Below, piece after piece: positions 1 to 64,000 of a stretch of 64,000 nucleotides of DNA (positions are counted from its first letter, which is position 1; every line of letters begins with the position of its first letter). This stretch comes from Bacillota bacterium (GTDB taxonomy: Bacteria > Bacillota > Sulfobacillia > JAJZYS01 > JAJZLH01). The notes under the pieces are model-generated. The model was given only the letters and a program-made list of their open reading frames with translations, had not been told where the DNA came from and made no database searches. The stretch is taken from assembly GCA_021850485.1 (NCBI GenBank), contig JAJZLY010000005.1, positions 12,686 through 76,685 on the forward strand, written 5' to 3'. Both the position numbers and the translations under genes were made by a program.

Positions 1-2
1 AG

Positions 3-1139
3 CGCCACCTCGGCCCCAACTGGCCGGCCGCCTTTGTCGCGATCAGCGAGCCGGATTCGCCGCTGGCTGAGCAGGCCTCCCGCCAGGGCTGGCGAGCCAG
101 CCTGGCCAAGTCGCCCCAGCTGGGGAGGCGGTTTGCAGCCCTGGCCCCAGAAGGCTTGCTGCCGCTGGTCTTGCTCGGCCACGATCCGCGTCCTTTGGTG
201 GATCAGGCCGGCCAGATGTGGGATGAACTCGCACTCGGCCAAGACGCCGGTGCGGCCGAACTGGCCGCCCTGCTGACCGCGGCGGCCCGCAGCGGCCGGA
301 ACAAGGTCTCACTTTATGCGGACGGCGCCTTTCGCCGCTGGCCGGCCTGGCTGGAGATCCAGATCGCGGCCGCCTTGGGCCGCCAAGATCAAGGACTGGT
401 GCCGGTGGCCGGTGAGGGCATACGCCAAGGCTACGGGCCGGACCGGCTGTTCATCTCATTTAGCCGCAGCGAGTTGGTCCCGCTCGGCCAGCTGGCAGAG
501 GCGGGCCATCCGACGGCCCGCTTTCAGATCTCGGAGGCGACAGAATTGGGCCGTGAGATGGTGCGGTTTCAGGTTGCCCTGGCTGCGGTTTCGGCACTGG
601 TCGAAGCACCCCTGATCGGAGAGTATGCCGAAGGAGAGCTGGAGGCCGAAACGACCCGGCTGCTGGTGGGGCCAGAGGCTGCACCAACCGAGGCGGGCAG
701 GGGCGGCGGGGGACCAGAGCAGGCGATGCGGGAGATCGAGAAGATGGTTCACGCCCTAGGCGAAGGCGGCCACGTCCGGGTCAGCACCTACCTGGATCCC
801 GAGAGCGAGGCGGCTGTGGTTGAGTTTTGCGGCTGGCTCGGCGGGCTGACCATGGCGCCGGTCACGTACGGCACAGGGGTATGCGGCGTAGCGTCCGAGG
901 GCCAGTTCCATCCGCCCAACTGGCGTAGCGGTGTGTTCGTCCAACTGGTGGACACATCCGGCCAAGTCCCGATCCCTGGCCGCCCCTACGGCTTTTCGGA
1001 GCTGACCAGGGCCCAGGCGGCAGCCGAGCGCATGGCGCTGCAGCGGCGGGGCCGACCGGTCGTGACCGTTGAGCTGAATGAGGCCACGGCCGCCAGCGTG
1101 CGGCGTCTGGTCGAGCTGGTGCCGGCTTCCAGGAGGTAG
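3..1139 (+). CDS. Conserved hypothetical protein, 5' end outside window; immediately upstream of zwf, possibly G6PD-associated (OpcA-like?)
   Basis: Frame 3 is open from window start to TAA at 1137-1139. GC-rich codon usage matches neighbouring genes. No recognisable motif. Position directly upstream of zwf is the only functional hint. Confidence 0.4.
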   Translation, partial: RHLGPNWPAAFVAISEPDSPLAEQASRQGWRASLAKSPQLGRRFAALAPEGLLPLVLLGHDPRPLVDQAGQMWDELALGQDAGAAELAALLTAAARSGRNKVSLYADGAFRRWPAWLEIQIAAALGRQDQGLVPVAGEGIRQGYGPDRLFISFSRSELVPLGQLAEAGHPTARFQISEATELGREMVRFQVALAAVSALVEAPLIGEYAEGELEAETTRLLVGPEAAPTEAGRGGGGPEQAMREIEKMVHALGEGGHVRVSTYLDPESEAAVVEFCGWLGGLTMAPVTYGTGVCGVASEGQFHPPNWRSGVFVQLVDTSGQVPIPGRPYGFSELTRAQAAAERMALQRRGRPVVTVELNEATAASVRRLVELVPASRR

Positions 1140-1215
1140 CGAACATGATTGGATCGGCGAGCGACCCAGCACATCACCTTGGGCCGCATCGCGCCCACCG
1201 ACTGGGGATAGTGCG

Positions 1216-2607
1216 ATGACTCCGCTCACCATGATCGTGTTCGGCGCCACCGGCGACCTGGCCCGGCGCAAGCTCTATTCGGCCATCGCCCACAACATCC
1301 GCTCCGGCCTGTTGCCCAAGGACACCGCCGTGATCGGCATCTCCCGCCAGCAGATGGACGATGCGGCATTTGGTCAACTGGTGGCAGACAGTATCGGCGG
1401 TCCGTGGCCCGCCAGCTCTCGGCTGGCCTATGTGGCCGGTAGCGCCGATCAGCCAGACCTCTACCCGGACTTGTCGCAACGGCTGAAGGCAGCTCCTGGT
1501 CTGCATCTGTTTTATCTGGCCGTGCCCACGCACCTGATCTCGGCCGTGGTCGGCCGCCTGGCTGATGCCAAACTCGGTCGCAGCCGAGGCCGGGTGATCA
1601 TCGAGAAGCCGTTTGGCGTCGACGAGGCCTCAGCCCGCACCCTGAACCGGTCCGTGCACCGGGCCTTTGCCGAGGGGCAGATCTATCGCATCGATCACTA
1701 TCTGGGCAAGGAGACGGTGCAGAACATTCTGGTGTTTCGCTTCTCCAACGGCGTGATGGAACCGCTGTGGAACCGCGGCCAGATCGACCATGTGCAGATC
1801 ACGGCGGCGGAGACAATCGGCACCGAGGGCCGCTCCGACTACTACGATCATGCCGGTGCCCTGCGCGACATGGTGCAAAACCACCTGCTGCAGCTGGTGG
1901 CCCTAACCGCCATGGAGCCGCCGGCGGTGTTTTCGGCACAGGCGGTGCGCGACGAAAAGGTGAAGGTGCTGTCCGCCATCCGGCCGGTGCGCACCGAAGA
2001 CGCGGTGCGCGGGCAGTATCAACAGGGCCGCATCGACGGAGTGTCGGTGCAGGGCTACCAGCAAGAGGACGGGGTCGCCCCGGACTCCAGGCGAGAGACC
2101 TTTGCCGCCCTGCGCCTTTTTATCGACAATTGGCGGTGGTACGGGGTGCCGTTTTACCTGCGCACCGGCAAGCGCCTGCCCCAGCGCGCGACCCGCATCC
2201 AGGTGGTGTTCAAGCAGCCGCCCTTGGACCTGTTCGAAGGAGCAGCTCAGGCCAACGTGCTCTCCATCCATGTGCAGCCAGACGAGCGGATCAGCCTGGA
2301 GATCGGCGCCAAGCGGCCGGGGCTGGGCACCCACGTCGATCCGGTGGAGATGAACTTTGTCTATGCCACAAGTTTTCGCTCGGCATCTGCCGAAGCCTAC
2401 GAGCGGCTATTGGTGGACGCCACCTTGGGCGACCCCACCTTGTTCGCCCGTGAGGATGAGGTGGAAGCCGCCTGGCGGGCACTGGATCCCCTGGCCCAAC
2501 GCTGGGACAAGGAGGCCGCTTGTTTGCCGTACGCTGCCGGTTCTTGGGGACCGCAGGCGGCCACCGCCTTGATCGCTCGCGACGGCCGGCACTGGCTTGA
2601 CCCCTAG
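1216..2607 (+). CDS. zwf: Glucose-6-phosphate 1-dehydrogenase (copy 1)
   Basis: ATG at 1216 gives MTPLTMIVFGATGDLARRKL (NADP-binding GxxGDLA). Downstream IDHYLGKETVQNILVFRFSNGVMEPLWNR is the G6PD signature. About 463 aa. The track ORF 1078.. carries an N-terminal run-in. Confidence 0.9.
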   Translation: MTPLTMIVFGATGDLARRKLYSAIAHNIRSGLLPKDTAVIGISRQQMDDAAFGQLVADSIGGPWPASSRLAYVAGSADQPDLYPDLSQRLKAAPGLHLFYLAVPTHLISAVVGRLADAKLGRSRGRVIIEKPFGVDEASARTLNRSVHRAFAEGQIYRIDHYLGKETVQNILVFRFSNGVMEPLWNRGQIDHVQITAAETIGTEGRSDYYDHAGALRDMVQNHLLQLVALTAMEPPAVFSAQAVRDEKVKVLSAIRPVRTEDAVRGQYQQGRIDGVSVQGYQQEDGVAPDSRRETFAALRLFIDNWRWYGVPFYLRTGKRLPQRATRIQVVFKQPPLDLFEGAAQANVLSIHVQPDERISLEIGAKRPGLGTHVDPVEMNFVYATSFRSASAEAYERLLVDATLGDPTLFAREDEVEAAWRALDPLAQRWDKEAACLPYAAGSWGPQAATALIARDGRHWLDP

Positions 2608-2622
2608 GTGCCTGCCCCAGCG

Positions 2623-2631
2623 TGTTATAAT
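2623..2631 (+). promoter_or_regulatory. Extended -10 promoter element (TGTTATAAT) upstream of tig
   Basis: tgt tataat sits at 2623-2631, about 35 nt upstream of the tig GTG start. No well-spaced -35 (TTGACC lies 23 nt upstream). Confidence 0.35.
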
Positions 2632-2666
2632 GCACTTCCGCAATCGTATGAAAGTGGGGCCGAGCG

Positions 2667-3845
2667 GTGAAGGTAGCGAGCCAATCTTTGTCCGATCACG
2701 AGACGGCAATTCAGATCACAGTCGAGCCAGACCGCATGGAGCAGGCCATGGATGCGGCCTACAAGCGGCTGGTCAAGAGGTACAAGATTCCCGGATTTAG
2801 GCCGGGCCGGGCGCCGCGCAGCGTGTTCGAGCGCCACGTCGGGCGAGAGGCGCTGTGGGACGAAGCGGTGGAGGCGGTGATTCCCACTGCCTACCGCCAA
2901 GCGCTGAAGGAGACGGGCATCGAACCGTACGAGGAGGGCCGGGTAGACAGCCTGACCCCGGGAGACGATGGCAGCCTCAGCTTCCAGGCCAAGGTTTTTC
3001 GCAAGCCCAAGGTAGCGTTGCCGCCAGTGGAAGGGCTCAAACTGCCGCCGCCCTCTGCGCCGGCGGGTTCGCTCGAGGAAGAGGTGGACGCCACCATCAC
3101 CGACCTGCGGCGGCGGTCGGCGGCACTGGTGCCGACCGAGGTGGCCGGCGAAGATTCGGTGGTGGTGGTCTCCGGACAGATCAGCGGCTCTGGTGAACCG
3201 GAGAGCTTTGAGAACACGGAACTGGCGCTCACGGACGCCATCGCCGAGGTGCGGGCCGCTTTGCTCGGAGCCAAGATCGGAGACGTCCGCCAAGCCTCCT
3301 ATGATGCAGGCGACGGGAAGCGTGATGCCGTCTTCACGGTCAGCCGAGTTGCCAACCCGGACTGGCCAGAACTGGACGAGGCGTTTGCACAGGCCCAAGG
3401 CTACCCCAGCCTGGAGGAGATGCGGACGGCGCTCACGAATTACCTTACAGAAGCCCGTCAGCGTCGGCTCGAGGAAGCGCGGGCGACCGAGGTCTTTGAT
3501 GCCATCTTGGCCGCTTCCGATGTGGAAGTGCCCGGCTTTTTGGTGGACCGTGAGGTCGAGCACCAGCAAAGTCACCACGACCGGCAAGAGGAACCACTCG
3601 AGGGACTCCAGAAGGAGGCGCTGGAGGCGGTTCGGCGCACGCTGGTGACCGAGGCGCTGATCGAACAGGCCAATGCGCGGGTCAGCCAGGCGGAACTGGA
3701 AACCGCTGCCCAAGCGGTCTCCCAACGAGAGCGGCGCAAGCTGACCGAGGATGAATTGCGGACGTTGGCTCGGATTTTGATCGACCGCAAACTGACGACA
3801 TACCTTGCCCGTCTTGGCCAGGAGGCCCAGCCGGCAGAATCCTGA
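2667..3845 (+). CDS. tig: Trigger factor (ribosome-associated PPIase chaperone)
   Basis: GTG start. [37 protein letters not shown] is the typical trigger factor N-domain. tig-clpP-clpX synteny. Confidence 0.9.
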
Positions 3846-3859
3846 GGAGGGAACGTCCA

Positions 3860-4468
3860 GTGGGCTACTACGTGCCGATGGTGGTGGAGCAGACCAATCG
3901 CGGGGAGCGCGCCTACGACATCTACTCGCGCCTGCTCAAGGAGCGGATCATCTTCCTGGGTACGGTGATCGACGACCAGGTGGCGAACTTGGTCATCGCC
4001 CAGCTATTGTTCTTGGAGTCGGACGACCCGGAAAAAGATGTCCATCTCTATATCAACAGCCCTGGCGGGTCGATTGACGCCGGGCTCGGCATCTACGACA
4101 CCATGCAGTACATCAAACCGCAGGTGGAGACCATCTGTGTGGGCATGGCGGCGTCGATGGGAGCCGTGCTGTTGGCCGGTGGTGCTCCCGGCAAGAGGCT
4201 CGCCCTGCCGCACTCCAGGATCATGATCCACGAGGCGGCAGCCGGGAACATCGGCGGCAAGGTCTCAGATGTGGAGATCTACGCCAAAGAGCTGAGAAAG
4301 GCCCAGGAAGTGATCAGCCAGATCCTCTCCCGGCACACCGGCAAGACTTTCGAGGCCGTGATGAAGGACACCGAGCAGGACAAGTTCATGAGTTGCGACG
4401 AGGCCAAGGAGTACGGGCTGATCGACGAGATCCTCACACCGAGGCTCTTGGGTGGCCAGGGGGGCTAG
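3860..4468 (+). CDS. clpP: ATP-dependent Clp protease proteolytic subunit
   Basis: [34 protein letters not shown]...[11 protein letters not shown] (Ser/His/Asp ClpP motifs). 202 aa. RBS gaggaggg upstream. Confidence 0.95.
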
Positions 4469-4471
4469 CAG

Positions 4472-5743
4472 ATGTTCAAGTTCACGGACGAAAAGGGGCA
4501 GCTGAAATGCTCCTTTTGCGGCAAATACCAAGAGCAGGTCAAGCGGCTGATCGCTGGGCCTGGCGTGTACATCTGCGACGAGTGTGTGGAACTTTGCTCC
4601 GAGATCATCCAAGAGGAGCTTGGCGAAGAACTCGAGGTCGAGCTCAAGAACGTACCCAAGCCGCATGAGATCAACGGCATCTTGGACCAGTACGTGATCG
4701 GTCAGGGGCGGGCCAAGCGCAACCTTTCGGTGGCGGTGTACAACCATTACAAGCGGGTGAATCTGGGCGCCAAGATCGGCGATGTGGAACTGCAAAAGTC
4801 AAACATCGTGATGCTGGGTCCGACCGGCTCCGGCAAGACGCTGTTGGCCCAGACCCTGGCCCGCATTTTGAACGTGCCCTTCGCCATCGCCGACGCCACC
4901 TCGCTGACCGAGGCGGGCTACGTCGGCGAAGATGTGGAGAACATCTTGCTGAAGCTGATCCAGTCCGCCGACTACGACATCGAGAAGGCGGAAAAGGGCA
5001 TCGTGTACATCGATGAGGTGGACAAGATCGCCAGGAAGGCGGAGAACCCCTCGATCACCCGGGACGTATCCGGCGAGGGCGTGCAGCAGGCGCTGCTCAA
5101 AATCCTGGAGGGGACCACCGCTTCGGTGCCGCCGCAGGGCGGGCGCAAGCACCCGCACCAGGAATTCATCCAGATCGACACCACCAATATCTTGTTCATC
5201 TGTGGCGGCGCCTTCGATGGCCTAGAGAAGATCATCCTGAACCGGGTCGGCAAGAAGGGATTGGGCTTTGGGGCTGACCTGCAAGACGAGGATTTGCGCC
5301 GGCAGCGCGGTCAGATTCTGGCTCAGGTGCTTCCCGAGGACCTGCTCAAGTTCGGGCTGATCCCGGAATTCGTCGGCCGCCTGCCGGTGATCGTCACCCT
5401 CGACCCGCTGACCGAAGAGGATTTGGTCCGCATCCTGGTCGAGCCGAAAAATGCGCTGATCAAGCAGTTTCAAAAGCTGTTGGAGCTGGATCAGGTGGAT
5501 CTCGAGTTCACCGACGGCTCGCTCAGCGCCGTGGCGATCGAGGCCATCAAGCGCAAGACCGGAGCCCGCGGCCTGCGGGCCATCATTGAGGACATCATGC
5601 TGGACGTCATGTACGAGGTGCCGGCCCGCAAGGAAATCACCAAGTGCGTGATCACGCCCGAGGTGGTGTCCAAGCGAGAGGCCCCCTTGCTGGTGACGGC
5701 GGAGCGAAAGACCAGCAAAAAGAAGCAAGAAGAGTCCGCCTGA
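4472..5743 (+). CDS. clpX: ATP-dependent Clp protease ATP-binding subunit ClpX
   Basis: N-terminal zinc finger CSFCGK...CDEC. Walker [23 protein letters not shown] Walker B. 423 aa. Confidence 0.95.
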
Positions 5744-5769
5744 GCGGCTGAAGTTCGCACGACCCAAGC

Positions 5770-5800
5770 AGGCCGGGGCATTTGTCCCGGCCTGCCCCTT
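5770..5800 (+). terminator. Rho-independent terminator after clpX
   Basis: Stem aggccgggg / ccccggcct with loop catttgt, followed by gcccctttgc. Confidence 0.45.
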
Positions 5801-5960
5801 TGCTGGTCGCCGGAATGGAGCGGAGAGCTGACCATCACGTGCCGGCGCCTGGTTGCGAAGCGCAGAATATGTACTCGCGGGCATGATAGAGGTCAGTTCC
5901 ATAATGATTTGATATAGATATAATGGACTATCGGCGCGGTGGGCAGAGAGAGGGAATGGC

Positions 5961-8750
5961 GTGGGCCGCGACTCAGACTTCTCCGGTCCGAACCTGGCGG
6001 CGGTGCGTGAACTGTACGAGCGCTATCGCCGAGATCCGGCGGCAGTGGACGCCGAAAGCCGTGCCTTTTTCGCCGCGCACGACGGCGAGAGCTGGCTGGC
6101 AGGAGAACCCAGCGCGACCGGGATTGCGGCCGAGGTCGATCTGCGCGCGGTGGTGGGCACCGCCCGCCTCGCCCGCAATATTCGCGAGTACGGGCACCTT
6201 GCGGCCGACGTCAATCCGCTGGCGGCTCCCAAGCGAGCCCTCACCTTGCAGCCCCAGACGCACGGCGTCAGCGAGGTAGCGCTGGCCGGGCTGCCGGGCA
6301 GCATCGTTTGGCCGGACGACCCCCGCGGCCAGCACAGCGCCGATCAGGCGATCGATCAGCTGCGCCAGCTGTACTCTGGGCCGATCGGCTTCGACTTCGC
6401 CCATGTCGACGCCCTGGCGGAGCGGCAGTGGCTGCGCCAGGCGGCCGAAGATCACACCATGGCCGTTCACCTGACTGCCGAGGCCGAGCGGGCCCTGCTG
6501 GCCCGGCTGACCTGGGTGGAAGGGCTGGAACGCTTTTTGCACCAGACCTTCGTCGGTCAAAAGCGCTTCTCGATCGAAGGCACCGACATGCTGGTGCCGA
6601 TGCTGGATCAGTTGATCGCAGACGCCGTGGCGCAAGGGGTGCGCGCCGTGTTCATCGGCATGGCGCACCGCGGCCGGCTGAATGTGCTGGCCCACGTCTT
6701 GGGCAAGCCGTATGCCACCATCTTCTCTGAATTTCACGGCGAGGGCGGCCACCCCAGCCACGAAATCGACATGAGCCAGGGCTGGTCCGGAGACGTCAAG
6801 TACCACCTCGGGCGCCGGCGCACGATTCAGGGACAGGGCGCGGTCGAGGTGCGGGTGGCACTCGCCAACAACCCGTCGCATCTCGAATTCGTGAATCCGG
6901 TGGTGGCGGGGCTGACCCGTGCCGCTCAGGAGGACCGGCACCAGCCCGGCCCCCCTGGCCAAGACCCGGCGCGCGCCCTGGCCATCACCATCCACGGCGA
7001 CGCTGCCTACCCCGGTGAGGGGGTGGTCGCCGAGACGTTGAACCTGTCTCGGCTTTCGGGCTACAGCACCGGCGGCACCGTGCACATCGTGCTGAACAAC
7101 CAGATCGGGTTTACCACCGAGCCTGAAGACGGCCGCTCCACCCGCTACGCCGCCGACCTCTCCAAGGGCTTTGAAATCCCCATCTTGCATGTCAACGCCG
7201 ACCATCCGCGCGCCTGCCTGGAGGCGATCCGGATCGCCCACGCCTATCGCTCGACCTTCGGCAAAGACGTCTTGGTCGATCTGATCGGCTATCGTCGCTG
7301 GGGCCACAACGAGGGCGATGATCCGGCGTACACGCAGCCGGTGATGAGCCGGGAGATCGCCAGCCATCCGACGGTGCGCGCCTTATGGGCGCTGCAACTG
7401 GCCGAGGCCGGGGTGATCGGGGCTGACGAGGCGGCGGCGCTGGAGGCACAGGTGTCGTCGGCCCTGCACGACGCACAGACGGCGGGTCTCGCTCAAGTCG
7501 AGCCGGAGGCACAGGCCGGGCCCATTTCCGAGCCGAAAACCGCTGTGCCAGAAGGGCTGCTCCGCCAGTTGCAGATGGCGCTGCTCGACCTGCCGAAGGA
7601 CTTTCACGTCAACCCCAAGCTGGCCCGGTTGTTGCTCGACCGACGGCGCGAAGCGCTGGACAAGCCAGGTGCCATCGATTGGGCGCAGGCCGAGGAGTTG
7701 GCCTTCGCCAGCCTGCTGGCAGACGGTGTACCGATTCGGCTGAGCGGCCAGGACTCACTGCGCGGCACCTTCAGCCAGCGCCATCTGGCCCTCTTCGATG
7801 CCGAGGACGGGCACCGCTTCATCCCCTTGCAGGCCATCTCTCAGGCCACAGCCGCCTTCAGCGCGTACAACAGCCCCCTGTCCGAGGCGGCAGTGCTCGG
7901 CTTTGAGTACGGCTACGGGCTGGAGGCGGCGGGAACGTTGGTCTTGTGGGAGGCGCAGTTCGGTGACTTCGCCAACGCCGGTCAGGTGATCATCGACCAG
8001 TTCATCTCAGCCGGCTGGGCCAAGTGGCGGGAAACATCCGGCCTGGTATTGCTTCTGCCGCACGGCTATGAGGGACAGGGCCCGGAACACTCCAGCGCCC
8101 GTTTGGAACGCTATCTGCAGCTGGCAGCCGAGGGCAATTTGACGGTGGCCAATGCCACCACCGCCGCCCAGTATTTTCATCTGCTCCGTCGCCAGGCAGC
8201 CAGCCTGGGCGGCCAGCCGCGGCCGCTGATCCTGATGGCGCCAAAAAGCCTGCTCCGCCATCCGCTGGCTGGGGCAAGCCTCAGCGACCTCGCCCAGGGC
8301 CAGTTTCAACCGGTGCTGGCCAGCGCCTCAGAGCCAGACCAGGTGCGGCGGGTGGTGATCGGCTCGGGCAAGGTGATGGTCGACTTGGAGATGGCCCTGG
8401 CCGAGCGTGAAGCCAGCACAGAGCTTGCCACCTTGCGCCTGGAGCAGATCGCACCCTTTCCGACTGCAGCCGTGCAGGCTCACCTGAGCAGCTTTAGCCG
8501 CCTGCAAGACGTGGTCTGGGTGCAAGAGGAGCCAGCCAACATGGGGGCATACAGCTTCGTCCGGCAGCCGATTGAGTCGCTTCTGACGGCGGGGGTCTCC
8601 TTCAGCTATGCTGGCCGCCCGCCGCGGGCCGCTACCGCAGAAGGGGATCCCGATGTCCATCAGGTCGAGCAGCGCCGGCTGATCGACCAGGCGCTGGGCA
8701 AGGCCGTGTCCTTGGCCGGAAGCAAGGGAGGCACCAAGCGTGGCCACTGA
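5961..8750 (+). CDS. sucA: 2-oxoglutarate dehydrogenase E1 component
   Basis: 929 aa. [20 protein letters not shown]-terminus. ThDP-binding region. Followed by the E2 gene. AT-rich putative promoter at about 5880-5940. Confidence 0.9.
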
Positions 8751-9951
8751 CATCCGGGTGCCGGAGATGGGGGAGTCCGTGACCGAGGCCTCGATCGCCA
8801 ATTGGCTAAAACAGATCGGCGAGTCGGTGGCGGCCGGTGAGGCGGTGGTGGAACTGGAGACGGACAAGGTGAATTTGGAGGTGCCCTCGCCGGTGGCGGG
8901 CGTCCTGACCTCTCAGGATGCTGCCGCTGGGGACATCGTGCGCCCGGGTGACCTATTGGCCACGGTGGCGGCAGGGGTGGTGGCCGAGGCGCCGCCGGCC
9001 GCGGTCAGGGAACCTGAAAAGACGCCGCCAGCCGTGGCGGAGGCAAGCGCTCCGACCGTAGCGGCCGTGGCAGCCCACGCTTCGGCTGTGGCACCGCCGG
9101 CTGCTCCGGCCATTCGCCAGTTGGCCAGGGCGCAAGGAGTAGACCTGACGGCTTTGGCCGGCAGTGGGCCGTCCGGACGCATTCAGCGGGAGGATCTGGT
9201 CCCGGTGCCGCCGGTGCCGGCCGCACCTGCGGCTGTGGCTGCGCCAGGCGAAGAGGTGGTAGAGCGGCAGAAGATGTCGCGCCGCCGTCAGACCATCGCC
9301 AAACGGCTGGTCGAGGCCCAGCACACGGCGGCGATGCTGACCACCTTCAATGAGGTGGACATGAGCCGGGTGATGGCGATCCGCAGCCAGTACAAAGACG
9401 CCTTCAAGGAGCGCTATGGCGTCTCTTTGGGCTTCATGTCGTTTTTCACCAGGGCCACCGTTGAGGCGCTGAAAGCTTTTCCCCGCCTGAATGCCGAGGT
9501 GTCTGGCGATGAGATCTGGCTCAAGCGCTACTACCACATCGGAGTGGCCGTCTCCACTGAAGAGGGGCTGGTCGTGCCGGTGGTCCGGCACGCCGATCAG
9601 CTGACCTTCGCCGGGATCGAGCGAGAAATCCAGCGCCTGGCGAAGCGGGCTAGGGAGCGCGAACTCACCATCGCCGACCTGCAAGGCGGCACCTTCACCA
9701 TCACGAACGGCGGTGTGTTCGGTTCATTGTTTTCCACGCCGATCCTCAATCAGCCGGAGGTTGGCATTCTCGGCATGCATACCATCCAGGAGCGGCCGGT
9801 GGCGGTGAAAGGCCAGGTGGAGGTGCGTCCGATGATGTACCTCGCCGTCACCTACGACCACCGGATCGTGGACGGGGCGGAGGCCGTGCAGTTTTTGGTG
9901 CACATCAAGAATCAGCTGGAGTCTCCAGAACGCCTGCTGCTCGAGATCTAG
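8740..9951 (+). CDS. sucB: Dihydrolipoamide succinyltransferase (2-oxoglutarate dehydrogenase E2)
   Basis: Lipoyl domain ([26 protein letters not shown]...ETDKV). Ala/Pro linker. Catalytic domain with [11 protein letters not shown]. Overlaps the sucA stop. Confidence 0.9.
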
Positions 9952-10008
9952 ATCAGCCGGCAGCGCTGGCTGGGTGACGAGGGTACTCTTGTGGCTCCGT
10001 GTGTCGGA

Positions 10009-10428
10009 TCACAGTCGCCAGTCGGCCAAGGCGATGGCCTGCACACCGTGCACCGACTGGTATCCGCGGTCTGCGGTCAGAATGCGACTGATCCCAGCCG
10101 TCTGCATCACCGCCAGGTGAATGGTGTCTCGCGGAGAGAGTGCGGGATGCGCTGCCAGCAAAGTGCGAGCCGTTCGCACATCCGCCTCTGTGACGGGCAA
10201 GATCCATCCGCGCATTAGGTCGCAGTATGCATCGAAAATGCGCATGCCCTTTTGCATCTCGTGAACGGCGTCGTAGCGGTACAAAATCTCCTGTTGGACC
10301 TCCGAATCCGTGCGCGCGGCCAACTTCCCGGCCGCAATGGCGCCAAGAGCTGCTCGGGCGTGCTCTCTGAGCGGGTGGGGACGACCGGCGGCGTACATGG
10401 GTACGTTGGTGTCGATGAAGATGCTCAC
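10009..10428 (-). CDS. vapC: Type II toxin VapC (PIN-domain ribonuclease)
   Basis: MSIFIDTNVPMYAAG... with PIN acidic residues. 139 aa. Overlaps the upstream antitoxin by 4 nt. Confidence 0.85.
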   Translation of the reverse strand: MSIFIDTNVPMYAAGRPHPLREHARAALGAIAAGKLAARTDSEVQQEILYRYDAVHEMQKGMRIFDAYCDLMRGWILPVTEADVRTARTLLAAHPALSPRDTIHLAVMQTAGISRILTADRGYQSVHGVQAIALADWRL

Positions 10429-10664
10429 TTGAGCCGTCCCTCGGTGATCTCACGCTTCATCTGCTCCCACTCGGACACCGGGGCGTCCACTGCGAATAGG
10501 CGATCGGCCGCGTCCTGGCGCCGTTGGTCCTGCATTCCGTACGTTTCCCAAAGAGCCTCCCGGACAATTTTGCCCATGGAAGCGCCTCGTCGGGCGGCCT
10601 CTGCCTGAACCAGCGCGTACTCGTCCCCGGACAGCCGAATCTCCAGTCGCTGGGAGTGTGCCAC
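10425..10664 (-). CDS. vapB: Type II antitoxin VapB (ribbon-helix-helix/CopG-like)
   Basis: 79 aa. RLEIRLSGDEYALVQAEAARRGASMGKIVREAL is an RHH fold. GTG start. Immediately upstream of vapC. Confidence 0.75.
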   Translation of the reverse strand: MAHSQRLEIRLSGDEYALVQAEAARRGASMGKIVREALWETYGMQDQRRQDAADRLFAVDAPVSEWEQMKREITEGRLK

Positions 10665-10677
10665 GACCTCACCTCGA

Positions 10678-10729
10678 GATAAAATTACGGCATACGGTAC
10701 CGTATGTCGTAATTTTATCTCCGTCTCAC
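10678..10729. promoter_or_regulatory. 52-bp near-perfect palindrome, putative VapB operator/promoter
   Basis: gataaaattacggcatacg GTAC cgtatgtcgtaattttatc has one mismatch between its arms. It lies 14 nt upstream of the vapB start. Confidence 0.5.
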
Positions 10730-10872
10730 GCCTCTATCAACCCTAGGGCCGAGCATCTTGAGCCCGACGCGCTCAGGAGTATGACCCAGCCAGACGCGTC
10801 TAACGGACACCGGTAAGCTACACGATAGCGTTCGATCCTTTGAATGCGGCGGCGATGGCGCTGGATCAGCCG

Positions 10873-11451
10873 TCAGACGTTAGCGCCGCTTCTGCCCACC
10901 AGCTTCCAGCTGAGCGGCAACAGTCCAGAGGCGACGAGGAGCTTGAGCGTGTCGCCAATCACAAACGGCAAAAAGCCCAGTGTCACGGCCTTGGCCATAC
11001 CCAAATAGAGCCCCAGCCACGGCACGGCGATTGCATACATCGCCACTTCGCCGATCACCATGGCCAAGAGCACCTTGCCGTCGCGGTCCCAGCCTCGCTC
11101 AGCCAAGAGTCCGACCAGATAGGCAGCCACCACAAAACCGATCAGATAGCCGCCCAGCGGCCCCAGCACGGTGCTGGCCCCCGCTGTGCCGCCGGCAAAC
11201 ACGGGCGCCCCGGCCATACCGACCAAGGCGTAGACCAAGAGGGAAAGTGCGCCCTTGCGTGCACCCAAGGTAGCTCCGGTGGTGAGTACGGCGAAGGTCT
11301 GAAGGGTGACCGGAACCGGAGTGAACGGCAGTGGGATGGAGACTTGGGCCAATAGGGCCGTGAACAAGGCACCCCCCAATACCAGCACAGTGGCGGAAAG
11401 AACGCCGGGCTTGACCAGGCGGTCGGCGAGGGTGCGGGGTGCCGTGATCAT
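10873..11451 (-). CDS. bioY: Biotin transporter BioY (ECF S-component)
   Basis: 192 aa. PVTLQTFAVLTTGATLG...APVFAGGTAG...GPLGGYLIGFVVAAYLVG matches the BioY family. Confidence 0.85.
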   Translation of the reverse strand: MITAPRTLADRLVKPGVLSATVLVLGGALFTALLAQVSIPLPFTPVPVTLQTFAVLTTGATLGARKGALSLLVYALVGMAGAPVFAGGTAGASTVLGPLGGYLIGFVVAAYLVGLLAERGWDRDGKVLLAMVIGEVAMYAIAVPWLGLYLGMAKAVTLGFLPFVIGDTLKLLVASGLLPLSWKLVGRSGANV

Positions 11452-11499
11452 TGCGCTAGACAGGGCAGATCCCTCCAGTTGCGATATCGGCTGGCGAAC

Positions 11500-12735
11500 T
11501 TAGGCAGAGCTAGCGGCACTTCCTGCAAGGCCGGCTGCCATGGCGAGCCGGACGTCTTTGGACAGACCCCAGACCAGAGCCAGCAGGATCATGGCGGCCC
11601 CGGCAGCCAGCCACAAGAAGACCAAGGACAGGTGGAGGGCAAAGAAGCCGCCGGCCAGCAGCGGGCCGAGCGGTGTGGCGATGGAAAAGAGCGTGAGCAT
11701 CATCCCCATCACCCGGCCGCGCACGGCCTCTGGGATCAGGCGCTGAATGACGGCAAAGGCGGTGGCGTTCAAGATGCCGCTCATCACCCCGCTCACAGCC
11801 AACAGGAACAGCTCAGGCCAAAACGCCGGCCACAGGGCGAAGGCGATCATCAAGGCGCCCTGCACCGCTGCTGACACGGACACCACCAGCCAGGCCGGCC
11901 GGCGGGCGAGGGAGGAGGCGAGCAGGTAGCCTGAAATGGCACCGCCGGGAAAGGCGGCTTCAAAAAAGCCGAAGGAGACGACAGTGCCGTGCAGTACGTG
12001 GTGCACCCAGTACGACATGGTGATGAAGGCACCCATGAACAACAGGTTCGTGAGGGCGATGACGGGCACGGTCTGGATCAGCCAGCGCATCTCGCGCGCT
12101 GCCGCCAGGCCCTCTCGGATGGCCCGCCAGGATATGGCCGCCGTGTCGGCGGGCGCAGTCTTGCCCCGCGAGGCGGCGGCCACGAACAGGAGCGACGCTG
12201 CGCTGATCAGGAAGCTTCCGGCGTCGAAGCCTAAGATGACACCCAGTCCGATCACCGCTAGGGCAGCGCCGCCGGCCGCAGCCCCCACCAGATTGACCGT
12301 CTGGTAGGTACCTTGCATCAAGCCGTTGGCGGCGACCAACTGGTCGCCGGACACCACTTCCGGCAGGAGGGTACTTTCGGCCGGACTGAACAGCGCTCCG
12401 CCCAGCGTGACCAGCGCTAAGGCTACCAGCAGCAGATAGGGCGTGATGGTGGGATCGGCCAGCGCGCCGATCAGCACCAGGGTTACAGACCCGGCCCGGA
12501 CCAGGTCGGTGAGCACCATCAGCCGCCAGGCTCCGAAGTGATCTACCAAAACGCCGCCCAAGAAGGCGAAGAGCTGAGGCAGGGCGATCACCACACCGGC
12601 CGCCACCAAGAGGTACGGCGAGCGCAGTTGCAAGATCCAAAACGCCGCGATTGACAAGAAGACATTGCCGAACTGGGAGATGCCCTGACCCAGCCACAGC
12701 GCGCGCAACGAGGGAATGGAAAATGCTTGTCGCAT
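11500..12735 (-). CDS. MFS transporter (EntS/DHA3-like), paralog 1
   Basis: 411 aa with 12 predicted TM segments. N-terminus IPSLRALWLGQGISQFGNVF is nearly identical to the adjacent paralog. Confidence 0.85.
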   Translation of the reverse strand: MRQAFSIPSLRALWLGQGISQFGNVFLSIAAFWILQLRSPYLLVAAGVVIALPQLFAFLGGVLVDHFGAWRLMVLTDLVRAGSVTLVLIGALADPTITPYLLLVALALVTLGGALFSPAESTLLPEVVSGDQLVAANGLMQGTYQTVNLVGAAAGGAALAVIGLGVILGFDAGSFLISAASLLFVAAASRGKTAPADTAAISWRAIREGLAAAREMRWLIQTVPVIALTNLLFMGAFITMSYWVHHVLHGTVVSFGFFEAAFPGGAISGYLLASSLARRPAWLVVSVSAAVQGALMIAFALWPAFWPELFLLAVSGVMSGILNATAFAVIQRLIPEAVRGRVMGMMLTLFSIATPLGPLLAGGFFALHLSLVFLWLAAGAAMILLALVWGLSKDVRLAMAAGLAGSAASSA

Positions 12736-12785
12736 GTGGTCGCCTCCCGTTTAGGTGGGGGGGAGGGTCGAGTCAGTCCGATGCG

Positions 12786-14026
12786 CTAACTGGCGGAGGA
12801 GGTGACGTTACCTGTAAACCCGTCCGTCATCGCCGACCGGACATCTTTGGATACGCCCCAGACCAATCCAAGGGCGATGCCGGCAACTCCACTCAGTATC
12901 CAGAGAATGACCAGCGACCAGCCGGTAGCGAAGAAGACACCGGTCACCAAGGGGCCGAGCGGCGCACTCAGGCCGAGCAGAGTGATCACCATGCCCAGCA
13001 CCCGGCCGCGCATCGCCGCCGGAATCGACGCCTGGATGACGGAGATGGCGATGGTGTTGATCACGCCGTTCAAGATGCCTGCTAGGACCATAATGCCCAG
13101 TTCCCCGGGGATGGACAGCCACAACGGGAAGAGGAGAAATAGTGCGCCCTGGACGGTCGCCATCACGGCGATCACCTGCCAGGCTGGCCAACGCCGAAAA
13201 CTGGCGGCGTTCAGCGATCCCAGGATGAGGCCGCCCGCCCACAGGGCGTCGAACAACCCGTAGTCGGCCACTGTGCCACCCAGCACATGGTGCACCCAGT
13301 ACGGCAAGGAGATGAAGGTGGCAAAGAAAAGCAGGTTGGTGAGGGCGATGATGGGTAGGGTTTGGATCAGCCAGCGCATCTCGCGGGCGGCGGAAAGGCC
13401 TTCTCGAATCGCCCTAAGCGAGATGGCTGGGGTGTCAGTTGGCGCGACGCGGCGGCGGGAGGAAGCGGTCACGAAGAATAAGGACGCCACGCTGGCCACG
13501 AAAGTGGCGGCGTCGAAACCGAGGATCGCTCCCACACCAATGGCGAGCAGTGCCGCTCCGCCCATCGCCGCCCCGACCGCCGATGCGGTTTGGGAAGTGC
13601 TCTGCATCAGACCGTTGGCGGCCACCAGTTCCTCGCCTGACACCACCTCTGGTAACAGGGTGGCCTCGGCTGGGCCGAACAGGGCACCGCCAAGCGTGGT
13701 CAGGGCCAAGGCCACAAGCAACAGGTAGGGGGTGATGGTGGGGTCGGCCAGGGCCGCCACCAGAACTGTGCCGACCACCGCCGCCCGCACCACATCGGTT
13801 AGCACCATCAGCCGCCAAGCCCCGAAGTGATCGACCAAGACGCCGCCCAAGAAGGCGAACAGTTGGGGCAGAGCGATCAGCACTCCGGCCGCCACCAGGA
13901 GATAGGGCGAGCGCAGCTGCAGGATCCAGAAGGCGGCGATCTGTAAGAAGACATTGCCAAAGACGGAGATGCCCTGGCCCAGCCACAGGGCGCGCAGAGA
14001 GGGAATGGCCAGTGCCTTACGCACGG
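12786..14026 (-). CDS. MFS transporter (EntS/DHA3-like), paralog 2
   Basis: Start trimmed to GTG at 14026-14024 (VRKALAIPSLRALWLGQGISVFGNVF). RBS gagga 8 nt upstream. Tandem duplicate of 11500..12735. Confidence 0.8.
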
Positions 14027-15162
14027 CTATCCTCGACGGTGATCGAGCCGAAGGCGGTCTCCAGCTTGATCTGCAGCGCTTCGTCGCCGTCCGCCATGGT
14101 GACCTCGCGGCCGACCGTACCGCCGCTTTGGTGGCGGATGGTGCCATGGACGTCCAGGTTGACGCTGCCGACCCCGGCCTCGGCCTTCAAGGCATAGCCG
14201 AGGGTCTTGGGGATGTGCACCGTGATCGCCCCGCGCACCGTCTCGGCGCTCAGCTTGCCGCGCGAGCCGGGCAACGCCTCGGCGAAGATGCGGCCGTTCA
14301 CCGTCTCCAGGCTGCAGTCCGCGAGCACGCCGGCCAGCGACAGCTTGCCGTTTAGGGTTTCCATGCTCACCCGCTGGGCCTCCCCCGCCACCACCTCCAT
14401 GGCGCCGTTGCGGGTCTCAAAAGAGCAATGGGAGAGCGAGCGGGCGCTGACTCTAAAGGCGCCGTTCAGGCTCTCCACCTTGAGGTCTTGGGCGGACAGG
14501 CCCTCCATGTTGAACAGCCCGTTCATCAGCTCAGCCGACCCAGTCAGGGTCACACCGGCTGGCACCTGGACCTCGATGCGCGGGGTGTCCATGCCGCGAC
14601 CAAAAGAGAAGTTCACGTTGCGGCGCGGCTGTTCGATCTGCAGAACGTGGTTTTCGAAGGACACCAGCGGCGTCAACTGCTCCGGCCCACGGTAGGAGAA
14701 GTGGACGCCCTGGGCGTCCGCTGAGGGCACAAGCACCAGGCTGCCATGGTTCAGTTCGATCTCAAGCTTCATCGTGCGGTCTGCGCCAGCGGCCAGATCG
14801 AAGTGCTGATCCGCCTGAGCCGGCTGCGCACTGTGAGCCCATGGTCTGCGGTTGGCCGAGGCCCCAAACTCGTTGAACGCGCCATCCATGGCCTCTGCGA
14901 CGATGTGGTCCACCATCTCTCCCAGGTCCCCGCCAAAGCTGCCAGGCCGGTGCCGACGACCCCGCCAGCGGAAACGGCCACTCCTACGGGCCTCCTCAGC
15001 TCCGGTGGCCTGTGTATCGCTCGGCCCTTGGCCCGTCGTGTCCTGGTCCGATCCGTGGCCGAGGGCGGCGATCAGCTCCGCTCCTTCTTCTGCCGTGATC
15101 TTCTTCTCCGCCACCAGATCCAAGATTTTCACGATCTCCTGGCTAGGACTCATCGGAGCCAT
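14017..15162 (-). CDS. DUF4097 (putative adhesin / LiaG-like) protein with N-terminal SHOCT-like segment
   Basis: The C-terminal beta-repeat region (NGAFRVSARSLSHCSFETRNGAMEV..., NGKLSLAGVL...) is characteristic of DUF4097. Its 3' end overlaps the start of MFS paralog 2. Confidence 0.65.
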   Translation of the reverse strand: MAPMSPSQEIVKILDLVAEKKITAEEGAELIAALGHGSDQDTTGQGPSDTQATGAEEARRSGRFRWRGRRHRPGSFGGDLGEMVDHIVAEAMDGAFNEFGASANRRPWAHSAQPAQADQHFDLAAGADRTMKLEIELNHGSLVLVPSADAQGVHFSYRGPEQLTPLVSFENHVLQIEQPRRNVNFSFGRGMDTPRIEVQVPAGVTLTGSAELMNGLFNMEGLSAQDLKVESLNGAFRVSARSLSHCSFETRNGAMEVVAGEAQRVSMETLNGKLSLAGVLADCSLETVNGRIFAEALPGSRGKLSAETVRGAITVHIPKTLGYALKAEAGVGSVNLDVHGTIRHQSGGTVGREVTMADGDEALQIKLETAFGSITVEDSRA

Positions 15163-15553
15163 CTCCTTCGCTGGACTCATTTCGCACGATCACAGCGTCC
15201 CCGCGCAAAAGCGCCAAGGCCTCTCCCGCACTGATCTCGCCGGAGCGCAGCCGCTCCAAAACGGCCTCACCGGGAGACGGGCGACGCTCTTCAACCTCGC
15301 CACCCAGGGCCAGCACCAACTCATCGAGCCTGGATCGGAGTCCCGGGTAGGACAGATCCGTGATCCGCTCCAGGGCCTTCAGGTTGCCGCGGGCCCGAAT
15401 GAAGCGTTCGGCGAAAGTGGCCAATTCCGGGGTCAGTTCGGCGAACGGCACCCGAAAGTGGCCCTCGACCGACACCTGACAGCTATCGCAATACAGCCGG
15501 ACGGCAGTCAAGGGGCCGGCGCAGACGGGGCAAGAGGGCACGGGATGATCCAT
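15143..15553 (-). CDS. DUF2089 protein (zinc ribbon + HTH)
   Basis: CPVCAGPLTAVRLYCDSCQVSVEGHF is a zinc ribbon. It is followed by an HTH-like region. DUF2089 is commonly paired with DUF4097. Confidence 0.65.
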   Translation of the reverse strand: MDHPVPSCPVCAGPLTAVRLYCDSCQVSVEGHFRVPFAELTPELATFAERFIRARGNLKALERITDLSYPGLRSRLDELVLALGGEVEERRPSPGEAVLERLRSGEISAGEALALLRGDAVIVRNESSEGDGSDES

Positions 15554-15691
15554 ATCCTCACCTCACGGGATCATATATACACCACTTAGGATAAAAAAGT
15601 AACCTATTGATCGAAAATATGTCGCCTGCTCGCCACATGCTCCGGCACCAGGCCATCGGTTGCGTGGGTTATACTGAAGTCACCATCGGAG

Positions 15692-18016
<2,325 letters not shown>

Positions 18017-18018
18017 TC

Positions 18019-19347
18019 GTGAAGCTGGCGGTCATCGGCGGCGGCAGTCTGTACACCCCAGAATTGATCCGGGGCTGGCTGACCCGCCGAGACGATCTGC
18101 CGCTGGACGAGATCCACCTGATGGACCTGCCAGAAGCGGCAGGCCGGCTTGCCACCGTCGCCGACTTCAGCCGCCGGCTGATCGCTCAGGCTGGCGGCGG
18201 TGCGCACTTGGCGACAGGGGACTCGCTCGATTTGGCGATCGAAGGTGCCGACATCGTGATCAATCAGTTCCGGGTGGGCGGCCAACTGGCCCGGGATCTG
18301 GATGAAACAGTTCCCCTGCGCCATGGCCTGATCGGGCAGGAGACGACGGGACCCGGCGGCTTCGCCATGGCGCTGCGCACGATCCCGGTGGCGGTGACCG
18401 TAGCTGAGCGGGTGCGCGCCATGGCTGGCCCCAAACCCTGGCTGATTAACTTCACCAATCCGGCTGGCTTGGTCACCGAGGCCATCTTGAAGGCAGTGCC
18501 CGGTGTGTCTGTGGTGGGACTGTGTAACATCCCGCTGATCTTGCGCCAGCAGGCTGCCACTGCCTTTGGGGTGCCGCTTGCAGAGGTGACCCTGGAAACG
18601 GCAGGTCTTAACCACCTGTCCCTGTTCCGGGTCCAGGTGGCCGGGCGCGACGTGACGGAGGCGATCTTGGCCGGACCACTGGTCGCCGGCGAGGTGGTGG
18701 CCAATCTCCCCTCATTGGACCGCACATCGGCGCAGGTTCTGGCCATGTCTCGCTGGGTGCGGCGGTTGGGCTGGATCCCCAATCCCTATTTCCGCTATTT
18801 CCTGCTTCCAGACGAGACGCTGGCCGACGCTCAATCGGCTGCCGATCGAGGAGAAAACCGAGCGCGGCTGGTGCTCGCCCTGGAGCGAGAGATCCTCGAC
18901 GCCTACGCATCGGCGGGGCCAGCGGTGATGCCAGCTCAACTCTCCAGACGCGGCGGCACCCTATACTCTCAGGCTGCGCTGGACCTCATCTTTGCGCTTT
19001 GGTCCGAACGGGGCCAGATGACCGTCAACACCCCAAATCACGGTGCGATTTCGGATTTGCCGGCCGATGCGGTGGTGGAGATGGACGTGCTGGTGGACCG
19101 CAGCGGCATCCACTCACTGCCGCACCCGGACCTGCCGCTTGCAGCCAGGGGATTGATCCAATCCGTGAAGACGTATGAGCAACTGGCCGTGGAGGCAGCG
19201 CTTGGCGGCGACCGTGAGATAGCGTTGGCCGCCCTCATCGCCCACCCACTGGTGTCCGGGATGGGTCAGGCCGAACCTCTCCTATCCGACCTCCTGGCAG
19301 CGCACCGCCAATTTCTGCCGCAATTTTTTCCGGAGCTGGCCCCATGA
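18019..19347 (+). CDS. Glycoside hydrolase family 4 (NAD/Mn-dependent 6-phospho-glucosidase / alpha-glucosidase family)
   Basis: MKLAVIGGGSLYTPELI is the GH4 N-terminal Rossmann motif. 442 aa. Confidence 0.85.
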   Translation: MKLAVIGGGSLYTPELIRGWLTRRDDLPLDEIHLMDLPEAAGRLATVADFSRRLIAQAGGGAHLATGDSLDLAIEGADIVINQFRVGGQLARDLDETVPLRHGLIGQETTGPGGFAMALRTIPVAVTVAERVRAMAGPKPWLINFTNPAGLVTEAILKAVPGVSVVGLCNIPLILRQQAATAFGVPLAEVTLETAGLNHLSLFRVQVAGRDVTEAILAGPLVAGEVVANLPSLDRTSAQVLAMSRWVRRLGWIPNPYFRYFLLPDETLADAQSAADRGENRARLVLALEREILDAYASAGPAVMPAQLSRRGGTLYSQAALDLIFALWSERGQMTVNTPNHGAISDLPADAVVEMDVLVDRSGIHSLPHPDLPLAARGLIQSVKTYEQLAVEAALGGDREIALAALIAHPLVSGMGQAEPLLSDLLAAHRQFLPQFFPELAP

Positions 19348-20324
19348 ACGGGTCCCGATCGTTTATCGGCGTGGATGCCGGCGCAAGCCACACCCGGCTG
19401 ATCGGATTGAATCCGGTGGAAGATGACCTGGCGTGGCTTGAGGCGCCGGGCGCCAGCATGGATCTGTACGGAGCGGACGGCACGGCCGCCGTGCTCGCCC
19501 CCTTGATCCGCCGGCTCAGCAGCAAAGCTCCGGCCGAGGTGGTGGCGGCCGTCGCTGGCGCAGACAGTCCGGCTGAGCAGACGGAACTGAAAGAGGCGTT
19601 GATCCGCCAACTGGACGGTTGGCGCGTGCAGGTGATTAACGACGCGCACGCCGCCTTGATCGCCCAGCTGCCCACTGGGCCAGGGGCCGTCTTGGTGGCT
19701 GGCACCGGGACCAACGCCCTGGCCCGGCGCACCGATGGCCAGCTGTTCGGGCTGCGGGCCAAGGGCTATCTGCAAGGCAACTACGGCGGCGGGCTGGATT
19801 TGTCCCGGCGAGCCGTGCACTTGGCCTTTCGGGCGGAAGAGGGCTCAGGGGAATGCAGCCGCTTGGAACAGGAGGTCTTGGCGCTCAGCGGGCTATCTTC
19901 GTACGATCAGCTGAGTGAGACCCTGGGCCGGGACCGGGCCAGTCTTTGGCCGCTGGTTCAACGGCTGCCGCCGCTGGTGATGAGGCTTGCGGCCGAAGGC
20001 GACCATGTCTGCCAGGACCTATTGGCAGAGATCGGCCAGGCCCTGGCCGGATCGGTGCGAGCGGCAGTGGTCCGGGCTGAAATTGGAGAGCTGCCGGGCC
20101 TGCCGGTGGTGCTGGCAGGCGGGCTCCTTGGGGCCCGATCGCCGCATCTCGAAGGCCCCTTGGCCGAGGCGCTGGAGTTGTCCTTGCGCCATCCGCAGCT
20201 GACCCACCTGAGCCGGGAGCCAGCGCGTGGCGCCTTATTCATGGCGGTTTCGCAGCACCCAGAACTGGTTCCCAGGGTCTGGACCTCCCCGCTGCGCGTG
20301 CTCGGCGCAGCAGCGTCAGCTTGA
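19344..20324 (+). CDS. BadF/BadG/BcrA/BcrD-type ATPase (N-acetylglucosamine kinase-like)
   Basis: FIGVDAGASHTRL (actin-like ATPase phosphate-1 motif). 326 aa. Overlaps the GH4 stop. Confidence 0.7.
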   Translation: MNGSRSFIGVDAGASHTRLIGLNPVEDDLAWLEAPGASMDLYGADGTAAVLAPLIRRLSSKAPAEVVAAVAGADSPAEQTELKEALIRQLDGWRVQVINDAHAALIAQLPTGPGAVLVAGTGTNALARRTDGQLFGLRAKGYLQGNYGGGLDLSRRAVHLAFRAEEGSGECSRLEQEVLALSGLSSYDQLSETLGRDRASLWPLVQRLPPLVMRLAAEGDHVCQDLLAEIGQALAGSVRAAVVRAEIGELPGLPVVLAGGLLGARSPHLEGPLAEALELSLRHPQLTHLSREPARGALFMAVSQHPELVPRVWTSPLRVLGAAASA

Positions 20325-20335
20325 CTCGACTGAGC

Positions 20336-21622
20336 TCAGGCCACCTTGCGCACCTTCCAGATCAAGGCCGAGCCGATCAGGAAGAGTAGCGCTGTCGATC
20401 CGAACATCAGCTGATAGGTTGCAATGGTCCCGACCGCCGGAATGATCAAGAAGGCCAAGACGGTGCCGAACGCCGAGGCCAATAGTTGGCCAGCCGTGAC
20501 CGTGATGCCCCACACCCCCATGTCCTTGGCTGCGGCGCCAGCCGGCATGGTGTCTACCGCCAGTGCCCAGTCCACTGACTGGTAGGCACCGTAGCCGATG
20601 CCGAAGGCCACCGCTGCCACATAGATCATGGTCATGGTGTGGCTGAACACGAAGAGCAGGGCGCAGATCCCCATGATCACGCCGGCCACGGACACGATGA
20701 CGCGACGGCGGTTGATGCGATCAGAGATGACGCCGGCCAGGATCGATGAGATCACGGCGGTGAACGACAAAATGAGCAAGACGTAGGTCACGTCTCGTCC
20801 TGGATTGGCAATGCCGAGCACGAAGTGCAGGTAGTAGAAGAGATAGGTCTCCAAGACGTACAGCCCGATCATCACCAAGAGGCGGGTGGTGAACACCCAG
20901 CGGAAGTCTCGATAGTGCGGGCCGCGAATGAAAAAACTCTTGAACACGTCGGCCCAAGGCTTGTGCTTGGCATCCAGCGAGGGCGGTTCTTTGACCAGGC
21001 CGAAGGTGACACCGAAGCCAGCTGCCATCACGGCCAGGCTGGACCAGGCGAACAAAAACGGTGACAGAAAGCCGGCGATCAAGCCGCCGCCGATCACGCC
21101 CAGCTGGTTGTATAGGGCCATCATGCCGCTGGCCGTGCCGCGCTGGCGGTGTGGCACCAGATCTGGGATCAAGCCCTGATACGACGCCTGGACGATGTTG
21201 CCGAAGATCTGGATGGCAAGCAATCCCACCACAAACCAGGCCAAGGTGGGCGCTCCGACCAAGATCAGGATTCCGGCCAGACTGGGCAGGGCAGCCAGTG
21301 CCATCAGGGGACGGCGGCGACCCATCTTGGAGCGCCAACCGTCGGAGATGGCGCCAAACACCGGGGCGACGATGATTGCGGCAGCTGCACCCAAATAGGT
21401 GGTCCAGCTGAGGACACTGGTGGAATGGGCCGCACCGACCAGCGACAAGATGCGAGCCGGCATCACGATCAGGATCAATCCCGTCCAGAGCAGGTTATTC
21501 GGAAGCCAGAAGAAGCCAAGCGCCAACTGATTGCCCAGGCTCAACCGCGGGCGGCCAGGCCAACCCAGATAGGGCGAGTCTGGGTCGCCAGCGCCATCGT
21601 GCTCAGTCGCCATCTCAGTCAT
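20336..21622 (-). CDS. MFS sugar transporter
   Basis: 428 aa. Multi-TM. MFS motif GAISDGWRSKMGRRRP. Confidence 0.8.
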   Translation of the reverse strand: MTEMATEHDGAGDPDSPYLGWPGRPRLSLGNQLALGFFWLPNNLLWTGLILIVMPARILSLVGAAHSTSVLSWTTYLGAAAAIIVAPVFGAISDGWRSKMGRRRPLMALAALPSLAGILILVGAPTLAWFVVGLLAIQIFGNIVQASYQGLIPDLVPHRQRGTASGMMALYNQLGVIGGGLIAGFLSPFLFAWSSLAVMAAGFGVTFGLVKEPPSLDAKHKPWADVFKSFFIRGPHYRDFRWVFTTRLLVMIGLYVLETYLFYYLHFVLGIANPGRDVTYVLLILSFTAVISSILAGVISDRINRRRVIVSVAGVIMGICALLFVFSHTMTMIYVAAVAFGIGYGAYQSVDWALAVDTMPAGAAAKDMGVWGITVTAGQLLASAFGTVLAFLIIPAVGTIATYQLMFGSTALLFLIGSALIWKVRKVA

Positions 21623-22382
21623 CCTTCCCGATTTCGATCTGAGGGGCCATGTGCATGAGCAGGGCGGACACCAGCCGAAACGCCTCCTTGGGGCCTTTTC
21701 CTCCCTTCCAGGACGCCGACTGTTCAGCCCAATAGGCCATCAGCAGGTCGACGAGGGCGCCTGTGAACTGGCTCTGGTGAGCCTGCAAGGCCGCCCGCTT
21801 GCGCTCCCAAAATGCACCGGCTGGCCAGAACAGGTTCGGCCGGCCGGTGGCGTACATCACGGCAAAGGGAGAGGAAACGGCTGGCCCCGCTTCTGGGAGC
21901 ACGTGCGGCAGACCAGCAGCCACCAGAGCGGCGGCGGCAGCCAAGCCCACGGTGCGGTGGTCGGGATGGCCCTCGTCCGGGAGCCAGGGATCGGGGAAAA
22001 ACAAAGCATCAGGCTTCTCCAGGCGGATCTCCCGCAAGATGCCCAGGGTAACCGCGCGCTCGTCCAACCAGGCGAAATCGGGAAAATCTAAAAACCGCAC
22101 CTCGTCGAGCCCGAGGATGGCAGTGGCTGCCCGCTCCTCATCTTGCCGGATGGCCGCCAGCTCGGGCGGTGACTGCTCAGGATCGATGCTCCCTTTATCC
22201 CCATTCGTGATGTCTACCACCACCACTCGGGCGCCGCCAGAAGCGAGATCTGCCAGTGTGGCGCCGGCGCCGATGGTGGCGTCGTCTTGGTGGGGAGCGA
22301 CCACCAGGACCCGGCTGGCGGTTCTCAAGTCAGGCCGGAGTTGAGTGGGGCCGATGCCCATGTCCATCCCCCCGTGCCGCAT
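21615..22382 (-). CDS. PIG-L/LmbE family N-acetylglucosaminyl deacetylase
   Basis: VLVVAPHQDDATIGAGATLA is the PIG-L zinc-binding HxDD motif. Start trimmed to ATG at 22382 (or 22367). The track ORF carries an N-terminal run-in. Confidence 0.75.
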   Translation of the reverse strand: MRHGGMDMGIGPTQLRPDLRTASRVLVVAPHQDDATIGAGATLADLASGGARVVVVDITNGDKGSIDPEQSPPELAAIRQDEERAATAILGLDEVRFLDFPDFAWLDERAVTLGILREIRLEKPDALFFPDPWLPDEGHPDHRTVGLAAAAALVAAGLPHVLPEAGPAVSSPFAVMYATGRPNLFWPAGAFWERKRAALQAHQSQFTGALVDLLMAYWAEQSASWKGGKGPKEAFRLVSALLMHMAPQIEIGKDD

Positions 22383-22689
22383 GCGATTACTCTTGCCTGA
22401 TTCGGGTCTGCAGCCGCCGCTCCTGTTGGAGCGGGGCGGTGCGGCTGAGGGCTCAGGAAGACTTTCCGGCGTGGACGGGCACGATCTTAGGCGCCGCCGG
22501 GCGACAGCCAAGCGTTGCCCGGTTTCGGACAGAGGTGGCAAGAACCGTCGCCTGGCGGATCAGGAACGAGAAGGACTAATTGGGTGAGAAATGGACAAAA
22601 GGGAAAATATGGAGTATAAAAAATATTAGTGGAAGAGTCAAGATGCCGGACGGCAGGCCCACTGCTGATCCCACGGAAGGTTGGTCGAG

Positions 22690-24390
22690 ATGAGCCAGTC
22701 CCCAAGAGCCAAGCGTCGTTTGATTCGATTCGTTCGATTGCGTGAGCGGGTCGTAGATATGGTGGCGCTGACCACCGTGGCCAGCTTGGTGCTTTTTGGC
22801 GGGTTGGTCGGTCCCGCGATGGCCAGCGCCAGTTCATCGCCGGCACCGATCTCGTTGCAAACCGCTGGCTCCTTCGCGATCCTGGCCCAGGCCGCAATCT
22901 CCAACAGCGGCGCTTCCGTGATCACAGGGAACATCGGGCTCTACCCGGGAACCTCGGAGACCGGCTTCTCGTCGGCTGTGGTGAACGGCACCACGTACAT
23001 TAACGACGCTACGGCCCAGCAGGCGATAGCAGATCTGTCCACTGCCTACAACACCGTGACGCCGGCCGGCACAGCCAGCGCAGGAGACACCAGCACGACG
23101 GTGGCTGGCGGTTTGCTCAACGGTCAAACCTTCGGCCCGGGGGTATACAACTACAGCTCCGGACTGGACTTGACCACCACGGTTACCCTGGACGCCTACG
23201 GTAACTCCAATGCCGTGTTCATCTTTCAGGCGGGCTCCACGCTGACCACGGCTTCGGCCAGCTCGGTCGTGCTGACCAATGGTGCCCAGGCCTGCAACGT
23301 CTTCTGGCAGGTGGGAAGCTCTGCCACCCTAGGTAGCACCACCGCCTTCGTCGGAACGATTATGGCGGCGACCTCGGCAAGTCTGGACCAGGGAGCGAGC
23401 GTGGACGGAAGAGTGTTGGCTGGAGCGGTAAACTCGACCGGCGCCGTCACCCTGATCGACAACGCCATCACGGTACCAACTTGCGCCAGCCCTACGACTA
23501 CAACCACCCCGACCCCGACCCCGACCTCGACCGCCCTCACCACAGCTGCCTCCAGTAGTACGATCACGCTCGGGAACAGCGTCACCGACGTTGCCACCGT
23601 GACAAGTGCTAACGGGGCCACCCCCAGCGGCTCGGTGCAGTTCTACGCCTGTGCCGTGGGCGATACGGCGTGCACCTCCTCGGCTGGCACCGCGCTGACG
23701 CCTGCCGAAACCCTGATCAACGGAGTTGCAACCTCGCCCAGCGTCACACCCTCGGCCGTCGGAACCTATTGTTTCGCGGCGGTCTACAGCCCCAGTAACA
23801 GTAGCTTTGCCTCCTCGTCAGAGACCAGCACCACCGCCAACACCGAGTGCTTCGCCGTGACTGCCACCCCCATCCCGACCATCACTACCACACCGTCCGC
23901 AACTGGGGTTGTTCTCGGCACCAGCGTCACAGACTCGGCCACCTTGGTCGGCACCACAGCGGGCGGCACGCCGACCGGCTCAGTACAGTTCTATGCCTGC
24001 GGACCGAACAGTGCCCTGTGTGCCCCTTCCCTGGGCACAGCGTTTGGTCCAAGTGAGCCCTTGGTCGGCGGCGCTGTTACCTCTTCGACCTTCACCCCAA
24101 CGCTTGTCGGCCTCTACTGCTTCTCCACGGCCTACAGCCCGAGTGGCACCACTTACGCCGGCGTCGCAGAGACTGGTAGTACGATCAATGGAGAGTGCTT
24201 CAACGTCACGGCGCCAGTCGTCATCCCCCCGGTCGTGGTACCGCCAGTCGTGGTGCCGGCCGCACACACCGGCGAGCCCTGGGCGGGCTGGGTCTACTGG
24301 GCGCTGATCGGAGCCGCCGGAATCTTAGGCATTACCCTGGCTATGCAAGGTGTAACCCGCCGTCGCTCCACCCGCCGCACCGAGCACTAA
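22690..24390 (+). CDS. Secreted, sortase-anchored surface protein with N-terminal DUF3494 (ice-binding-like beta-helix) domain, Thr/Pro linkers and two Ig-like Cys-containing repeats
   Basis: Signal peptide (...VASLVLFGGLVGPAMASA). SFAILAQAAISNSGASVITGNIGLYPGTS matches DUF3494. Two ~115-aa repeats (GSVQFYAC...C...YCF..YSP...ECF). C-terminal motif PAAHTG, a hydrophobic segment and an RRRSTRR tail form a cell-wall sorting signal. Confidence 0.7.
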   Translation: MSQSPRAKRRLIRFVRLRERVVDMVALTTVASLVLFGGLVGPAMASASSSPAPISLQTAGSFAILAQAAISNSGASVITGNIGLYPGTSETGFSSAVVNGTTYINDATAQQAIADLSTAYNTVTPAGTASAGDTSTTVAGGLLNGQTFGPGVYNYSSGLDLTTTVTLDAYGNSNAVFIFQAGSTLTTASASSVVLTNGAQACNVFWQVGSSATLGSTTAFVGTIMAATSASLDQGASVDGRVLAGAVNSTGAVTLIDNAITVPTCASPTTTTTPTPTPTSTALTTAASSSTITLGNSVTDVATVTSANGATPSGSVQFYACAVGDTACTSSAGTALTPAETLINGVATSPSVTPSAVGTYCFAAVYSPSNSSFASSSETSTTANTECFAVTATPIPTITTTPSATGVVLGTSVTDSATLVGTTAGGTPTGSVQFYACGPNSALCAPSLGTAFGPSEPLVGGAVTSSTFTPTLVGLYCFSTAYSPSGTTYAGVAETGSTINGECFNVTAPVVIPPVVVPPVVVPAAHTGEPWAGWVYWALIGAAGILGITLAMQGVTRRRSTRRTEH

Positions 24391-24445
24391 ACCGACGGCA
24401 CGGATCGTCCGTGCAGTTGGTAAACGCCACCCCCGCTGGTGGGGG

Positions 24446-25426
24446 GTGGCCGGCGCGTTGTTGGTGGTCGTCGCTGCGTTCGGTGTTGCCTACCCGCTGT
24501 GGTGGAACCAGCGAGCCGCCATCGGCGGGCGCACCCTGATGCAGAGGGTCCATACGCCCTCGCTGGCAGCCTGCAAGACCGCTGCGACGGATTCGTCCAC
24601 CAGCTCTGGCCCAGGCGTGCTGGCCATCCCGGCTATCGGCCTCGATGCCCCAGTGCTTCAGGGCCTGACCAACGCCGTCTTGGACGTGGCGGTGGGGCAC
24701 GATCCGGTGACCGTCTGGCCCGGTGGCCCAGGTGAAAGCGTGCTGCTGGCCCACGATGTCAGTTATTTCTCGGCCCTCGACCAGTTGCGGCCCGGTGACC
24801 TGGTGACCTGGACTGCAGGGTGTAACCAGGCCGTGTTCCAGGTGATCACCACCACAGTGACACAGCCGGGTGCCACCATACCGCTGCCCGCATCGGGATT
24901 TGGCCTGGCGCTGGTCACCTGTTGGCCAACCAACTCCCTCTTTTGGACCTCGCAGCGCTATATGGTGGAAACCAAACTGGTCTCGACCAAGACCCTGGCC
25001 CAGCCGGCCAGGGTCCTGGCGCAACCGCTGCTCGAACTGACCGTACCGGCTCCACCAGCACTGGTGAAGCTTGGCATTTCACCGACGGGAAGTGGGATTG
25101 GACTCGGTCGACTGGTCATTTCCGGCACACCGACTCAAGCCTTTGCCCAGAGTCCACAGCCACTGGTGGCGGCCAACGCCGCCCTGGAGGACTATGTCGC
25201 CGCCGAGAAGACTGCCGCCGCGGGCAATGCGAACTGGTGGCATGCCCTGGCTGTGGCCGATCTGCCGCTGCCGGCGCCGTGGTCGCTGTTCGATCGCACC
25301 AATGTCACGCTGATCGTCTCGGGTCAGACGGTGCAAGGAGTCGTCCTTTCCTCGCCTGCTAAGACGCTGACCCTGACCGTGCGCGCTGGCGTGTTGCTGG
25401 TGAGCCAGGTGAGTGCCGGTCAGTAG
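24446..25426 (+). CDS. Sortase (class E/F-like) with ~130-aa C-terminal extension
   Basis: N-terminal TM anchor. Catalytic His (LLAHDVSYFSALDQLRPGDLV). TLxTC motif (LALVTCWP). Conserved Arg (TSQRYMV). 326 aa, against about 200 aa for typical sortases. Confidence 0.85.
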   Translation: MAGALLVVVAAFGVAYPLWWNQRAAIGGRTLMQRVHTPSLAACKTAATDSSTSSGPGVLAIPAIGLDAPVLQGLTNAVLDVAVGHDPVTVWPGGPGESVLLAHDVSYFSALDQLRPGDLVTWTAGCNQAVFQVITTTVTQPGATIPLPASGFGLALVTCWPTNSLFWTSQRYMVETKLVSTKTLAQPARVLAQPLLELTVPAPPALVKLGISPTGSGIGLGRLVISGTPTQAFAQSPQPLVAANAALEDYVAAEKTAAAGNANWWHALAVADLPLPAPWSLFDRTNVTLIVSGQTVQGVVLSSPAKTLTLTVRAGVLLVSQVSAGQ

Positions 25427-25515
25427 GTACCAGCGCGTGCGGCCGCTGAGGCAACAAAGGCGGTCCAAAACGGCCGTGGCTTGACTGTGGCCGTGGTGTT
25501 GGGTACGCTCCGTAC

Positions 25516-25712
25516 CAACGCGATGAGCGGCAGGAGTAACTGGGCGGTGTGTGCAGAGAGGGGACGGACGGTGCAAGTCCCCACACCGGACAGTGAAGGT
25601 CAGCCGGGAGCGGCCCCTCGGGAGAGGGGACGGTCGGCACCGATAGCGGCCCCGAGTGACAAGACAAGGTGGTACCGCGGCACCCCCCCCGCCCTTGAGG
25701 TGAGGGGGTGTA
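25516..25712 (+). ncRNA. T-box riboswitch leader (valine specifier GUC) for valS
   Basis: Promoter TTGACT-17-TACGCT (25481-25509). Stem I K-turn/AGTA box (gcgatgagcggcaggagta). Specifier region ugaagGUCagcc. T-box core aaGGTGGTACCGCGg at 25667-25680. G/C-rich terminator 25681-25710. Confidence 0.7.
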
Positions 25713-25736
25713 TTGCATGTCTTGGGGGTGTCTCAC

Positions 25737-28337
25737 ATGGACAGTCGCTACGATCCGGCCAAGTTCGAGGCGCAGATCTACCAGCTGTGGCTGGACCACG
25801 GCGTGGCTAAGCCTGTCGCTGGCGGGCGGCGGTTCGTCTTGACCATGCCACCGGCCAACGTCACCGGGAACTTGCACATGGGTCACGCCCTCACCTACCC
25901 CACCCAAGACGCCGTGGTCCGCTTCCATCGCCTGCTCGGCGAAGAGGTGTTGTACGTGCCCGGTACAGACCACGCCGGGATCGCCACCCAACTGGTGGTA
26001 GAGCGCGAGCTGAAAAAGGAGCATCTGACCCGCACTGGACTGGGTCGAAGGGCCTTTGTGGATCGGGTCTGGCAATGGCGAGAGCACTCTGGTGGCCAAA
26101 TCCTGAGCCAGCTGCGCCGGCTAGGGGTGCTCGCCGACTGGGATCGGCTGGCCTTCACCCTGGATGCGGGACCCAGCCGGGCGGTGCGCACCTTTTTCCA
26201 GCGCGCCTACCACAAGGGGCTGATCTACCGCGGCGCCTATATCGTGAACTGGTGTCCGCGCTGTCGAACGGCGCTGTCCGATCTGGAGGTGGTACACCAC
26301 GACACCGCCGGCACCCTTTGGCAGATCGCCTACCCGGTGATCGGCACCGACCAGACGATCACCGTCGCCACCACCCGACCGGAGACCATGCTCGGCGACA
26401 CAGCCGTGGCGGTGCACCCGGACGACTCCCGGCACCGAGCACGGGTGGGACAGATGGTGCAGCTGCCGCTGACTGAGCGGCAAGTGCCGGTGATCGCAGA
26501 CGCAGCAGTCGACATGGACTTTGGCACGGGAGCCGTGAAAGTGACGCCAGCCCATGATGCCGATGACTTCGCCATCGGCATCCGCCACCAGCTGGAGCCG
26601 CTGGCTGTGATCGATGAAGACGGCAAGATGATCAATGTGCCGCACCGGTACCTGGGCCTTTCCACCACCCAGGCCCGAGAACTGGTCCTGAGCGAGTTGC
26701 AGGCCCAGGGCGTGTTGGTGGGGCAACAAGAGCACCTACACGCCGTCGGTCACTGCGAGCGCTGCGACACGGTGATCGAACCGCGCCTGTCCCAGCAGTG
26801 GTTCTTGTCGATGAAACCCCTGGCCGAGCAGGCCCTGGCGGCGGTCGCCCGCGGCGATGTCAGCTTCCACCCGGACCGCTTCACCAAGATCGCCAACCAA
26901 TGGCTGGAGAACATTCACGACTGGTGCATCTCACGCCAGTTGTGGTGGGGTCACCAAATCCCGGCCTGGTACTGTGCCGATTGCGGGGCGACGGTGGTGC
27001 CAGTGGCAGATGAGACGCCCAGTAGCTGCCCCAAGTGCGCCGGAACCCGCCTGACTCAGGATGAAGACGTGCTCGACACCTGGTTCTCGTCGGCCCTGTG
27101 GCCGTTTTCCACCCTCGGCTGGCCGGAGCAGACGGCCGACCTGGCACGCTACTTCCCGACCCAGACCCTGGTCACAGGAAGCGACATTTTGTTCTTCTGG
27201 GTGATCCGCATGCTGGTGGCGTCGTTGGAGCTGACAGAGCAGGTGCCCTTTGGTCAGGTGATGCTGCACGGCTTGGTGCGAGACAGCCAGGGACAAAAGA
27301 TGTCCAAGACCCGCGGCAACGGCATCGACCCCTTGCTCATGATCGAGCGCCACGGAGCCGATGCCCTGCGCTGGAGCCTGCTCACGGGAACTGCCCTCGG
27401 CCAAGACGTCAGAGGCTCAGAGGCGCGGGTGGTGGAAGGGAGAAACTTCACCAACAAGATCTGGAACGCGGCCCGGCTGCTGGTCCAGCAACCCGGCGAT
27501 CGTGCCGATCCGGCCGGTGCCAACCAGCGCATCGACCGCTGGCTCCTAGACTGCGTGGCCGAGACAGCCGAGGCGGCCCGTGCGCTGCTCCTCTCCTATG
27601 AGCTGGGGGCCGGCGCGGCGCGCATCCAAGACCTGTTTTGGGACCGTTTTTGCGACGTCTACCTGGAAACGCTCAAGGGCAGGCTGAACGGCCCAGACGG
27701 CCCGGCTGCCCTGAGCTTGGCCAACTCCGTCTTAGCCGATTGCCTGATCATGCTTCACCCCTTCGTTCCCTTCGTCACCGAAGCGATCTGGCAGTCGCTC
27801 AGGCAGACTGAGCGTCTGGTGGCCACGGCCACCTGGCCCGCACCTGAGCAGCGCTACCCCGTGGAACGCCGGCAGATCGATCAACTGTTGGATCTGGTAC
27901 GGGCCATCCGCAACCTGAAGGCGGATGCTGGCGAAGCGGCCAGCCGCACCGTGCTGGTGCGGGTGCACGCCCATGACCAGAGTGCAGCCTTGATCCAAGA
28001 GGAGGCAGGCTTGATCGCCCATTTGGCGGGGTGCGAGTTGGTTTTGGCCGGTGAGGGTGATGCGGTGTGGGAGAAGGCGCTGTCCGCCCGCACGGACGTG
28101 GCGGACGCCTACCTGCGGGTGGGGGAGGCGGCGAGCCAAGAGCTCGGGCGCCTGGAGCGCGATCTGGCCACATTGGCGGAAGAGATCGGGCGGGTCCAAG
28201 GCCGCTTGGACAGTGCAGACTTTTTGGCCCATGCCCCTGCGGCTGTGGTGGAAAAAGAGCGCGCTCGCCTCCAGGAGCTGGCTGCAAAACACCAGCGGGC
28301 GTTGGATCGCCGCCGTCTGCTTCAGGGCGGCCAGTGA
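25737..28337 (+). CDS. valS: Valyl-tRNA synthetase
   Basis: HMGH motif (PPANVTGNLHMGHAL). KMSKS (KMSKTRGN). C-terminal coiled coil. Start placed at ATG 25737 after the leader terminator. The track ORF starts inside the terminator. Confidence 0.95.
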   Translation: MDSRYDPAKFEAQIYQLWLDHGVAKPVAGGRRFVLTMPPANVTGNLHMGHALTYPTQDAVVRFHRLLGEEVLYVPGTDHAGIATQLVVERELKKEHLTRTGLGRRAFVDRVWQWREHSGGQILSQLRRLGVLADWDRLAFTLDAGPSRAVRTFFQRAYHKGLIYRGAYIVNWCPRCRTALSDLEVVHHDTAGTLWQIAYPVIGTDQTITVATTRPETMLGDTAVAVHPDDSRHRARVGQMVQLPLTERQVPVIADAAVDMDFGTGAVKVTPAHDADDFAIGIRHQLEPLAVIDEDGKMINVPHRYLGLSTTQARELVLSELQAQGVLVGQQEHLHAVGHCERCDTVIEPRLSQQWFLSMKPLAEQALAAVARGDVSFHPDRFTKIANQWLENIHDWCISRQLWWGHQIPAWYCADCGATVVPVADETPSSCPKCAGTRLTQDEDVLDTWFSSALWPFSTLGWPEQTADLARYFPTQTLVTGSDILFFWVIRMLVASLELTEQVPFGQVMLHGLVRDSQGQKMSKTRGNGIDPLLMIERHGADALRWSLLTGTALGQDVRGSEARVVEGRNFTNKIWNAARLLVQQPGDRADPAGANQRIDRWLLDCVAETAEAARALLLSYELGAGAARIQDLFWDRFCDVYLETLKGRLNGPDGPAALSLANSVLADCLIMLHPFVPFVTEAIWQSLRQTERLVATATWPAPEQRYPVERRQIDQLLDLVRAIRNLKADAGEAASRTVLVRVHAHDQSAALIQEEAGLIAHLAGCELVLAGEGDAVWEKALSARTDVADAYLRVGEAASQELGRLERDLATLAEEIGRVQGRLDSADFLAHAPAAVVEKERARLQELAAKHQRALDRRRLLQGGQ

Positions 28338-29587
28338 GCGTCCGGTCCACCATCCGCCGGCTGCACAGTCGGGGCCGGTTCGGCGAGTTGGGCCTGGAGC
28401 GGATGGAGCGCCTGATGGCCAATCTGGGCCAGCCGCAAGACGCCGTGCCGGCCATCCATGTGGCTGGTACCAACGGCAAAGGCTCGACGGCTGCCATGGT
28501 CGAGGCGGTATGGCGCCAGGCCGGCTTCCGGACTGGGCTCTACACGTCTCCGCACTTGGTGGACTGGCGAGAGCGGATCCAGGTCTCAGGACAGCGGATC
28601 TCGCCCCGCCTGTTGGCTGAGCATTTGGCGACGGTCGAGCGGGCCTTGGGCCAAGAGCAAGATCCGCTCACCGAGTTCGAGGCCTGGACGGCGGTCGCAT
28701 TTATGCACTTTCGCCACCGTCAGGTGCACCGGGCGGCGATCGAGGTGGGGTTGGGTGGCAGGCTCGATGCCACCAATGTGCTGCACCGGCCGCGGGCGGC
28801 GGCGATCGTGACCATCGGCCTGGACCATGTGCAGCGGCTGGGTGGAACGCTCGATGCCATCGCCTGGGAGAAGGCTGGGGTGGCCAAGGCCGGTGTGCCG
28901 CTGGTCGTTGGCTGGCTGCCGCCCCAAGCGCTGCACGTGGTTCAAGAGCGCGCCGCTCAGGTTGGCGCGCCCGTGATCCTGGCCGGGCGCGACTTCACCT
29001 ATTCGGGCCACGGTGCCCAGTGGCAATTTGCCGGCCTGGGCCGACGCGTCCGGGCGGCGCTCTCGCTCAGCGGCACCTATCAGGCGGAAAACGCCGCCGT
29101 CGCAACGGCGCTCTTGGTGCTTGCCGACCCCGACCTCGGCCCCGACCAGATCCGGTCGGGGCTCGAAGTAGCCCGCTGGCCGGGGCGCATGGAGCGGGTC
29201 AGCGAACGACCCCAGGTGTGGCTGGATGGCGCGAAGAACCCCCTGGGCACACAGGCTCTGCGCCGTCACCTAGATCAGGTGGCAGCCGGAAAAGGGGTGC
29301 GGCTGGTGTTTGGCTGCCTGGATGAGCGGGATCCAGCGGCGCTTTTGGCCCCGCTGGCCGACCGGGTCGAGGAGTTGATGCTGGTGCCTATCCACGATGC
29401 CCGGGCTTTGCCGTCGGCCCAACTGGTGGCGGCAGCCCAGACGCTCGGGCTGAAAGGACGCCTGGGTACCCTGGGCCAGGCCGCCCGTTTTCTGTTGGAG
29501 ACGCCCGACAGCCAAGTCGGGGTCGGCACAGGGTCGTTTTATTTGGTCGGCCCGCTGCGCCGCTTGATCTGCGGGGCGCGATCCTGA
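28334..29587 (+). CDS. folC: Folylpolyglutamate synthase / dihydrofolate synthase
   Basis: GTG overlaps the valS stop (GTGA). P-loop HVAGTNGKGSTAAMV. Mur-ligase family. valS-folC adjacency as in Bacillus. Confidence 0.85.
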   Translation: MSVRSTIRRLHSRGRFGELGLERMERLMANLGQPQDAVPAIHVAGTNGKGSTAAMVEAVWRQAGFRTGLYTSPHLVDWRERIQVSGQRISPRLLAEHLATVERALGQEQDPLTEFEAWTAVAFMHFRHRQVHRAAIEVGLGGRLDATNVLHRPRAAAIVTIGLDHVQRLGGTLDAIAWEKAGVAKAGVPLVVGWLPPQALHVVQERAAQVGAPVILAGRDFTYSGHGAQWQFAGLGRRVRAALSLSGTYQAENAAVATALLVLADPDLGPDQIRSGLEVARWPGRMERVSERPQVWLDGAKNPLGTQALRRHLDQVAAGKGVRLVFGCLDERDPAALLAPLADRVEELMLVPIHDARALPSAQLVAAAQTLGLKGRLGTLGQAARFLLETPDSQVGVGTGSFYLVGPLRRLICGARS

Positions 29588-29691
29588 TGGCTAGGCGGCG
29601 CAGCCGGCGGCGGCGGCTCGGCCTCACCTTATTGGTCTGGGCCATCGCCTTTGCTGGTGGCTGGTACCTGGCTGGCCGCCTATTCCTCTAG
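29587..29691 (+). CDS. Putative 34-aa single-TM peptide (MARRRSRRRRLGLTLLVWAIAFAGGWYLAGRLFL)
   Basis: ATG overlaps the folC stop (TGATG). It has a positively charged N-terminus and one hydrophobic helix. It is below the ORF-track length cut-off. Speculative. Confidence 0.25.
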   Translation: MARRRSRRRRLGLTLLVWAIAFAGGWYLAGRLFL

Positions 29692-29760
29692 GTCCAGTGC
29701 TGAGAGGAGATGCGGTTTCGGACCCGAAGTCGACCGAGCCGACCGCAAAGGAGGCTATCG

Positions 29761-30003
29761 ATGCAGCGGCGTCATCAGCGCCCGCACTGGGGATACTGGG
29801 TTGCCGGCCTGGCCGGCCTGATCATCGGCACCGTGATGGGCCAGGCACTCAGCCCGGTAGCCGGTACTTGGCTGGGGCATGCCATCGTGATCTCACCGTG
29901 GACCGTCAATTTGTACGTCCTTGGCTTCACCATCTTCGTGAAGACCAATCCGGCCGGCCTGCTGCTCGCGGTCCTGGCTGTGTTTATCTATGGCGGCGTC
30001 TAG
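29761..30003 (+). CDS. Small membrane protein (80 aa, two TM helices)
   Basis: RBS aaggagg lies 7 nt before ATG 29761. HWGYWVAGLAGLIIGTVMG... is hydrophobic. Confidence 0.45.
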   Translation: MQRRHQRPHWGYWVAGLAGLIIGTVMGQALSPVAGTWLGHAIVISPWTVNLYVLGFTIFVKTNPAGLLLAVLAVFIYGGV

Positions 30004-30020
30004 CGGGAGGTCCGGCCCAG

Positions 30021-30719
30021 GTGGCCGGCCGCAAGAATCCGGGCCTGCCCAGAGAGCGGCTGTTCACCAAGGGTGCCTCCGCCCTTAGCGATCGCGAGCT
30101 GGTGGCGATCTTGTTGCGTACCGGCCGCCGTGGGATGCCGGTTCTGGCCCTGGCTGACCAGCTGCTGAGCGAGGGGTTGGATCGACTGTTTTGGTCCTCC
30201 CCCGAGGAATTGGTGCGCCGGGCCGGGATCGGTCCGGCAAAGGCAGCAAGCTTGTGGGCTGCCTTCGAACTGGGCCGCCGGATAGGGCTTCCGGCACAGC
30301 CGGCGAGACCCCGGTTGAGCGACCCGCAGCAGGCTGCCAGCCTGCTGCGCCACCACTTTGCGCCAGAGCGCGAGGAGCTGCGCGCTTTGTACCTGGATCG
30401 CTCCTTGCGCCTGCTTGACGAACGCGTGATCAGCCAAGGCGGGCGCAACTGGACCCATGCTGAGCCGGCGGATGTGTTCGGTCCGGCCCTGCGACTGGGT
30501 GCATCGGCGGTGATTTTGGCTCATAATCATCCGGGCGGCGACATGGTGGCCTCGTGGCAGGACCGCGCGGCAACCGAGCGGCTGTGCCAAGTGGGCGCCT
30601 TGCTCGGGGTCAGGCTTCTGGATCACCTCCTGATCACAGCCGCCGGCCACCTCAGCCTCGTGGCCCAGGATTCGGAGCAATCTGGCTGGCCTCAACGAAA
30701 GGAGCCCAGGCGGCGTTGA
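30021..30719 (+). CDS. radC: RadC-like JAB-domain protein (DNA repair protein RadC family)
   Basis: GTG at 30021 with RBS gggagg. HhH region [19 protein letters not shown] motif [12 protein letters not shown]. Confidence 0.85.
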
Positions 30720-31753
30720 ACCTGAGCGACATCTTCCGGCGGACCCTGTCCCGGGATCTCGGCATCGACCTCGGCACCGCCAACACATTGGTCTACCTGA
30801 GAGGACACGGCGTGGTGGTGGAGGAGCCATCGGTGGTGGCGATCGACACCAGCACCCGGGCCGTGCTGGCCGTTGGCCGCCAGGCCAAGGAGATGGTGGG
30901 GCGAACCCCCCGCCACATTCGCATTGTCAGGCCGATGAAAGATGGCGTGATCGCGGACTTTCAGATTGCCCAGAGCATGCTCAAGTATTTCATGGCCCAG
31001 GCCACGGGCGGCGCCCGCCTGTTTCACCCGCGGGTGGTGATCGCAGTTCCCTCGGGCACGACCAGCGTGGAGCGCAGGGCGGTGATCGAGGCCGCTCAGC
31101 AGGCTGGCGCCCGCATTGCCCTGCCCATCGTCGAGCCCTTCGCGGCAGCGATCGGGGCCGACTTGCCGGTCGGTGAGCCCACCGGCAACATGGTCGTCGA
31201 CATCGGCGGCGGTACCACCGAGGTGGCGGTCATCTCCTTGGGTGGGGTGGTCTTGTCCCAGTCGGTGCGCGTCGCCGGCGATGAAATGGACGAGGCGATC
31301 GTGAATTACGTGCGCAAGGTGTACAACGTGGCGATTGGCTATCAGACCGCCGAGCAGGTCAAGATTGCCGTGGGTGCGGCCACCGACGCCGGCGACGCCG
31401 GGCTGGAGATCTGCGGCAGAGATCTGGTGACCGGGTTGCCAAGACCGGTGCGCCTGCAGGCAACGGAGGTCCAAAAGGCCGTGGCTGAGCCGGTGGCGGC
31501 GATCGTTGCCGCCATTCGCCAGACCCTGGAGCGGACGCCGCCGGAGCTGGCGGCTGACATCATGGAGCGGGGCATCGTCTTGACGGGCGGCGGCTCGCTG
31601 TTGCGCAACCTCGACCAACTGTTGATCAAGGAGACGGGTATGCCCGTGCATCCTGCGGAAGACGGGCTGCGCTGTGTGGTACGCGGCACTGGCCGCTGTT
31701 TGGAGGAGCCGAAGTTCCTGGATCTCGTGAAAAAAGTTCAGCGGCAGGACTGA
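30716..31753 (+). CDS. mreB: Rod shape-determining protein MreB
   Basis: [13 protein letters not shown] actin-like motif. TTG start overlaps the radC stop. RBS aaaggag. Confidence 0.9.
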
Positions 31754-31756
31754 CGG

Positions 31757-32572
31757 ATGGGTCCCGGGGCAAGACAACGCTTTCTCGCCGCCATCAGCCT
31801 GACTGTGATCGTGGCGTTGTTGCTCGCCGGCACCTCCAAGGTCACCGGAGCGGCGATCAGTCTGTCGGCGGGTCTGTCCGAGGTGGCGGCACCGGCCGAG
31901 GGCGTGCTGGTGGGGGCCCTGTCCTCGGTCGGTGGCGTGGCGGCCGACCTGGCGGATATGTGGTCTGCCCAGCAGCAGGTCAGTGCCCTGCGTGCCAAAA
32001 ACGCCACGTTGCTAGGACAGATCGCCCAGATGCAAGCTGGCCAATACACGCTCAACCAGGTGCTACAGGTGCTGGCGCTCAGCCAGACCGCCGGGCTCAA
32101 GGGAAATACGGTGGCAGCCTCTGTCGTCGGTCGCTCTCCGGACACCTGGTTTGACACCTTGTGGATCGACCGCGGCAGCCAAAGCGGGATCCGCGTCGGC
32201 GATGCGGTCTTGTCGGTGGGCGGCGTGATCGGCCGGGTGCTGGCCGTGACGCCCAGCACGGCCGTGGTGCTGTTACTCGCCGACCCACAGAGTGCGATGG
32301 GTGTGATGGATGCGCGCACAGGTGCGACCGGCGTGGCGCTCGGCCAAGGCCGGGCGAGCACGCTCGAGTTGCAGTTTTTCACCGGCAACGCCCAGGTGCG
32401 CCCCGGTGACTTGATCGTCACATCGGGCCTGGGACGCCCGATCCCAGCGGGGCTGCTGGTCGGCCGGGTCAGCGCCCTGGGCAAGGCTGAACTGGGGCTG
32501 GTCAAGACGGCCACCGTGGTTCCTCACGCGGCCCTGGCCCAGGTGCAGACGGTGCTGGTCGTAACCAGATGA
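31757..32572 (+). CDS. mreC: Rod shape-determining protein MreC
   Basis: N-terminal TM segment, coiled-coil region and C-terminal beta domain. Sits between mreB and mreD. Confidence 0.8.
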   Translation: MGPGARQRFLAAISLTVIVALLLAGTSKVTGAAISLSAGLSEVAAPAEGVLVGALSSVGGVAADLADMWSAQQQVSALRAKNATLLGQIAQMQAGQYTLNQVLQVLALSQTAGLKGNTVAASVVGRSPDTWFDTLWIDRGSQSGIRVGDAVLSVGGVIGRVLAVTPSTAVVLLLADPQSAMGVMDARTGATGVALGQGRASTLELQFFTGNAQVRPGDLIVTSGLGRPIPAGLLVGRVSALGKAELGLVKTATVVPHAALAQVQTVLVVTR

Positions 32573-33057
32573 CAACTCGCCCCGGCCGGGCTTGGGCGCT
32601 GCTGGTGGCCGCCGTCTTGGTGCAGACCGCGCTCGGCGTGGTGTGGCCGTCATTGGTCTGGATGCCGGACCTGATCGGGGCGGTGGTGATTGCGACGGCG
32701 CTCGAGCACGACCGTTCGACCTCCTTGCTGGTCGGGCTGGCCGCTGGTGCCTGGCAGGACCTCAGCCTGGGCCGCCTGATCGGCCTGCACACCTCACTGT
32801 GGGCTGTGACTGGCTATGCGGTCAGTTCACTGCGCATCCGGATGGGGTCTGACTCTTGGCTTGTCACCATCTGGATGGCGCTGGCTGTGCTGGTCGCTGA
32901 ACGCCTGGGCGAGTGGGTGGTGCTGACCCTGGTGGGAGTGGCAGTGGCGCCCTTGATCGTGCTGCTGGGCGCCAGCGTGGTTACCGTACCGTTCGTCTTG
33001 TTGTTCCGCCGCCTGATGCGGGTTGGCCGATCGGGCCTGAGACGAGCGATACCATAA
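32569..33057 (+). CDS. mreD: Rod shape-determining protein MreD
   Basis: 162-aa polytopic membrane protein. Overlaps the mreC stop. Conserved position. Confidence 0.7.
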   Translation: MTTRPGRAWALLVAAVLVQTALGVVWPSLVWMPDLIGAVVIATALEHDRSTSLLVGLAAGAWQDLSLGRLIGLHTSLWAVTGYAVSSLRIRMGSDSWLVTIWMALAVLVAERLGEWVVLTLVGVAVAPLIVLLGASVVTVPFVLLFRRLMRVGRSGLRRAIP

Positions 33058-33121
33058 GTCCTGCGGTTGTGGTTTCATCCATATAGGCCCCGTCCGCATC
33101 CCGCACCCACACGAGGTCGAC

Positions 33122-35026
33122 ATGCCACAAGGAGAACGTCAACGCCGGATCCGGATCCTGGCCGTCTTCGGCTTGTTGCTGGCGGCACTGTTGGTCTGGC
33201 GCGTGCTGGCGGTTTCATTGGTCTTGGGTCCACCGCTGGTCCAACTGGGCGATCAGTTTCGGATTCGCACCATGCCGGTGGCGGCCCCGCGCGGCGCCAT
33301 CTACTCGCGCAGCGGCAAATTGCTGGTCACCAGCGAGCCGTCCTTCGCAGCCTACTATTTTCGGGTTGGCGGCCCACCCAGCCTGGGCGAACAGAAGACC
33401 CTGGAGGCCGACTTGGGGATCACACCTCAGGCCATGACGAAGGCGCTGTTCATCTTTTCGACAGAGCCCTCCTTGCCAGTGGTCTTGAAGAGCGGGCTCA
33501 GCCCCTCTGAGCTGACGCAGCTGCTGCAGGGTCTGCCTGAGTTGCCAGGTGTGTTTGTCAATCCGCAGCCAGTGCGCAACGATTTGCTCGGATCAGTGGG
33601 CGGGCAGATGATCGGCTACGTCAGCCGGGTGACCGCCCCAGAGTTGGCGGCTTGGAAACTACCCGGATTGACCGCCGCTTCGGTGGTCGGCCAGACCGGT
33701 CTGGAGCTCGCTTATCAGAACCAGCTGTTCGGTCGGCCCGGTGGTGAAAAAGTGGAAGTCAATGCCAACGGTCTACCAGTGAAAGTTCTCGGCACCACGC
33801 CACCTGTGCCCGGTGATTCATTGACCCTGACCATCAGCAAGACGCTGGAGCAGATTAGCGCCAAGGCGCTGCTGGCTGATATGGCCATGCTCCGCAAGCA
33901 GTACGGCAGCCAGTCGGCCGTGCTGTCCGGGGCGGTGGTGGTGGTCGATATTCACACCGGCGCCGTTTTGTCGATGGTGTCTGAGCCCAGCTACAACCCC
34001 AACGCCTTTGCCCAGGGCATCTCCACGGCTGCCTACCAGGCGCTGGCCCAAAATCCGGGCCTGCCATTTCTGAATCGGGCAGTCCAAACCGCCTCACCAC
34101 CCGGATCGGTGTTCAAGATGGTGACTGCCATGGCCGGTCTGACCGCCGGCAAGATCACGCCGACCTCCACCATCACCTGCTTGCCCCGTTATTGGCGGCC
34201 GCCTTACCCATACAACTGGTTGCGGCGCACCTCCACTGGTCCCAATACCCTGGTCAAGGCCATCGCCCAGTCTTGCGACACCTACTTCTACGCCGTCGGT
34301 CACCGCGTCGGCATCAATGCCATCGCCGACTGGGCCCATAAGTTCGGCTTTGGCCATCCCACCGGCGTCGATCTGCCCGGCGAGGTGGCCGGCGTGATTC
34401 CCACTGTCGCCTACTACGAGAAGCAATACGGCTCCTTGTACCCCGGCCTGGCCTATTCGGTGGCCATCGGCCAGGGGGCGGATGAGGTGACCCTGATGCA
34501 ACTCGCCCAGTACATCGGAGCCCTGGCCACCGACGGCACCATGGTCAAACCCTATCTGGTCCAGCAGATCAAAAGCCCCAGCGGCAAGGTGCTGTTTAAC
34601 GCCACACCCCAGATTGTGGGCCACATCAGTGCGCCGTTGGCCTATTGGAGCGTGATCCGCCAGGGCATGATCGACGTCACCACGCCCGGCTCCATCCCAG
34701 GCCCGGGCGGCACGGCCGGCGGCGCCTTTGTGAACTTTCCGATGCAGGTGGCAGCCAAGACTGGTACCGCTCAGCTGCCGGGCGGGGTCAAGGGCGGGCA
34801 GGGCTATATGACGTTTTTCATTTCCTACGCCCCGGCCAACAACCCGCAGATCGCCGTGGTTTCGACCATGCAGACGGTCTCCATGGTCGCCGGCGGCATG
34901 ATCGCCAGGGCCATCTATGACGCCTACTTCCACCTGCACGACCCCAATCCGCCCTTCCCCCAGGTTGTCACTCCGACCACGCCGCCCACCACCCCCGCCC
35001 AGACGGCCGCAACGGCGGCACCGTGA
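33122..35026 (+). CDS. mrdA: Penicillin-binding protein 2 (elongasome transpeptidase)
   Basis: 634 aa. SxxK (ASPPGSVFK). SxN. KTG (AAKTGTAQ). Confidence 0.9.
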   Translation: MPQGERQRRIRILAVFGLLLAALLVWRVLAVSLVLGPPLVQLGDQFRIRTMPVAAPRGAIYSRSGKLLVTSEPSFAAYYFRVGGPPSLGEQKTLEADLGITPQAMTKALFIFSTEPSLPVVLKSGLSPSELTQLLQGLPELPGVFVNPQPVRNDLLGSVGGQMIGYVSRVTAPELAAWKLPGLTAASVVGQTGLELAYQNQLFGRPGGEKVEVNANGLPVKVLGTTPPVPGDSLTLTISKTLEQISAKALLADMAMLRKQYGSQSAVLSGAVVVVDIHTGAVLSMVSEPSYNPNAFAQGISTAAYQALAQNPGLPFLNRAVQTASPPGSVFKMVTAMAGLTAGKITPTSTITCLPRYWRPPYPYNWLRRTSTGPNTLVKAIAQSCDTYFYAVGHRVGINAIADWAHKFGFGHPTGVDLPGEVAGVIPTVAYYEKQYGSLYPGLAYSVAIGQGADEVTLMQLAQYIGALATDGTMVKPYLVQQIKSPSGKVLFNATPQIVGHISAPLAYWSVIRQGMIDVTTPGSIPGPGGTAGGAFVNFPMQVAAKTGTAQLPGGVKGGQGYMTFFISYAPANNPQIAVVSTMQTVSMVAGGMIARAIYDAYFHLHDPNPPFPQVVTPTTPPTTPAQTAATAAP

Positions 35027-36153
35027 CCCTACGCGAACTGCTGCGCGGCTTGGACGGCTGGCTGATCGGGGCTGCCCTAGGGCTTTGCGCCCTGTCGGTG
35101 GTGACGTTGGCCCTGACCACGCCCAACTTGGTGCCGGGCTCGCCCCTGTATTTGGCCAAGCACCAGTTGATTTGGGTGGTGGTCGGCCTGGTGGTGATGG
35201 CCATCATGATGTGGGTGCCACACACGTTGCTGCGCCGCTTCCGCTGGCTGATCTATGGGCTGACCCTGGCCATGCTGATGGTGGTCTTGGTGCACGGCCA
35301 GTCCGTGCTGGGTGCCCAGCGTTGGATCAACATCGGGCCGTTTCAGTTCCAGCCCTCCGAGTTTGCCAAACTCGGTGTGATCATCATCCTGGCTGACCTG
35401 CTGGAGAAAAAACGGGGGGCGATCCGCACTCTGCGCGACATGGCGCCGGCGATCGCCATCGCCCTGGTGCCGATGCTTTTGGTGATCAAGCAGCCAGACC
35501 TGGGCACGGCCCTGGTCATCGCCGGCATCTTGGGCGTGTTGCTGTACGAGGCCGGAGGGTCAGGGTGGAAGATTCTGGCGCTGTACGGTGGCACCGCCGG
35601 CTTCGTGGTGCTGCTGGTCTGGTTGCATGTGCAAGCCGGCTTCCCCCTGCCCCTGCATCACTATCAGGTGACCCGGCTTTTGGCTTTCGTCAACCCCAAC
35701 GCCGACCCGCTGGGCACCGGCTACAATCTGATCCAGTCTGAGATCGCCATTGCCTCTGGGCACCTCACGGGTGTCGGCGTGACCGAAATCAGCTCCCTGA
35801 TCTCGTTCCTGCCGGCTGCGGACACGGACTTCGCCTTCGCCTCACTGGGATTGGTCGGCGGTCTGCTGGCGATGGTGGCCGCACTCGGCCTGTACGCGGT
35901 GGTGGTCGGCAGGACGCTGGTCATTGCCCACCAGGAGACCGATGGCTACAGCAGTCTGATCGTGCTGGGGGCGGCCGCGCTCTTGACCATCCATGTCTTC
36001 ATGAACGTGGGCATGGCGACCGGTATCATGCCGGTGGTCGGCGTACCGGCGCCCTTTATCAGCTACGGCGGATCATCAGTGGTGACCGACTTTGCAGCCT
36101 TGGGCTTGATCTTGTCCAGCCGCTTGCACCGGGTGCATCTCAGCTTCCACTGA
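35023..36153 (+). CDS. rodA: Rod shape-determining protein RodA (SEDS family)
   Basis: 376 aa. FtsW/RodA/SpoVE family polytopic membrane protein. Follows PBP2. Confidence 0.9.
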   Translation: MTLRELLRGLDGWLIGAALGLCALSVVTLALTTPNLVPGSPLYLAKHQLIWVVVGLVVMAIMMWVPHTLLRRFRWLIYGLTLAMLMVVLVHGQSVLGAQRWINIGPFQFQPSEFAKLGVIIILADLLEKKRGAIRTLRDMAPAIAIALVPMLLVIKQPDLGTALVIAGILGVLLYEAGGSGWKILALYGGTAGFVVLLVWLHVQAGFPLPLHHYQVTRLLAFVNPNADPLGTGYNLIQSEIAIASGHLTGVGVTEISSLISFLPAADTDFAFASLGLVGGLLAMVAALGLYAVVVGRTLVIAHQETDGYSSLIVLGAAALLTIHVFMNVGMATGIMPVVGVPAPFISYGGSSVVTDFAALGLILSSRLHRVHLSFH

Positions 36154-36242
36154 CGGCCGCCGCAGGCGGCGAGGGAAGGAAGCAACTGGCAGTCAGAAGA
36201 AGCATGCGCTAACTTCTGCTGGCAAAGAGGGTGAAGGTCGCT

Positions 36243-37430
36243 ATGTTCCGTCGGGGCCGGAGCGTACGACTTTCAGCGTTGCTTTTTAGCTTGCTGGCGG
36301 CAGTCAGTGCCTGCGGCAATGTTGCAGTTGGCCCCCTCCCAGTGGTGGCAGGGGACTATCCGGTCCACCCGCTGCTCTCCACTCTGTGCCCGCCGCCTTC
36401 CGTTCACACCGTGACCGGCTTTGCTGGCGGCGGCCAGATTCTCGGCTACCAGCCGGGCTGGGGGATCTTGGTGGGTGCGAACCACCACGGCGGGCCTGGG
36501 GCGCACAGTCAGTACCAGCCGGGCCTGTACCTGGTCAATGCGGCCAGCGGGGCGGTTACTCGCCTGACCGCACTGGCGCTGGCGAACGGACAAAGTGTGC
36601 AAGCCGTGATCGGCGATGGTTGGGTGGTCTGGCTGAGGGCTGCCCCGGCCGGAGTAGGCCCATGGTCGCTGCAGGCACTCAATCTGGCCACCCACCGGCA
36701 GCAGACGGTGGACCGTGGGATGGCCGAAACCCGGCCCTTTGCCGCTCAGTTTGGTCCTCAGCGTCTGACCATCATCGGCGACACGCTGTATTTTCTGCTG
36801 GTGACGCCAGAGCGATCGGCGGTGCTGGCCTACGATTTCGCAACCGGCAGCCTGCGCACCGTGCTGGCGCTACCCGCCAAAGGCGGGCGCCAGATCCTGA
36901 CCATGGCCGCGACCGCATCAGGTCTTACCTATGTGGTCGGCTCGGCCGCATCTGCTGGCGGCGTGGCTGCGGGCGAGGTCTACTCACTGCCATTTGCATC
37001 CGGCCAATCCATCCCCCTGTTGAAACAGAAAAACGCGGCCTATGCGCTGGCCGTTGATGGGTCGACCCTGGCTCTCGCTCTATACAACCCGTCGATTCCG
37101 TTCCAGCGAGTGCTGCCCTATAGCTCGATCGTACTGTTTCGGCCGGGTGCCACCGCCCTGACCGATGTGGCAATCATGCCTGGGATTCGGGGCACCCCTC
37201 AATTTTGGTCGCACTATCTGGTGTGGGGGGCGGAGCCGGACCGGGGCGGGGTGTTGGACCTTGCCACCAACCAGGTCTACGTCTTGCCCAACTTGGGGTT
37301 GTTCTTCAGCCTGGGCGTCTACAACGGCATCCTCGGTTGGACCGGCGCCCTCTTCAAGCCAGCACCCACCGGCTCCAGCGCAGCCGTTACGGTGGTGCAG
37401 GACATCTCTTGGTGCTCCCTGGCCGGCTAG
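36243..37430 (+). CDS. Lipoprotein, hypothetical (beta-propeller-like)
   Basis: Signal peptide with lipobox LAAVSAC. No recognisable catalytic motif. Confidence 0.55.
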   Translation: MFRRGRSVRLSALLFSLLAAVSACGNVAVGPLPVVAGDYPVHPLLSTLCPPPSVHTVTGFAGGGQILGYQPGWGILVGANHHGGPGAHSQYQPGLYLVNAASGAVTRLTALALANGQSVQAVIGDGWVVWLRAAPAGVGPWSLQALNLATHRQQTVDRGMAETRPFAAQFGPQRLTIIGDTLYFLLVTPERSAVLAYDFATGSLRTVLALPAKGGRQILTMAATASGLTYVVGSAASAGGVAAGEVYSLPFASGQSIPLLKQKNAAYALAVDGSTLALALYNPSIPFQRVLPYSSIVLFRPGATALTDVAIMPGIRGTPQFWSHYLVWGAEPDRGGVLDLATNQVYVLPNLGLFFSLGVYNGILGWTGALFKPAPTGSSAAVTVVQDISWCSLAG

Positions 37431-37515
37431 CCGCGAAGATGGCCTGGCCAGGGCCAATGATGCATCTGCTGCAAGGATCTGGTACGATCAGGAAGTTAGG
37501 TTTGCGCTTTTTGGG

Positions 37516-39240
37516 ATGGGGGAGCACCCGGTGGCCACGGTGCGCGAGATCCTGTTGAACGTCGGCTCCGACGAGGTGCGCGCTGTCGTCTTGGAAGACG
37601 GTCAGCTGGCAGAGGTTTTGCTCGAGCGGCCGCAGCAGATGCGGTCGGTCGGCAACATCTACTTGGGCCGGGTGGAAGATGTATTGCCAGGGATGGACGC
37701 AGCCTTCGTCAACATCGGATTGGACCGCAACGCCTTTTTGTACGCCGACGACGCCGTGCATTGCTGCCAGTCCCAAGAGCGCACGGGTGAGGGCCGACCG
37801 CGCATTGAGGAGATGGTGCGGCCCGGTCAGCAGATCTTGGTCCAGGTGGACAAGGAACCAGTCGGTTCCAAGGGGGCCAAGATTTCGACCGCCATCGGCC
37901 TGCCCGGCCGCTTCGTGGTGCTGACGCCGCAGACTGACTTTTTGGGGGTCTCCAGGCGGATCGAAGACGAAGACGAGCGTGCCCGCCTGCGCGCCCTCGT
38001 CGAGGAAAGCCGCCGTCCTGGCCATGGAGTGATCGTCCGCACCGTGGCCGAGGGCCAAGGGGCGGCAGCCATCCGTGCCGACCTCAGATTTCTGGAGGCG
38101 CTGTGGGAGTCGATCCAAGAGCAGGCCGGGCGGGCCCAGCCGCCGGCGCTGTTGCACCGGGACATGGGCCTATCCGGCCGGCTGCTGCGCGACTTTATGA
38201 CCGACGACGTGCAGGTTCTTTTGGTCGACAATGCCGACGAATACCAAAACCTGATCGAACTGGCTGGCCTGATGTCGCCGGATCTCGCTCAGCGCATAGA
38301 GCTTACCGGTGGCGATCTGTTTGGGAAGCGGGGCCTGGACCAAGAGATGGAGCGGGCGATGCGGCGGCGGGTGTGGCTGCACTCCGGCGGCTACCTGGTG
38401 ATCGACCGGGCGGAGGCGCTGACCGCCGTGGACGTCAACACCGGCAAGTTTGTGGGCAAGGAGAACTTGGCCCAGACCATCTTGCAGACCAACCTGGAGG
38501 CGGCAGACGAAATTGCCCGTCAGTTGCGGTTGCGGGACCTCGGCGGGATCATCGTGGTCGACTTCATCGACATGGAGGAGGAGGCGCACCGCCAGCAGGT
38601 GCTGGACGCTCTGGAGCAGGCGGTGAAGCGTGACCGCACCAAGGTGCACGTGCTGGGCATGACCAAGCTGAACCTGGTCGAGATGACCAGGAAACGGGTC
38701 GGCTCCGGGCTGGATCAGACGCTGTACTCTCCCTGTCCGTTGTGCGACGGCTGGGGCAGGGTCGAGTCGGACGAGACGGTGGCCGTGCGCTTGCGCCGTG
38801 AGTTGCGCCAACTGCTGGCCGAGACGGCCGAAGAAGCGGTCTTGGTGGAGGCGCACCCGGCGGTGGCGGCGCTATTGATTGGCCCCGGTGGCGTGGCCCT
38901 GAAGACGCTGGAGCAAGAGACGGTGCATACCGTGTTCGTGCGCGGCAGCCTCGACCTGGCTCGGGCCGAGCACCGGGTGGTGGCCAAAGGTGCCCGTGCG
39001 GTGGTGGAAGCCTTGGCCCGGCCAGTGGTGGTCGGCCAGGAGGTTGAGGTCGAGATCTCAGCCGCCCATACCACCCAGGCGGCGGATGGGATCGCCCGCA
39101 TCCAAGGCTACGTGGTGGACGTCGAGCAGGGCGCTGGCCTGGTTGGCCAACGGGTCAAGGTGAAGATCGTCTCCACCCACCGCACTTATGCCCGGGCCAA
39201 ACTGGTCTTGTCGGCAGAGGCATCGCCCCGCCCGCTGTGA
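37516..39240 (+). CDS. rng: Rne/Rng family ribonuclease (RNase E/G) with C-terminal TRAM-like domain
   Basis: S1 domain (GNIYLGRVEDVLPGMDAAFVNIGLDRNAFL). DNase-I-like catalytic region. Zn-link CPLCDGWG. C-terminal EVEVEI...VKVKIVSTH is a TRAM-like barrel. Start uncertain (ATG 37516 or GTG 37531). Confidence 0.8.
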   Translation: MGEHPVATVREILLNVGSDEVRAVVLEDGQLAEVLLERPQQMRSVGNIYLGRVEDVLPGMDAAFVNIGLDRNAFLYADDAVHCCQSQERTGEGRPRIEEMVRPGQQILVQVDKEPVGSKGAKISTAIGLPGRFVVLTPQTDFLGVSRRIEDEDERARLRALVEESRRPGHGVIVRTVAEGQGAAAIRADLRFLEALWESIQEQAGRAQPPALLHRDMGLSGRLLRDFMTDDVQVLLVDNADEYQNLIELAGLMSPDLAQRIELTGGDLFGKRGLDQEMERAMRRRVWLHSGGYLVIDRAEALTAVDVNTGKFVGKENLAQTILQTNLEAADEIARQLRLRDLGGIIVVDFIDMEEEAHRQQVLDALEQAVKRDRTKVHVLGMTKLNLVEMTRKRVGSGLDQTLYSPCPLCDGWGRVESDETVAVRLRRELRQLLAETAEEAVLVEAHPAVAALLIGPGGVALKTLEQETVHTVFVRGSLDLARAEHRVVAKGARAVVEALARPVVVGQEVEVEISAAHTTQAADGIARIQGYVVDVEQGAGLVGQRVKVKIVSTHRTYARAKLVLSAEASPRPL

Positions 39241-39243
39241 CGA

Positions 39244-39711
39244 TCAGCCTTGCAAGGCGGCTAGAACTTGTGCCATCGGCGGCTGGTCGGTCGCATCCTT
39301 CAGCCACTGGTAGATGAGCCGACTGTCTGGCCCGAAGACGAACACGGCTCGATTCGAAACATTCAAGATGCCCGCCACCTCGGGCAGCAGCACGCCGAAG
39401 GCCGCTGCCGCCTGACGGTTCGGGTCTGCGAGCAAAGGGTAGGCCAGCGCGTTTTGGGTGGCGAAGGCCTGTTGCACGAACTGGCTATCGATGCTGATGG
39501 CGTACACTTCGGCACTTTGGGCTTGGATCTGATCCAGCACCTGCTGAACCGCACTCAACTCGCGCAGTCAGCCGCCGGTGAAGGCCAGGTGGTAGAAGAC
39601 GACAACCAGACGGTGCGCCGCCGCTCGCTCGGCCAAGTTCACCGTGGGCCCGGCTCCAGACACCAGCTGGACCTCGGGGCAGGGAGCGCCAACTGTAAGT
39701 CCTGTGGACAT
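39244..39711 (-). CDS. Bcp/PrxQ-type peroxiredoxin with in-frame TGA (candidate selenocysteine) at the peroxidatic Cys position
   Basis: Track ORFs 39568..39750 and 39244..39558 are one frame separated only by TGA (39568-39570). VVVFYHLAFTGG-U-LRELSAV...AISID aligns with E. coli Bcp [21 protein letters not shown]...GISTD, placing U on the catalytic Cys. RBS ggagggg precedes ATG 39711. Confidence 0.65.
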
Positions 39712-39856
39712 CTGCACCCCTCCGATCGGAGCCCAAGAGACACCACTCATTGTACGTCTTGGCCGCCGTCTGTGGGCCGATGAGTCGCTTGGCTGCTGGC
39801 CGGCCGTTATGGTACAGTACCAAGGTCTATGTGCCAGGCGACGCTAGGAGGCCGAC

Positions 39857-40168
39857 ATGTACGCGGTGATCGAGACCGGCGGCAAGCAGTATCGGGTCAG
39901 CCCGGGGGACACCTTGGGCGTGGAGAAGCTGGAGCCGGCCGGGGCCCAAGTGGTGTTTGATCAAGTGCTGTTGGTGGTTGATGACCAGGGTCAGTCCCGG
40001 GTCGGCACGCCCTTGGTCAAGGGCGCTACCGTGTGCGCGGACGTGCTTGGCGATAAGCTGGGCAAGAAGATCCGCGGCCTCAAGTACAAGTCAAAGTCCA
40101 ACTACCGGGTGCACTTCGGACACCGTCAGCGCCACACCATGGTGCGCATCACCCAGATCGAGGGATGA
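39857..40168 (+). CDS. rplU: 50S ribosomal protein L21
   Basis: MYAVIETGGKQYRVSPGDTL. RBS aggagg. Confidence 0.95.
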   Translation: MYAVIETGGKQYRVSPGDTLGVEKLEPAGAQVVFDQVLLVVDDQGQSRVGTPLVKGATVCADVLGDKLGKKIRGLKYKSKSNYRVHFGHRQRHTMVRITQIEG

Positions 40169-40479
40169 TCCGGGCCAGCCTCCGGCAGACGGGGCCGGCG
40201 GTGGAGATCGCGGTCACCGGCCATGCCGGAACGGCCGAAGCGGGACGGGACCTGCTCTGCGCCGCTGTATCCGCTCTGTGTGAGACCCTGGAACGGGGCC
40301 TTGGCCGCTACGACCCGGACTCGGAGCGGACATTGGGCGAGGGTTCTTTTCACTACCGGGGTAGCCCAGGAGCCGAGGCCAGGGCGTTGGTTTGGACCTT
40401 CTGCCAAGGATTGAAGGAACTTTCTGCCGATCACCCACGGCACCTGAGGTGGACCGAGACCGATTCCAAGGAGGCGTGA
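40165..40479 (+). CDS. prp: Ribosomal-processing cysteine protease Prp
   Basis: Catalytic His/Cys (VTGHAG... [10 protein letters not shown]). Sits between rplU and rpmA. Confidence 0.85.
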
Positions 40480-40483
40480 TCCG

Positions 40484-40747
40484 ATGGACCTGCAACGATT
40501 TGCGCACAAAAAGGGCGGCGGCTCGTCCCGCAACGGACGGGACTCCAATCCCAAAATGCTGGGCGTCAAGGCCGGAGATGGCAGTCTGGTCAAGGCGGGA
40601 ACTATCATCGTCCGCCAGCGCGGCGAACGGCTGAAGGCCGGTGACAACGTGGGCGTCGGACGCGATTACACGCTGTTCGCCCTGACCGATGGCAAGGTGG
40701 CATTCACCCGCCGCGGCGACCGCGGCTTCGTTTCGATCCAGCCCTAG
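40484..40747 (+). CDS. rpmA: 50S ribosomal protein L27 with N-terminal propeptide
   Basis: MDLQRF|[15 protein letters not shown] carries a Prp cleavage motif (F|A-HKKG) as in Firmicutes L27. Confidence 0.9.
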
Positions 40748-40790
40748 TCAGGCTGCCTGGATCCAAGGTTTCTGGCACCCGGAGGCTTAG

Positions 40791-42760
<1,970 letters not shown>

Positions 42761-42800
42761 CAGCCGTCGTGTCGCAGCGCTTTCGGGAGGAGGTGAGAGG

Positions 42801-43061
42801 ATGCCAAGAACCTTGTACGTAGGCAATCTGCCCTGGACGACAACGGAAGAAGAACTCACGGAGCTGTTCGCCGCCACGTCGACCGTGGTGTCATGCCGGA
42901 TCATTGTGGACCGGGAGTCCAACCGCTCGCGCGGTTTCGGATTCGTCGAGATCAGCGACGAGTCAAACGTGGAGACGGTGGTCGAGGCCATGAATGGAGC
43001 GAGCGTCGGCGGCCGAACCCTGGTCGTGAACGAAGCCAGGCCCAGAACAGCAGGTCTGTGA
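42801..43061 (+). CDS. RRM-domain RNA-binding protein
   Basis: RNP2 LYVGNL and RNP1 RGFGFVE. 86 aa. RBS ggaggaggtgaga. Confidence 0.7.
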   Translation: MPRTLYVGNLPWTTTEEELTELFAATSTVVSCRIIVDRESNRSRGFGFVEISDESNVETVVEAMNGASVGGRTLVVNEARPRTAGL

Positions 43062-43125
43062 TCGAACGGCCGGCAACAGGCGGGTTCTGCGGGACCCGCC
43101 TGAGTTCTTGATCAAGGGGGAGCCG

Positions 43126-43704
43126 ATGGACCAGACCGCTGCCCGCCAGTGGGCGGAGTTACGGCTCAGTCCGCATCGACTGGCCCACGTGGCCGGGGTC
43201 GCGGCGATGGCCGACGAGTTGGCCTGGCGCGTCGGCGAGGACACGGCCAACTGTCGGCTGGCGGCCTGGTTGCACGATGCGCTCAAAGAAGAAGACGGCC
43301 CCGCCCTGGCTGCCGAGGCAAGTCGGAGAGGGCTGGCGGATGAGTTGCGCTTGCCGTTTTTGCTGCACGCTTCGGTGATGGGGGCACGGGCGCTGGCCGA
43401 CCTTGGGGTCTCGGCCGCCGTGGCGGAGGCCATCACCTATCATCCGATCGGACGGCCAGGCTTGGGCCAAATCGGTCAGATCCTCTATCTGGCAGATAAA
43501 CTAGAGCCTGGGCGGCAGTATGATGGGGTAGAGGCGTTGCGCGAGCTGGCCCGCCAAGACTTGGCCAGCGGCCTTCGGGCCACGGTGCAGGCGATCCGCG
43601 ACTTTCAGAGTCGGCGCCTGGATCCGCAGCCGATCCATCCCTTGACCGAGCAGTGGCTGAGTGAGCTGAAAAGAGGCGGACAGCGATCGCACAAGATGTC
43701 TTGA
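43126..43704 (+). CDS. yqeK: HD-domain protein YqeK (putative bis(5'-nucleosyl)-tetraphosphatase)
   Basis: HD motif (HVAGVA... LHDALKE). Conserved nadD-yqeK-rsfS order. ATG at 43126 has RBS aagggggag. Confidence 0.8.
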   Translation: MDQTAARQWAELRLSPHRLAHVAGVAAMADELAWRVGEDTANCRLAAWLHDALKEEDGPALAAEASRRGLADELRLPFLLHASVMGARALADLGVSAAVAEAITYHPIGRPGLGQIGQILYLADKLEPGRQYDGVEALRELARQDLASGLRATVQAIRDFQSRRLDPQPIHPLTEQWLSELKRGGQRSHKMS

Positions 43705-44048
43705 CCCTGGCTTCCCAGTGCCTTCAAGACCACCTGGCCAAGGATCTGGTGGTGATCGAGGTCGGTCCGCAGACGGTGATCGCCGACCACTTCTTGATCG
43801 CGACCGCGACCAGTGGTACGCACCTGGCCGCGTTGGCGGATGCCTTGAGCGAGCAGCTCAAGGGGTTTGTGCACCACCAGGAGGGAGATCGGCACTCCAG
43901 CTGGATCCTGCTCGATTGCGGCGATGTGGTGATCCACCTCTTTTTGGAGGAGGCCCGCAGCTTTTACGCATTGGAACGGCTGTGGGGCGACCTCGCCATG
44001 TGGAAGGTGGAGGACCCCAGCGCCGAGGCGGTCAAGACGCTGCCGTAG
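43701..44048 (+). CDS. rsfS: Ribosomal silencing factor RsfS (Iojap)
   Basis: DLVVIEVGPQTVIADHFLIATATSGTHLAALADAL...WILLDCGDVVIHLF is the RsfS family. Confidence 0.85.
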   Translation: MTLASQCLQDHLAKDLVVIEVGPQTVIADHFLIATATSGTHLAALADALSEQLKGFVHHQEGDRHSSWILLDCGDVVIHLFLEEARSFYALERLWGDLAMWKVEDPSAEAVKTLP

Positions 44049-44102
44049 CGGCAGGAGCAATCCCTCGTGATCAGAAGAGCCATAGCTTAGGAGGTGAAGT
44101 CG

Positions 44103-44540
44103 ATGGGCCGACGCAGCGGATCGATTGGCCTGGGTCTCGTCGTCACTGCCATCGGCGTGTATCTAGCGGCACAAGCCCTGGGATTTCCGGTGCAACCGTT
44201 TGGCCGCGTCGTAGGCATCTACTGGCCGCTTTTATTCACGCTGTGGGGCGTGGCGGAGCTGGTCGAAAAGCGCGGGGGGCTGTTTGTTCCGCTGGGTGCG
44301 ATCTTGTTTGGCCTATTGCTCACCGCCACCAACAGCGGGCTGTTCCCGCTTTCCAGCGGGTCGGCGTGGCAACTTCTGGCGGCTGCTTTCGTGGTGGCGC
44401 TTGGCCTGGAGATGACGGTTGGCAAGAAGATCTTCCGGCACCGGCGGTGGGACGGACGGCGCGGCCCCAAGACGACCATGCACTGGATGTGGGACGACCG
44501 GGAGCCACCGGACATCGAGAAACCACCTCAGGACGTTTGA
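44103..44540 (+). CDS. Membrane protein (4 TM; LiaF-N-terminal-like), hypothetical
   Basis: RBS aggagg lies 9 nt before ATG 44103. Hydrophobic helices followed by a charged C-terminus. Confidence 0.5.
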   Translation: MGRRSGSIGLGLVVTAIGVYLAAQALGFPVQPFGRVVGIYWPLLFTLWGVAELVEKRGGLFVPLGAILFGLLLTATNSGLFPLSSGSAWQLLAAAFVVALGLEMTVGKKIFRHRRWDGRRGPKTTMHWMWDDREPPDIEKPPQDV

Positions 44541-44580
44541 CACCCTGCGGGACCTCTCATAGACTAGGGAAGCCCGTTTC

Positions 44581-44656
44581 GGGGCCGTAGCTCAGTTGGG
44601 AGAGCGCCTGAATGGCATTCAGGAGGTCAGGGGTTCAACTCCCCTCGGCTCCACCA
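44581..44656 (+). tRNA. tRNA-Ala (anticodon GGC)
   Basis: Cloverleaf with G3:U70 identity pair. Anticodon loop aUGGCAu. T-loop ggttcaact. CCA encoded. Confidence 0.9.
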
Positions 44657-44664
44657 CTTGAAAC

Positions 44665-44703
44665 GAAGATCCCGCAAGGATTTGCGGGATCTTCTCTTTT
44701 CTG
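44665..44703 (+). terminator. Rho-independent terminator after tRNA-Ala
   Basis: gaagatcccgcaa-ggat-ttgcgggatcttc followed by tctttt. Confidence 0.6.
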
Positions 44704-44750
44704 CTGGAGAGCTAAAATGTTCGATCTGCTACCATTTTGCTACCATCCGC

Positions 44751-45779
44751 CTATTTTGGACTCCCGGCTCCGGTGCGACCCGATGGCATCTCATGGGAAC
44801 CCATGACGTCGGCAAAGAGCGATGCGGCCGTCTTGTCGGCGACCTTCTTCTGACGGCCAGGCTGATCGTGCATGTAAACGCTCATGGTCGTCGTCACTTT
44901 GGCGTGCCCAAGGCGGTTCTGGACGGCAGTCGTGTCGCCTTCTGAATCTTGGATCAGGAATGTCCCAACCATATGGCGGAGGTCGTGCAGGCGGATGTGC
45001 CGCAGGCCAGCCAGCTCTAATTGCCGAGTGAAGAGGCGGTGCAGGGTGCGTGGGCTGAGCGGCGTACCAACTCGCGACGGGAACACCAGGCCGTGCTCCT
45101 GCCACAATGTTCCGGCCCGCTCCCGGTCTTGGTCAAGACGCTGGCGCTGGTCCTGGAGGATGCGTCGGTCGGCGTCTGTCATCTCGATAGGGCGCGCCCC
45201 ACGGGGCTCCTTGGTCACCCGCTCGACGACACCACGACCTGGCCGGTACGGGCGCTGGACCCGCACATTGAGATAGCCGTGCTCCCAATCAATGTCGATC
45301 CAGCGCAGGCCGATCAGTTCGCCACGGTGCATGCCCGTTGAAAGGCTCAGTGCAAAGAGTCGGTGCGCAGAGAGGGAGTTAAGAAACGTGCGAGCCTCTT
45401 CCCGGGTATGGATGATGTGTTCGCGTGGCGTGTATTTGGGTTTCGTAACGCGGTCCAGCGGGTTGCGGGCGATCAGGTCGCCGACGGACGGCTGCCCGGA
45501 ACGCAATGTTGAGGATGTTGTGGCAGTGGGTAGGGGCGGAGCCGTGCAAGGAACCGTAGAGCTTCTCGACCTGGTCCGGTCGGAGACTGGCCAGCCGTTC
45601 TCCCCCGAGGAGTGGAACGATCTGGTTTCGAATGAGTCGGCGATACTTGGCGGTTGTATGCGGAGCCAGCGGGATACGGTGAATTCGAGCGGTCGTCGCA
45701 ATCGGGGCGCATTACATAACTGGCCATCACCTACAATGATCTCAATGACCGAGGGGAGGGGCTCGCTGTGAAGACACAC
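44751..45779 (-). CDS. Tyrosine recombinase/phage integrase, C-terminal catalytic domain intact, N-terminal region apparently degenerate
   Basis: Catalytic residues in ...HDLRHMVGTFLIQ... and ...SVYMHD (R..HxxR..Y). The first ~100 codons of the ORF lack core-binding-domain features. The ORF overlaps the divergent HicB-like gene. Confidence 0.75.
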   Translation of the reverse strand: MCLHSEPLPSVIEIIVGDGQLCNAPRLRRPLEFTVSRWLRIQPPSIADSFETRSFHSSGENGWPVSDRTRSRSSTVPCTAPPLPTATTSSTLRSGQPSVGDLIARNPLDRVTKPKYTPREHIIHTREEARTFLNSLSAHRLFALSLSTGMHRGELIGLRWIDIDWEHGYLNVRVQRPYRPGRGVVERVTKEPRGARPIEMTDADRRILQDQRQRLDQDRERAGTLWQEHGLVFPSRVGTPLSPRTLHRLFTRQLELAGLRHIRLHDLRHMVGTFLIQDSEGDTTAVQNRLGHAKVTTTMSVYMHDQPGRQKKVADKTAASLFADVMGSHEMPSGRTGAGSPK

Positions 45780-46001
45780 TCATACCGCGTGATGCTCGCC
45801 TGGGATGCCGACGACGAGATGTGGAACGTGTCGGCGCCCGCCATTCCCGGCTGCTTCACGTTTGGAGTCACCGTTGAAGAGGCGATCGAGAACGCTCGCG
45901 AGGCGATCTTGGTCAATGTCGAGGACATGGCGGAGCGAGGAGAGGTCATCCCTGCGGAGGACACCCGCATCGAGATGGTGACGGTCGAGGCTAAGGCTTG
46001 A
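45768..46001 (+). CDS. HicB-like (UPF0150) antitoxin-family protein, orphan
   Basis: YRVMLAWDADDEMWNVSAPAIPGCFTFGVTVEEAIENAREAI matches the HicB N-domain fold family. No adjacent HicA ORF found. Confidence 0.55.
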   Translation: MKTHSYRVMLAWDADDEMWNVSAPAIPGCFTFGVTVEEAIENAREAILVNVEDMAERGEVIPAEDTRIEMVTVEAKA

Positions 46002-46173
46002 CCGGACGTGCCGTGGTTGATGCTCTCCAGCGCCAAAGTTGCAAGGTGTCGCGGCAACGTTGCAGTCGTGTCCGGCGGGAATGGCCGGACGGGCGCGAGG
46101 TGACGGTGCCTGCTGGCAAGGAGTCGCAGCGTCCCTGCCGAACCAGTCTTGAGAAGTGAAGGGAGGGTTGTCG

Positions 46174-46632
46174 ATGGATCAGGAGATGAAGGCATACCTG
46201 GACGCAATGCAACAGGGCATCATCAAGCAAATGGTTGACTTGAACACGGAAACGCGCACTGAATCCCGTGACCATGGGGAGCGACTGAACGGGCAGACCC
46301 GTGAGTACATAGAGAAACTGCACACGCAGGCCCATGACCATGCGGAGCAACTGAACGCGCAGACCCGTGAGTACGTAGAGAAACTGCACACGCAGGCCCA
46401 TGACCATGCGGAGCAACTGAGCGCGCAGACCCGTGAGTACGTAGAGAAACTGCACACGCAGGCCCATGACCATGCGGAGCAACTGAACGCGCAGACCCGC
46501 ATCCTGATCGAAGCGGTTCACGACGACATTCGGCTCGTTGCCGAGGGCGTCGTGATGTTCAACGAGAAGCTCGACCGGATCGCCGGCGACCACGAGCAGC
46601 GTATCCAGCGCCTTGAACGAGGGGCGTTGTAA
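46174..46632 (+). CDS. Coiled-coil protein with three 20-aa tandem repeats (TREYVEKLHTQAHDHAEQLNAQ)
   Basis: RBS aagggagg before ATG 46174. 60-nt DNA repeats span about 46293-46472. Confidence 0.55.
   Translation: MDQEMKAYLDAMQQGIIKQMVDLNTETRTESRDHGERLNGQTREYIEKLHTQAHDHAEQLNAQTREYVEKLHTQAHDHAEQLSAQTREYVEKLHTQAHDHAEQLNAQTRILIEAVHDDIRLVAEGVVMFNEKLDRIAGDHEQRIQRLERGAL
46263..46500. repeat. 60-bp direct tandem repeat, about 3.5 copies, intragenic
   Basis: The unit cagacccgtgagtacgtagagaaactgcacacgcaggcccatgaccatgcggagcaactgaacgcg is repeated with 1-2 substitutions. Flanking half-units are degenerate. Confidence 0.8.
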
Positions 46633-46779
46633 CCATTCCCGTCACCGTGGCAAGTCGTCCGCGCTCGGCTTAACAAAGCCGGGCGTTCTTGATCATCGGC
46701 GAAGTGGGTACCTGCCGCTCGGCCGGCCGCATGTTGATCTGCAACAGGACTGCGGCTTCTGATTTACGAACCCCTGCCC

Positions 46780-47979
46780 ATGCCAAGCATCACGCCACGG
46801 CCCCGCAAGAACGACCGGCCAGACCGGCCGACCAGGCGGCTTGTCACCTGGGACCTGCCGCCGGGTCCTGGTGGCAAGCGTCGGTGCACAACCGAGACGG
46901 TGCGAGGCAACAAGCGAGACGCCGAGCAGAGATCGACCGGGCTGCCGGCAGATACGTTTCACCATCTAAGCAAACCGTTGCACAGTACATGGAGCAGTGG
47001 CTTGCAACGGTGAGTCAGCACATTCGACCAGCCACCTACTACAGCTACGAAATGCAGGTTCGGGTGCATATCCTTCCTCACTTGGGGGCAGGAGCCCCTT
47101 GTCAACCTGGCAGCCCAATCGCTCCAGGCATGGTTGGTTACGTTGTCTCAGCCGCAGGGGAACGGCACGACCCTCTCGCCCCGCTCCGTCGCATACGTTT
47201 GCTCGGTGCTTGGCATCGCACTCGGAGAGGCAGTCCGGCTGGAGCTCCTGCCTGCGAACCCTGTGAGCCGGATACGACCGCCCAAGCAGAACCCGAAGAA
47301 GGTGGAGTCCCTCACCTTCGAGCAGGAACAGGCAATTGACGAAGTCGGGCGGGACATGAGGCTGGGCGTCTTGTTCTCGGTCCTGCGGAAGACGGGGCTT
47401 CGCATCGGCGAGGCGATCGGTCTCCGGTGGGAGGATGTGGACCTTGAGAACGCCACCCTTTCGGTCCATCGCACCATGTCGGAGATCAACGGACGAATGA
47501 TCGAAGGACCGCCCAAGACCAAGGCCGGACGACGGGAGATAGCGCTAGCCCCACAGACGGTCGAGATGCTCCGCTGCCAGAGGTAAGCGCAGGAAGTGGA
47601 GCGATGGGTAAACAGCGCGGACTGGAACCAACAGAGACTGGTATTCCCCTCTACTACGGGCACGGTGCTATTCCGCCACAATGTCCGACGTGCCTGGCTG
47701 GACCTCATTGCGAGAGATGGACTGCCGGTCTACGGTCTCCATGCCTTGCGCCACACCTGTGCCAGCCTCACGCTCCAAGCCGGAATCGGACTGGCCGAGA
47801 TCGCAGCCAAGTTAGGCGACGAGAACACCGCCTTCGGGGCCAGAGCCTACGCCCATGTCCTGCAAGCCACCAAACGGCAGGCAGAGGACCGCTTTGGGCG
47901 CTTCCTCACCGGAAGACCATCGGACTGGATTGTTGTCGAAATATTGGCAAACCGCCCGCCGACCCCTGCTATCACATGA
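46780..47979 (+). pseudogene. Phage-type integrase pseudogene (two frameshifts plus an in-frame TAA)
   Basis: The N-terminal segment (..GKRRCTTETVRGNKRDAEQ) is in frame 1. The core-binding segment (..SPSKQTVAQYMEQWLATV...HILPHLG) is in frame 0, then back in frame 1 (LVNLAAQSLQAWL...). A TAA at 47584-47586 precedes the catalytic domain (LHALRHTCAS...YAHV). Confidence 0.75.
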
Positions 47980-48097
47980 CATAACGTGTGACCTAGTGAT
48001 CGTTCCGTAATGGCCTGAAAGCACCATATAGAAAGGGTTTGTGCCTATCCTTCAAGCCTTGTTGATAGTCATGAAAGGTCACGCAATTTGGACATGG

Positions 48098-48147
48098 CCT
48101 GGATGGCATTGAGGAGGTCGGGGGCTCAACTCCGCTCGGCTCCACCA
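48098..48147 (+). repeat. Partial tRNA-Ala 3' half (displaced att-site copy, putative attR)
   Basis: cctggatggcattgaggaggtcgggggctcaactccgctcggctccacca compared with tRNA positions 44607-44656 shows 5 mismatches. The native-looking terminator follows at 48154-48184. Confidence 0.55.
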
Positions 48148-48306
48148 GACTGAACCCGCTTCCCGTAAGGGAAAGCGGGTTTTGGCTGAAGGCCGATGTC
48201 CGTCGAAAGTAGGGTACATCCTGACCACGAGGCAACCTCGGCTGCGCCGGGGCTTCAGGGTATTCTTGTGGCTTGGTGCCGAACCAAGTGCCCGACGCGC
48301 CGGTGC

Positions 48307-48777
48307 TCAGAGGTCCTTGCGCATCATGATGTTGGTGGCGTGGTAGCCGCTGGTGTCGTAGAGGTGTCGGGCGGTGTGGTTGTGAGCGAACACGTGCAGA
48401 CCGATTCTGGCTAATCCAAGCGCCCGCACGGCTTCGTCCAGCGCCGAGAGTGCCTGTCGGCCGTATCCCCGGCCCTGAAATTGGTCCCAGACATGGATGT
48501 CCCAGATCCAAGCCTCGGCCTGACCGGCCTCTTGGCGGACGCCGAACCAGATCATGCCGACCCGGCTAGATGACTCATCGTCAACCAGAGTGTGCAGATG
48601 TTGGCCCTGCGAGTGCAGCCCGTCCGGAAGGAGCACCTGAAACTCTTTGGCGGCTTCTGCATGAGCCTCTGTGACGGACCAGCGGCCAGCTGCCACATGC
48701 TCTTCAGCATAGTGGTCGACGGCCACTGCGAGATAGCTGGAAAACTCCTCTTCCGTCATGGTGGCCAGTCGAATCAC
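48307..48777 (-). CDS. GNAT family N-acetyltransferase
   Basis: Motif A QFQGRGYGRQALSAL. 156 aa. Confidence 0.8.
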   Translation of the reverse strand: MIRLATMTEEEFSSYLAVAVDHYAEEHVAAGRWSVTEAHAEAAKEFQVLLPDGLHSQGQHLHTLVDDESSSRVGMIWFGVRQEAGQAEAWIWDIHVWDQFQGRGYGRQALSALDEAVRALGLARIGLHVFAHNHTARHLYDTSGYHATNIMMRKDL

Positions 48778-48917
48778 TAGACCGCCTCCTTGCCTTCCCC
48801 GGAGCCACTGTCTTGGACACAGGGGCCAGGCGCACCTTCCGCCGGAACCCGAATGCGGTGGTGGTCACAGGGGAGGGCACCGCTGGTCGGGAATCCTCGG
48901 ATCAGTCTCGAGGAGGC

Positions 48918-49670
48918 GTGGTGGTCAAAGCGGTGCCCGGATCAGGTAGTGCCCAGCCTCCAGCGTCCGACGGGCACCCGCGGCGCGCCATCCTGACCCT
49001 CCTTGGTTTCGGGGTGGTCGGACCCGTCTTGTTCACCGTGTCCTACGCCATCAATGAGGCGCTGCGCCCTGGCTTCAACCTCTGGCAAGAGTCCATCTCC
49101 ATGCTCAGCCGAGGGCCAGCCGGGTGGATTCAAAGCGCCAGTTTCACGGTGTTCGGGCTGATGAGCATTGCCTTTGCCGTGGGTCTTGCCAGACTGGATC
49201 CGCCGCCAGACGGCTCGCCCTGGATCGCCCGCCTGCAGGCGGGCATCGGCGTTGGGCTGGTGTTTGCTGGATTGGTGGTCCAGCACAAGTTGAATCTTGG
49301 CCCAGGCGGGGTACGGCCTGCGGGTCTGCTCACGCCGTATGGCTACATTACCGTGGCCGGTTTTGTCCATGTCCTGGCGGCTGTGTTGATCTATGCCTCG
49401 ACCGTTGGGTCGTGCCTGCTGGTGGGCCGCAGCCTACGACAGCGGACTCAGGTTGCAGTCGGTGCCTACTCCACGGCCAGTGGTTCGCTGTACGCCGTGT
49501 GCATCTTGGGCTTCGCACTGGCTCCGTTGCTAGTTGGGCCGGCTGGCCTCTTCGAACGACTGGCCAGCCTGATCGGAGCCGTCTGGACGGTGTGGTTTGC
49601 CAGCCGCACGATGGGGGCCGCTCGGAGCAGCGCCCGGGCCAGGAGCCAGACGGCCGTAGGCGAACCTTAA
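48918..49670 (+). CDS. DUF998 family membrane protein
   Basis: AILTLLGFGVVGPVLFTVSY...MLSRGPAGW is the DUF998 signature. Start uncertain. Confidence 0.55.
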   Translation: MVVKAVPGSGSAQPPASDGHPRRAILTLLGFGVVGPVLFTVSYAINEALRPGFNLWQESISMLSRGPAGWIQSASFTVFGLMSIAFAVGLARLDPPPDGSPWIARLQAGIGVGLVFAGLVVQHKLNLGPGGVRPAGLLTPYGYITVAGFVHVLAAVLIYASTVGSCLLVGRSLRQRTQVAVGAYSTASGSLYAVCILGFALAPLLVGPAGLFERLASLIGAVWTVWFASRTMGAARSSARARSQTAVGEP

Positions 49671-49730
49671 CCTTCTGGTGTCCAGAAACCAGAGCCTGGG
49701 CGGCGAGATGGCGATCAGGAGGTGAACCCC

Positions 49731-50240
49731 ATGTGGCAGCTGGCGATTCCCGCCTGGCAGTTGGTGGTGCGCTCGGTCGTCATCTACGCCGCGCTCTTGA
49801 TTGGACTGCGGCTGTTCGGAAAGCGAGAGGTCGGCCAGTTCACCGTGTTCGATCTGGTCCTAGTCTTGCTGGTGGCAAATGCCGTGCAGCCGGCGATCAC
49901 CGGTCCGGATAACTCGGTGGCCGGCGGGTTGGTGATCATCGTCAGCTTGTTCGTGCTGAACTGGGCGATTGCCAGCGTGCGCGGCCGGTCGCCGCTGCTT
50001 CGGAGCCTACTGGAGGGCAAGGCCGCGATCGTTGCCCGTGACGGGCAGTGGATGCCAGCGGCGTTGAAGCGAGCTGGCTTGGACATCGATGACTGCACGA
50101 TGGCGCTGCGTGAGCACGGATTTCAGGATGTTTCCGAGGTGTCGCTGGTCGTGTTGGAGACGGATGGTTCGATCTCCGTGGTTCCGGGCTCCACGCCGAT
50201 GCTCCGTAGCCGCAGGCGGGTGCGTACTCGGCGCATGTGA
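49731..50240 (+). CDS. DUF421 (YetF-like) membrane protein
   Basis: RBS aggagg before ATG 49731. N-terminal TM helices plus a C-terminal YetF-like domain. Confidence 0.65.
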   Translation: MWQLAIPAWQLVVRSVVIYAALLIGLRLFGKREVGQFTVFDLVLVLLVANAVQPAITGPDNSVAGGLVIIVSLFVLNWAIASVRGRSPLLRSLLEGKAAIVARDGQWMPAALKRAGLDIDDCTMALREHGFQDVSEVSLVVLETDGSISVVPGSTPMLRSRRRVRTRRM

Positions 50241-50242
50241 GG

Positions 50243-50713
50243 TCAAGGAGGCGGCCGGCGGCCCCCAGGTTCTGCCCGACCCGCCCGGGATGTGCCGGCT
50301 GCGCGAGCGGATGTGAGGCGGCGCAGGAGCACAGCTCCGAGGTACACGACCACCGTCGAGACCAGCACTGAGAGCGGATAGACCCAAGAAGAGATGTGCA
50401 GCAAAAAGGCGAGCAAGACGATGGCCAGAGCCGGAGGGGCGGCCGCCTGGCTCAGTTCCATCAGTGCGAAGATGGCCAGGAGTCCGGTGGCGATGCCGAT
50501 GGCTTCCGGCAGGTGGACCAGCAAAATGCCAACGGCGGCCGCTGCTACCGGCAGCAATATGACCGACCGCCAGCCGGCCAGCTCGGCCCTAGGGTCGCGA
50601 AACGCCAAGTAGGCGATCACCGCCAAGGGCGGGAACAGGGCGTAGCGCACAACCAGGGCCAAGCTCAGCAGGTGAGCCAACTCGACGACCGCCACCACGG
50701 CCAGCGGTCGCAA
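50243..50713 (-). CDS. Hypothetical polytopic membrane protein
   Basis: 156 aa, highly hydrophobic, with convergent overlap to the DUF421 stop. No motif recognised. Confidence 0.4.
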   Translation of the reverse strand: MRPLAVVAVVELAHLLSLALVVRYALFPPLAVIAYLAFRDPRAELAGWRSVILLPVAAAAVGILLVHLPEAIGIATGLLAIFALMELSQAAAPPALAIVLLAFLLHISSWVYPLSVLVSTVVVYLGAVLLRRLTSARAAGTSRAGRAEPGGRRPPP

Positions 50714-50899
50714 AAGAACTGAAACGGACTTGCATCGAAGACCCCCTCGCCATCGCGTCGATCATAGACGAGGCTGCGTGCCACGGCTACCAGCCGGGGA
50801 GAGTCCTGTCGGCGGCGGCTGGTTGGCGTATCATAGATACATAGAGCCCCAGGGATGGGGTCCAATTGGATGCCGCCAGGTGGCCGACGGGAGGTCCCG

Positions 50900-51814
50900 A
50901 TGCCAGCAGTCCCCTCTGGAGCGCAGTTTGAGATCCGCCACGGCAAACAGCGAGCGACCGTCGTCGAAGTCGGGGCGGCGATTCGTGAATACGTGGACAA
51001 TGAGCGCCCCGTCTTGGATCCTTTTCCTAGCGATGCGATGTGCGACGGCGCCCATGGCACGCCGCTGATCCCCTGGGCCAATCGGCTGGCTGACGGACGT
51101 TATCGGTTCGACGGCCACGAGTACCAGGTGCCGCTGACCGAGCCGGAAAAGCAAAATGCGATCCACGGCCTGGCGCGCTGGCGCAACTGGCAGCCGATCC
51201 GCCAGGGACCATGCACAGTGGTGATGGGAACCCGCCTACACCCCAGCCCCGGCTACCCTTTCACTCTGGATTTGGAGATCGACTATACGCTGAGCGCGGC
51301 GGGCCTGACGGTGGAGATTTCGGCCACCAACATGGGGACCGGTCCCTGCCCCTACGCCTGTGGCCAGCATCCGTACATGTCGCCGGGAGCTGGGCTGATC
51401 GATCAGTGCACGCTGCAGCTTGCAGCTGAAACCCGAATTCTCAGCGATCCTGTGCGCCAGCTGCCGACGGGGCTGGAAGCTGTGGCCGGCACGGCCTTCG
51501 ACTTCCGAACGCCCAGACCCATTGGCGAACAGCAGGTGGATTTCGCCTTCACCGACCTGAGCCGAGACCAAGACAACTTGGCTTGGGCCAGGCTAGGCTG
51601 CCCAGACGGGCGGAGCGTGGCACTGTGGGTGGATGCAACGTTTTCGGTGCTCGAACTCTACACCGGAGACACCCTCGCCCCCCACCGCAGGCGGCGGGGC
51701 TTAGGCACCGAGCCCATGACCGGCCCGCCGAACGGATTGCAAAGTGGTGTGGGCCTGATCCGGCTGGAAAGCGGTCAGCGCCATACCAGCCGGTGGGGCG
51801 TACGACTTGACTGA
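50900..51814 (+). CDS. Aldose 1-epimerase family protein
   Basis: Mutarotase-like conserved His/Glu context (…IHGLARW…, …FTLDLEIDYTL…). RBS gggagg before ATG 50900. Confidence 0.75.
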   Translation: MPAVPSGAQFEIRHGKQRATVVEVGAAIREYVDNERPVLDPFPSDAMCDGAHGTPLIPWANRLADGRYRFDGHEYQVPLTEPEKQNAIHGLARWRNWQPIRQGPCTVVMGTRLHPSPGYPFTLDLEIDYTLSAAGLTVEISATNMGTGPCPYACGQHPYMSPGAGLIDQCTLQLAAETRILSDPVRQLPTGLEAVAGTAFDFRTPRPIGEQQVDFAFTDLSRDQDNLAWARLGCPDGRSVALWVDATFSVLELYTGDTLAPHRRRRGLGTEPMTGPPNGLQSGVGLIRLESGQRHTSRWGVRLD

Positions 51815-51837
51815 ATGCCGTTGAGGGGGCGTTTGCG

Positions 51838-54645
51838 GTGACATCCAAGTCGGAGTTAGGCCCGGTCCGCCAGGCCAGTGCTCTTGGTCAGAGCATCTGG
51901 TACGACAATGTGAGGCGAGCGCTGCTCACCTCCGGGGAAATGGCCCGGATGGTGGCCGAAGACGGCTTGGGCGGGGTTACATCCAACCCGTCTATCTTCG
52001 AGAAGGCGATCAGCGGCTCCCAAGACTATGCGAAGGCCCTGGTGGCAGCCCGGGCCCGAGGCGCGCTGGATGCCAAGTCGCTTTATGAAGCCTTGGCCTT
52101 CGCTGACATCGCTGAGACTGCCGACATCTTGCGTCCGGTCTATGACCGCACCCGTGGCCAAGATGGATATGTCAGCATTGAGGTGCCGCCCAACTTGGCC
52201 CACGACTCGGCCGGCACTCTGGCTGAGGCGATCCGCATCTGGGGGGCGATCAACCGCCCGAACCTGATGATCAAAGTACCGGGCACCGCGGAGGGTCTGC
52301 CGGTGGTGCAGAGCCTGATCGGCAGGGGCATCAACGTCAACATCACGTTGCTGTTTTCGGTTGCCGTGTACGCCCAGGTGGCCCAAGCCTACCTGGCGGG
52401 ACTGGAGGATCGGCTGGCCGGTGGCGGCAAGATCGATCAGATCGGTTCGGTGGCCAGCTTCTTTGTCAGCCGCATCGACTCGGCGGTTGACGGCAGGCTG
52501 CCCCAGAAGCTGCAGGGCAAGGTCGCCATCGCCAACGCCAAGATCGCCTATCAGCGCTACCATCAGATCTTCTTTGGACCGCGCTGGCAGACGCTAAAGA
52601 AGCAGGGGGCAAGGCCTCAGCGCCTGCTGTGGGCATCCACCTCGACCAAGAACCCTGCCTATCCGGAGCTTCTCTACGTGGAGTCTTTAATCGGCCAGGA
52701 CACGGTGAACACCGTGCCTCCGGCCACCTACGACGCCTTCAAGGCCGAGGGCAAGGTGCGCGCCACGCTCGGCGAGGGACTGGAGGCGGCCGAGCAGGTT
52801 CTGGCCGGCGCCGCCAAAGCTGGCGTGGACCTGCAAGAGGTCACCGATCAACTGCTGGTCGAGGGACTGGACTCCTTCGATCTGGCGTTTCGCAGACTGC
52901 TAGGTGCCGTCGAGGCAACAACCGTCGCCAGTCCCCGTGCCACCGAAGGCAGGCGGTTTTTACCTCCTGAGCTCAACACCAGCGTGGATCAGATCATCGA
53001 TCAGTGGCGGGAGGAGGGCCGCGTCAGCCGACTTTGGGTCCACGATCAGACGCTGTGGACCGGCCAAGACGAGGCGCACTGGCTGGGCTGGTTGGGGGTG
53101 GCGCTTGACCAACGGACGCACCATCACCACTTGTCGCGCTGGATCGACGATGTGAAGGAAGCTGGGTTCCAAGACGCCGTGGTGCTGGGCATGGGCGGAT
53201 CCAGCCTGTGTCCGGACATGCTGGCCCATACCTTCCGCTACGGAAACCACCGCCCGCGCCTGCATGTCCTCGATTCCACCGATCCGACCCAGATCCGTGA
53301 CCTCGAGAGCACCCTGGACCTTGCCCACACCTTGTTCATCGTGTCCTCCAAGTCCGGCTCCACATTGGAGCCCAACATCTTCGCCGACTACTTCTGGGAT
53401 CGGATGCGGACGGTGGTTGGTGCTAATCAAACTGGCCAGCACTTCGTGGCCATCACGGATCCGGGCTCCGGACTCGAGCAGCGGGCCCACCACGACCAAT
53501 GGCGCGCCGTATTCCACGGCGTGCCTTCGATCGGTGGCCGCTACTCGGCTCTCTCCGACTTCGGCATGGTGCCAGCGGTGAGCATGGGCGTGGATGCGCT
53601 CCGCCTGCTGGAGCGGGCAGAGACCATGGCGCATGCATGTGCCGCCTGCGTGCCCGATCACGAAAACCCGGGGCTGGAGTTGGGGGCCATCTTGGGCGCC
53701 GCCGCAGCAGCCGGACGGGACAAGGTGACCCTAGTCACCGCTCCGGATATCGCCCACTTCGGAGGGTGGCTGGAGCAGCTTTTAGCCGAATCTACTGGAA
53801 AACAGGGCAAGGGGCTGATCCCCGTGGACCTGGAGCCCTTGGGCGAGGTGGAAGCCTACGGTCAAGACCGACTGTTTGTTCACATCTGCCTGGCCGACCA
53901 CCCCAATGCCGACCAAGACCGGCAGATCGACCGCCTGATCCAGGCCGGTCACGCTGTCTATCAGATCAATCTGCGCGATGCCTACGACCTGGGTGGCGAG
54001 ATCTTCCGGTGGGAGTTCGCGACCGCCGTGGCTGGCTCCATCATCGGCATCGACCCCTTCAACCAGCCCGATGTGGAAGACGCCAAGGTGGCCGCGCGCA
54101 AACTGGCCGAGGCCTACGAACAAACAGGTACGCTGCCACAGCTGACACCGGTGAAGACGGAGGGCACCTTCAAGCTCTTCACCGATGCGAGAAATGCCAA
54201 GGCCATCTCCGGTGCAGGATTGCCCAACTCGCTGGCCGGCGCCTTGAAGGCTCATCTGGCCCGGGCCAAGGCCGGCGACTATGTGGCGCTATTGGCCTAC
54301 ATCCCGATGACCGCAGAGCACCAAGCAGCCCTGACCAAGATCCGCACCGGGATCAGAGATCGCCAGCAGGTGGCGACCTGCGTCGGATTCGGGCCTCGCT
54401 TCCAGCACTCCACCGGCCAGGCCTATAAGGGCGGCCCGAACAGCGGGGTGTTTTTGCAGATCACCTGTGACGATGGCCAAGACCTGCCGGTACCGGGCCA
54501 CCGCTACAGCTTCGGCGTGATCAAAGAGGCGCAGGCCAGAAGCGACCTGGACGTGCTGGCCGCACGCGGACGGCGCGTCTTGCGGCTGCACCTGGGGTCG
54601 GATGTGGACTCCGGTTTGGCCGAGCTGGCCCGGATGCTGGCCTGA
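51838..54645 (+). CDS. Bifunctional transaldolase / glucose-6-phosphate isomerase
   Basis: 935 aa. N-terminal transaldolase (SIWYDNVRR... KVPGTAEGL). C-terminal PGI (…LFIVSSKSGSTLEP…, SIS domains). Confidence 0.9.
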   Translation: MTSKSELGPVRQASALGQSIWYDNVRRALLTSGEMARMVAEDGLGGVTSNPSIFEKAISGSQDYAKALVAARARGALDAKSLYEALAFADIAETADILRPVYDRTRGQDGYVSIEVPPNLAHDSAGTLAEAIRIWGAINRPNLMIKVPGTAEGLPVVQSLIGRGINVNITLLFSVAVYAQVAQAYLAGLEDRLAGGGKIDQIGSVASFFVSRIDSAVDGRLPQKLQGKVAIANAKIAYQRYHQIFFGPRWQTLKKQGARPQRLLWASTSTKNPAYPELLYVESLIGQDTVNTVPPATYDAFKAEGKVRATLGEGLEAAEQVLAGAAKAGVDLQEVTDQLLVEGLDSFDLAFRRLLGAVEATTVASPRATEGRRFLPPELNTSVDQIIDQWREEGRVSRLWVHDQTLWTGQDEAHWLGWLGVALDQRTHHHHLSRWIDDVKEAGFQDAVVLGMGGSSLCPDMLAHTFRYGNHRPRLHVLDSTDPTQIRDLESTLDLAHTLFIVSSKSGSTLEPNIFADYFWDRMRTVVGANQTGQHFVAITDPGSGLEQRAHHDQWRAVFHGVPSIGGRYSALSDFGMVPAVSMGVDALRLLERAETMAHACAACVPDHENPGLELGAILGAAAAAGRDKVTLVTAPDIAHFGGWLEQLLAESTGKQGKGLIPVDLEPLGEVEAYGQDRLFVHICLADHPNADQDRQIDRLIQAGHAVYQINLRDAYDLGGEIFRWEFATAVAGSIIGIDPFNQPDVEDAKVAARKLAEAYEQTGTLPQLTPVKTEGTFKLFTDARNAKAISGAGLPNSLAGALKAHLARAKAGDYVALLAYIPMTAEHQAALTKIRTGIRDRQQVATCVGFGPRFQHSTGQAYKGGPNSGVFLQITCDDGQDLPVPGHRYSFGVIKEAQARSDLDVLAARGRRVLRLHLGSDVDSGLAELARMLA

Positions 54646-54699
54646 TCGAGCGAAGGCGGCGAATTGGCGGAGGACATGGACACAGAGGAGGTATTGGTG

Positions 54700-55719
54700 A
54701 TGGAACTGGGGATGGTGGGACTCGGACGGATGGGGGCCAATCTGGTCAGGCGGCTGACCCGGGCTGGACATGAGTGCGTGGTCTACGACCTCGACCCCAA
54801 GGCAGTCAGCGCCCTGCAGGGAAAGGGCGTGACCGGCGCATCGTCCCTGGCGGATCTGGCCGCCAAGATGGGCAAGCCGCGGGCTGTCTGGGTGATGGTG
54901 CCGGCTGGTGATGTCACCACCAAGACCATCAACGAGTTGGCCCGTCACCTCGACGCAGACGACGTCGTCCTAAATGGCGGCAACTCCTATTACCGAGATG
55001 ACATGGCGTGTGCGCAGGAGCTGGGCAAAAAGTCCATCCACTACCTGGATGTCGGAACCAGCGGCGGAGTGTGGGGGCTTGAACGTGGCTACTGCCTGAT
55101 GATTGGCGGCGAGGAGCGCCCGGTCAAACGGCTGGAGCCCCTATTCGCCGCCATCGCCCCCGGCGTGGAGTCAGCAGAGCGCACTCCGGGTCGGCGGGGC
55201 GCTCCTTCGCAGGCCGAGCGCGGCTACTTGCACTGTGGACCGGTCGGGGCCGGCCACTTCGTCAAGATGGTGCACAACGGCATCGAGTACGGCGCCATGG
55301 CCGCCTACGCCGAGGGCCTGAACATCCTGAAGGGGGCCAACGCCGGGTCGGTGACCCGCAGCGCGGACGCTGAGACAGCGCCCTTGGAGGATCCAGAGTT
55401 CTACAGGTTCGAATTCGACCTGCCGGCGGTGGCTGAGGTGTGGCGGCGGGGTAGCGTGATCGCCTCATGGCTGCTCGACCTGACGGCTCAGGCCCTAGTC
55501 GAGTCGCCAGATCTCGCCGATTTCTCGGGACGGGTTTCGGACTCAGGCGAGGGCCGCTGGACGGCGATCGCTGCCATCGAAGAGGGCGTGCCGGCACCGG
55601 TGCTGACCACGGCGGTGTACTCCCGCTTCGCCTCGCGCGGCTTGGACCACTATGCCAACCAGGTGCTCTCCGCTATGCGCAAGGAATTCGGTGGCCATGC
55701 GGAAAAGCCAAGCGGCTGA
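54700..55719 (+). CDS. gnd: 6-phosphogluconate dehydrogenase (decarboxylating), short NAD-type
   Basis: MELGMVGLGRMGANLVRRL is the Rossmann motif. About 340 aa, YqeC/GndA-like. RBS gaggagg. Confidence 0.85.
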   Translation: MELGMVGLGRMGANLVRRLTRAGHECVVYDLDPKAVSALQGKGVTGASSLADLAAKMGKPRAVWVMVPAGDVTTKTINELARHLDADDVVLNGGNSYYRDDMACAQELGKKSIHYLDVGTSGGVWGLERGYCLMIGGEERPVKRLEPLFAAIAPGVESAERTPGRRGAPSQAERGYLHCGPVGAGHFVKMVHNGIEYGAMAAYAEGLNILKGANAGSVTRSADAETAPLEDPEFYRFEFDLPAVAEVWRRGSVIASWLLDLTAQALVESPDLADFSGRVSDSGEGRWTAIAAIEEGVPAPVLTTAVYSRFASRGLDHYANQVLSAMRKEFGGHAEKPSG

Positions 55720-55761
55720 CGGCCAAAGCGCCCACTTGGCCCCAGTCAGAGGAGGCAGTCC

Positions 55762-56436
55762 GTGGCGACCAAGCGCCTGGCGATCTTATTTGACATCGAC
55801 GGCACGCTGATCATCTCCGGGGATGCCGGCGCAGCGTCCTGGCGCCTGGCCTTCCAGGAGCTGTACGGGATCCCGGCCGACATCGGAGCCTTCACCGACA
55901 CCGGCCTGACCGACCCGGAGGTGGGGCGCAAGACCTTCGTCGGCGTCCTTAAGCGAGAGCCCACGGCTGAGGAATTCACGAACCTGCTGGATGCCCGTCT
56001 TAAGCACCTGCACCAGACAGTCATCGACTCCACCGGCTACCGTGTACTCCCTGGTGTGGCGGCATTGTTGCCCAAGCTCCTCGACGAAGGCTACCTGCTG
56101 GGGCTGGTCACGGGAAACATGGAGCCAGCTGCCCATGTCAAGCTGCACCGGGCCGGATTGAACCGCTTTTTCTGCTTCGGCGGCTTTGGCTCTGACTCCG
56201 AAGACCGGGTCACGCTGACCAAGGTGGCCCTGGAGCGGGCGGCCTTGGTCTACGGCGCGCCGCTGATGCCAGAGCAGTGTATTGCCGTCGGTGACACGCC
56301 GCATGATGCCGAGGGGGCCCATGGCGCCGGCATCGCCTGTATCGGCGTGGCCAGCCACAACTTCACGGTCGACCAGTTGACCGCTGGCGGCTGCGACTAC
56401 GTGATCCCATCTTTGGAGGAGGGTTGGCCGCTGTGA
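55762..56436 (+). CDS. HAD-superfamily hydrolase (phosphatase / beta-phosphoglucomutase-like)
   Basis: Motif I ILFDIDGTLI. 224 aa. Confidence 0.75.
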   Translation: MATKRLAILFDIDGTLIISGDAGAASWRLAFQELYGIPADIGAFTDTGLTDPEVGRKTFVGVLKREPTAEEFTNLLDARLKHLHQTVIDSTGYRVLPGVAALLPKLLDEGYLLGLVTGNMEPAAHVKLHRAGLNRFFCFGGFGSDSEDRVTLTKVALERAALVYGAPLMPEQCIAVGDTPHDAEGAHGAGIACIGVASHNFTVDQLTAGGCDYVIPSLEEGWPL

Positions 56437-57365
56437 GTTTGGGACACGGTCCGCTGTATGTGCTGCCGTTTGACCACCGGGGATCGTTCCAAAAGGGCCT
56501 GTTCGGGGTGGACCAGGGCGAGCCGCTCAGCGCTGAACAGCGGCGGCGGATCGAAGATCTCAAACTCCTGGTCTATGAGGGCTTGGAGCAGGCGCTACGC
56601 CAGGGTGCTTCGGCAAAGGCCGCCGGCGTGTTGGTCGACGAGGAGTTTGGCGCCGAGGTGGCCAGGCGGGCGAAGAAGGCAGGCCTGACGCTGGCCATGC
56701 CGGCTGAGAAGTCTGGCCAAGACGAGTTCGACTTCGAGTACGGCGCCGAGTACCAGGCGCACATTGCGGCCTTTGCGCCGGACTACGTCAAGGTGCTGGT
56801 CCGCTACAACCCAGAGGGAGACCTGACCCTAAACGCCCGCCAAGAGGTCAAGTTGGCCGGCCTGTGCCAGTGGCTGGCGGGACAACCGGCAGGGTTCTTG
56901 TTCGAACTCTTGGTGCCGGCCACCCCAGCCCAAATGGCCCGGGTGGCTGGCGACAAGCAGGCGTACGCCGAGTCCCTCCTGCCGGATCTGGTGGTGCGGG
57001 CGATGGCCCAGTTGCAGGCAGCCGGCGTGGAGCCGGACGTGTGGAAGATCCAGGGGTTGGAGACACGCGAAGACTGCGAGCGGGCCGCAGCTCAGGCCCG
57101 TGCCGGGGGTCGAGAGCGGGTGTTTTGCATCATCCTCGGCCACGGCGCCGACGACGCTCAGGTCACCCGTTGGCTGCAAGCGGCGGCTGGCGTGGCTGGC
57201 TACGATGGGTTCGCTATCGGCCGCACCATCTGGTGGCAGCCGGTGGTGGATCACCAGGCAGGGCGCATCGATCGGGCCGAGGCCGTGCGACAGGTGGCTG
57301 ACAAGTACCAGCAGATGGTTGCGGTGTACGAGGCGGGCAAGCAGCAGCCTACTGGCGGCAGATGA
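56424..57365 (+). CDS. Class I aldolase-like TIM-barrel protein (LacD/DUF2090-like), function unknown
   Basis: LYVLPFDHRGSF resembles the LacD/DUF2090 AFDQRG motif. It sits within the PPP cluster between the HAD gene and zwf2. Confidence 0.4.
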   Translation: MAAVSLGHGPLYVLPFDHRGSFQKGLFGVDQGEPLSAEQRRRIEDLKLLVYEGLEQALRQGASAKAAGVLVDEEFGAEVARRAKKAGLTLAMPAEKSGQDEFDFEYGAEYQAHIAAFAPDYVKVLVRYNPEGDLTLNARQEVKLAGLCQWLAGQPAGFLFELLVPATPAQMARVAGDKQAYAESLLPDLVVRAMAQLQAAGVEPDVWKIQGLETREDCERAAAQARAGGRERVFCIILGHGADDAQVTRWLQAAAGVAGYDGFAIGRTIWWQPVVDHQAGRIDRAEAVRQVADKYQQMVAVYEAGKQQPTGGR

Positions 57366-58828
57366 CGGCCGCTGGCCCGGCCGCCTCGCCTAAGTTACCG
57401 GTTGCACTGACCCCAGATCCCACCGTGTTGGTCTTGTTCGGGGTGACCGGCGATTTGGCCCGGCGCAAACTGTTGCCCGGCCTCTACCACCTGGCGGCGG
57501 CCGGGCTGATGCCCAAGCGCTATCAAATTGTGGGCACAGCGCCGGCGGAATCTGGTATGGATCAAGAGTCCTTTGCGGCATACGTGCAAGACGTGCTCGC
57601 CCACTTCGGCCGACGCGAACTGAGCAATCGGGTGTGGCAGCCCTTCAGCCGACGCCTGCGATTTGTGCCGTCGCAGCCAGAAAAGATGCAAGACCTGGCT
57701 CAGGCCGTGACCGAGGCCAGTGCCGAGATCAAGGCGGCCAACCGGCTCATCTACTTGGCGGTGCCGCCTGATGCCTTCTCGCCGATGATCAAGGCGATCG
57801 GCAAGGCGAAGATCGCCACCGCCGCAAGCCGCCTGGTGATCGAAAAGCCCTTCGGCCACGACCTCGCCTCTGCCCGAGCCTTGAATCGGGCCCTGCACCG
57901 GGTGTTTTCGGAGGCGCAGATCTACCGCATCGACCACTTCTTGGGCAAAGAGGCCGTGCAGAATATCTTGGCCATCCGCTTCGCCAACGGGCTGTTCGAG
58001 GCGGCCTGGAACAGGGAGCACGTGGCGTACGTCCAGATCGACATCCCGGAGACGCTGACCATCGAGGGTCGCGCTGGCTTTTACGAGGCGACCGGCGCCT
58101 TTCGGGACATGGTCGTCACCCACCTCTTCCAGCTGCTGGGGTTTGTGGCCATGGAGCCGCCAGACCACTTCGATGCCCTGTCGCTGCAGTCCACAAAGCG
58201 GCGCGTATTTTTGGCCATGCGGCCGCTTGACCCGGCACGGGTGGTCTACGGCCAGTACCGGGGATACCGCAAGGAGCCAGGGGTGGCCAAAGATTCGACA
58301 GTAGAGACGCTGGTGGCGTTGGAGGCTTGGATCGACAATCCACGCTGGCGGGGCGTGCCCTTTTACCTGCGCACCGGCAAGGCCATGGCGAGAAGTGCCC
58401 TGACCGTCACGCTGGGCTTTCGGGATCCGCCCCGCCACATGTTCGACCGGGTGGCGCAGCAGAAGCTGGGAGAGAGCCCCAACGAGTTAGTGCTGGAGCT
58501 GGCCGACCCTGGGCAGGTGCACATTCCCTTTCTGGCCAAAGAGCCGGGGCCGACCATGACGCTGGCCGAAGCGGCGCTGAACTTCTCGTATGCCGACTCC
58601 TTTCAGGCGGCCAATGAGTTGGAGGCCTATGAACGGCTGTTGCATGACATCATGCTGGGCGATCAGACGCTATTCAACGGGGCTAGCGCCATTGAGCGGC
58701 TGTGGCAGGTAGCGGCGCCTGTGCAGGCAAACCCGCCCGCGCTCTTGCCCTATGCCCAGGGCTCTTGGGGGCCAAAGTCCGTGCAGCAGCTGGTTGAACC
58801 CCATCGCTGGCACCTGGGAGACGACTGA
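57362..58828 (+). CDS. zwf: Glucose-6-phosphate 1-dehydrogenase (copy 2)
   Basis: VLFGVTGDLARRKL. IDHFLGKEAVQNILAIRFANGLFEAAWNR. 488 aa. Confidence 0.9.
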   Translation: MTAAGPAASPKLPVALTPDPTVLVLFGVTGDLARRKLLPGLYHLAAAGLMPKRYQIVGTAPAESGMDQESFAAYVQDVLAHFGRRELSNRVWQPFSRRLRFVPSQPEKMQDLAQAVTEASAEIKAANRLIYLAVPPDAFSPMIKAIGKAKIATAASRLVIEKPFGHDLASARALNRALHRVFSEAQIYRIDHFLGKEAVQNILAIRFANGLFEAAWNREHVAYVQIDIPETLTIEGRAGFYEATGAFRDMVVTHLFQLLGFVAMEPPDHFDALSLQSTKRRVFLAMRPLDPARVVYGQYRGYRKEPGVAKDSTVETLVALEAWIDNPRWRGVPFYLRTGKAMARSALTVTLGFRDPPRHMFDRVAQQKLGESPNELVLELADPGQVHIPFLAKEPGPTMTLAEAALNFSYADSFQAANELEAYERLLHDIMLGDQTLFNGASAIERLWQVAAPVQANPPALLPYAQGSWGPKSVQQLVEPHRWHLGDD

Positions 58829-58942
58829 GCCGGCTTTTTCGTGAGCACGCCATGTTGTCAGGCGCACCGCATCTCTCTATCCTGAGGGAACGCCCGGCCA
58901 CCGGACGGCGCGTCAAGGGAGAGGGTTTACATCAAGATCGGA

Positions 58943-60202
58943 TTGCTGGGTCTGGGCACGGTCGGTCAGGCCGTGCTCAGCGCCCTGACCGACAATCAGG
59001 AGACCATCGCCCAGCGGGCAGGCGGACCACTCAACGTCAAACGGGCGCTGATCTTGCACCCCGAGCGCCATCTTGGCCACGCCAACCTGATCACCACCCA
59101 GTGGCAGGAGATCTTGGCCGATGATGAGATCGCCATCGTGGTCGAGGTGATGGGCGGCATGGAGCCCGCGTTCACCTATATCCGCCGGGCGCTGGCCGCG
59201 GGCAAATCCGTGGTCACCGCCAACAAGGAGGTCCTGGCCAACCGCGGCGACGAGCTGTTCGCAGCGGCAGAGCTAAGCGGCCGTGATCTTCTGTTCGAAG
59301 CCAGCGTGGGTGCGGGCGTCCCGGTCATCCGTGCCGTCAAGCTGGGCTTGGCCGGAAACCGGGTGCATCAGGTCTGCGGCATCTTGAACGGCACCACCAA
59401 CTTCATCCTGACCGAGATGGCACAGGGGATGGTCGACTACCAGCAGGCACTGGCTAAGGCCCAGGCACTGGGCTACGCCGAAGCAGACCCAGCTGCCGAT
59501 GTGGATGGCCACGACAGCGCCCGCAAAATCGCCATCTTGGCGTCGATTGCCTTTTCCAGCCGCGTGGTGGAGGCCGATGTGCGCTGCAGCGGCATCGCCC
59601 AGGTGCAGGCCGCCGACTTGGCCTGGGGCTCGCGCCTGGGCTGGGTCCTGAAGCCGATGGCCCGGGCCCGCCTGGTAGCAGAGGGCTTGGAAGTGGCGTC
59701 CTATCCAGCCTGGGTGGGACCGGGACATCCCCTGGCGCATGTGGACGGCATCATGAACGCCGTGTCGGTGCGGGCAGAGCCGCTCGGCGAGGCCACCTTC
59801 ACCGGGCCGGGGGCAGGCGGACCCGCCACCGCTTCGGCGGTCTTGGGCGACCTGATTGAGGCCGCCCGCAATCTGCGGCTGGGGGGGCACGCTGTGGGCT
59901 GCACCTGTTACCGGCAGCTTGCCATCTTCGACCCGGCCCGGGCAGAAGACGCCTTCTATCTGCGCCTGACCGTGCGGCCGGAGCGCACCGTGGTCTCGCA
60001 GATCGCGGCCACCTTGGCTGAGCATCGAGTCGGACTGCGTCAGACCTTGCAGGCGGCCGCGGCCGATGGGCGCGGCGAGGTGGTGGTGGTGACAGAAACC
60101 TGTCGCAGAGGGGACCTCGATCGCGCCCTGGCCCATCTGGCCCAATCCCCGTCTGTCTTCACGCTGCGCCCGCCGCTGGTGGTGGAAGCCCAGTCAGCCT
60201 AG
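58943..60202 (+). CDS. hom: Homoserine dehydrogenase
   Basis: GLGTVG NAD-binding motif. C-terminal ACT domain. The conserved IKIGLLGLGTVG extends 4 codons upstream of the first canonical start (possible ATC/ATT initiation at 58931). Confidence 0.85.
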   Translation: MLGLGTVGQAVLSALTDNQETIAQRAGGPLNVKRALILHPERHLGHANLITTQWQEILADDEIAIVVEVMGGMEPAFTYIRRALAAGKSVVTANKEVLANRGDELFAAAELSGRDLLFEASVGAGVPVIRAVKLGLAGNRVHQVCGILNGTTNFILTEMAQGMVDYQQALAKAQALGYAEADPAADVDGHDSARKIAILASIAFSSRVVEADVRCSGIAQVQAADLAWGSRLGWVLKPMARARLVAEGLEVASYPAWVGPGHPLAHVDGIMNAVSVRAEPLGEATFTGPGAGGPATASAVLGDLIEAARNLRLGGHAVGCTCYRQLAIFDPARAEDAFYLRLTVRPERTVVSQIAATLAEHRVGLRQTLQAAAADGRGEVVVVTETCRRGDLDRALAHLAQSPSVFTLRPPLVVEAQSA

Positions 60203-60303
60203 CCAGGCCAGAGCAGGCAAGCGCACACCTATGCAGAGGCAGGCAGATTTGACAAGCGCCAGCGGGGGCCCTATCATCCACTTCACAACCGCATAGCTGA
60301 ATT

Positions 60304-60422
60304 CTCTTATCAAGAGAGGCAGAGGGAAACGGCCCGATGAAGCCCGACAACCGACCCGATCACTTGTGATCGGGAAGCGGTGCCAATTCCGGCGCCCCGT
60401 CAGGGAGCGCGAGATGAGAGGA
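60304..60422 (+). ncRNA. SAM-I riboswitch (S-box) aptamer
   Basis: cucuuaucaagagaggcagagggaaacggcccgaugaagcccgacaacc...gguGCcaauucc...gcgagaugagag matches the S-box consensus (P1, kink-turn, GA motif). Confidence 0.85.
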
Positions 60423-60449
60423 GGGACAGCCCGCTTCTCACACAGCGCG

Positions 60450-60484
60450 TCACCTCTTCCATCGGGAAGAGGTTTTTGTTTGCC
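60450..60484 (+). terminator. Riboswitch expression-platform terminator
   Basis: cacctcttcc-atcg-ggaagaggt followed by ttttgttt. Confidence 0.65.
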
Positions 60485-60552
60485 CGGCAACGGTCGGCAA
60501 GCAAAGACCCACCGAAAAGAGGTCGGCTGCGGCTGAGAAGGAGGGGTCGTCT

Positions 60553-61839
60553 GTGTCCAAATTGGGAACCCTGTGTGTGCACGCCGGTCAGAACGTGGAT
60601 CCGGCCACCAAATCCCGGGCTGTACCCATCTACGCCACCACCGCCTATGTGTTTGACAGCCCGGACCACGCCCGGGATCTCTTCGCGCTGCAAACTCCGG
60701 GCAACATCTACTCCCGGATCATGAACCCCACCAACGATGTCTTCGAACAGCGCCTGGCCGCCCTGGAAGGTGGGGTGGCGGCGCTCGCTACCGCCTCGGG
60801 CCAAGCCGCCATCACCTTGGCCATCCTCAACCTGGCCCAGGCGGGAGACAACATCATCTCCTCGCCGAGCCTGTACGGCGGCACCTGGAATCTGTTCGCC
60901 CATACCTTTCGCAAGCTCGGCATCACCGTGACCATGGCCGACGCCAGCCGTCCCGAAGAGATCGCACGTGCCGTCGACGACCGGACCCGGGCCGTCTACA
61001 TCGAAGCCGTCGGCAACCCGCGCCTGGATGTGCCAGACTTCCAGGCCGTCTCCGAGGTTGCGCATCGGCATGGACTGCCGCTGATCGTGGACTCCACCTT
61101 CCTCACACCGGCCCTGTTTCGCCCGATCGAGCACGGCGCTGACATCGTGGTGCACTCCGCCACCAAGTTCATCGACGGGCACGGCACGGCGATCGGCGGC
61201 GCCATCGTCGACTCGGGCAAGTTCGACTGGCAGGGCAGCGGCCGCTTCGCCGACCTGACCGAGCCGGACCCCACCTACCACGGTGTGCGCTATGTGGAGA
61301 GTTTCGCCGCCGCCGCCTACATCGCCAAGGCCCGGGTTCAGCTGTTGCGCGACCTCGGACCCTGTCTCTCGCCGTTTCACGCCTTTTTGTTCCTGCAGGG
61401 GTTGGAGACCTTGCACCTGCGCATGGCCCGTCACTCGCAAAATGCGGCACAGACAGCCCAGTGGCTGAGCCACCATCCGGCGGTTTCCTGGGTGAATTAT
61501 CCGACCTTGGCCAGCCATCGGGACCATGCCCTGGCCGCACGGTACTTTCCGGATGGTGCCGGTGCGATCTTGACCTTTGGCGTGAAAGGGGGGTTCGAGC
61601 CGGCCAAGGCCTTCATCGAGCGCTTGCAGCTGTTCTCGCTTTTGGCCAACGTCGGCGACGCCAAGAGCTTGGTCATCCACCCCGCCTCGACCACCCACTC
61701 CCAGCTGACGGCCACCGAGCAGACGGAAGCCGGCGTCAGCCCAGACATGGTCCGGCTATCGGTCGGCATCGAGGACCCAGACGACATCTTGGCCGATCTC
61801 GACCAGGCCCTGGCCGCGGTCGCGATCAAGAGCGCGTGA
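60553..61839 (+). CDS. metY: O-acetylhomoserine sulfhydrylase (PLP-dependent)
   Basis: TLCVHAGQ...[10 protein letters not shown]...[10 protein letters not shown] is the Cys/Met-metabolism PLP family. RBS aaggagggg. GTG start. Confidence 0.9.
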
Positions 61840-63026
61840 GCACGGTCGCCCAGCACCAGGCGCAGCGCATCTCATTGCCGAGAAGGCCGTTTCCGCTGAC
61901 TGGCGGCGATAGCTTGCCCGAAGTGCAGGTGGCAGTGCGCACCTGGGGTCACTACGATGCAAACGCCAACCGCGGCGCTGGCAACGCCGTGCTCATCTGC
62001 CACGCCCTGACCGGAGACCAAGACCCAACGACCTGGTGGCCCGGTGTGGTCGGGGTCGGCCGAGCGATTGACCCAAAGCTCCACTTCATCATCGGCCAAA
62101 ACGTGCTGGGTGGCTGTCAGGGCACCACCGGGCCGCTTAGCATAGATCCGGCCAGCGGCCGCCCGTGGGGGCTGACATTTCCCAGCGTCCAGGTCGCGGA
62201 TATGGTGGCGGTGCAGGCGGATCTGCTAGAGCAGCTCGGTGTTTCGCACCTGTGGCTGGTGGCCGGTGGATCACTCGGCGGCATGCAGGCCCTGGCCTGG
62301 GCCATGCTCCACCCCGGCCGGCTGGAGCATGCGCTGGTGGCTTGTGCACCGTGGGCCAGTCCGCCCATGGCCATCGCCTGGAATGAGATCGGCCGCCAGG
62401 CCATCTTGCTGGACCCGGATTTTGCCAACGGATCCGACCCCTCGGGCCAGACGGCAGGACGCGGCCTGTCGGTGGCTCGCATGCTGGCCATGACCACCTA
62501 CCGCAGCCACCAGGATCTACATCAGCGCTTTGGCCGAGACATGCTGGACTCTGCCACCGACCCGGTGTTCGCCCGCAGTGGGCCCTATGCCACAGAGCTG
62601 CCGCGCACATTTCGCTTCGCGCCGCACTACCAGGTCGAAAGCTACCTGCACTATCAGGGGGAGAAATTGCGCCGACGCTTTGACGCCTTCTCCTATCTCT
62701 ACCTGACCGCGGCCATGGATGGCTTCGACGGCGCACAGCTGACGGTCGGCCAGTTGACTGGGCCGTTGCCCCGGGTGCACGTGCTTGGCGTGGACAGCGA
62801 TCTGCTCTACCCAGAGCCAAGTGTGCGTGAGGTATGCCTGCAGCTGGGTGCCCTGGGCTACCCGGCCAGCTACCAACAGCTGAAAAGTGCCAGTGGCCAT
62901 GACGCCTTCTTGCTGGAAGGTGCCTTGGTCGGGCGAGAGATCGACGCATTGCTTCAAGACCGCACCTTGCCGGCCGCCGCCAGCCTGGCGGCCGCAGCAC
63001 ACGGCCGATCTGCAGGCGGCAGGTGA
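61836..63026 (+). CDS. metX: Homoserine O-acetyltransferase
   Basis: GTG overlaps the metY stop. [23 protein letters not shown] (nucleophile elbow). Alpha/beta hydrolase. Confidence 0.9.
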
Positions 63027-63109
63027 ATCCGGCCAGGACACAATTTTCAGACTGCGCTCGAAGCTTTTAGCATCCCAGGCTCTGAGAGGGGTGCGCCGGA
63101 TGTCGGGTT

Positions 63110-64000
63110 GGCGGTTTCGGCTGCGATCGATGATGGTCCTTAGTGGATTGAGTGTGGCGGTGTTGATGCTCACGGCCTCGGTGCCAGTGGTCTCGGCCAA
63201 AGGGTCGAACTTCCTAACCGGGGTGCTGCCACCCCCGCCGCCCGGTTCCACGTCCACCTATAACATTGCCGCTGAGCCGCAGATCCGCTCCACGCCGAAC
63301 GGAAACTTCTACATCAGTTCGGAGAACGGACTCGGAGCCGGCACCGACGCCTGGAAGTCGACCAACGGCGGCCAGTCATACGGCGCCTTGGTCCAACCCA
63401 ATGCGGTGTCTTCTGCCAACACAAGCCAGACCACAGGCCTGGCCCCGGGCGGTGGCGACACTGATCTGTCCACGGCGCCGGTTGTGAACGGATCTACCGC
63501 GAACAGCCACTACAACGTGTACGTGGCCAGTTTGACCCTGGGCAATGTGACGGTCAGCGCCTCGCAAAACGGCGGGTTGAGCTGGCAAAAGCAGGTCCTG
63601 TCAGCCACGGTGCCGGCAGACGACCGGGAGTGGATCGCGGCGCAAGGGGCGAGCAACTATGTCCTCTCCTATCACGCCGTCGGCGACGGCGATCAGATCA
63701 TCGTCAATCAAGGTACCTTGGTCCAGGGCGTGCCGACCACCGTGCAGACATACAACGCCATCAATCCGGCGCAGACCGATATCTATCTGGGCACCTACCT
63801 GGACAACGAGATCGGCAACATCGTCGTCAACCAACAGACTGGCATGGTGGCCCAGGTGTTCGCCGGCTGCGCTCCCAGCGCCACGGCCATCGTTAGCTGC
63901 ACGAACTTCAACACCGTGTACGTGGCGATCGGCACGCCCAGCGGTGTGAACGCGTCCGGCTTGCCGGTGCTGTCCTTCCAGGACTACATCGTGTACCAGT
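63110..64000 (+). CDS. Secreted BNR/Asp-box repeat protein (sialidase-like beta-propeller), 3' end outside window
   Basis: Signal peptide MSGWRFRLRSMMVLSGLSVAVLMLTASVPVVSA. Asp-box-like repeats STNGGQSY and SQNGGLSW. Frame open to the window end. Confidence 0.6.

Follow-up and report, generated by a model that had tools for sequence, protein, structure and literature searches.

The question raised by this locus is whether two adjacent genes, one encoding a putatively secreted protein with a DUF3494 head and one encoding a sortase, belong together as a dedicated sortase-substrate module with a non-canonical recognition motif, as a sequence-only reading of the DNA had proposed. Both genes lie in the 64-kb stretch of DNA analysed here, which we refer to as the window. 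We consider it likely that they constitute a two-gene surface-display cassette, in which a signal-bearing DUF3494 substrate is anchored by its cognate sortase, a member of a distinct subfamily.

The substrate gene (22690..24390, + strand) encodes a putatively secreted DUF3494 protein of 566 aa that ends in an HTG-type sorting signal. Its open reading frame can be extended to a TTG codon (22681..24390, + strand); translation from the ATG at 22690 yields a product of 566 aa, just as in the public annotation of the identical sequence. A Shine-Dalgarno-like GGAAGG, read from the sequence, is located 9 nt 5’ of this ATG (22675..22680, + strand). At the N-terminus we recognised by eye a putative export signal (aa 1–47; 22690..22830, + strand) consisting of an Arg-rich n-region, a hydrophobic core and a site between AMA and S. 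A DUF3494/IBP-1 beta-solenoid domain (aa 64–261; 22879..23472, + strand) follows, matching the Pfam family PF11999 (Ice_binding) from position 1 to 208 of the 208-position profile with 184.8 bits against a cutoff of 28.7 (E 2.1e-54). The nearest solved structure is the antifreeze protein 6eio (E 3.6e-42), and further PDB homologues of the domain are 5uyt (E 1.2e-39) and 7bwx (E 5e-34). With this full-length match the earlier DUF3494 call stands. The NCBIfam ice-binding equivalog IBP_CFB scored below its cutoff (98 bits vs 400). On the basis of these matches the head can be assigned to the DUF3494/IBP-1 family, with ice binding itself as a putative function.

The Thr/Pro linkers, the two Cys-paired repeats and the Pro-rich stalk described previously were all found in the sequence. 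A Thr/Pro linker (aa 266–281; 23485..23532, + strand; read from the sequence) leads to Ig-like repeat 1 (aa 282–394; 23533..23871, + strand), with the Cys pairs 321/328 and 361/387, and Ig-like repeat 2 (aa 395–510; 23872..24219, + strand), with the pairs 437/444 and 477/503. In a BLASTP comparison the two repeats are 50% identical (E 1e-28) and all four Cys are aligned; repeat 1 in addition has a weak Pfam match to Big_3_5 (26 bits vs a cutoff of 35.5). Next comes a Pro/Val stalk, PVVIPPVVVPPVVVP (aa 509–523; 24214..24258, + strand; read from the sequence), the stalk sequence of the substrate being VVIPPVVVPPVVVP. The mature protein contains no Lys and a single Arg in 481 residues. Judging from its domain types the substrate may be called an adhesin.

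At the extreme C-terminus the sorting motif P-A-A-H-T-G-E-P-W-A-G-W (aa 523–534; 24256..24291, + strand), with the conserved core HTGEPWAG, is followed by a hydrophobic membrane-retention segment (aa 535–555; 24292..24354, + strand) and the positively charged tail TRRRSTRRTEH (aa 556–566; 24355..24387, + strand). The order of PAAHTG, hydrophobic segment and Arg-rich C-terminus claimed before is thus present in the product of this gene, and the peptide carrying the signal reads VVVPAAHTGEPWAGW. Classical cell-wall sorting signals show the same order of motif, hydrophobic stretch and basic tail (PMC8225981 for the classes). The signal itself matches none of the known class motifs LPXTG, NPQTN, LPXTA and LAXTG (PMC8225981). 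Curated sorting-signal (LPXTG-anchor) models gave no match to the full protein at E <= 0.01 and none to five signal tails at E <= 10.

The sortase gene (24446..25426, + strand; 326 aa) begins 55 bp past the stop codon of the substrate gene. Its product starts with an N-terminal membrane-anchor helix (aa 1–34; 24446..24547, + strand), modelled by AF2 as a helix from residue 2 to 34 and containing the hydrophobic run ALLVVVAAFGVAYPLWW. The sortase catalytic domain (aa 57–183; 24614..24994, + strand) was identified by PF04203, invariant alignment columns and Foldseek. In an alignment of 26 homologues the catalytic residues His103 (24752–24754), Cys159 (24920–24922, within LVTCWP) and Arg171 (24956–24958; all + strand) are invariant, confirming the earlier sortase call, which had been based on a conserved His, TLVTC and Arg; the three residues also align with class C/D structure sequences. 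Likewise invariant in the family alignment are Cys43 and Cys126. Foldseek aligned the AF2 model with solved structures of SrtA, SrtD, SrtE and SrtC (E down to 4e-9; highest target TM-score 0.67), the model being of low confidence (pLDDT <50) for residues 73–106, the region of the catalytic His included. Sequence, triad and the modelled beta-barrel fold together place the protein in the sortase superfamily, with a putative transpeptidase activity.

PF04203 is matched with 59.3 bits (cutoff 26.6, E 4e-16) over aa 59–179 only, so that about 137 further residues remain without assignment. Most of these fall into an alpha+beta domain at the C-terminus (aa 200–326; 25043..25423, + strand), which is modelled with a pLDDT >90 and carries the invariant pair W264 and W265. 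A C-terminal extension of about 130 aa had been pointed out as a feature setting this sortase apart from ordinary ones; it is indeed present, but it characterises the family at large rather than this gene. The domain has no Pfam match and no PDB match by sequence, and for its confidently predicted fold we found no significant PDB counterpart (best E 0.22). It occurs solely fused to these sortases. Candidates for a free-standing version were rejected, as all non-sortase matches were gene fragments or frameshifted sortases.

In the profile searches PF11999 and PF04203 were recovered, and every NCBIfam sortase class was missed. The highest-scoring curated models were class D (48.9 bits vs a cutoff of 140 and 48.5 vs 165) and the ‘marine’ class GN (TIGR03784; 45.4 vs 158), followed by class E (44.7 vs 160) and class C (34.9 vs 160); classes A, B and F had no match to the window sortase at E <= 0.01. 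Eight related sortases fall below the NCBIfam class cutoffs as well (best 71.8 vs 140), and some family members are labelled ‘class D sortase’ by NCBI. When a profile of the family was searched against PDB sequences, class C structures came first (8t28, 57.5 bits). By these sequence comparisons the enzyme is part of a distinct, unclassified subfamily, whose members are mostly labelled Acidimicrobiales and in some cases Bacillota or Sulfobacillus.

We then assessed the pairing of sortase and substrate in about 80 related genomes, in which 75 loci were assessable. A signal-bearing ORF was located upstream of the sortase homologue in 65 of the 75 (87%). In 53 loci this ORF lies directly upstream on the same strand with a gap of 20–390 bp; a relaxed search recovered 9 more, and in 3 the signal ORF is found 1–1.5 kb upstream. 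In ten loci with a sortase, the 3 kb upstream contained no ORF with a recognisable signal. The window contains one sortase and one signal-bearing ORF only. Because the same C-terminal motif recurs beside the same type of sortase in 65 of 75 loci, a chance association can be excluded. The passengers in front of the signal vary: 16 of 55 substrates carry an Ice_binding domain, the rest DUF11, Big_3_5, TIG, DUF7927 and others, and a similar variety is seen among 97 database proteins with the signal. In a syntenic relative (locus L001) a different passenger of 271 aa ends in nearly identical last ~50 residues. It appears that the domains ahead of the signal are exchanged while the signal itself is kept. 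With one sortase and one signal ORF per locus, a constant signal and changing passengers, the proposal of a dedicated module with a non-canonical motif is borne out. It is a real, undescribed variant of a sortase/substrate system, for which we infer the cleavage site and the acceptor.

The signals upstream of sortase homologues follow the consensus [P/T]-x-x-H-T-G-E-[P/W]-W-[A/S]-G, continued by a hydrophobic segment and an Arg tail. Among 48 unique signals, the positions not imposed by the search are occupied by E in 42, by P or W in 46, by A or S in 44 and by G in 46. His is found in 45 of the 48 at a position where the search pattern had allowed five residues; it is near-invariant at -1, preceded by V/A/S/T at -2 and S/A/P/T at -3. 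In the same 48 signals, neither the Leu nor the Pro of LPXTG is conserved at the corresponding positions. T527, G528 and W531 are invariant in the substrate alignment (A2), and the tripartite layout of motif, about 20 hydrophobic residues and basic tail is located at the extreme C-terminus in an alignment of 37 signals. The region suggested as the motif is therefore conserved beside homologous sortases, but its core is HTGEPWAG and not PAAHTG: the two Ala vary, and the residues after TG are conserved like the His. A search with the signal profile yielded 208 protein clusters, with the signal at or near the C-terminus among the matches listed. A word-indexed search with the 50-aa signal profile returned 13 short fragments only and is uninformative as a census. 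The HTGEPWAG-type anchoring signal is undescribed, and our literature search found no occurrence of HTGEPW.

The conservation after TG (EPWAG) is atypical of sortase signals. It could mean that cleavage takes place at another position, or only that these residues have a role at the membrane interface.

Gene pairing, motif conservation and catalytic residues are observations; on analogy with characterised sortases, the cassette may work in four steps. The DUF3494 protein would be exported via its N-terminal signal and then be retained in the membrane by the C-terminal hydrophobic segment and the Arg-rich tail. There the membrane-anchored Cys transpeptidase (His103/Cys159/Arg171) would recognise …P-x-x-H-T-G-E-P-W-A-G…, and cleavage, most likely after the Thr of HTG, would be followed by transfer to an amine of a cell-wall precursor. 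The result would be a beta-solenoid DUF3494 head displayed on a stalk in which a pair of disulfide-bonded Ig-like domains is joined to a Pro/Val spacer. For the HTG signal we infer the scissile bond, the acceptor and cleavage itself from this analogy. We speculate that the C-terminal domain, alone or with the catalytic domain, reads the post-TG residues E-P-W-A-G.

Other explanations of the pair have to be weighed against such anchoring. The sortase might be a pilus-type (class C-like) polymerase, coupling one substrate molecule to the next, head to tail, by way of a Lys side chain. One-sortase-one-substrate operons look like minimal pilus loci, class C structures come first by sequence when the family profile is searched (8t28, 57.5 bits), and SpaA and GramPos_pilinD1 domains occur in 4 and 1, respectively, of the 97 signal-bearing proteins. 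However, the Lys-free mature protein rules this out at the present locus, unless the N-terminal amine were the nucleophile; furthermore, the YPK pilin motif is present in 0 of 57 substrates, the class C score is far below the cutoff (35 bits vs 160) and most passengers are Ig-like, DUF11 or beta-helix domains of adhesin type. We regard a pilus polymerase as very improbable. Only slightly more credit is due to the idea that the C-terminus is a mere tail anchor, a transmembrane helix whose interface motif is conserved, with the protein left uncleaved in the membrane and the sortase having other substrates or none. The W-rich EPWAGW does resemble a membrane-interface belt and the tail is not recognised by any LPXTG model, but an invariant TG and a near-invariant His linked to an intact sortase at 87% of loci are hard to explain without recognition by an enzyme. 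Moreover, the motif survives the exchange of passengers, and no alternative substrate of the sortase was present in the examined loci or the 64-kb window.

It is also conceivable, though still unlikely, that the HTG signal is processed with an outcome other than anchoring to peptidoglycan, that is hydrolytic release or transfer to a lipid, S-layer or glycan-polymer acceptor. An enzyme outside all characterised classes, equipped with an extra domain, would fit a non-wall outcome, as would a conservation on the primed side that differs from the pattern of wall-anchoring sortases; in addition, the literature usually portrays DUF3494 proteins as soluble, secreted proteins of one or two domains (PMC9957290). 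Against this, Ig-like repeats and a Pro/Val spacer right before the signal make up the architecture of a tethered protein (PMC9957290 on Ig-like tethers), and characterised sortases are all transpeptidases (PMC8225981). We retain the two-gene anchoring cassette as the preferred reading. Tentatively, and with a little less than even confidence, we go further and propose that the enzyme represents another, as yet unnamed sortase class, marked by a C-domain of NTF2-like appearance, two extra invariant Cys, one-to-one pairing with a substrate and specificity for the extended signal H-T-G-E-[P/W]-W-[A/S]-G, the enzyme and possibly its extra domain reading residues past the presumed scissile bond. 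If true, this would be a recognition logic unlike that of the known classes and would offer a naturally orthogonal tag for sortase-mediated ligation.

Upstream of the pair, an AT-rich and purine-rich intergenic stretch (22555..22650) separates the DUF3494 gene from a divergent PIG-L deacetylase gene. At 36% GC, the 80-bp windows that begin at 22561 and 22571 are the poorest in GC of the whole 64 kb (mean 64.6%, sd 5.1); other intergenic patches at ~5.9 kb and ~15.6 kb reach 37–41%, so that the stretch is extreme but not unique. Together with the 5’UTR (22555–22689) it is 98.5% identical to a close relative (L081), compared to 78% for the remaining intergenic region. On the + strand we noted by eye a candidate promoter for the DUF3494-sortase pair, TGGACA, 17 nt, TATAAA (22592..22620; 10/12 consensus positions). 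A promoter scan missed it because the scan accepts only second hexamers that end in T; its sole sigma-70-like match in 22300–25800 is a candidate on the - strand directed toward the PIG-L/MFS genes, TTGACT, 17 nt, TATACT (22613..22641; 10/12). The -10 elements of the two candidates overlap, and transcription would start near 22627 (+) and 22606 (-). From its sequence the stretch looks like a promoter region of the usual divergent kind, and substrate and sortase are probably co-transcribed from the promoter region at ~22590–22620. Rfam contains no family for the AT-rich stretch; a riboswitch or leader RNA was rejected, as a scan of 22300–22800 returned a chance miRNA match only (E 0.95). Nor is the stretch a family trait: among the related loci a comparable low-GC patch was found only in L007, and it is absent from L001. 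The low GC content of the stretch, the minimum of the window, is confirmed. Composition does not support the suggested horizontal origin as a recent event, the GC (0.64–0.65) and GC3 (~0.76) of both genes resembling those of flanking housekeeping genes (GC3 0.75–0.80 in the neighbouring genes). A deep spread between phyla is possible, since the database labels of the relatives mix Bacillota and Acidimicrobiales.

Among known systems, class B sortase and IsdC (NPQTN) of Staphylococcus aureus share with this pair a sortase dedicated to its substrate, a non-LPXTG motif and a three-part signal (PMC8225981). In contrast to that system, no class B sequence match and no iron-uptake context were detected here, the motif keeps TG, with x-x-H in place of L-P-x and a conserved E-P-W-A-G after it, and the enzyme is longer by a C-terminal domain of 130 aa. 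Class D (SrtD of Bacillus anthracis and Clostridium perfringens, LPXTA-type) and GN (TIGR03784) gave the top curated scores (49, 48.5 and 45 bits). The GN sortase is paired one-to-one with a neighbouring target. The window enzyme and eight relatives stay 90–115 bits under the cutoffs of these models, have a different signal and carry a C-terminal domain that both classes lack. With class E (SrtE1 of Streptomyces coelicolor, LAXTG; PMC5148588) it has in common a high-GC Gram-positive host, an N-terminal membrane anchor and a signal deviating at P, and Thermobifida and Streptomyces SrtE structures are among its Foldseek matches. Class E sortases, however, are housekeeping enzymes that handle numerous substrates, and the present family is paired with a single neighbour; the score is 45 bits vs a cutoff of 160, and the L and A of LAXTG are unconserved. 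As for the substrate, a DUF3494 head displayed through a C-terminal sorting signal is also found in the Nostoc nIBP with its PEP-CTERM signal (PMC7783341), and Ig-like tethering domains in the IBPs of Shewanella frigidimarina and Marinomonas primoryensis (as cited in PMC9957290). What sets the present protein apart from these tethered IBPs is its anchor, a sortase-type signal, and its origin in a Gram-positive lineage. A literature search returned no paper that links DUF3494 to sortase or to LPXTG; within the literature that could be searched, no earlier DUF3494 domain wired to a sortase anchor is on record.

Sortase biology and engineering are built on few motifs (LPXTG, LAXTG, NPQTN, LPXTA). 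The signal of this family departs from them: a His occupies the variable position, Leu and Pro are missing, and the residues following TG are strongly conserved. The enzyme, moreover, has an additional domain; the recognition repertoire of sortases is thereby widened and a candidate orthogonal ligation pair is provided. Carrier genomes number 235. The cassette is carried by a cultured organism, Aciditerrimonas ferrireducens JCM 15389 (locus L045), in which the prediction is directly testable. For the poorly studied Gram-positives of acidic and soil habitats, Acidimicrobiia and Sulfobacillus-like Bacillota, it would represent a means of surface display.

The sortase gene at 24446..25426 starts 55 bp past the stop codon of the substrate gene (22690..24390) and runs in the same direction (+). 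It encodes 326 aa and carries an N-terminal membrane helix. The Pfam Sortase profile covers aa 59–179 only, and the last ~130 residues match no Pfam family. Of the 194 homologues obtained in a protein search, almost all are 330–400 aa long with a query coverage of 94–100%. Across 26 aligned homologues His103, Cys159 (LVTCWP) and Arg171 are invariant, in agreement with the His, TLVTC and Arg picked out in the sequence-only reading. The C-terminal extension (C-domain) that was described as absent from ordinary sortases is indeed present, and the coverage of the homologues and the alignment make it a family trait. The alignment also shows an invariant WW pair (264/265) in the C-terminal part and, besides the catalytic Cys, Cys43 (24572–24574) and Cys126 (24821–24823) in all 26 sortases; the latter two may form a structural disulfide.

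An AlphaFold2 model built from the 26-homologue alignment comprises a sortase barrel and a separately folded alpha+beta C-domain with pLDDT >90; the model is poor for residues 73–106. As a whole it matches solved sortases of classes A, D, E and C (best E 4e-9). The C-domain alone has no significant match among PDB structures: the best hits (E 0.22), the CaMKII hub and VirB8-like domains, both have NTF2-like folds, a likeness that on the model should be read as resemblance only. In a profile search the C-domain was present only in sortases or sortase fragments. By domain, triad and fold the enzyme belongs to the sortase superfamily. By curated models and by motif it lies outside every named class: its NCBIfam scores stay below the cutoffs for classes D (48.9/140), GN (45.4/158), E (44.7/160) and C (34.9/160), and classes A, B and F are absent from its match list. 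For eight relatives, some of them named “class D sortase” by NCBI, the best NCBIfam class score was 71.8 against a cutoff of 140.

The substrate ORF spans 22681..24390; from the ATG at 22690 it encodes 566 aa, equal in length to the public gene call for the identical protein. The predicted DUF3494 domain was confirmed by a match to the whole Pfam Ice_binding profile (PF11999, formerly DUF3494; E 2.1e-54) and by homology to solved ice-binding proteins (6eio, E 3.6e-42; 5uyt, E 1.2e-39). A Thr/Pro linker is followed by the two expected Cys-conserving repeats (aa 282–394 and 395–510), which are 50% identical (E 1e-28) and align at all four Cys; their match to the Ig-like Big_3_5 family is below the Pfam threshold. 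The C-terminus contains everything originally described, stalk, AAHTG motif, hydrophobic segment and basic tail: a PVVIPPVVVPPVVVP spacer is followed by AAHTGEPWAGW, the hydrophobic segment and TRRRSTRRTEH. Paired Cys within each repeat suggest disulfide-stabilised Ig-like spacers that would keep the beta-solenoid head off the wall. From the sequence, the ligand of this head may be ice or something else. The mature protein (aa 48–528, 481 residues) contains no Lys, one Arg and one His, the latter being the His of the HTG motif. It further contains 11 Asp and 7 Glu, and Thr, Ser, Ala and Gly make up 56%. Such an extreme composition may reflect adaptation in an exposed acidophile protein. PEP-CTERM signals occur on known surface-tethered DUF3494 proteins (PMC7783341), and other ice-binding proteins have been described as tethered by Ig-like domains (PMC9957290). 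No paper linking DUF3494 to a sortase or to LPXTG was found in the searched literature.

We sought relatives in one genome per species, of which 235 were confirmed, and fetched 80 loci. Most are labelled as Acidimicrobiales or Acidimicrobiaceae MAGs, some as Actinomycetes or Bacillota; Aciditerrimonas ferrireducens JCM 15389 is a cultured organism among them. In most loci the signal was already visible in the unfiltered tails of the ORF ending just before the sortase. A pattern search located it on the same strand 20–390 bp upstream of the sortase in 53 loci and 1–1.5 kb upstream in three; a relaxed search allowing long basic tails and the variants FTGEPF and TTGKPW added nine. Altogether 65 of 75 assessable loci carry an HTG-type signal upstream of the sortase, five loci having too little upstream DNA to judge.

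Residues were counted per position in 48 distinct signals, with T (0), G (+1) and W (+4) imposed by the search pattern. Position -4 is P (26) or T (22), and positions -3 (S, A, P, T) and -2 (V, A, S, T) are variable. Conservation begins with H at -1 (45) and continues with E at +2 (42), P (35) or W (11) at +3, A (32) or S (12) at +5 and G at +6 (46). These counts define HTGEPWAG as the conserved unit. The region first singled out is thus kept beside homologous sortases, but PAAHTG is not its core, both Ala being variable. Leu and Pro defining LPXTG-like motifs are missing from the conserved signal, and none of the NCBIfam sorting-signal models matches the substrate tail. An exhaustive search of 1.84 billion representative proteins with the signal profile gave 208 clusters at E ≤ 0.001; among the matches listed, the signal lies at the C-terminus or close to it. 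Across 97 of the longer matches the His and two Gly never vary, and T, E and W each reach at least 90% conservation.

Signal and sortase are constant, the passenger ahead of the signal is variable. Ice_binding was found in 16 of 55 neighbouring substrates; among the others are carriers of DUF11, Big_3_5, TIG, DUF7927 and DUF7619, and many lack any Pfam domain. The same range was seen in the 97 database proteins, with SpaA, MBG_2 and Beta_helix in addition. Giant cognate substrates, repeat proteins of 2000–2600 aa with the HTG signal, occur at L014:1612-7965, L015:306-6326 and L020:1-7863 (fetched loci), apparently among the DUF11, Big_3_5 and DUF7933 matches; the smallest case, P0134, is a 98-aa mini-protein with signal peptide and HTG signal. 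Two MAGs labelled Sulfobacillus sp. (L081, L082) have sortases 89% identical to that of the window and full synteny (MFS, PIG-L, DUF3494, sortase, valS, folC). In a third locus (L001) the sortase is 72% identical and the flanks are as in the window, and an unrelated 271-aa Ala/Thr/Ser-rich protein (L001:7085-7900) replaces passenger, signal peptide and AT-rich upstream stretch. Only its last ~50 residues (…PPVVVPSAHTGEPWAGWVYWLLIGAAG…) are homologous to the window's substrate, and almost identical. At the sequence level this looks like cassette-type passenger replacement before a fixed signal. Two or three paralogous cassettes were found in FK3.bin72 (L003, L038, L069), MAS3.bin127 (L065, L073, L079), palsa_601 (L012, L016) and MFD10071.bin.2.60 (L021, L022). 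The signal subtype (EPW…W-x-YW vs EWW/EFW…S-x-P) follows sortase similarity, and in more distant sortases the C-domain contains insertions of 6 and 12 residues.

The PIG-L and DUF3494 genes diverge from a gap of ~300 bp, which contains the AT-rich stretch. Its 80-bp windows from 22561 and 22571 have the lowest GC content of the 64-kb window (36%; mean 64.6%, sd 5.1), as had been noticed. It is extreme, yet not alone: intergenic patches at 5851–5940 and 15531–15650, upstream of the 2-oxoglutarate dehydrogenase E1 and lon genes, have 37–41% GC and show that in this genome AT-rich patches are a mark of promoter regions. By pattern match only, a scanner proposed one minus-strand sigma-70-like site (TTGACT-17-TATACT, 22641→22613), and by eye we found TGGACA-17-TATAAA (22592–22620) and GGAAGG 9 nt before the ATG on the plus strand. 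The two divergent candidates have overlapping -10 elements, one on each strand (22613–22620; TATAAA on plus, TATACT on minus), and if both promoters are real they could compete for RNA polymerase. Positions 22555–22689 are 98.5% identical to L081, compared with 78% for the rest of the intergenic region and 90–95% for flanking coding DNA, which indicates functional constraint. A comparably low-GC patch upstream of the substrate gene was seen only in L007 among the related loci examined; L001 has none. An Rfam search of the region matched no family. We read the stretch, from its sequence, as a probably ordinary, well-conserved divergent promoter and 5'UTR.

Both genes resemble their neighbours in GC (0.64–0.65) and GC3 (about 0.76), so that the horizontal origin suggested at first is not supported as a recent event. 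The window is core chromosome (lon, valS, folC, mreB, mreC, pbp2, rodA, an Rne/Rng-family RNase, obg). The order valS-folC-mreB-mreC-pbp2-rodA-RNase-obg (25713–42110), with radC after folC at the matching position of syntenic L081, is typical of Bacillota and fits the Sulfobacillus labels. The nearest relatives are labelled “Sulfobacillus sp.” or “Bacillota bacterium”, the rest of the sortase family mostly Acidimicrobiales. This means either that the cassette has crossed phyla or that the labels of the MAGs are not consistent; the contrast between a Bacillota-like window and a mostly Acidimicrobiales family makes an old inter-phylum spread possible. Elsewhere in the window, the ~300-bp gap between sortase and valS (25427–25733) is 94% identical to L081 and may hold a conserved leader ahead of valS; it matches no Rfam family, T-box included. 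A SAM-I riboswitch (RF00162, 74.6 bits; 60304–60420, +) lies directly upstream of an ORF at 60418–61836. A tRNA-Ala (GGC; 44581–44656) is followed by ~3.5 kb in which few ORFs show the codon bias of the genome and GC drops in several patches (44–45% at 44.7 and 48.0 kb); a small integrated element, or what remains of one, may occupy this region (44581–48300).

The 64-kb window contains a single sortase and a single signal-bearing ORF. Together with the recurrence of the pair and its HTGEPWAG core, this bears out the proposed dedicated sortase-substrate pair with a non-canonical motif. We observe an intact catalytic triad, a tripartite C-terminal signal on the neighbour and a tight, recurrent pairing of both genes. 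By analogy with characterised sortases (PMC8225981), the substrate would be exported, its hydrophobic segment and Arg tail would retain it in the membrane, Cys159 would attack after the Thr of HTG, and transfer to an amine of a peptidoglycan precursor would follow. The lack of Lys in the mature protein argues against Lys-mediated polymerisation into a pilus at this locus. Conservation of E-P-W-A-G beyond TG is unusual: the enzyme, perhaps through its extra C-domain, may read these residues, or they may only place the motif at the membrane interface. In its logic the system comes closest to SrtB-IsdC, which shares the dedicated sortase-substrate pairing. Within the searched literature and curated libraries the sortase/HTG-signal system is undescribed; it is real and recurrent, and its chemistry would be that of characterised sortases.

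Follow-up and report, generated by a model that had tools for sequence, protein, structure and literature searches.

A candidate selenocysteine-decoded peroxiredoxin gene with a histidine-containing active-site motif in a Bacillota genome

The DNA analysed here, referred to as the window, is a stretch of 64,000 nucleotides (64 kb) from a Bacillota bacterium. It represents a housekeeping region with a Bacillota-like gene order: tig, clpP, clpX, the 2-oxoglutarate dehydrogenase E1/E2 genes, lon, valS, folC and radC, continuing with mreBCD, pbp2, rodA, rng, the peroxiredoxin gene described below (prx), rplU, prp, rpmA, obg and nadD. Between rng and rplU, two minus-strand open reading frames (39568..39750 and 39244..39558) form a single reading frame in which a TGA at 39570..39568 is the sole interruption. 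Translation of the minus strand confirms what a first-pass annotation of this DNA had read from the two frames: positions 39750..39244 yield ...AAAHRLVVVFYHLAFTGG*LRELSAVQQVLDQ..., with one internal stop, and the joined translation around the TGA reads ...LVVVFYHLAFTGG*LRELSAVQQ.... The complete coding sequence of the putative selenocysteine (Sec) peroxiredoxin spans 39244..39711 on the minus strand and consists of 155 codons plus a terminal TGA at 39246..39244. The in-frame TGA (39568..39570, minus strand) is codon 48 and would encode the U of a TxxU motif; it occupies the same column in 12 of 12 lineages, and the residue there is Cys in 79 Cys homologues.

Translation is taken to start at the ATG at 39711..39709 (minus strand). 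A Shine-Dalgarno-like GGAGGGG lies at 39717..39723 on the same strand, 5 nt before this ATG, in agreement with the ribosome-binding site noted earlier, and the Shine-Dalgarno region (TCCGATCGGAGG) is conserved in loci L001 and L097. Further upstream, TACAAT at 39749..39754 (minus strand) is a candidate −10 promoter box. It lies within GCCAAGrCGTACAATG, a sequence conserved between the window, L001 and L097. A scan of 39000..40000 for sigma-70 promoters and terminators returned no sites, including no full sigma-70 consensus. The first-pass annotation began the upstream frame at 39750. The frame itself stands, but the in-frame ATG at 39750 is probably not the start used, because it overlaps the conserved TACAAT box and because the start of the homologues corresponds to the Met at 39711.

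With codon 48 written as Cys for Pfam matching, the AhpC-TSA family (PF00578) matches residues 7-134 as one stretch across the TGA, with an E value of 1.2e-25 and 90.3 bits versus a gathering score of 26; profile positions 1-123 of 124 are covered. In a PDB search, the nearest solved structure is the BCP/PrxQ protein of A. pernix (2cx3, 1.9e-19, over residues 7-144), and AhpE of M. tuberculosis (1xvw) is matched at 3.8e-11. In the alignment with A. pernix BCP, the TGA lies opposite the Cys of FFPAAFSPVCTKEL. This is the Cys of 2cx3 within FFPAAFSPVC, the peroxidatic Cys49 of that protein. The matches support a predicted peroxiredoxin of the BCP/PrxQ-AhpE-like branch. They also bear out two earlier proposals, namely that the joined protein is of Bcp/PrxQ type and that the TGA sits exactly at the peroxidatic position, the latter on the alignment with both 2cx3 and the 79 Cys homologues.

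Other residues of the peroxiredoxin active site can be placed in the joined protein. Thr45 (codon ACC, 39577..39579, minus strand) is the conserved active-site Thr of TxxU, and Arg121 (codon CGA, 39349..39351, minus strand) is the conserved active-site Arg, near-invariant in an alignment of 62 sequences. His41 (codon CAC, 39589..39591, minus strand) occupies the place of the universal Pro in PxxxTxxC. Away from codon 48, the window protein contains a single Cys, Cys11 (in PCPE), whose conservation is confined to one sub-clade.

None of the NCBIfam models reaches its cut-off for the joined protein. The Bcp equivalog NF006960 gives 49.1 bits, well below its cut-off of 140, and the Prx-SUH selenoprotein model NF045827 scores 28.7 against 298. 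The protein is not PrxU, with which the first-pass annotation had proposed an alignment: the PrxU model NF040737 gives 34.5 bits against a cut-off of 270. Public records hold truncated 'redoxin domain-containing proteins' of 104-114 residues (e.g. MHB1506012.1 and HEX6988429.1). That only the C-terminal fragment is annotated there is probably because no NCBIfam model is reached, and the N-terminal part with the TGA, and with it the putative selenocysteine, is therefore missing from the databases. Such fragments are also what homology searches return. C-terminal fragments made up most of the matches in a first protein search, and a profile search listed 16 truncated open reading frames of 87-114 residues among its closer matches.

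DNA was retrieved for 12 distinct lineages (window/L004, L001, L097, L086, L096, L002/L003/L005, L093, L090, L091/L092, L089, L094 and L095), and TGA is found at the same codon in all of them, down to ∼30-40% protein identity. Every lineage displays a short upstream open reading frame in frame with the fragment, with one TGA between the two in the same column; where called separately, the upstream frame comprises ∼46-54 residues. The motif preceding the TGA is [FW]YHLAFT[GAP]G, and GFPLAFTGG in L095. Other stops or frameshifts are absent across the 12 lineages. Independent assemblies (NCBI MAGs, ENA, Logan and JGI) are the source of these loci, and their genomic context varies. At least five neighbourhoods are represented, namely rng/rplU (that of the window), GT4-S6PP/FGGY kinase, MTHFR/hydrolase, TetR/CsoR-copper ATPase and PFK-PK. 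In Nei-Gojobori comparisons with the window, every dN/dS value that could be computed, whether upstream or downstream of the TGA, is less than 1; L001 gives 0.14 upstream and 0.23 downstream, and L097 gives 0.29 on either side. These ratios indicate purifying selection on both halves of the gene. A sequencing error or a split gene is ruled out by the conservation of the TGA in 12 lineages, the varied neighbourhoods and the dN/dS values.

No Cys-bearing ortholog was found in the main clade. A genome scan gave one Sec form (L005) versus at least ∼560 Cys forms among the matches listed, and a metagenome scan for further Sec forms added one distant Cys relative and nothing else. When the 47-residue N-terminal peptide was searched against 5.8 billion proteins, two other Sec-form fragments were recovered, and none of the proteins with a similar N-terminus was a Cys form. 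Within the window, TGA is the usual stop codon: the 47 validated genes end in TGA in 33 cases (including the prx gene itself), in TAG in nine and in TAA in five. Reassignment of TGA as in genetic codes 4 or 25 is ruled out, as TGA terminates 33 of the 47 genes. Gene junctions and antisense frames aside, no other TGA with coding signal on both sides was found in the 64-kb window.

A SECIS-like hairpin follows the TGA at 39531..39550 on the minus strand. It is formed by GGUUCAGC (39550..39543), an AGGU loop (39542..39539) and GCUGGAUC (39538..39531), and corresponds to the AGGU hairpin that had been pointed out 3′ of the UGA. The stem of 8 bp begins 17 nt after the UGA and the 4-nt loop 25 nt after it; in a numbering that takes the U of UGA as 1, the helix joins nt 21-28 (GGUUCAGC) to nt 33-40 (GCUGGAUC). 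The energy is −10.7 kcal/mol in a 26-nt context and −9.2 kcal/mol for the bare stem-loop. Bacterial SECIS elements are heterogeneous, and their published consensus comprises a stem of 4-16 bp, a loop of 3-9 nt that has a G within its first two positions and most often G or U next to it, a minimum free energy (MFE) of −7.5 kcal/mol or lower and a UGA-to-loop distance of 16-37 nt (PMC13188914, a 2026 review). The window hairpin conforms to this consensus, with G-G-U in the loop and a spacing of 25 nt.

Comparative data show that the hairpin is conserved. Among 12 aligned main-clade sequences, 91.7% of the cells of the helix are paired, and registers slid by 1-3 nt give pairing of at most 40%. 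Compensatory changes occur in two pairs (37-54, GC/GU/UA/AU; 42-49, GC/AU/GU), and the covariation score exceeds that of all 500 shuffles. The compensatory changes amount to few independent events. The stem is kept where the encoded peptide differs (FQRALER in L089 and FQRSLEQ in L094, with loops CGUGCU or GGUC), and the distant L095 carries a different hairpin, which follows the UGA at 17 nt and has the loop GUUC. Hairpins that conform to the rules, with an energy of −7.5 kcal/mol or lower, are present in 10 of 12 Sec forms versus 9 of 79 Cys homologues, a control set of equal GC content (66%) in which the nine hairpins lie at scattered positions. For each of the 11 Sec lineages of the main clade, the best hairpin has a spacing of 24-25 nt.

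Part of this signal stems from the protein. With the amino acids Q-Q-V-L and the codon usage of the window as constraints, synonymous recoding of the lineages that have a 6-bp stem restores this core in ∼38% of cases, and recoding of the window restores its full 8 bp in 3.2%. The hairpin is thus largely written into the clade peptide [VI]QQVLD. The hairpin signal is partly confounded with protein conservation, and the nucleotide-level evidence alone is of moderate strength. The first-pass annotation had proposed folding this region in search of a SECIS hairpin. In the window, the MFE fold of the 61 nt after the UGA favours a competing structure over the compliant hairpin. Single-sequence folds of these 61 nt are not better than those of shuffled sequences (z = −1.3, −0.2 and −0.1), and weight is therefore put on comparative pairing and its controls. 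An Rfam covariance search, even with E values up to 10, gave no match to a SECIS family. On the whole, the element behaves like a SECIS, with the codon and amino-acid confounding as a caveat.

Genes for Sec insertion would have to lie elsewhere in the genome. Pfam searches of ∼50 open reading frames, ARAGORN and Rfam revealed no selA, selB, selD or tRNA-Sec in the 64-kb window; a second selenoprotein is likewise absent from it, and the related loci carry no Sec machinery. Proteins that cluster with those of the window at 90% identity are labelled Sulfobacillus sp. (MAG). The GC content of the window, 65%, is presumably higher than that of cultured Sulfobacillus, and for this reason the host may be a more distant relative of the genus. 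Sulfobacillus acidophilus and S. thermosulfidooxidans are listed as utilizing Sec, with seven and eight known selenoproteins, respectively; the related Symbiobacterium has 10 and Thermaerobacter 4-5 (PMC5029168, Table S2). All Sulfobacillus genomes are reported to encode Sec-containing formate dehydrogenases (PMC4378227). No sel genes were found in the supplement of the Sulfobacillus genome paper. By taxonomic analogy with Sulfobacillus, the host genome would itself be expected to carry the Sec trait.

The most probable reading, to which we assign a probability of about 0.9, is that the locus at 39711..39244 (minus strand) encodes a Sec-decoded peroxiredoxin of 155 residues with Sec as its peroxidatic residue 48. 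By the established bacterial pathway, SelB-GTP-Sec-tRNA(Sec) would bind the AGGU-loop hairpin in the mRNA and deliver Sec at UGA48, and in the absence of selenium or SelB a fragment of 47 residues would be released. Peroxiredoxin chemistry suggests that Thr45 and Arg121 would activate the Sec48 selenolate, which would attack the peroxide and be converted to a selenenic acid.

Other ways of using the UGA have to be weighed against Sec decoding. The UGA might be read through with insertion of Cys, Trp or Gly, or might serve as a pure regulatory attenuator. The Sec machinery is not directly seen in the window, and every lineage has C or G as the next base after the UGA, UGA-C being a leaky context for termination. 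Against this, the UGA stands for a redox-active catalytic Cys, which is the signature position of Sec, and it is followed at the canonical distance by a hairpin with a SECIS-type G-[G/U] loop. TGA is moreover a normal stop in the window genes, and the lineage is documented as Sec-utilizing (PMC4378227, PMC5029168). Read-through or attenuation is accordingly given a low probability.

Still less probable is the formation of two products, in which an N-terminal peptide of 47 residues would be made alongside a C-terminal fragment of ∼100 residues with its own initiation; the two would associate, or the latter alone would be functional. Gene callers do place starts downstream of the TGA in every lineage, but these internal starts differ in position and codon (TTG, ATG, GTG) and no conserved ribosome-binding site is seen before them. 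Neither piece would hold a peroxidatic residue, whereas the frame is continuous across the TGA in all lineages. A freshly inactivated pseudogene, the alternative raised in the first-pass annotation, in which a nonsense mutation from TGC or TGT chanced on the catalytic codon, needs a one-base change (TGY to TGA) and would fit the truncated 104-residue protein of public annotation, but it has a negligible probability and is refuted by a TGA common to 12 lineages down to ∼30-40% identity, by dN/dS well below 1 on either side of it and by a main clade with neither a Cys-bearing ortholog nor other decay. The earlier judgement that a chance nonsense hit was unlikely is thus upheld by the shared TGA, and the homologous loci are too divergent to be assembly copies of a single sequence.

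The Sec-peroxiredoxins form an established family of selenoproteins, listed as 'Prx' (PF00578) with TxxU and a conserved PxxxTxxU (PMC13188914). Twelve members and five Cys-to-Sec events, one of them in Symbiobacterium, were described by Zhang et al. (2006), and 91 proteins in 78 organisms by Peng et al. (2016). The window protein shares with this family the AhpC/TSA fold, a TxxU motif in which predicted Sec stands for the peroxidatic Cys, and a SECIS hairpin that follows inside the coding sequence. It differs in that its main clade has HxxxTxxU, belongs to the BCP/PrxQ-AhpE-like branch and lies outside the NCBIfam selenoprotein models. The biochemically described PrxU of Eubacterium acidaminophilum is similar in having Sec at the peroxidatic position and in coming from a Gram-positive bacterium, but model NF040737 has 233 positions versus 155 residues in the window protein; PrxU belongs to the AhpC/Prx1-type subfamily. 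A 'PrxU' reported to be up-regulated in S. thermotolerans was considered as a member of the same family, and this 178-residue protein cannot be equated with that of the window.

Among Cys peroxiredoxins, the BCP/PrxQ proteins (A. pernix 2cx3/4gqc; E. coli Bcp, NF006960) provide the best structure match, and the nearest Cys clade has the PrxQ-typical CxxxxC. In contrast, the window protein lacks a resolving Cys at +5, where it has Ser53, and has Sec for Cys and His for Pro. AhpE of M. tuberculosis (1xvw/1xxu), a 1-Cys enzyme, is of similar size, uses a one-catalytic-residue mechanism and has no conserved resolving Cys; its motif, F-x-LAFTG-x-C, resembles that of the window protein. However, it is a distant match (∼4e-11) from another phylum, uses Cys and keeps the Pro.

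The gene represents a predicted new clade within the long-known Sec-peroxiredoxin class. This clade would add at least 15 cluster representatives to the bacterial selenoproteome, most of which come from uncultured, GC-rich Bacillota related to Sulfobacillus. Sec would here be used in antioxidant defence, in a genome that looks aerobic because it encodes 2-oxoglutarate dehydrogenase. The current understanding of Sec decoding is unchanged, and the value of the locus lies in a correction of annotation and in the small mechanistic curiosity of HxxxTxxU.

The relationships of the clade were assessed with a crude neighbour-joining tree built from the 87 C-terminal columns that the sequences share. 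In this tree the His-type Sec clade comes out as monophyletic, with 15 members, which consist of 11 with DNA, the fragments P0010 and P0023, whose DNA was not retrieved, and two cluster representatives so nearly identical that the tree counts them once. Its sister is a Cys clade with the motif FFPAAFTSVCTxEMC, that is, CxxxxC of the PrxQ type. The position at +5 after Sec48, Ser53 in the window, is never Cys in the Sec forms, as against the CxxxxC of the sister clade, and the Sec clade as a whole has no second conserved Cys. Because of these two features a 1-Sec cycle is proposed, in which the selenenic acid would be recycled by an external thiol, for example thioredoxin or a low-molecular-weight thiol system.

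His is found at −7 from Sec (HxxxTxxU) in 11 of 11 main-clade Sec lineages, and L095 keeps the Pro. In ∼70 Cys forms examined, Pro is found there with few exceptions, and His in none. As a tentative suggestion, drawn from these alignments and on balance doubtful, Pro might have been exchanged for His together with the exchange of Cys for Sec, the His being a selenium-specific adaptation of the active site and the protein hence a distinct catalytic variant. Such a His may relay protons to the selenolate or selenenic acid, or may shield against over-oxidation. If the suggestion holds, the protein would be a variant of peroxiredoxin catalysis beyond simple Sec substitution. As a natural variant, HxxxTxxU offers a probe of the role of the conserved Pro and of Sec versus Cys in peroxiredoxin catalysis. 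A second Sec group, of Pro type, comprises L095, P0052 and P0053 and branches outside the His-type clade.

The family to which the candidate selenocysteine-containing (Sec) peroxiredoxin gene belongs is represented in public records by truncated products. In MHB1506012.1, MHB1842654.1, MHB1980729.1 and HEX6988429.1, the annotated protein is the post-TGA fragment alone, 104-114 residues long and named 'redoxin domain-containing protein'; the equivalent in the window is 39244-39558. Missing from these public records are the first 47 residues of the protein, along with its catalytic residue. At the UGA itself, the base immediately 3' (column 19 in the alignment of the 12 Sec lineages) is C in seven lineages and G in five, and A or U in none of the 12.

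The intergenic region between the peroxiredoxin gene and rplU carries a near-palindromic motif, GGTACTGTACC, which forms part of the stretch GTACTGTACCAyAACGG (window 39805-39821), situated 36-52 nt 5' of the rplU start. The motif is kept in three related loci with the same in-frame TGA (L097, L086 and L096), despite divergence of the spacer around it. It matched no Rfam family. The motif is a candidate promoter, leader or operator of rplU.

Other genes are found close to the Sec-peroxiredoxin loci. The gap between rodA and rng holds an open reading frame of ∼400 residues without a Pfam match (window 36213-37430), and a counterpart of 401 residues, likewise without a Pfam match, is present at the same position in L086 (8081-9286). 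Within 6559-7470 of L095 (the distant Pro-type Sec lineage), the gene directly downstream of the Sec-peroxiredoxin gene, and convergent with it, is another AhpC/TSA gene (170 residues, called full-length). The two neighbours may represent a Sec/Cys peroxiredoxin pair.

Elsewhere in the window, a 573-residue protein encoded within 22669-25426 displays an Ice-binding-like domain (PF11999, 2e-54). The next gene encodes a sortase, and this gene order suggests that the Ice-binding-like protein is a sortase-anchored surface protein.

A tRNA-Ala(GGC) gene (44581..44656) is directly followed by a tyrosine-recombinase (phage integrase) gene on the minus strand (44751..45779), and a fragment of a second integrase is located at 47014..47586. 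The G + C content of the 44-48 kb segment is 0.61, below ∼0.65. A mobile element inserted at the tRNA-Ala(GGC) gene is probably present here (region 44581-47586).

Within region 60304-63026, a SAM riboswitch (RF00162, 74.6 bits) is found immediately 5' of a gene for a Cys/Met-metabolism PLP enzyme (60418..61839). Also downstream of the riboswitch is an alpha/beta-hydrolase open reading frame (61143..63026) that may, as a guess, encode a homoserine acetyltransferase; a homoserine dehydrogenase gene adjoins the region on its upstream side. A pentose-phosphate cluster (50837-58828) includes genes for 6-phosphogluconate dehydrogenase, glucose-6-phosphate dehydrogenase (57302..58828) and a transaldolase-phosphoglucose isomerase fusion protein of 944 residues (51811..54645). 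A second glucose-6-phosphate dehydrogenase paralogue is encoded apart from this cluster, at 1078..2607.

Follow-up and report, generated by a model that had tools for sequence, protein, structure and literature searches.

Features at the tRNA-Ala(GGC) locus

The window, which is the whole 64,000-nt stretch of contig JAJZLY010000005.1 that was analyzed, contained a single tRNA gene according to ARAGORN, namely tRNA-Ala(GGC) at 44581-44656 on the plus strand. A displaced copy of the 3' part of this gene was located ~3.5 kb downstream on the same strand. The features in and around this interval are listed below, with the two integrases termed INT1 and INT2 and the corresponding types of integrative element termed E1 and E2.

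44537-44565, plus strand: promoter-like site (TTGACA-17-TAGACT) on the host side of the tRNA, kept upstream of the tRNA in the relatives L002, L093, and L099
44581-44656, plus strand: working tRNA-Ala(GGC), which with the downstream arm makes up attL; its positions 31-76 (44611-44656) are the 46-nt block of E1-type elements
44665-44704, plus strand: terminator hairpin (44665-44694) with T-run, following the working tRNA; the homologous hairpin of L084 separates the 46-nt block from the integrase
44727-44745, plus strand: two direct TGCTACCA repeats, presumed arm-type integrase sites of E1
44754-45675, minus strand: INT1 pseudogene, E1-type tyrosine integrase (the minus-strand ORF spans 44751-45779)
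45676-45767, no strand: junction DNA between the truncated INT1 and HicB, without a match to any compared locus
45768-46001, plus strand: intact HicB-like antitoxin gene, 77 aa, N-terminal domain only (PF15919, E 2.4e-14; phrog_497)
45998-46110, plus strand: HicA toxin remnant (PF07927, E 0.003, below the cut-off; approximately profile positions 1-38 of 58)
46174-46632, plus strand: coiled-coil protein gene, 152 aa from the ATG at 46174, a conserved neighbor of INT2-type integrases
46780-47979, plus strand: INT2 pseudogene, E2-type tyrosine integrase (frameshifts near 46920-46932 and near 47086; TAA at 47584-47586)
47978-47985, plus strand: GACATAAC motif at the INT2 stop codon, invariant in 4/4 INT2-type loci, possibly an arm-type site
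48084-48147, plus strand: displaced tRNA-Ala 3' part (attR)
48153-48184, plus strand: hairpin terminator of the ancestral tRNA gene, after the displaced copy, with the hairpin at 48153-48183

The initial annotation had reported a copy of the tRNA-Ala 3' half with five mismatches, and this was borne out: 48098-48147 matched tRNA positions 27-76 at 45/50, against best scores of 25-27/50 in shuffled island sequence and 25/50 elsewhere in the island. The strong match began exactly at the anticodon stem and ended at CCA, and a weaker match extended leftward to 48084, for a total of 64 nt at 84% identity. A third (middle) att copy was searched for in the island on both strands, using the full 50-mer and sub-blocks, and chance-level matches alone were found. 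The sequence of the working tRNA was 100% identical in nine relatives (L002, L088, and L093-L099), and therefore the five mismatches represent changes in the displaced copy or element-derived parts of it. They do not serve as a sign, as had been proposed, that the working 3' half is derived from the element. The hairpin after the displaced copy was identical at 28/30 nt to the hairpin located directly 3' of the same tRNA sequence in L002, the nearest relative, which supports the earlier placement of the original tRNA terminator at the far end of the island. This hairpin was also matched in L088, where it lies between the tRNA and an E1-type integrase, and is therefore not an exclusive host marker.

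INT1 and INT2 were 28% identical to each other. The interval contained two PF00589 matches (E 5e-24 and 5e-17), both accompanied by a SAM-like N-terminal domain, and the catalytic motifs (R..HxxR..Y) were present in both integrases. Neither resembled an active tyrosine recombinase, which has an uninterrupted frame, an arm-binding N-terminus, and core-binding and catalytic domains; both were pseudogenes. INT1 retained a full PF00589 catalytic domain (E 7e-22), as the initial annotation had stated. The "non-integrase" N-terminus of that description, on the other hand, proved to be a frameshifted core-binding domain: in the numbering of the intact homologue P0122 (386 aa), residues 142-386 lay in the ORF frame, residues 77-141 lay in another frame (frameshift near 45479-45482), and codons 1-76 were deleted. 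A third-frame similarity of the peptide EFTVSRWLRI to the start of the core-binding domain was also considered and was dropped because DNA homology to the intact relatives (L084 and L088) ends earlier, at 45675. For INT2, the two frameshifts and the in-frame TAA, which replaces Gln, were mapped as previously claimed. L001, an independent assembly of the same species (99.9% identical, with 4 SNPs, a 9-nt indel, and one repeat unit separating it from the window), carried identical lesions; they are therefore not sequencing errors. HicB and the coiled-coil gene were the only intact reading frames in the island. The GC content of the island was 0.606 versus 0.646, making it the lowest 3.4-kb stretch of the window. 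The departure from the flanks was seen in total GC only; the GC3 of the island genes (0.72-0.80) was not distinguishable from that of flanking genes (0.71-0.85).

Relatives of the two integrase types

INT1-type integrases were found beside a tRNA gene and reading towards it. The closest intact homologue of INT1, P0122 (75% identity), likewise adjoins this tRNA-Ala in L088, with unchanged orientation, and P0125 (52%) adjoins tRNA-Val together with MobL and ParM. P0123 (71%) in L084 adjoins a bare 46-nt tRNA piece with TTGCTACCA pairs on both sides. This piece consists of tRNA positions 31-76, exactly matched and without the tRNA 5' half, and from its sequence it looks like an attP. An excisionase-like gene lies on the core side opposite the integrase, and a ParM-like gene is nearby. 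The hairpin, arm repeats, and integrase of L084 are collinear with the stretch after the working tRNA in the window, with 85% identity over 150 nt of the terminator region. This collinearity indicates that the 3' part of the working tRNA and its terminator travel with the element, and the terminator after the working tRNA is, as judged by this homology, one that E1 would have brought. The earlier view that the working tRNA uses an element-derived 3' half is thereby retained, on this basis and not on that of the mismatches. The paired TGCTACCA motif flanks the L084 core on either side and, in L088, adjoins the integrase, and its repeats in the window are putative arm-type binding sites of the E1 integrase. 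The 46-nt att block had no match when scanned against IMG/VR, which gives no evidence for E1 as a phage.

INT2-type integrases were located at the far end of islands, with a displaced tRNA 3' fragment (Cys, Leu, Ala) 108-257 nt further downstream. The closest intact homologues of INT2 are P0001, P0003, and P0006 (62-67% identity), and the fragments that follow them start at the anticodon stem (Cys, Leu, and other). Each of L089, L090 (tRNA-Cys), and L092 (tRNA-Leu) carries a fragment of a different tRNA after the integrase, with the whole anticodon stem-loop contained in the fragments of L090 and L092. Either a HicB-HicA pair or a coiled-coil gene lies upstream of INT2-type homologues; such pairs precede the integrase in L089 and L094-L096. 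Homology of the window to the E2-type locus L090 begins at 46111.

The HicB-like gene of the window scored 54 bits against a Pfam cut-off of 27, in agreement with its earlier identification. Its description as an orphan was not upheld, since the next ORF is a HicA remnant (18.1 bits against a cut-off of 27). This ORF spans 45998-46159, and past 46110 it consists of DNA that lies upstream of the coiled-coil gene. As in type II HicAB modules, a gene for the HicB N-terminal domain is followed by a HicA-like ORF with overlapping stop and start; unlike in those modules, the toxin is cut and falls below the Pfam cut-off, and HicB is without the C-terminal DNA-binding domain. The locus therefore does not hold a complete HicAB toxin-antitoxin system, as HicB passes and HicA is incomplete. 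No significant tblastn match was obtained between the window HicB/HicA and the HicB-HicA pairs of L089 and L094, so this fragment is not assignable to E2 by homology; it may stem from E1, E2, or a third element.

Among this group of Sulfobacillus-related uncultured Bacillota, the tRNA-Ala(GGC) gene that follows rsfS and a gene for a LiaF-like membrane protein is a hot spot where integration has recurred, with three or more integrase lineages using it, and more distant relatives carried other insertions at this site. The expected arrangement of tRNA-Ala followed directly by the GNAT gene was not found in any related contig. In L002, from MAG YP3.bin27 (GCA_021827745.1), the tRNA is directly followed by the attR-type hairpin, and the contig stops 70 nt past the tRNA. 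As a clean empty site L002 is only a candidate: its hairpin matches, but its last 34 nt matched the window no better than chance (score 10, null mean 11.6). JGI metagenome contigs yielded no relatives when scanned with the LiaF-like protein and nothing when scanned with the exact 76-nt tRNA.

Origin of the island

The comparisons above show the anatomy of the locus, its lesions, and how each integrase type is typically arranged. We consider it very likely that two different integrative elements, both targeting tRNA-Ala(GGC), left 44657-48147 as a composite remnant that is no longer mobile. Such a decayed island with two insertions had been proposed from the window itself, and it is supported by the finding that, in other loci, either integrase type is present without the other and has the position relative to its att site that it has in the window. 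Tandem origin is argued from this architecture of the homologues and not from a surviving middle att.

Both elements would have targeted the part of the tRNA gene from the anticodon loop to the 3' end, probably with crossover in the anticodon loop. E2, with its integrase at the far end and reading towards attR, would have interrupted the tRNA gene and moved its host 3' part, together with the host terminator, to 48098-48184. E1, whose relatives are plasmid-like (ParM, MobL, and an excisionase-like gene), would then have entered the regenerated tRNA and supplied its present 3' 46 nt, the present terminator, and the two arm repeats. We infer that E2 preceded E1, an order that the arrangement itself does not tell. 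Later deletions presumably removed the bulk of E1 and E2 along with the intervening att copy, so that the left end of E1 (44657-45675) and the right end of E2 (46111-48147) are left, with HicB and the cut HicA (45676-46110) in the middle. The homology breakpoints at 45675 and 46111, together with the truncation of INT1 at codon 77 and of HicA at approximately two-thirds of its length, point to internal deletion junctions. Point mutations would have broken both integrases afterwards. Today, the locus would have no mobile-element activity, with the host promoter driving the tRNA and the E1-derived terminator stopping transcription.

Decay of one element that carried both integrases and had inserted a single time, without tandem accretion, would account for the presence of only one displaced fragment, the missing middle att copy, and the shortness of the island. 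This reading is improbable, as in seven other loci either integrase type is found by itself, with an att arrangement of its own, and none of these loci has both. Moreover, the putative attP of L084 has the excisionase-like gene, not an INT2-type integrase, opposite the integrase, and the cuts in INT1 and HicA mark internal deletion junctions.

It is very improbable that 48098-48147 is a separate decayed tRNA pseudogene, produced by duplication of the gene and without any relation to the integrases. The similarity in the 14 nt further 5' (9/14), reaching into the D-arm region, would fit such a pseudogene, but the remaining tRNA 5' part is not recognizable (~50% identity over 26 nt), and the strong match has the extent known from anticodon-centered att sites. 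Furthermore, 3/3 INT2-type homologues examined carry a tRNA 3' fragment at the same place, each from a different tRNA, and the locus has one tRNA-Ala(GGC), with no tandem pair, in 9/9 relatives. A still working mobile element, with frameshifts that are assembly errors or programmed, is just as hard to credit: the INT1 catalytic domain does lie in an open frame with all catalytic residues, but INT1 is without its 76 N-terminal codons, INT2 has a nonsense codon and two frameshifts, the lesions recur in L001, and the arms at the two ends come from different element types.

Comparison with known islands and the coiled-coil gene

The composite remnant is a further instance of a textbook phenomenon and an ordinary genomic scar at a tRNA gene. 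Att sites in tRNA genes are reportedly divided into classes (Williams 2002, Nucleic Acids Res 30:866). The locus belongs to the anticodon-centered attP class (site A), with the L084 block covering positions 31-76 and the window repeat starting from position 27 (anticodon stem 5' arm); this class accounts for 2083/3919 islands in Islander (Hudson, Lau and Williams 2015, PMC4383910). Restoration of the target gene by the island, a displaced fragment, and tandem arrays have been described across thousands of islands, including 125 cases of tandem arrays at one tRNA (PMC4383910). Islander requires an intact tRNA with a cognate end fragment in the same orientation, and a PF00589 integrase that is not of the Xer or integron type. 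The window contained an intact tRNA and a correctly sided, same-strand 3' fragment that reaches the CCA end, with two tyrosine integrases in the interval, both pseudogenes. The formal definition of a tandem array, under which every member brings an integrase and a tRNA fragment of its own (PMC4383910), does not apply, as only one fragment was found and the best other match in the island was 25/50. Like Islander islands, the window has a tyrosine integrase between the intact tRNA and the same-orientation displaced 3' fragment, a gene restored by the island, and an identity block that spans the anticodon stem-loop and everything from there to the 3' end. Unlike them, it is a scar with two integrase pseudogenes, no surviving middle att, and nearly all of the cargo deleted. 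The elements of L082-L084, which carry a ParM-like ALP, a MobL relaxase, and an HTH_17 excisionase-like gene, have integrases that are 52-75% identical to INT1 and that share its position and orientation at the tRNA, and the arm repeats and terminator are common to L084 and the window; unlike in these elements, none of their cargo is left in the window.

The locus matters little beyond its annotation, in which the two integrases should be recorded as pseudogenes, the displaced tRNA part as a fragment, and HicA as a remnant, and not as live genes. The att-site anatomy of the two integrase lineages (core block and arm repeats) could aid island-mapping tools.

The coiled-coil protein gene, previously described as containing tandem repeats, indeed consisted in part of 66-nt tandem units (22 aa) at 46254-46499, with three repeats more than the 86-aa version of L090, which is without these extra repeats; the gene of L001 has one repeat fewer than that of the window. 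Repeat number differs among close strains, with proteins of 86, 108, 130, and 152 aa, and the family has 13 strong homologues. Outside the repeats, the protein was almost identical to the L090 copy (e.g., 42/44 of the last residues), and the start of the gene showed 91% DNA identity to L090, while the adjoining integrases are ~60% identical and have different target tRNAs. PHROGs contained no family for this protein, and Pfam gave sub-threshold apolipoprotein-like repeats only. The protein might act as a partner of INT2-type integrases, or its gene might be one that the host has kept under selection, a suggestion that we regard as speculative and rather unlikely. The coiled-coil gene has remained intact, and its integrase, INT2, is dead.

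Structure of the island and reality of its lesions

The region between the working tRNA-Ala(GGC) and a displaced copy of its 3' part (44657-48147) is most probably the scar of two tRNA-targeting elements that were joined by deletion and inactivated by mutation. This agrees in essence with the initial annotation, which proposed a decayed island from two insertions: each integrase (INT1 and INT2, both of the tyrosine type) fits an element type of its own (E1 and E2, respectively), and both are broken. Structures of this type have been described thoroughly, Islander having cataloged 3919 islands along with 125 tandem arrays (PMC4383910), and the present island is a new instance of a known structure, in an uncultured Sulfobacillus-related bacterium. 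Its features are as follows.

Immediately upstream of the tRNA: promoter-like TTGACA-17-TAGACT
44581-44656, plus strand: tRNA-Ala(GGC) (ARAGORN), sole tRNA in the window
44665-44694: hairpin and T-run after the working tRNA
44751-45779, minus strand: INT1 ORF, PF00589 catalytic domain complete
45768-46001: HicB gene, intact
46174-46632: coiled-coil gene, most likely starting at ATG 46174 to give 152 aa; repeats at 46254-46499
46780-47979: INT2, frameshifted, with TAA at 47584-47586
47978-47985: GACATAAC
48098-48147: displaced tRNA 3' copy, 45/50 match to tRNA positions 27-76
48153-48183: hairpin and T-run after the displaced copy

Alignment bore out the proposed copy of the tRNA 3' half with five mismatches, its 45/50 match being far above the top 50-mer match in shuffled island sequence (25-27/50); weaker similarity reached 48084 (64 nt at 84%). 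A 50-mer search for a third copy across the island yielded no other match above 25/50, so the copy number is exactly two. The suggested check of composition gave a divided result: total GC was lower in the island than in the window (0.606 vs. 0.646) and the lowest among all 3.4-kb stretches, but GC3 was not distinctive.

The lesions are real, since they recur unchanged in L001 (ENA ERZ27237452), which was assembled independently from the same species. Differences between L001 and the window over 20.5 kb came to four SNPs, a single 66-nt repeat unit, and an obg indel of 9 nt; inside the island, only the number of 66-nt repeats differed. The obg indel (GGCGGGCGC, window 41145-41153) is in-frame and affects the glycine-rich part of the Obg N-terminus.

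Two integrases and their element types

INT1 and INT2 share 28% identity. Aligned with P0122 (386 aa), the intact integrase closest to it, the INT1 ORF covers residues 142-386 in frame (80% identical over this part), whereas the counterpart of residues 77-141 sits in a different frame and residues 1-76 are missing. DNA homology with related loci ends at 45675, and INT1 is thus truncated and frameshifted; the catalytic domain was correctly described as intact, but the unusual N-terminus reflects this damage. At the related locus L088, P0122 (75% identical to INT1) adjoins an identical tRNA-Ala(GGC) and points towards it, as in the window. At locus L084, P0123 (71% identical to INT1) adjoins no more of the tRNA than its last 46 nt (positions 31-76, 100% identical), followed by a hairpin of the same kind as that at 44665-44694. 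This block lies within L084 1984-2290, with paired TTGCTACCA(G/T)TTTGCTACCA repeats on both flanks, an HTH_17 excisionase-like gene across the core from the integrase, and a ParM-like gene past the integrase. The arrangement has the apparent attP layout of an INT1-type element and suggests an integrative plasmid-like element, either free or at a tandem junction. From the E1 layout, the window retains the hairpin and one TTGCTACCA repeat pair (44727 and 44738). A more distant integrase, P0125 (52% identical to INT1), neighbors tRNA-Val and is accompanied by MobL and ParM-like cargo.

INT2 was expected to carry two frameshifts and an in-frame stop, and alignment to P0001 located all three: residues 2-50 are in one frame, 53-108 in a second, and 108-388 again in the first, and the TAA at 47584-47586 stands where a Gln codon is expected. 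The closest intact relatives are integrases of 388-409 aa that NCBI names as from Sulfobacillus sp. MAGs. The motif LGDENTAF (window 47810-47830), compared with LGH in most tyrosine integrases, is a family trait and not decay, because intact P0001 has the same Asp. In three compared islands (L089, L090/L091, and L092), an INT2-type integrase is the final gene, preceded by a coiled-coil gene in L090 and L092 and by a HicB-HicA pair in L089, and a tRNA 3' fragment from the anticodon stem on lies 108-257 nt beyond it (Cys(GCA) in L090, Leu(TAA) in L092). In all INT2-type integrases examined, an invariant GACATAAC sits at the stop codon or just past it, once per locus (L089 4675, L090 11229, L092 11221). 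The window order of coiled-coil gene, INT2, GACATAAC, 118 nt, and tRNA-Ala fragment is therefore that of a normal E2-type right end. A second ACATAAC occurs at 45714, within the junction DNA that precedes HicB; the 64-kb window has just these two.

An ORF at 45998-46159 overlaps the HicB stop codon and matches the HicA profile below the cut-off, at positions 1-38 of 58 only; DNA from 46111 on is homologous to the region upstream of the L090 coiled-coil gene, which together indicate that HicA was cut by a junction. The noted tandem repeats of the coiled-coil protein are 66-nt (22-aa) units whose number differs among near-identical strains and relatives, giving proteins of 86 aa (L090), 108 aa (P0243, 99% identical), 130 aa (L001), and 152 aa (window, equal to the L090 protein plus three repeats). 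This protein family is a small one, with 13 representatives out of 1.84 billion reaching E<=1e-10; both its start (MD.E.KAYLDA) and its end (LIE..H.D..LVAEGV...N.KLDR) are conserved. This conserved gene of variable repeat number beside INT2-type integrases is the only mildly unusual item of the island.

Origin of the tRNA 3' half and terminator

L002 (MAG 'Bacillota bacterium YP3.bin27') is the genome collection's nearest relative, with identities of 82% in Obg and approximately 81% in DNA. It contains an identical tRNA and, right after it, a hairpin agreeing with window 48153-48182 at 28/30; its contig stops 70 nt past the tRNA, the final 34 nt being unrelated to the window, so the tRNA-GNAT adjacency expected in the initial annotation keeps the status of a prediction. 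The hairpin after the displaced copy was thus probably rightly regarded as the original tRNA terminator, although the same host-type hairpin is found in L088 (2640-2682), between the tRNA and the intact INT1-type integrase. The hairpin behind the working tRNA, on the other hand, matches L084 element DNA. In the standard model, an element brings the present tRNA 3' part and terminator and displaces the host originals (PMC4383910). The two hairpin matches support this model here, with the present 3' part and terminator probably supplied by the element. Since the L088 hairpin is unlike that of L084 and the window E1, related elements would differ in their terminators, or att regions would have been exchanged.

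The five mismatches had also been taken as a sign of an element-derived working half, a use that does not hold. L002, L088, and L093-L099 all match the 76-nt tRNA at 100%, even though one species among them has a LiaF-like protein of just 65% identity. The differences are therefore derived in the displaced copy, with one possible exception, the mismatch in the anticodon-stem 5' arm, which may have come from E2. As read from the sequence, several mismatches break the cloverleaf: the anticodon stem and the T stem each contain a G·G, and T54 has become C. They show decay of the displaced copy and nothing on the origin of the working half, for which the evidence is the collinearity with L084.

tRNA-Ala(GGC) in related genomes

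tRNA-Ala(GGC) is an integration hot spot in a more distant species too. What comes after the CCA end in L093-L099 depends on the strain: three sequences unrelated to one another occur, and each has arm-like repeat pairs of its own (TTACGCCAA pairs; GGTGTTA pairs). In L093, the tRNA is followed by another integrase, on the minus strand. In L094-L096, an IS256-family transposase is present together with a HicB-HicA pair, and a transposase fragment truncates an INT2-type integrase at residue 115. Many short contigs break off within or just past the tRNA. Four short contigs from relatives (L100-L103; Logan, ENA) terminate inside it, at positions 26, 27, 30, and 46, as expected from assembly-graph branching at the start of the repeated 3' att block.
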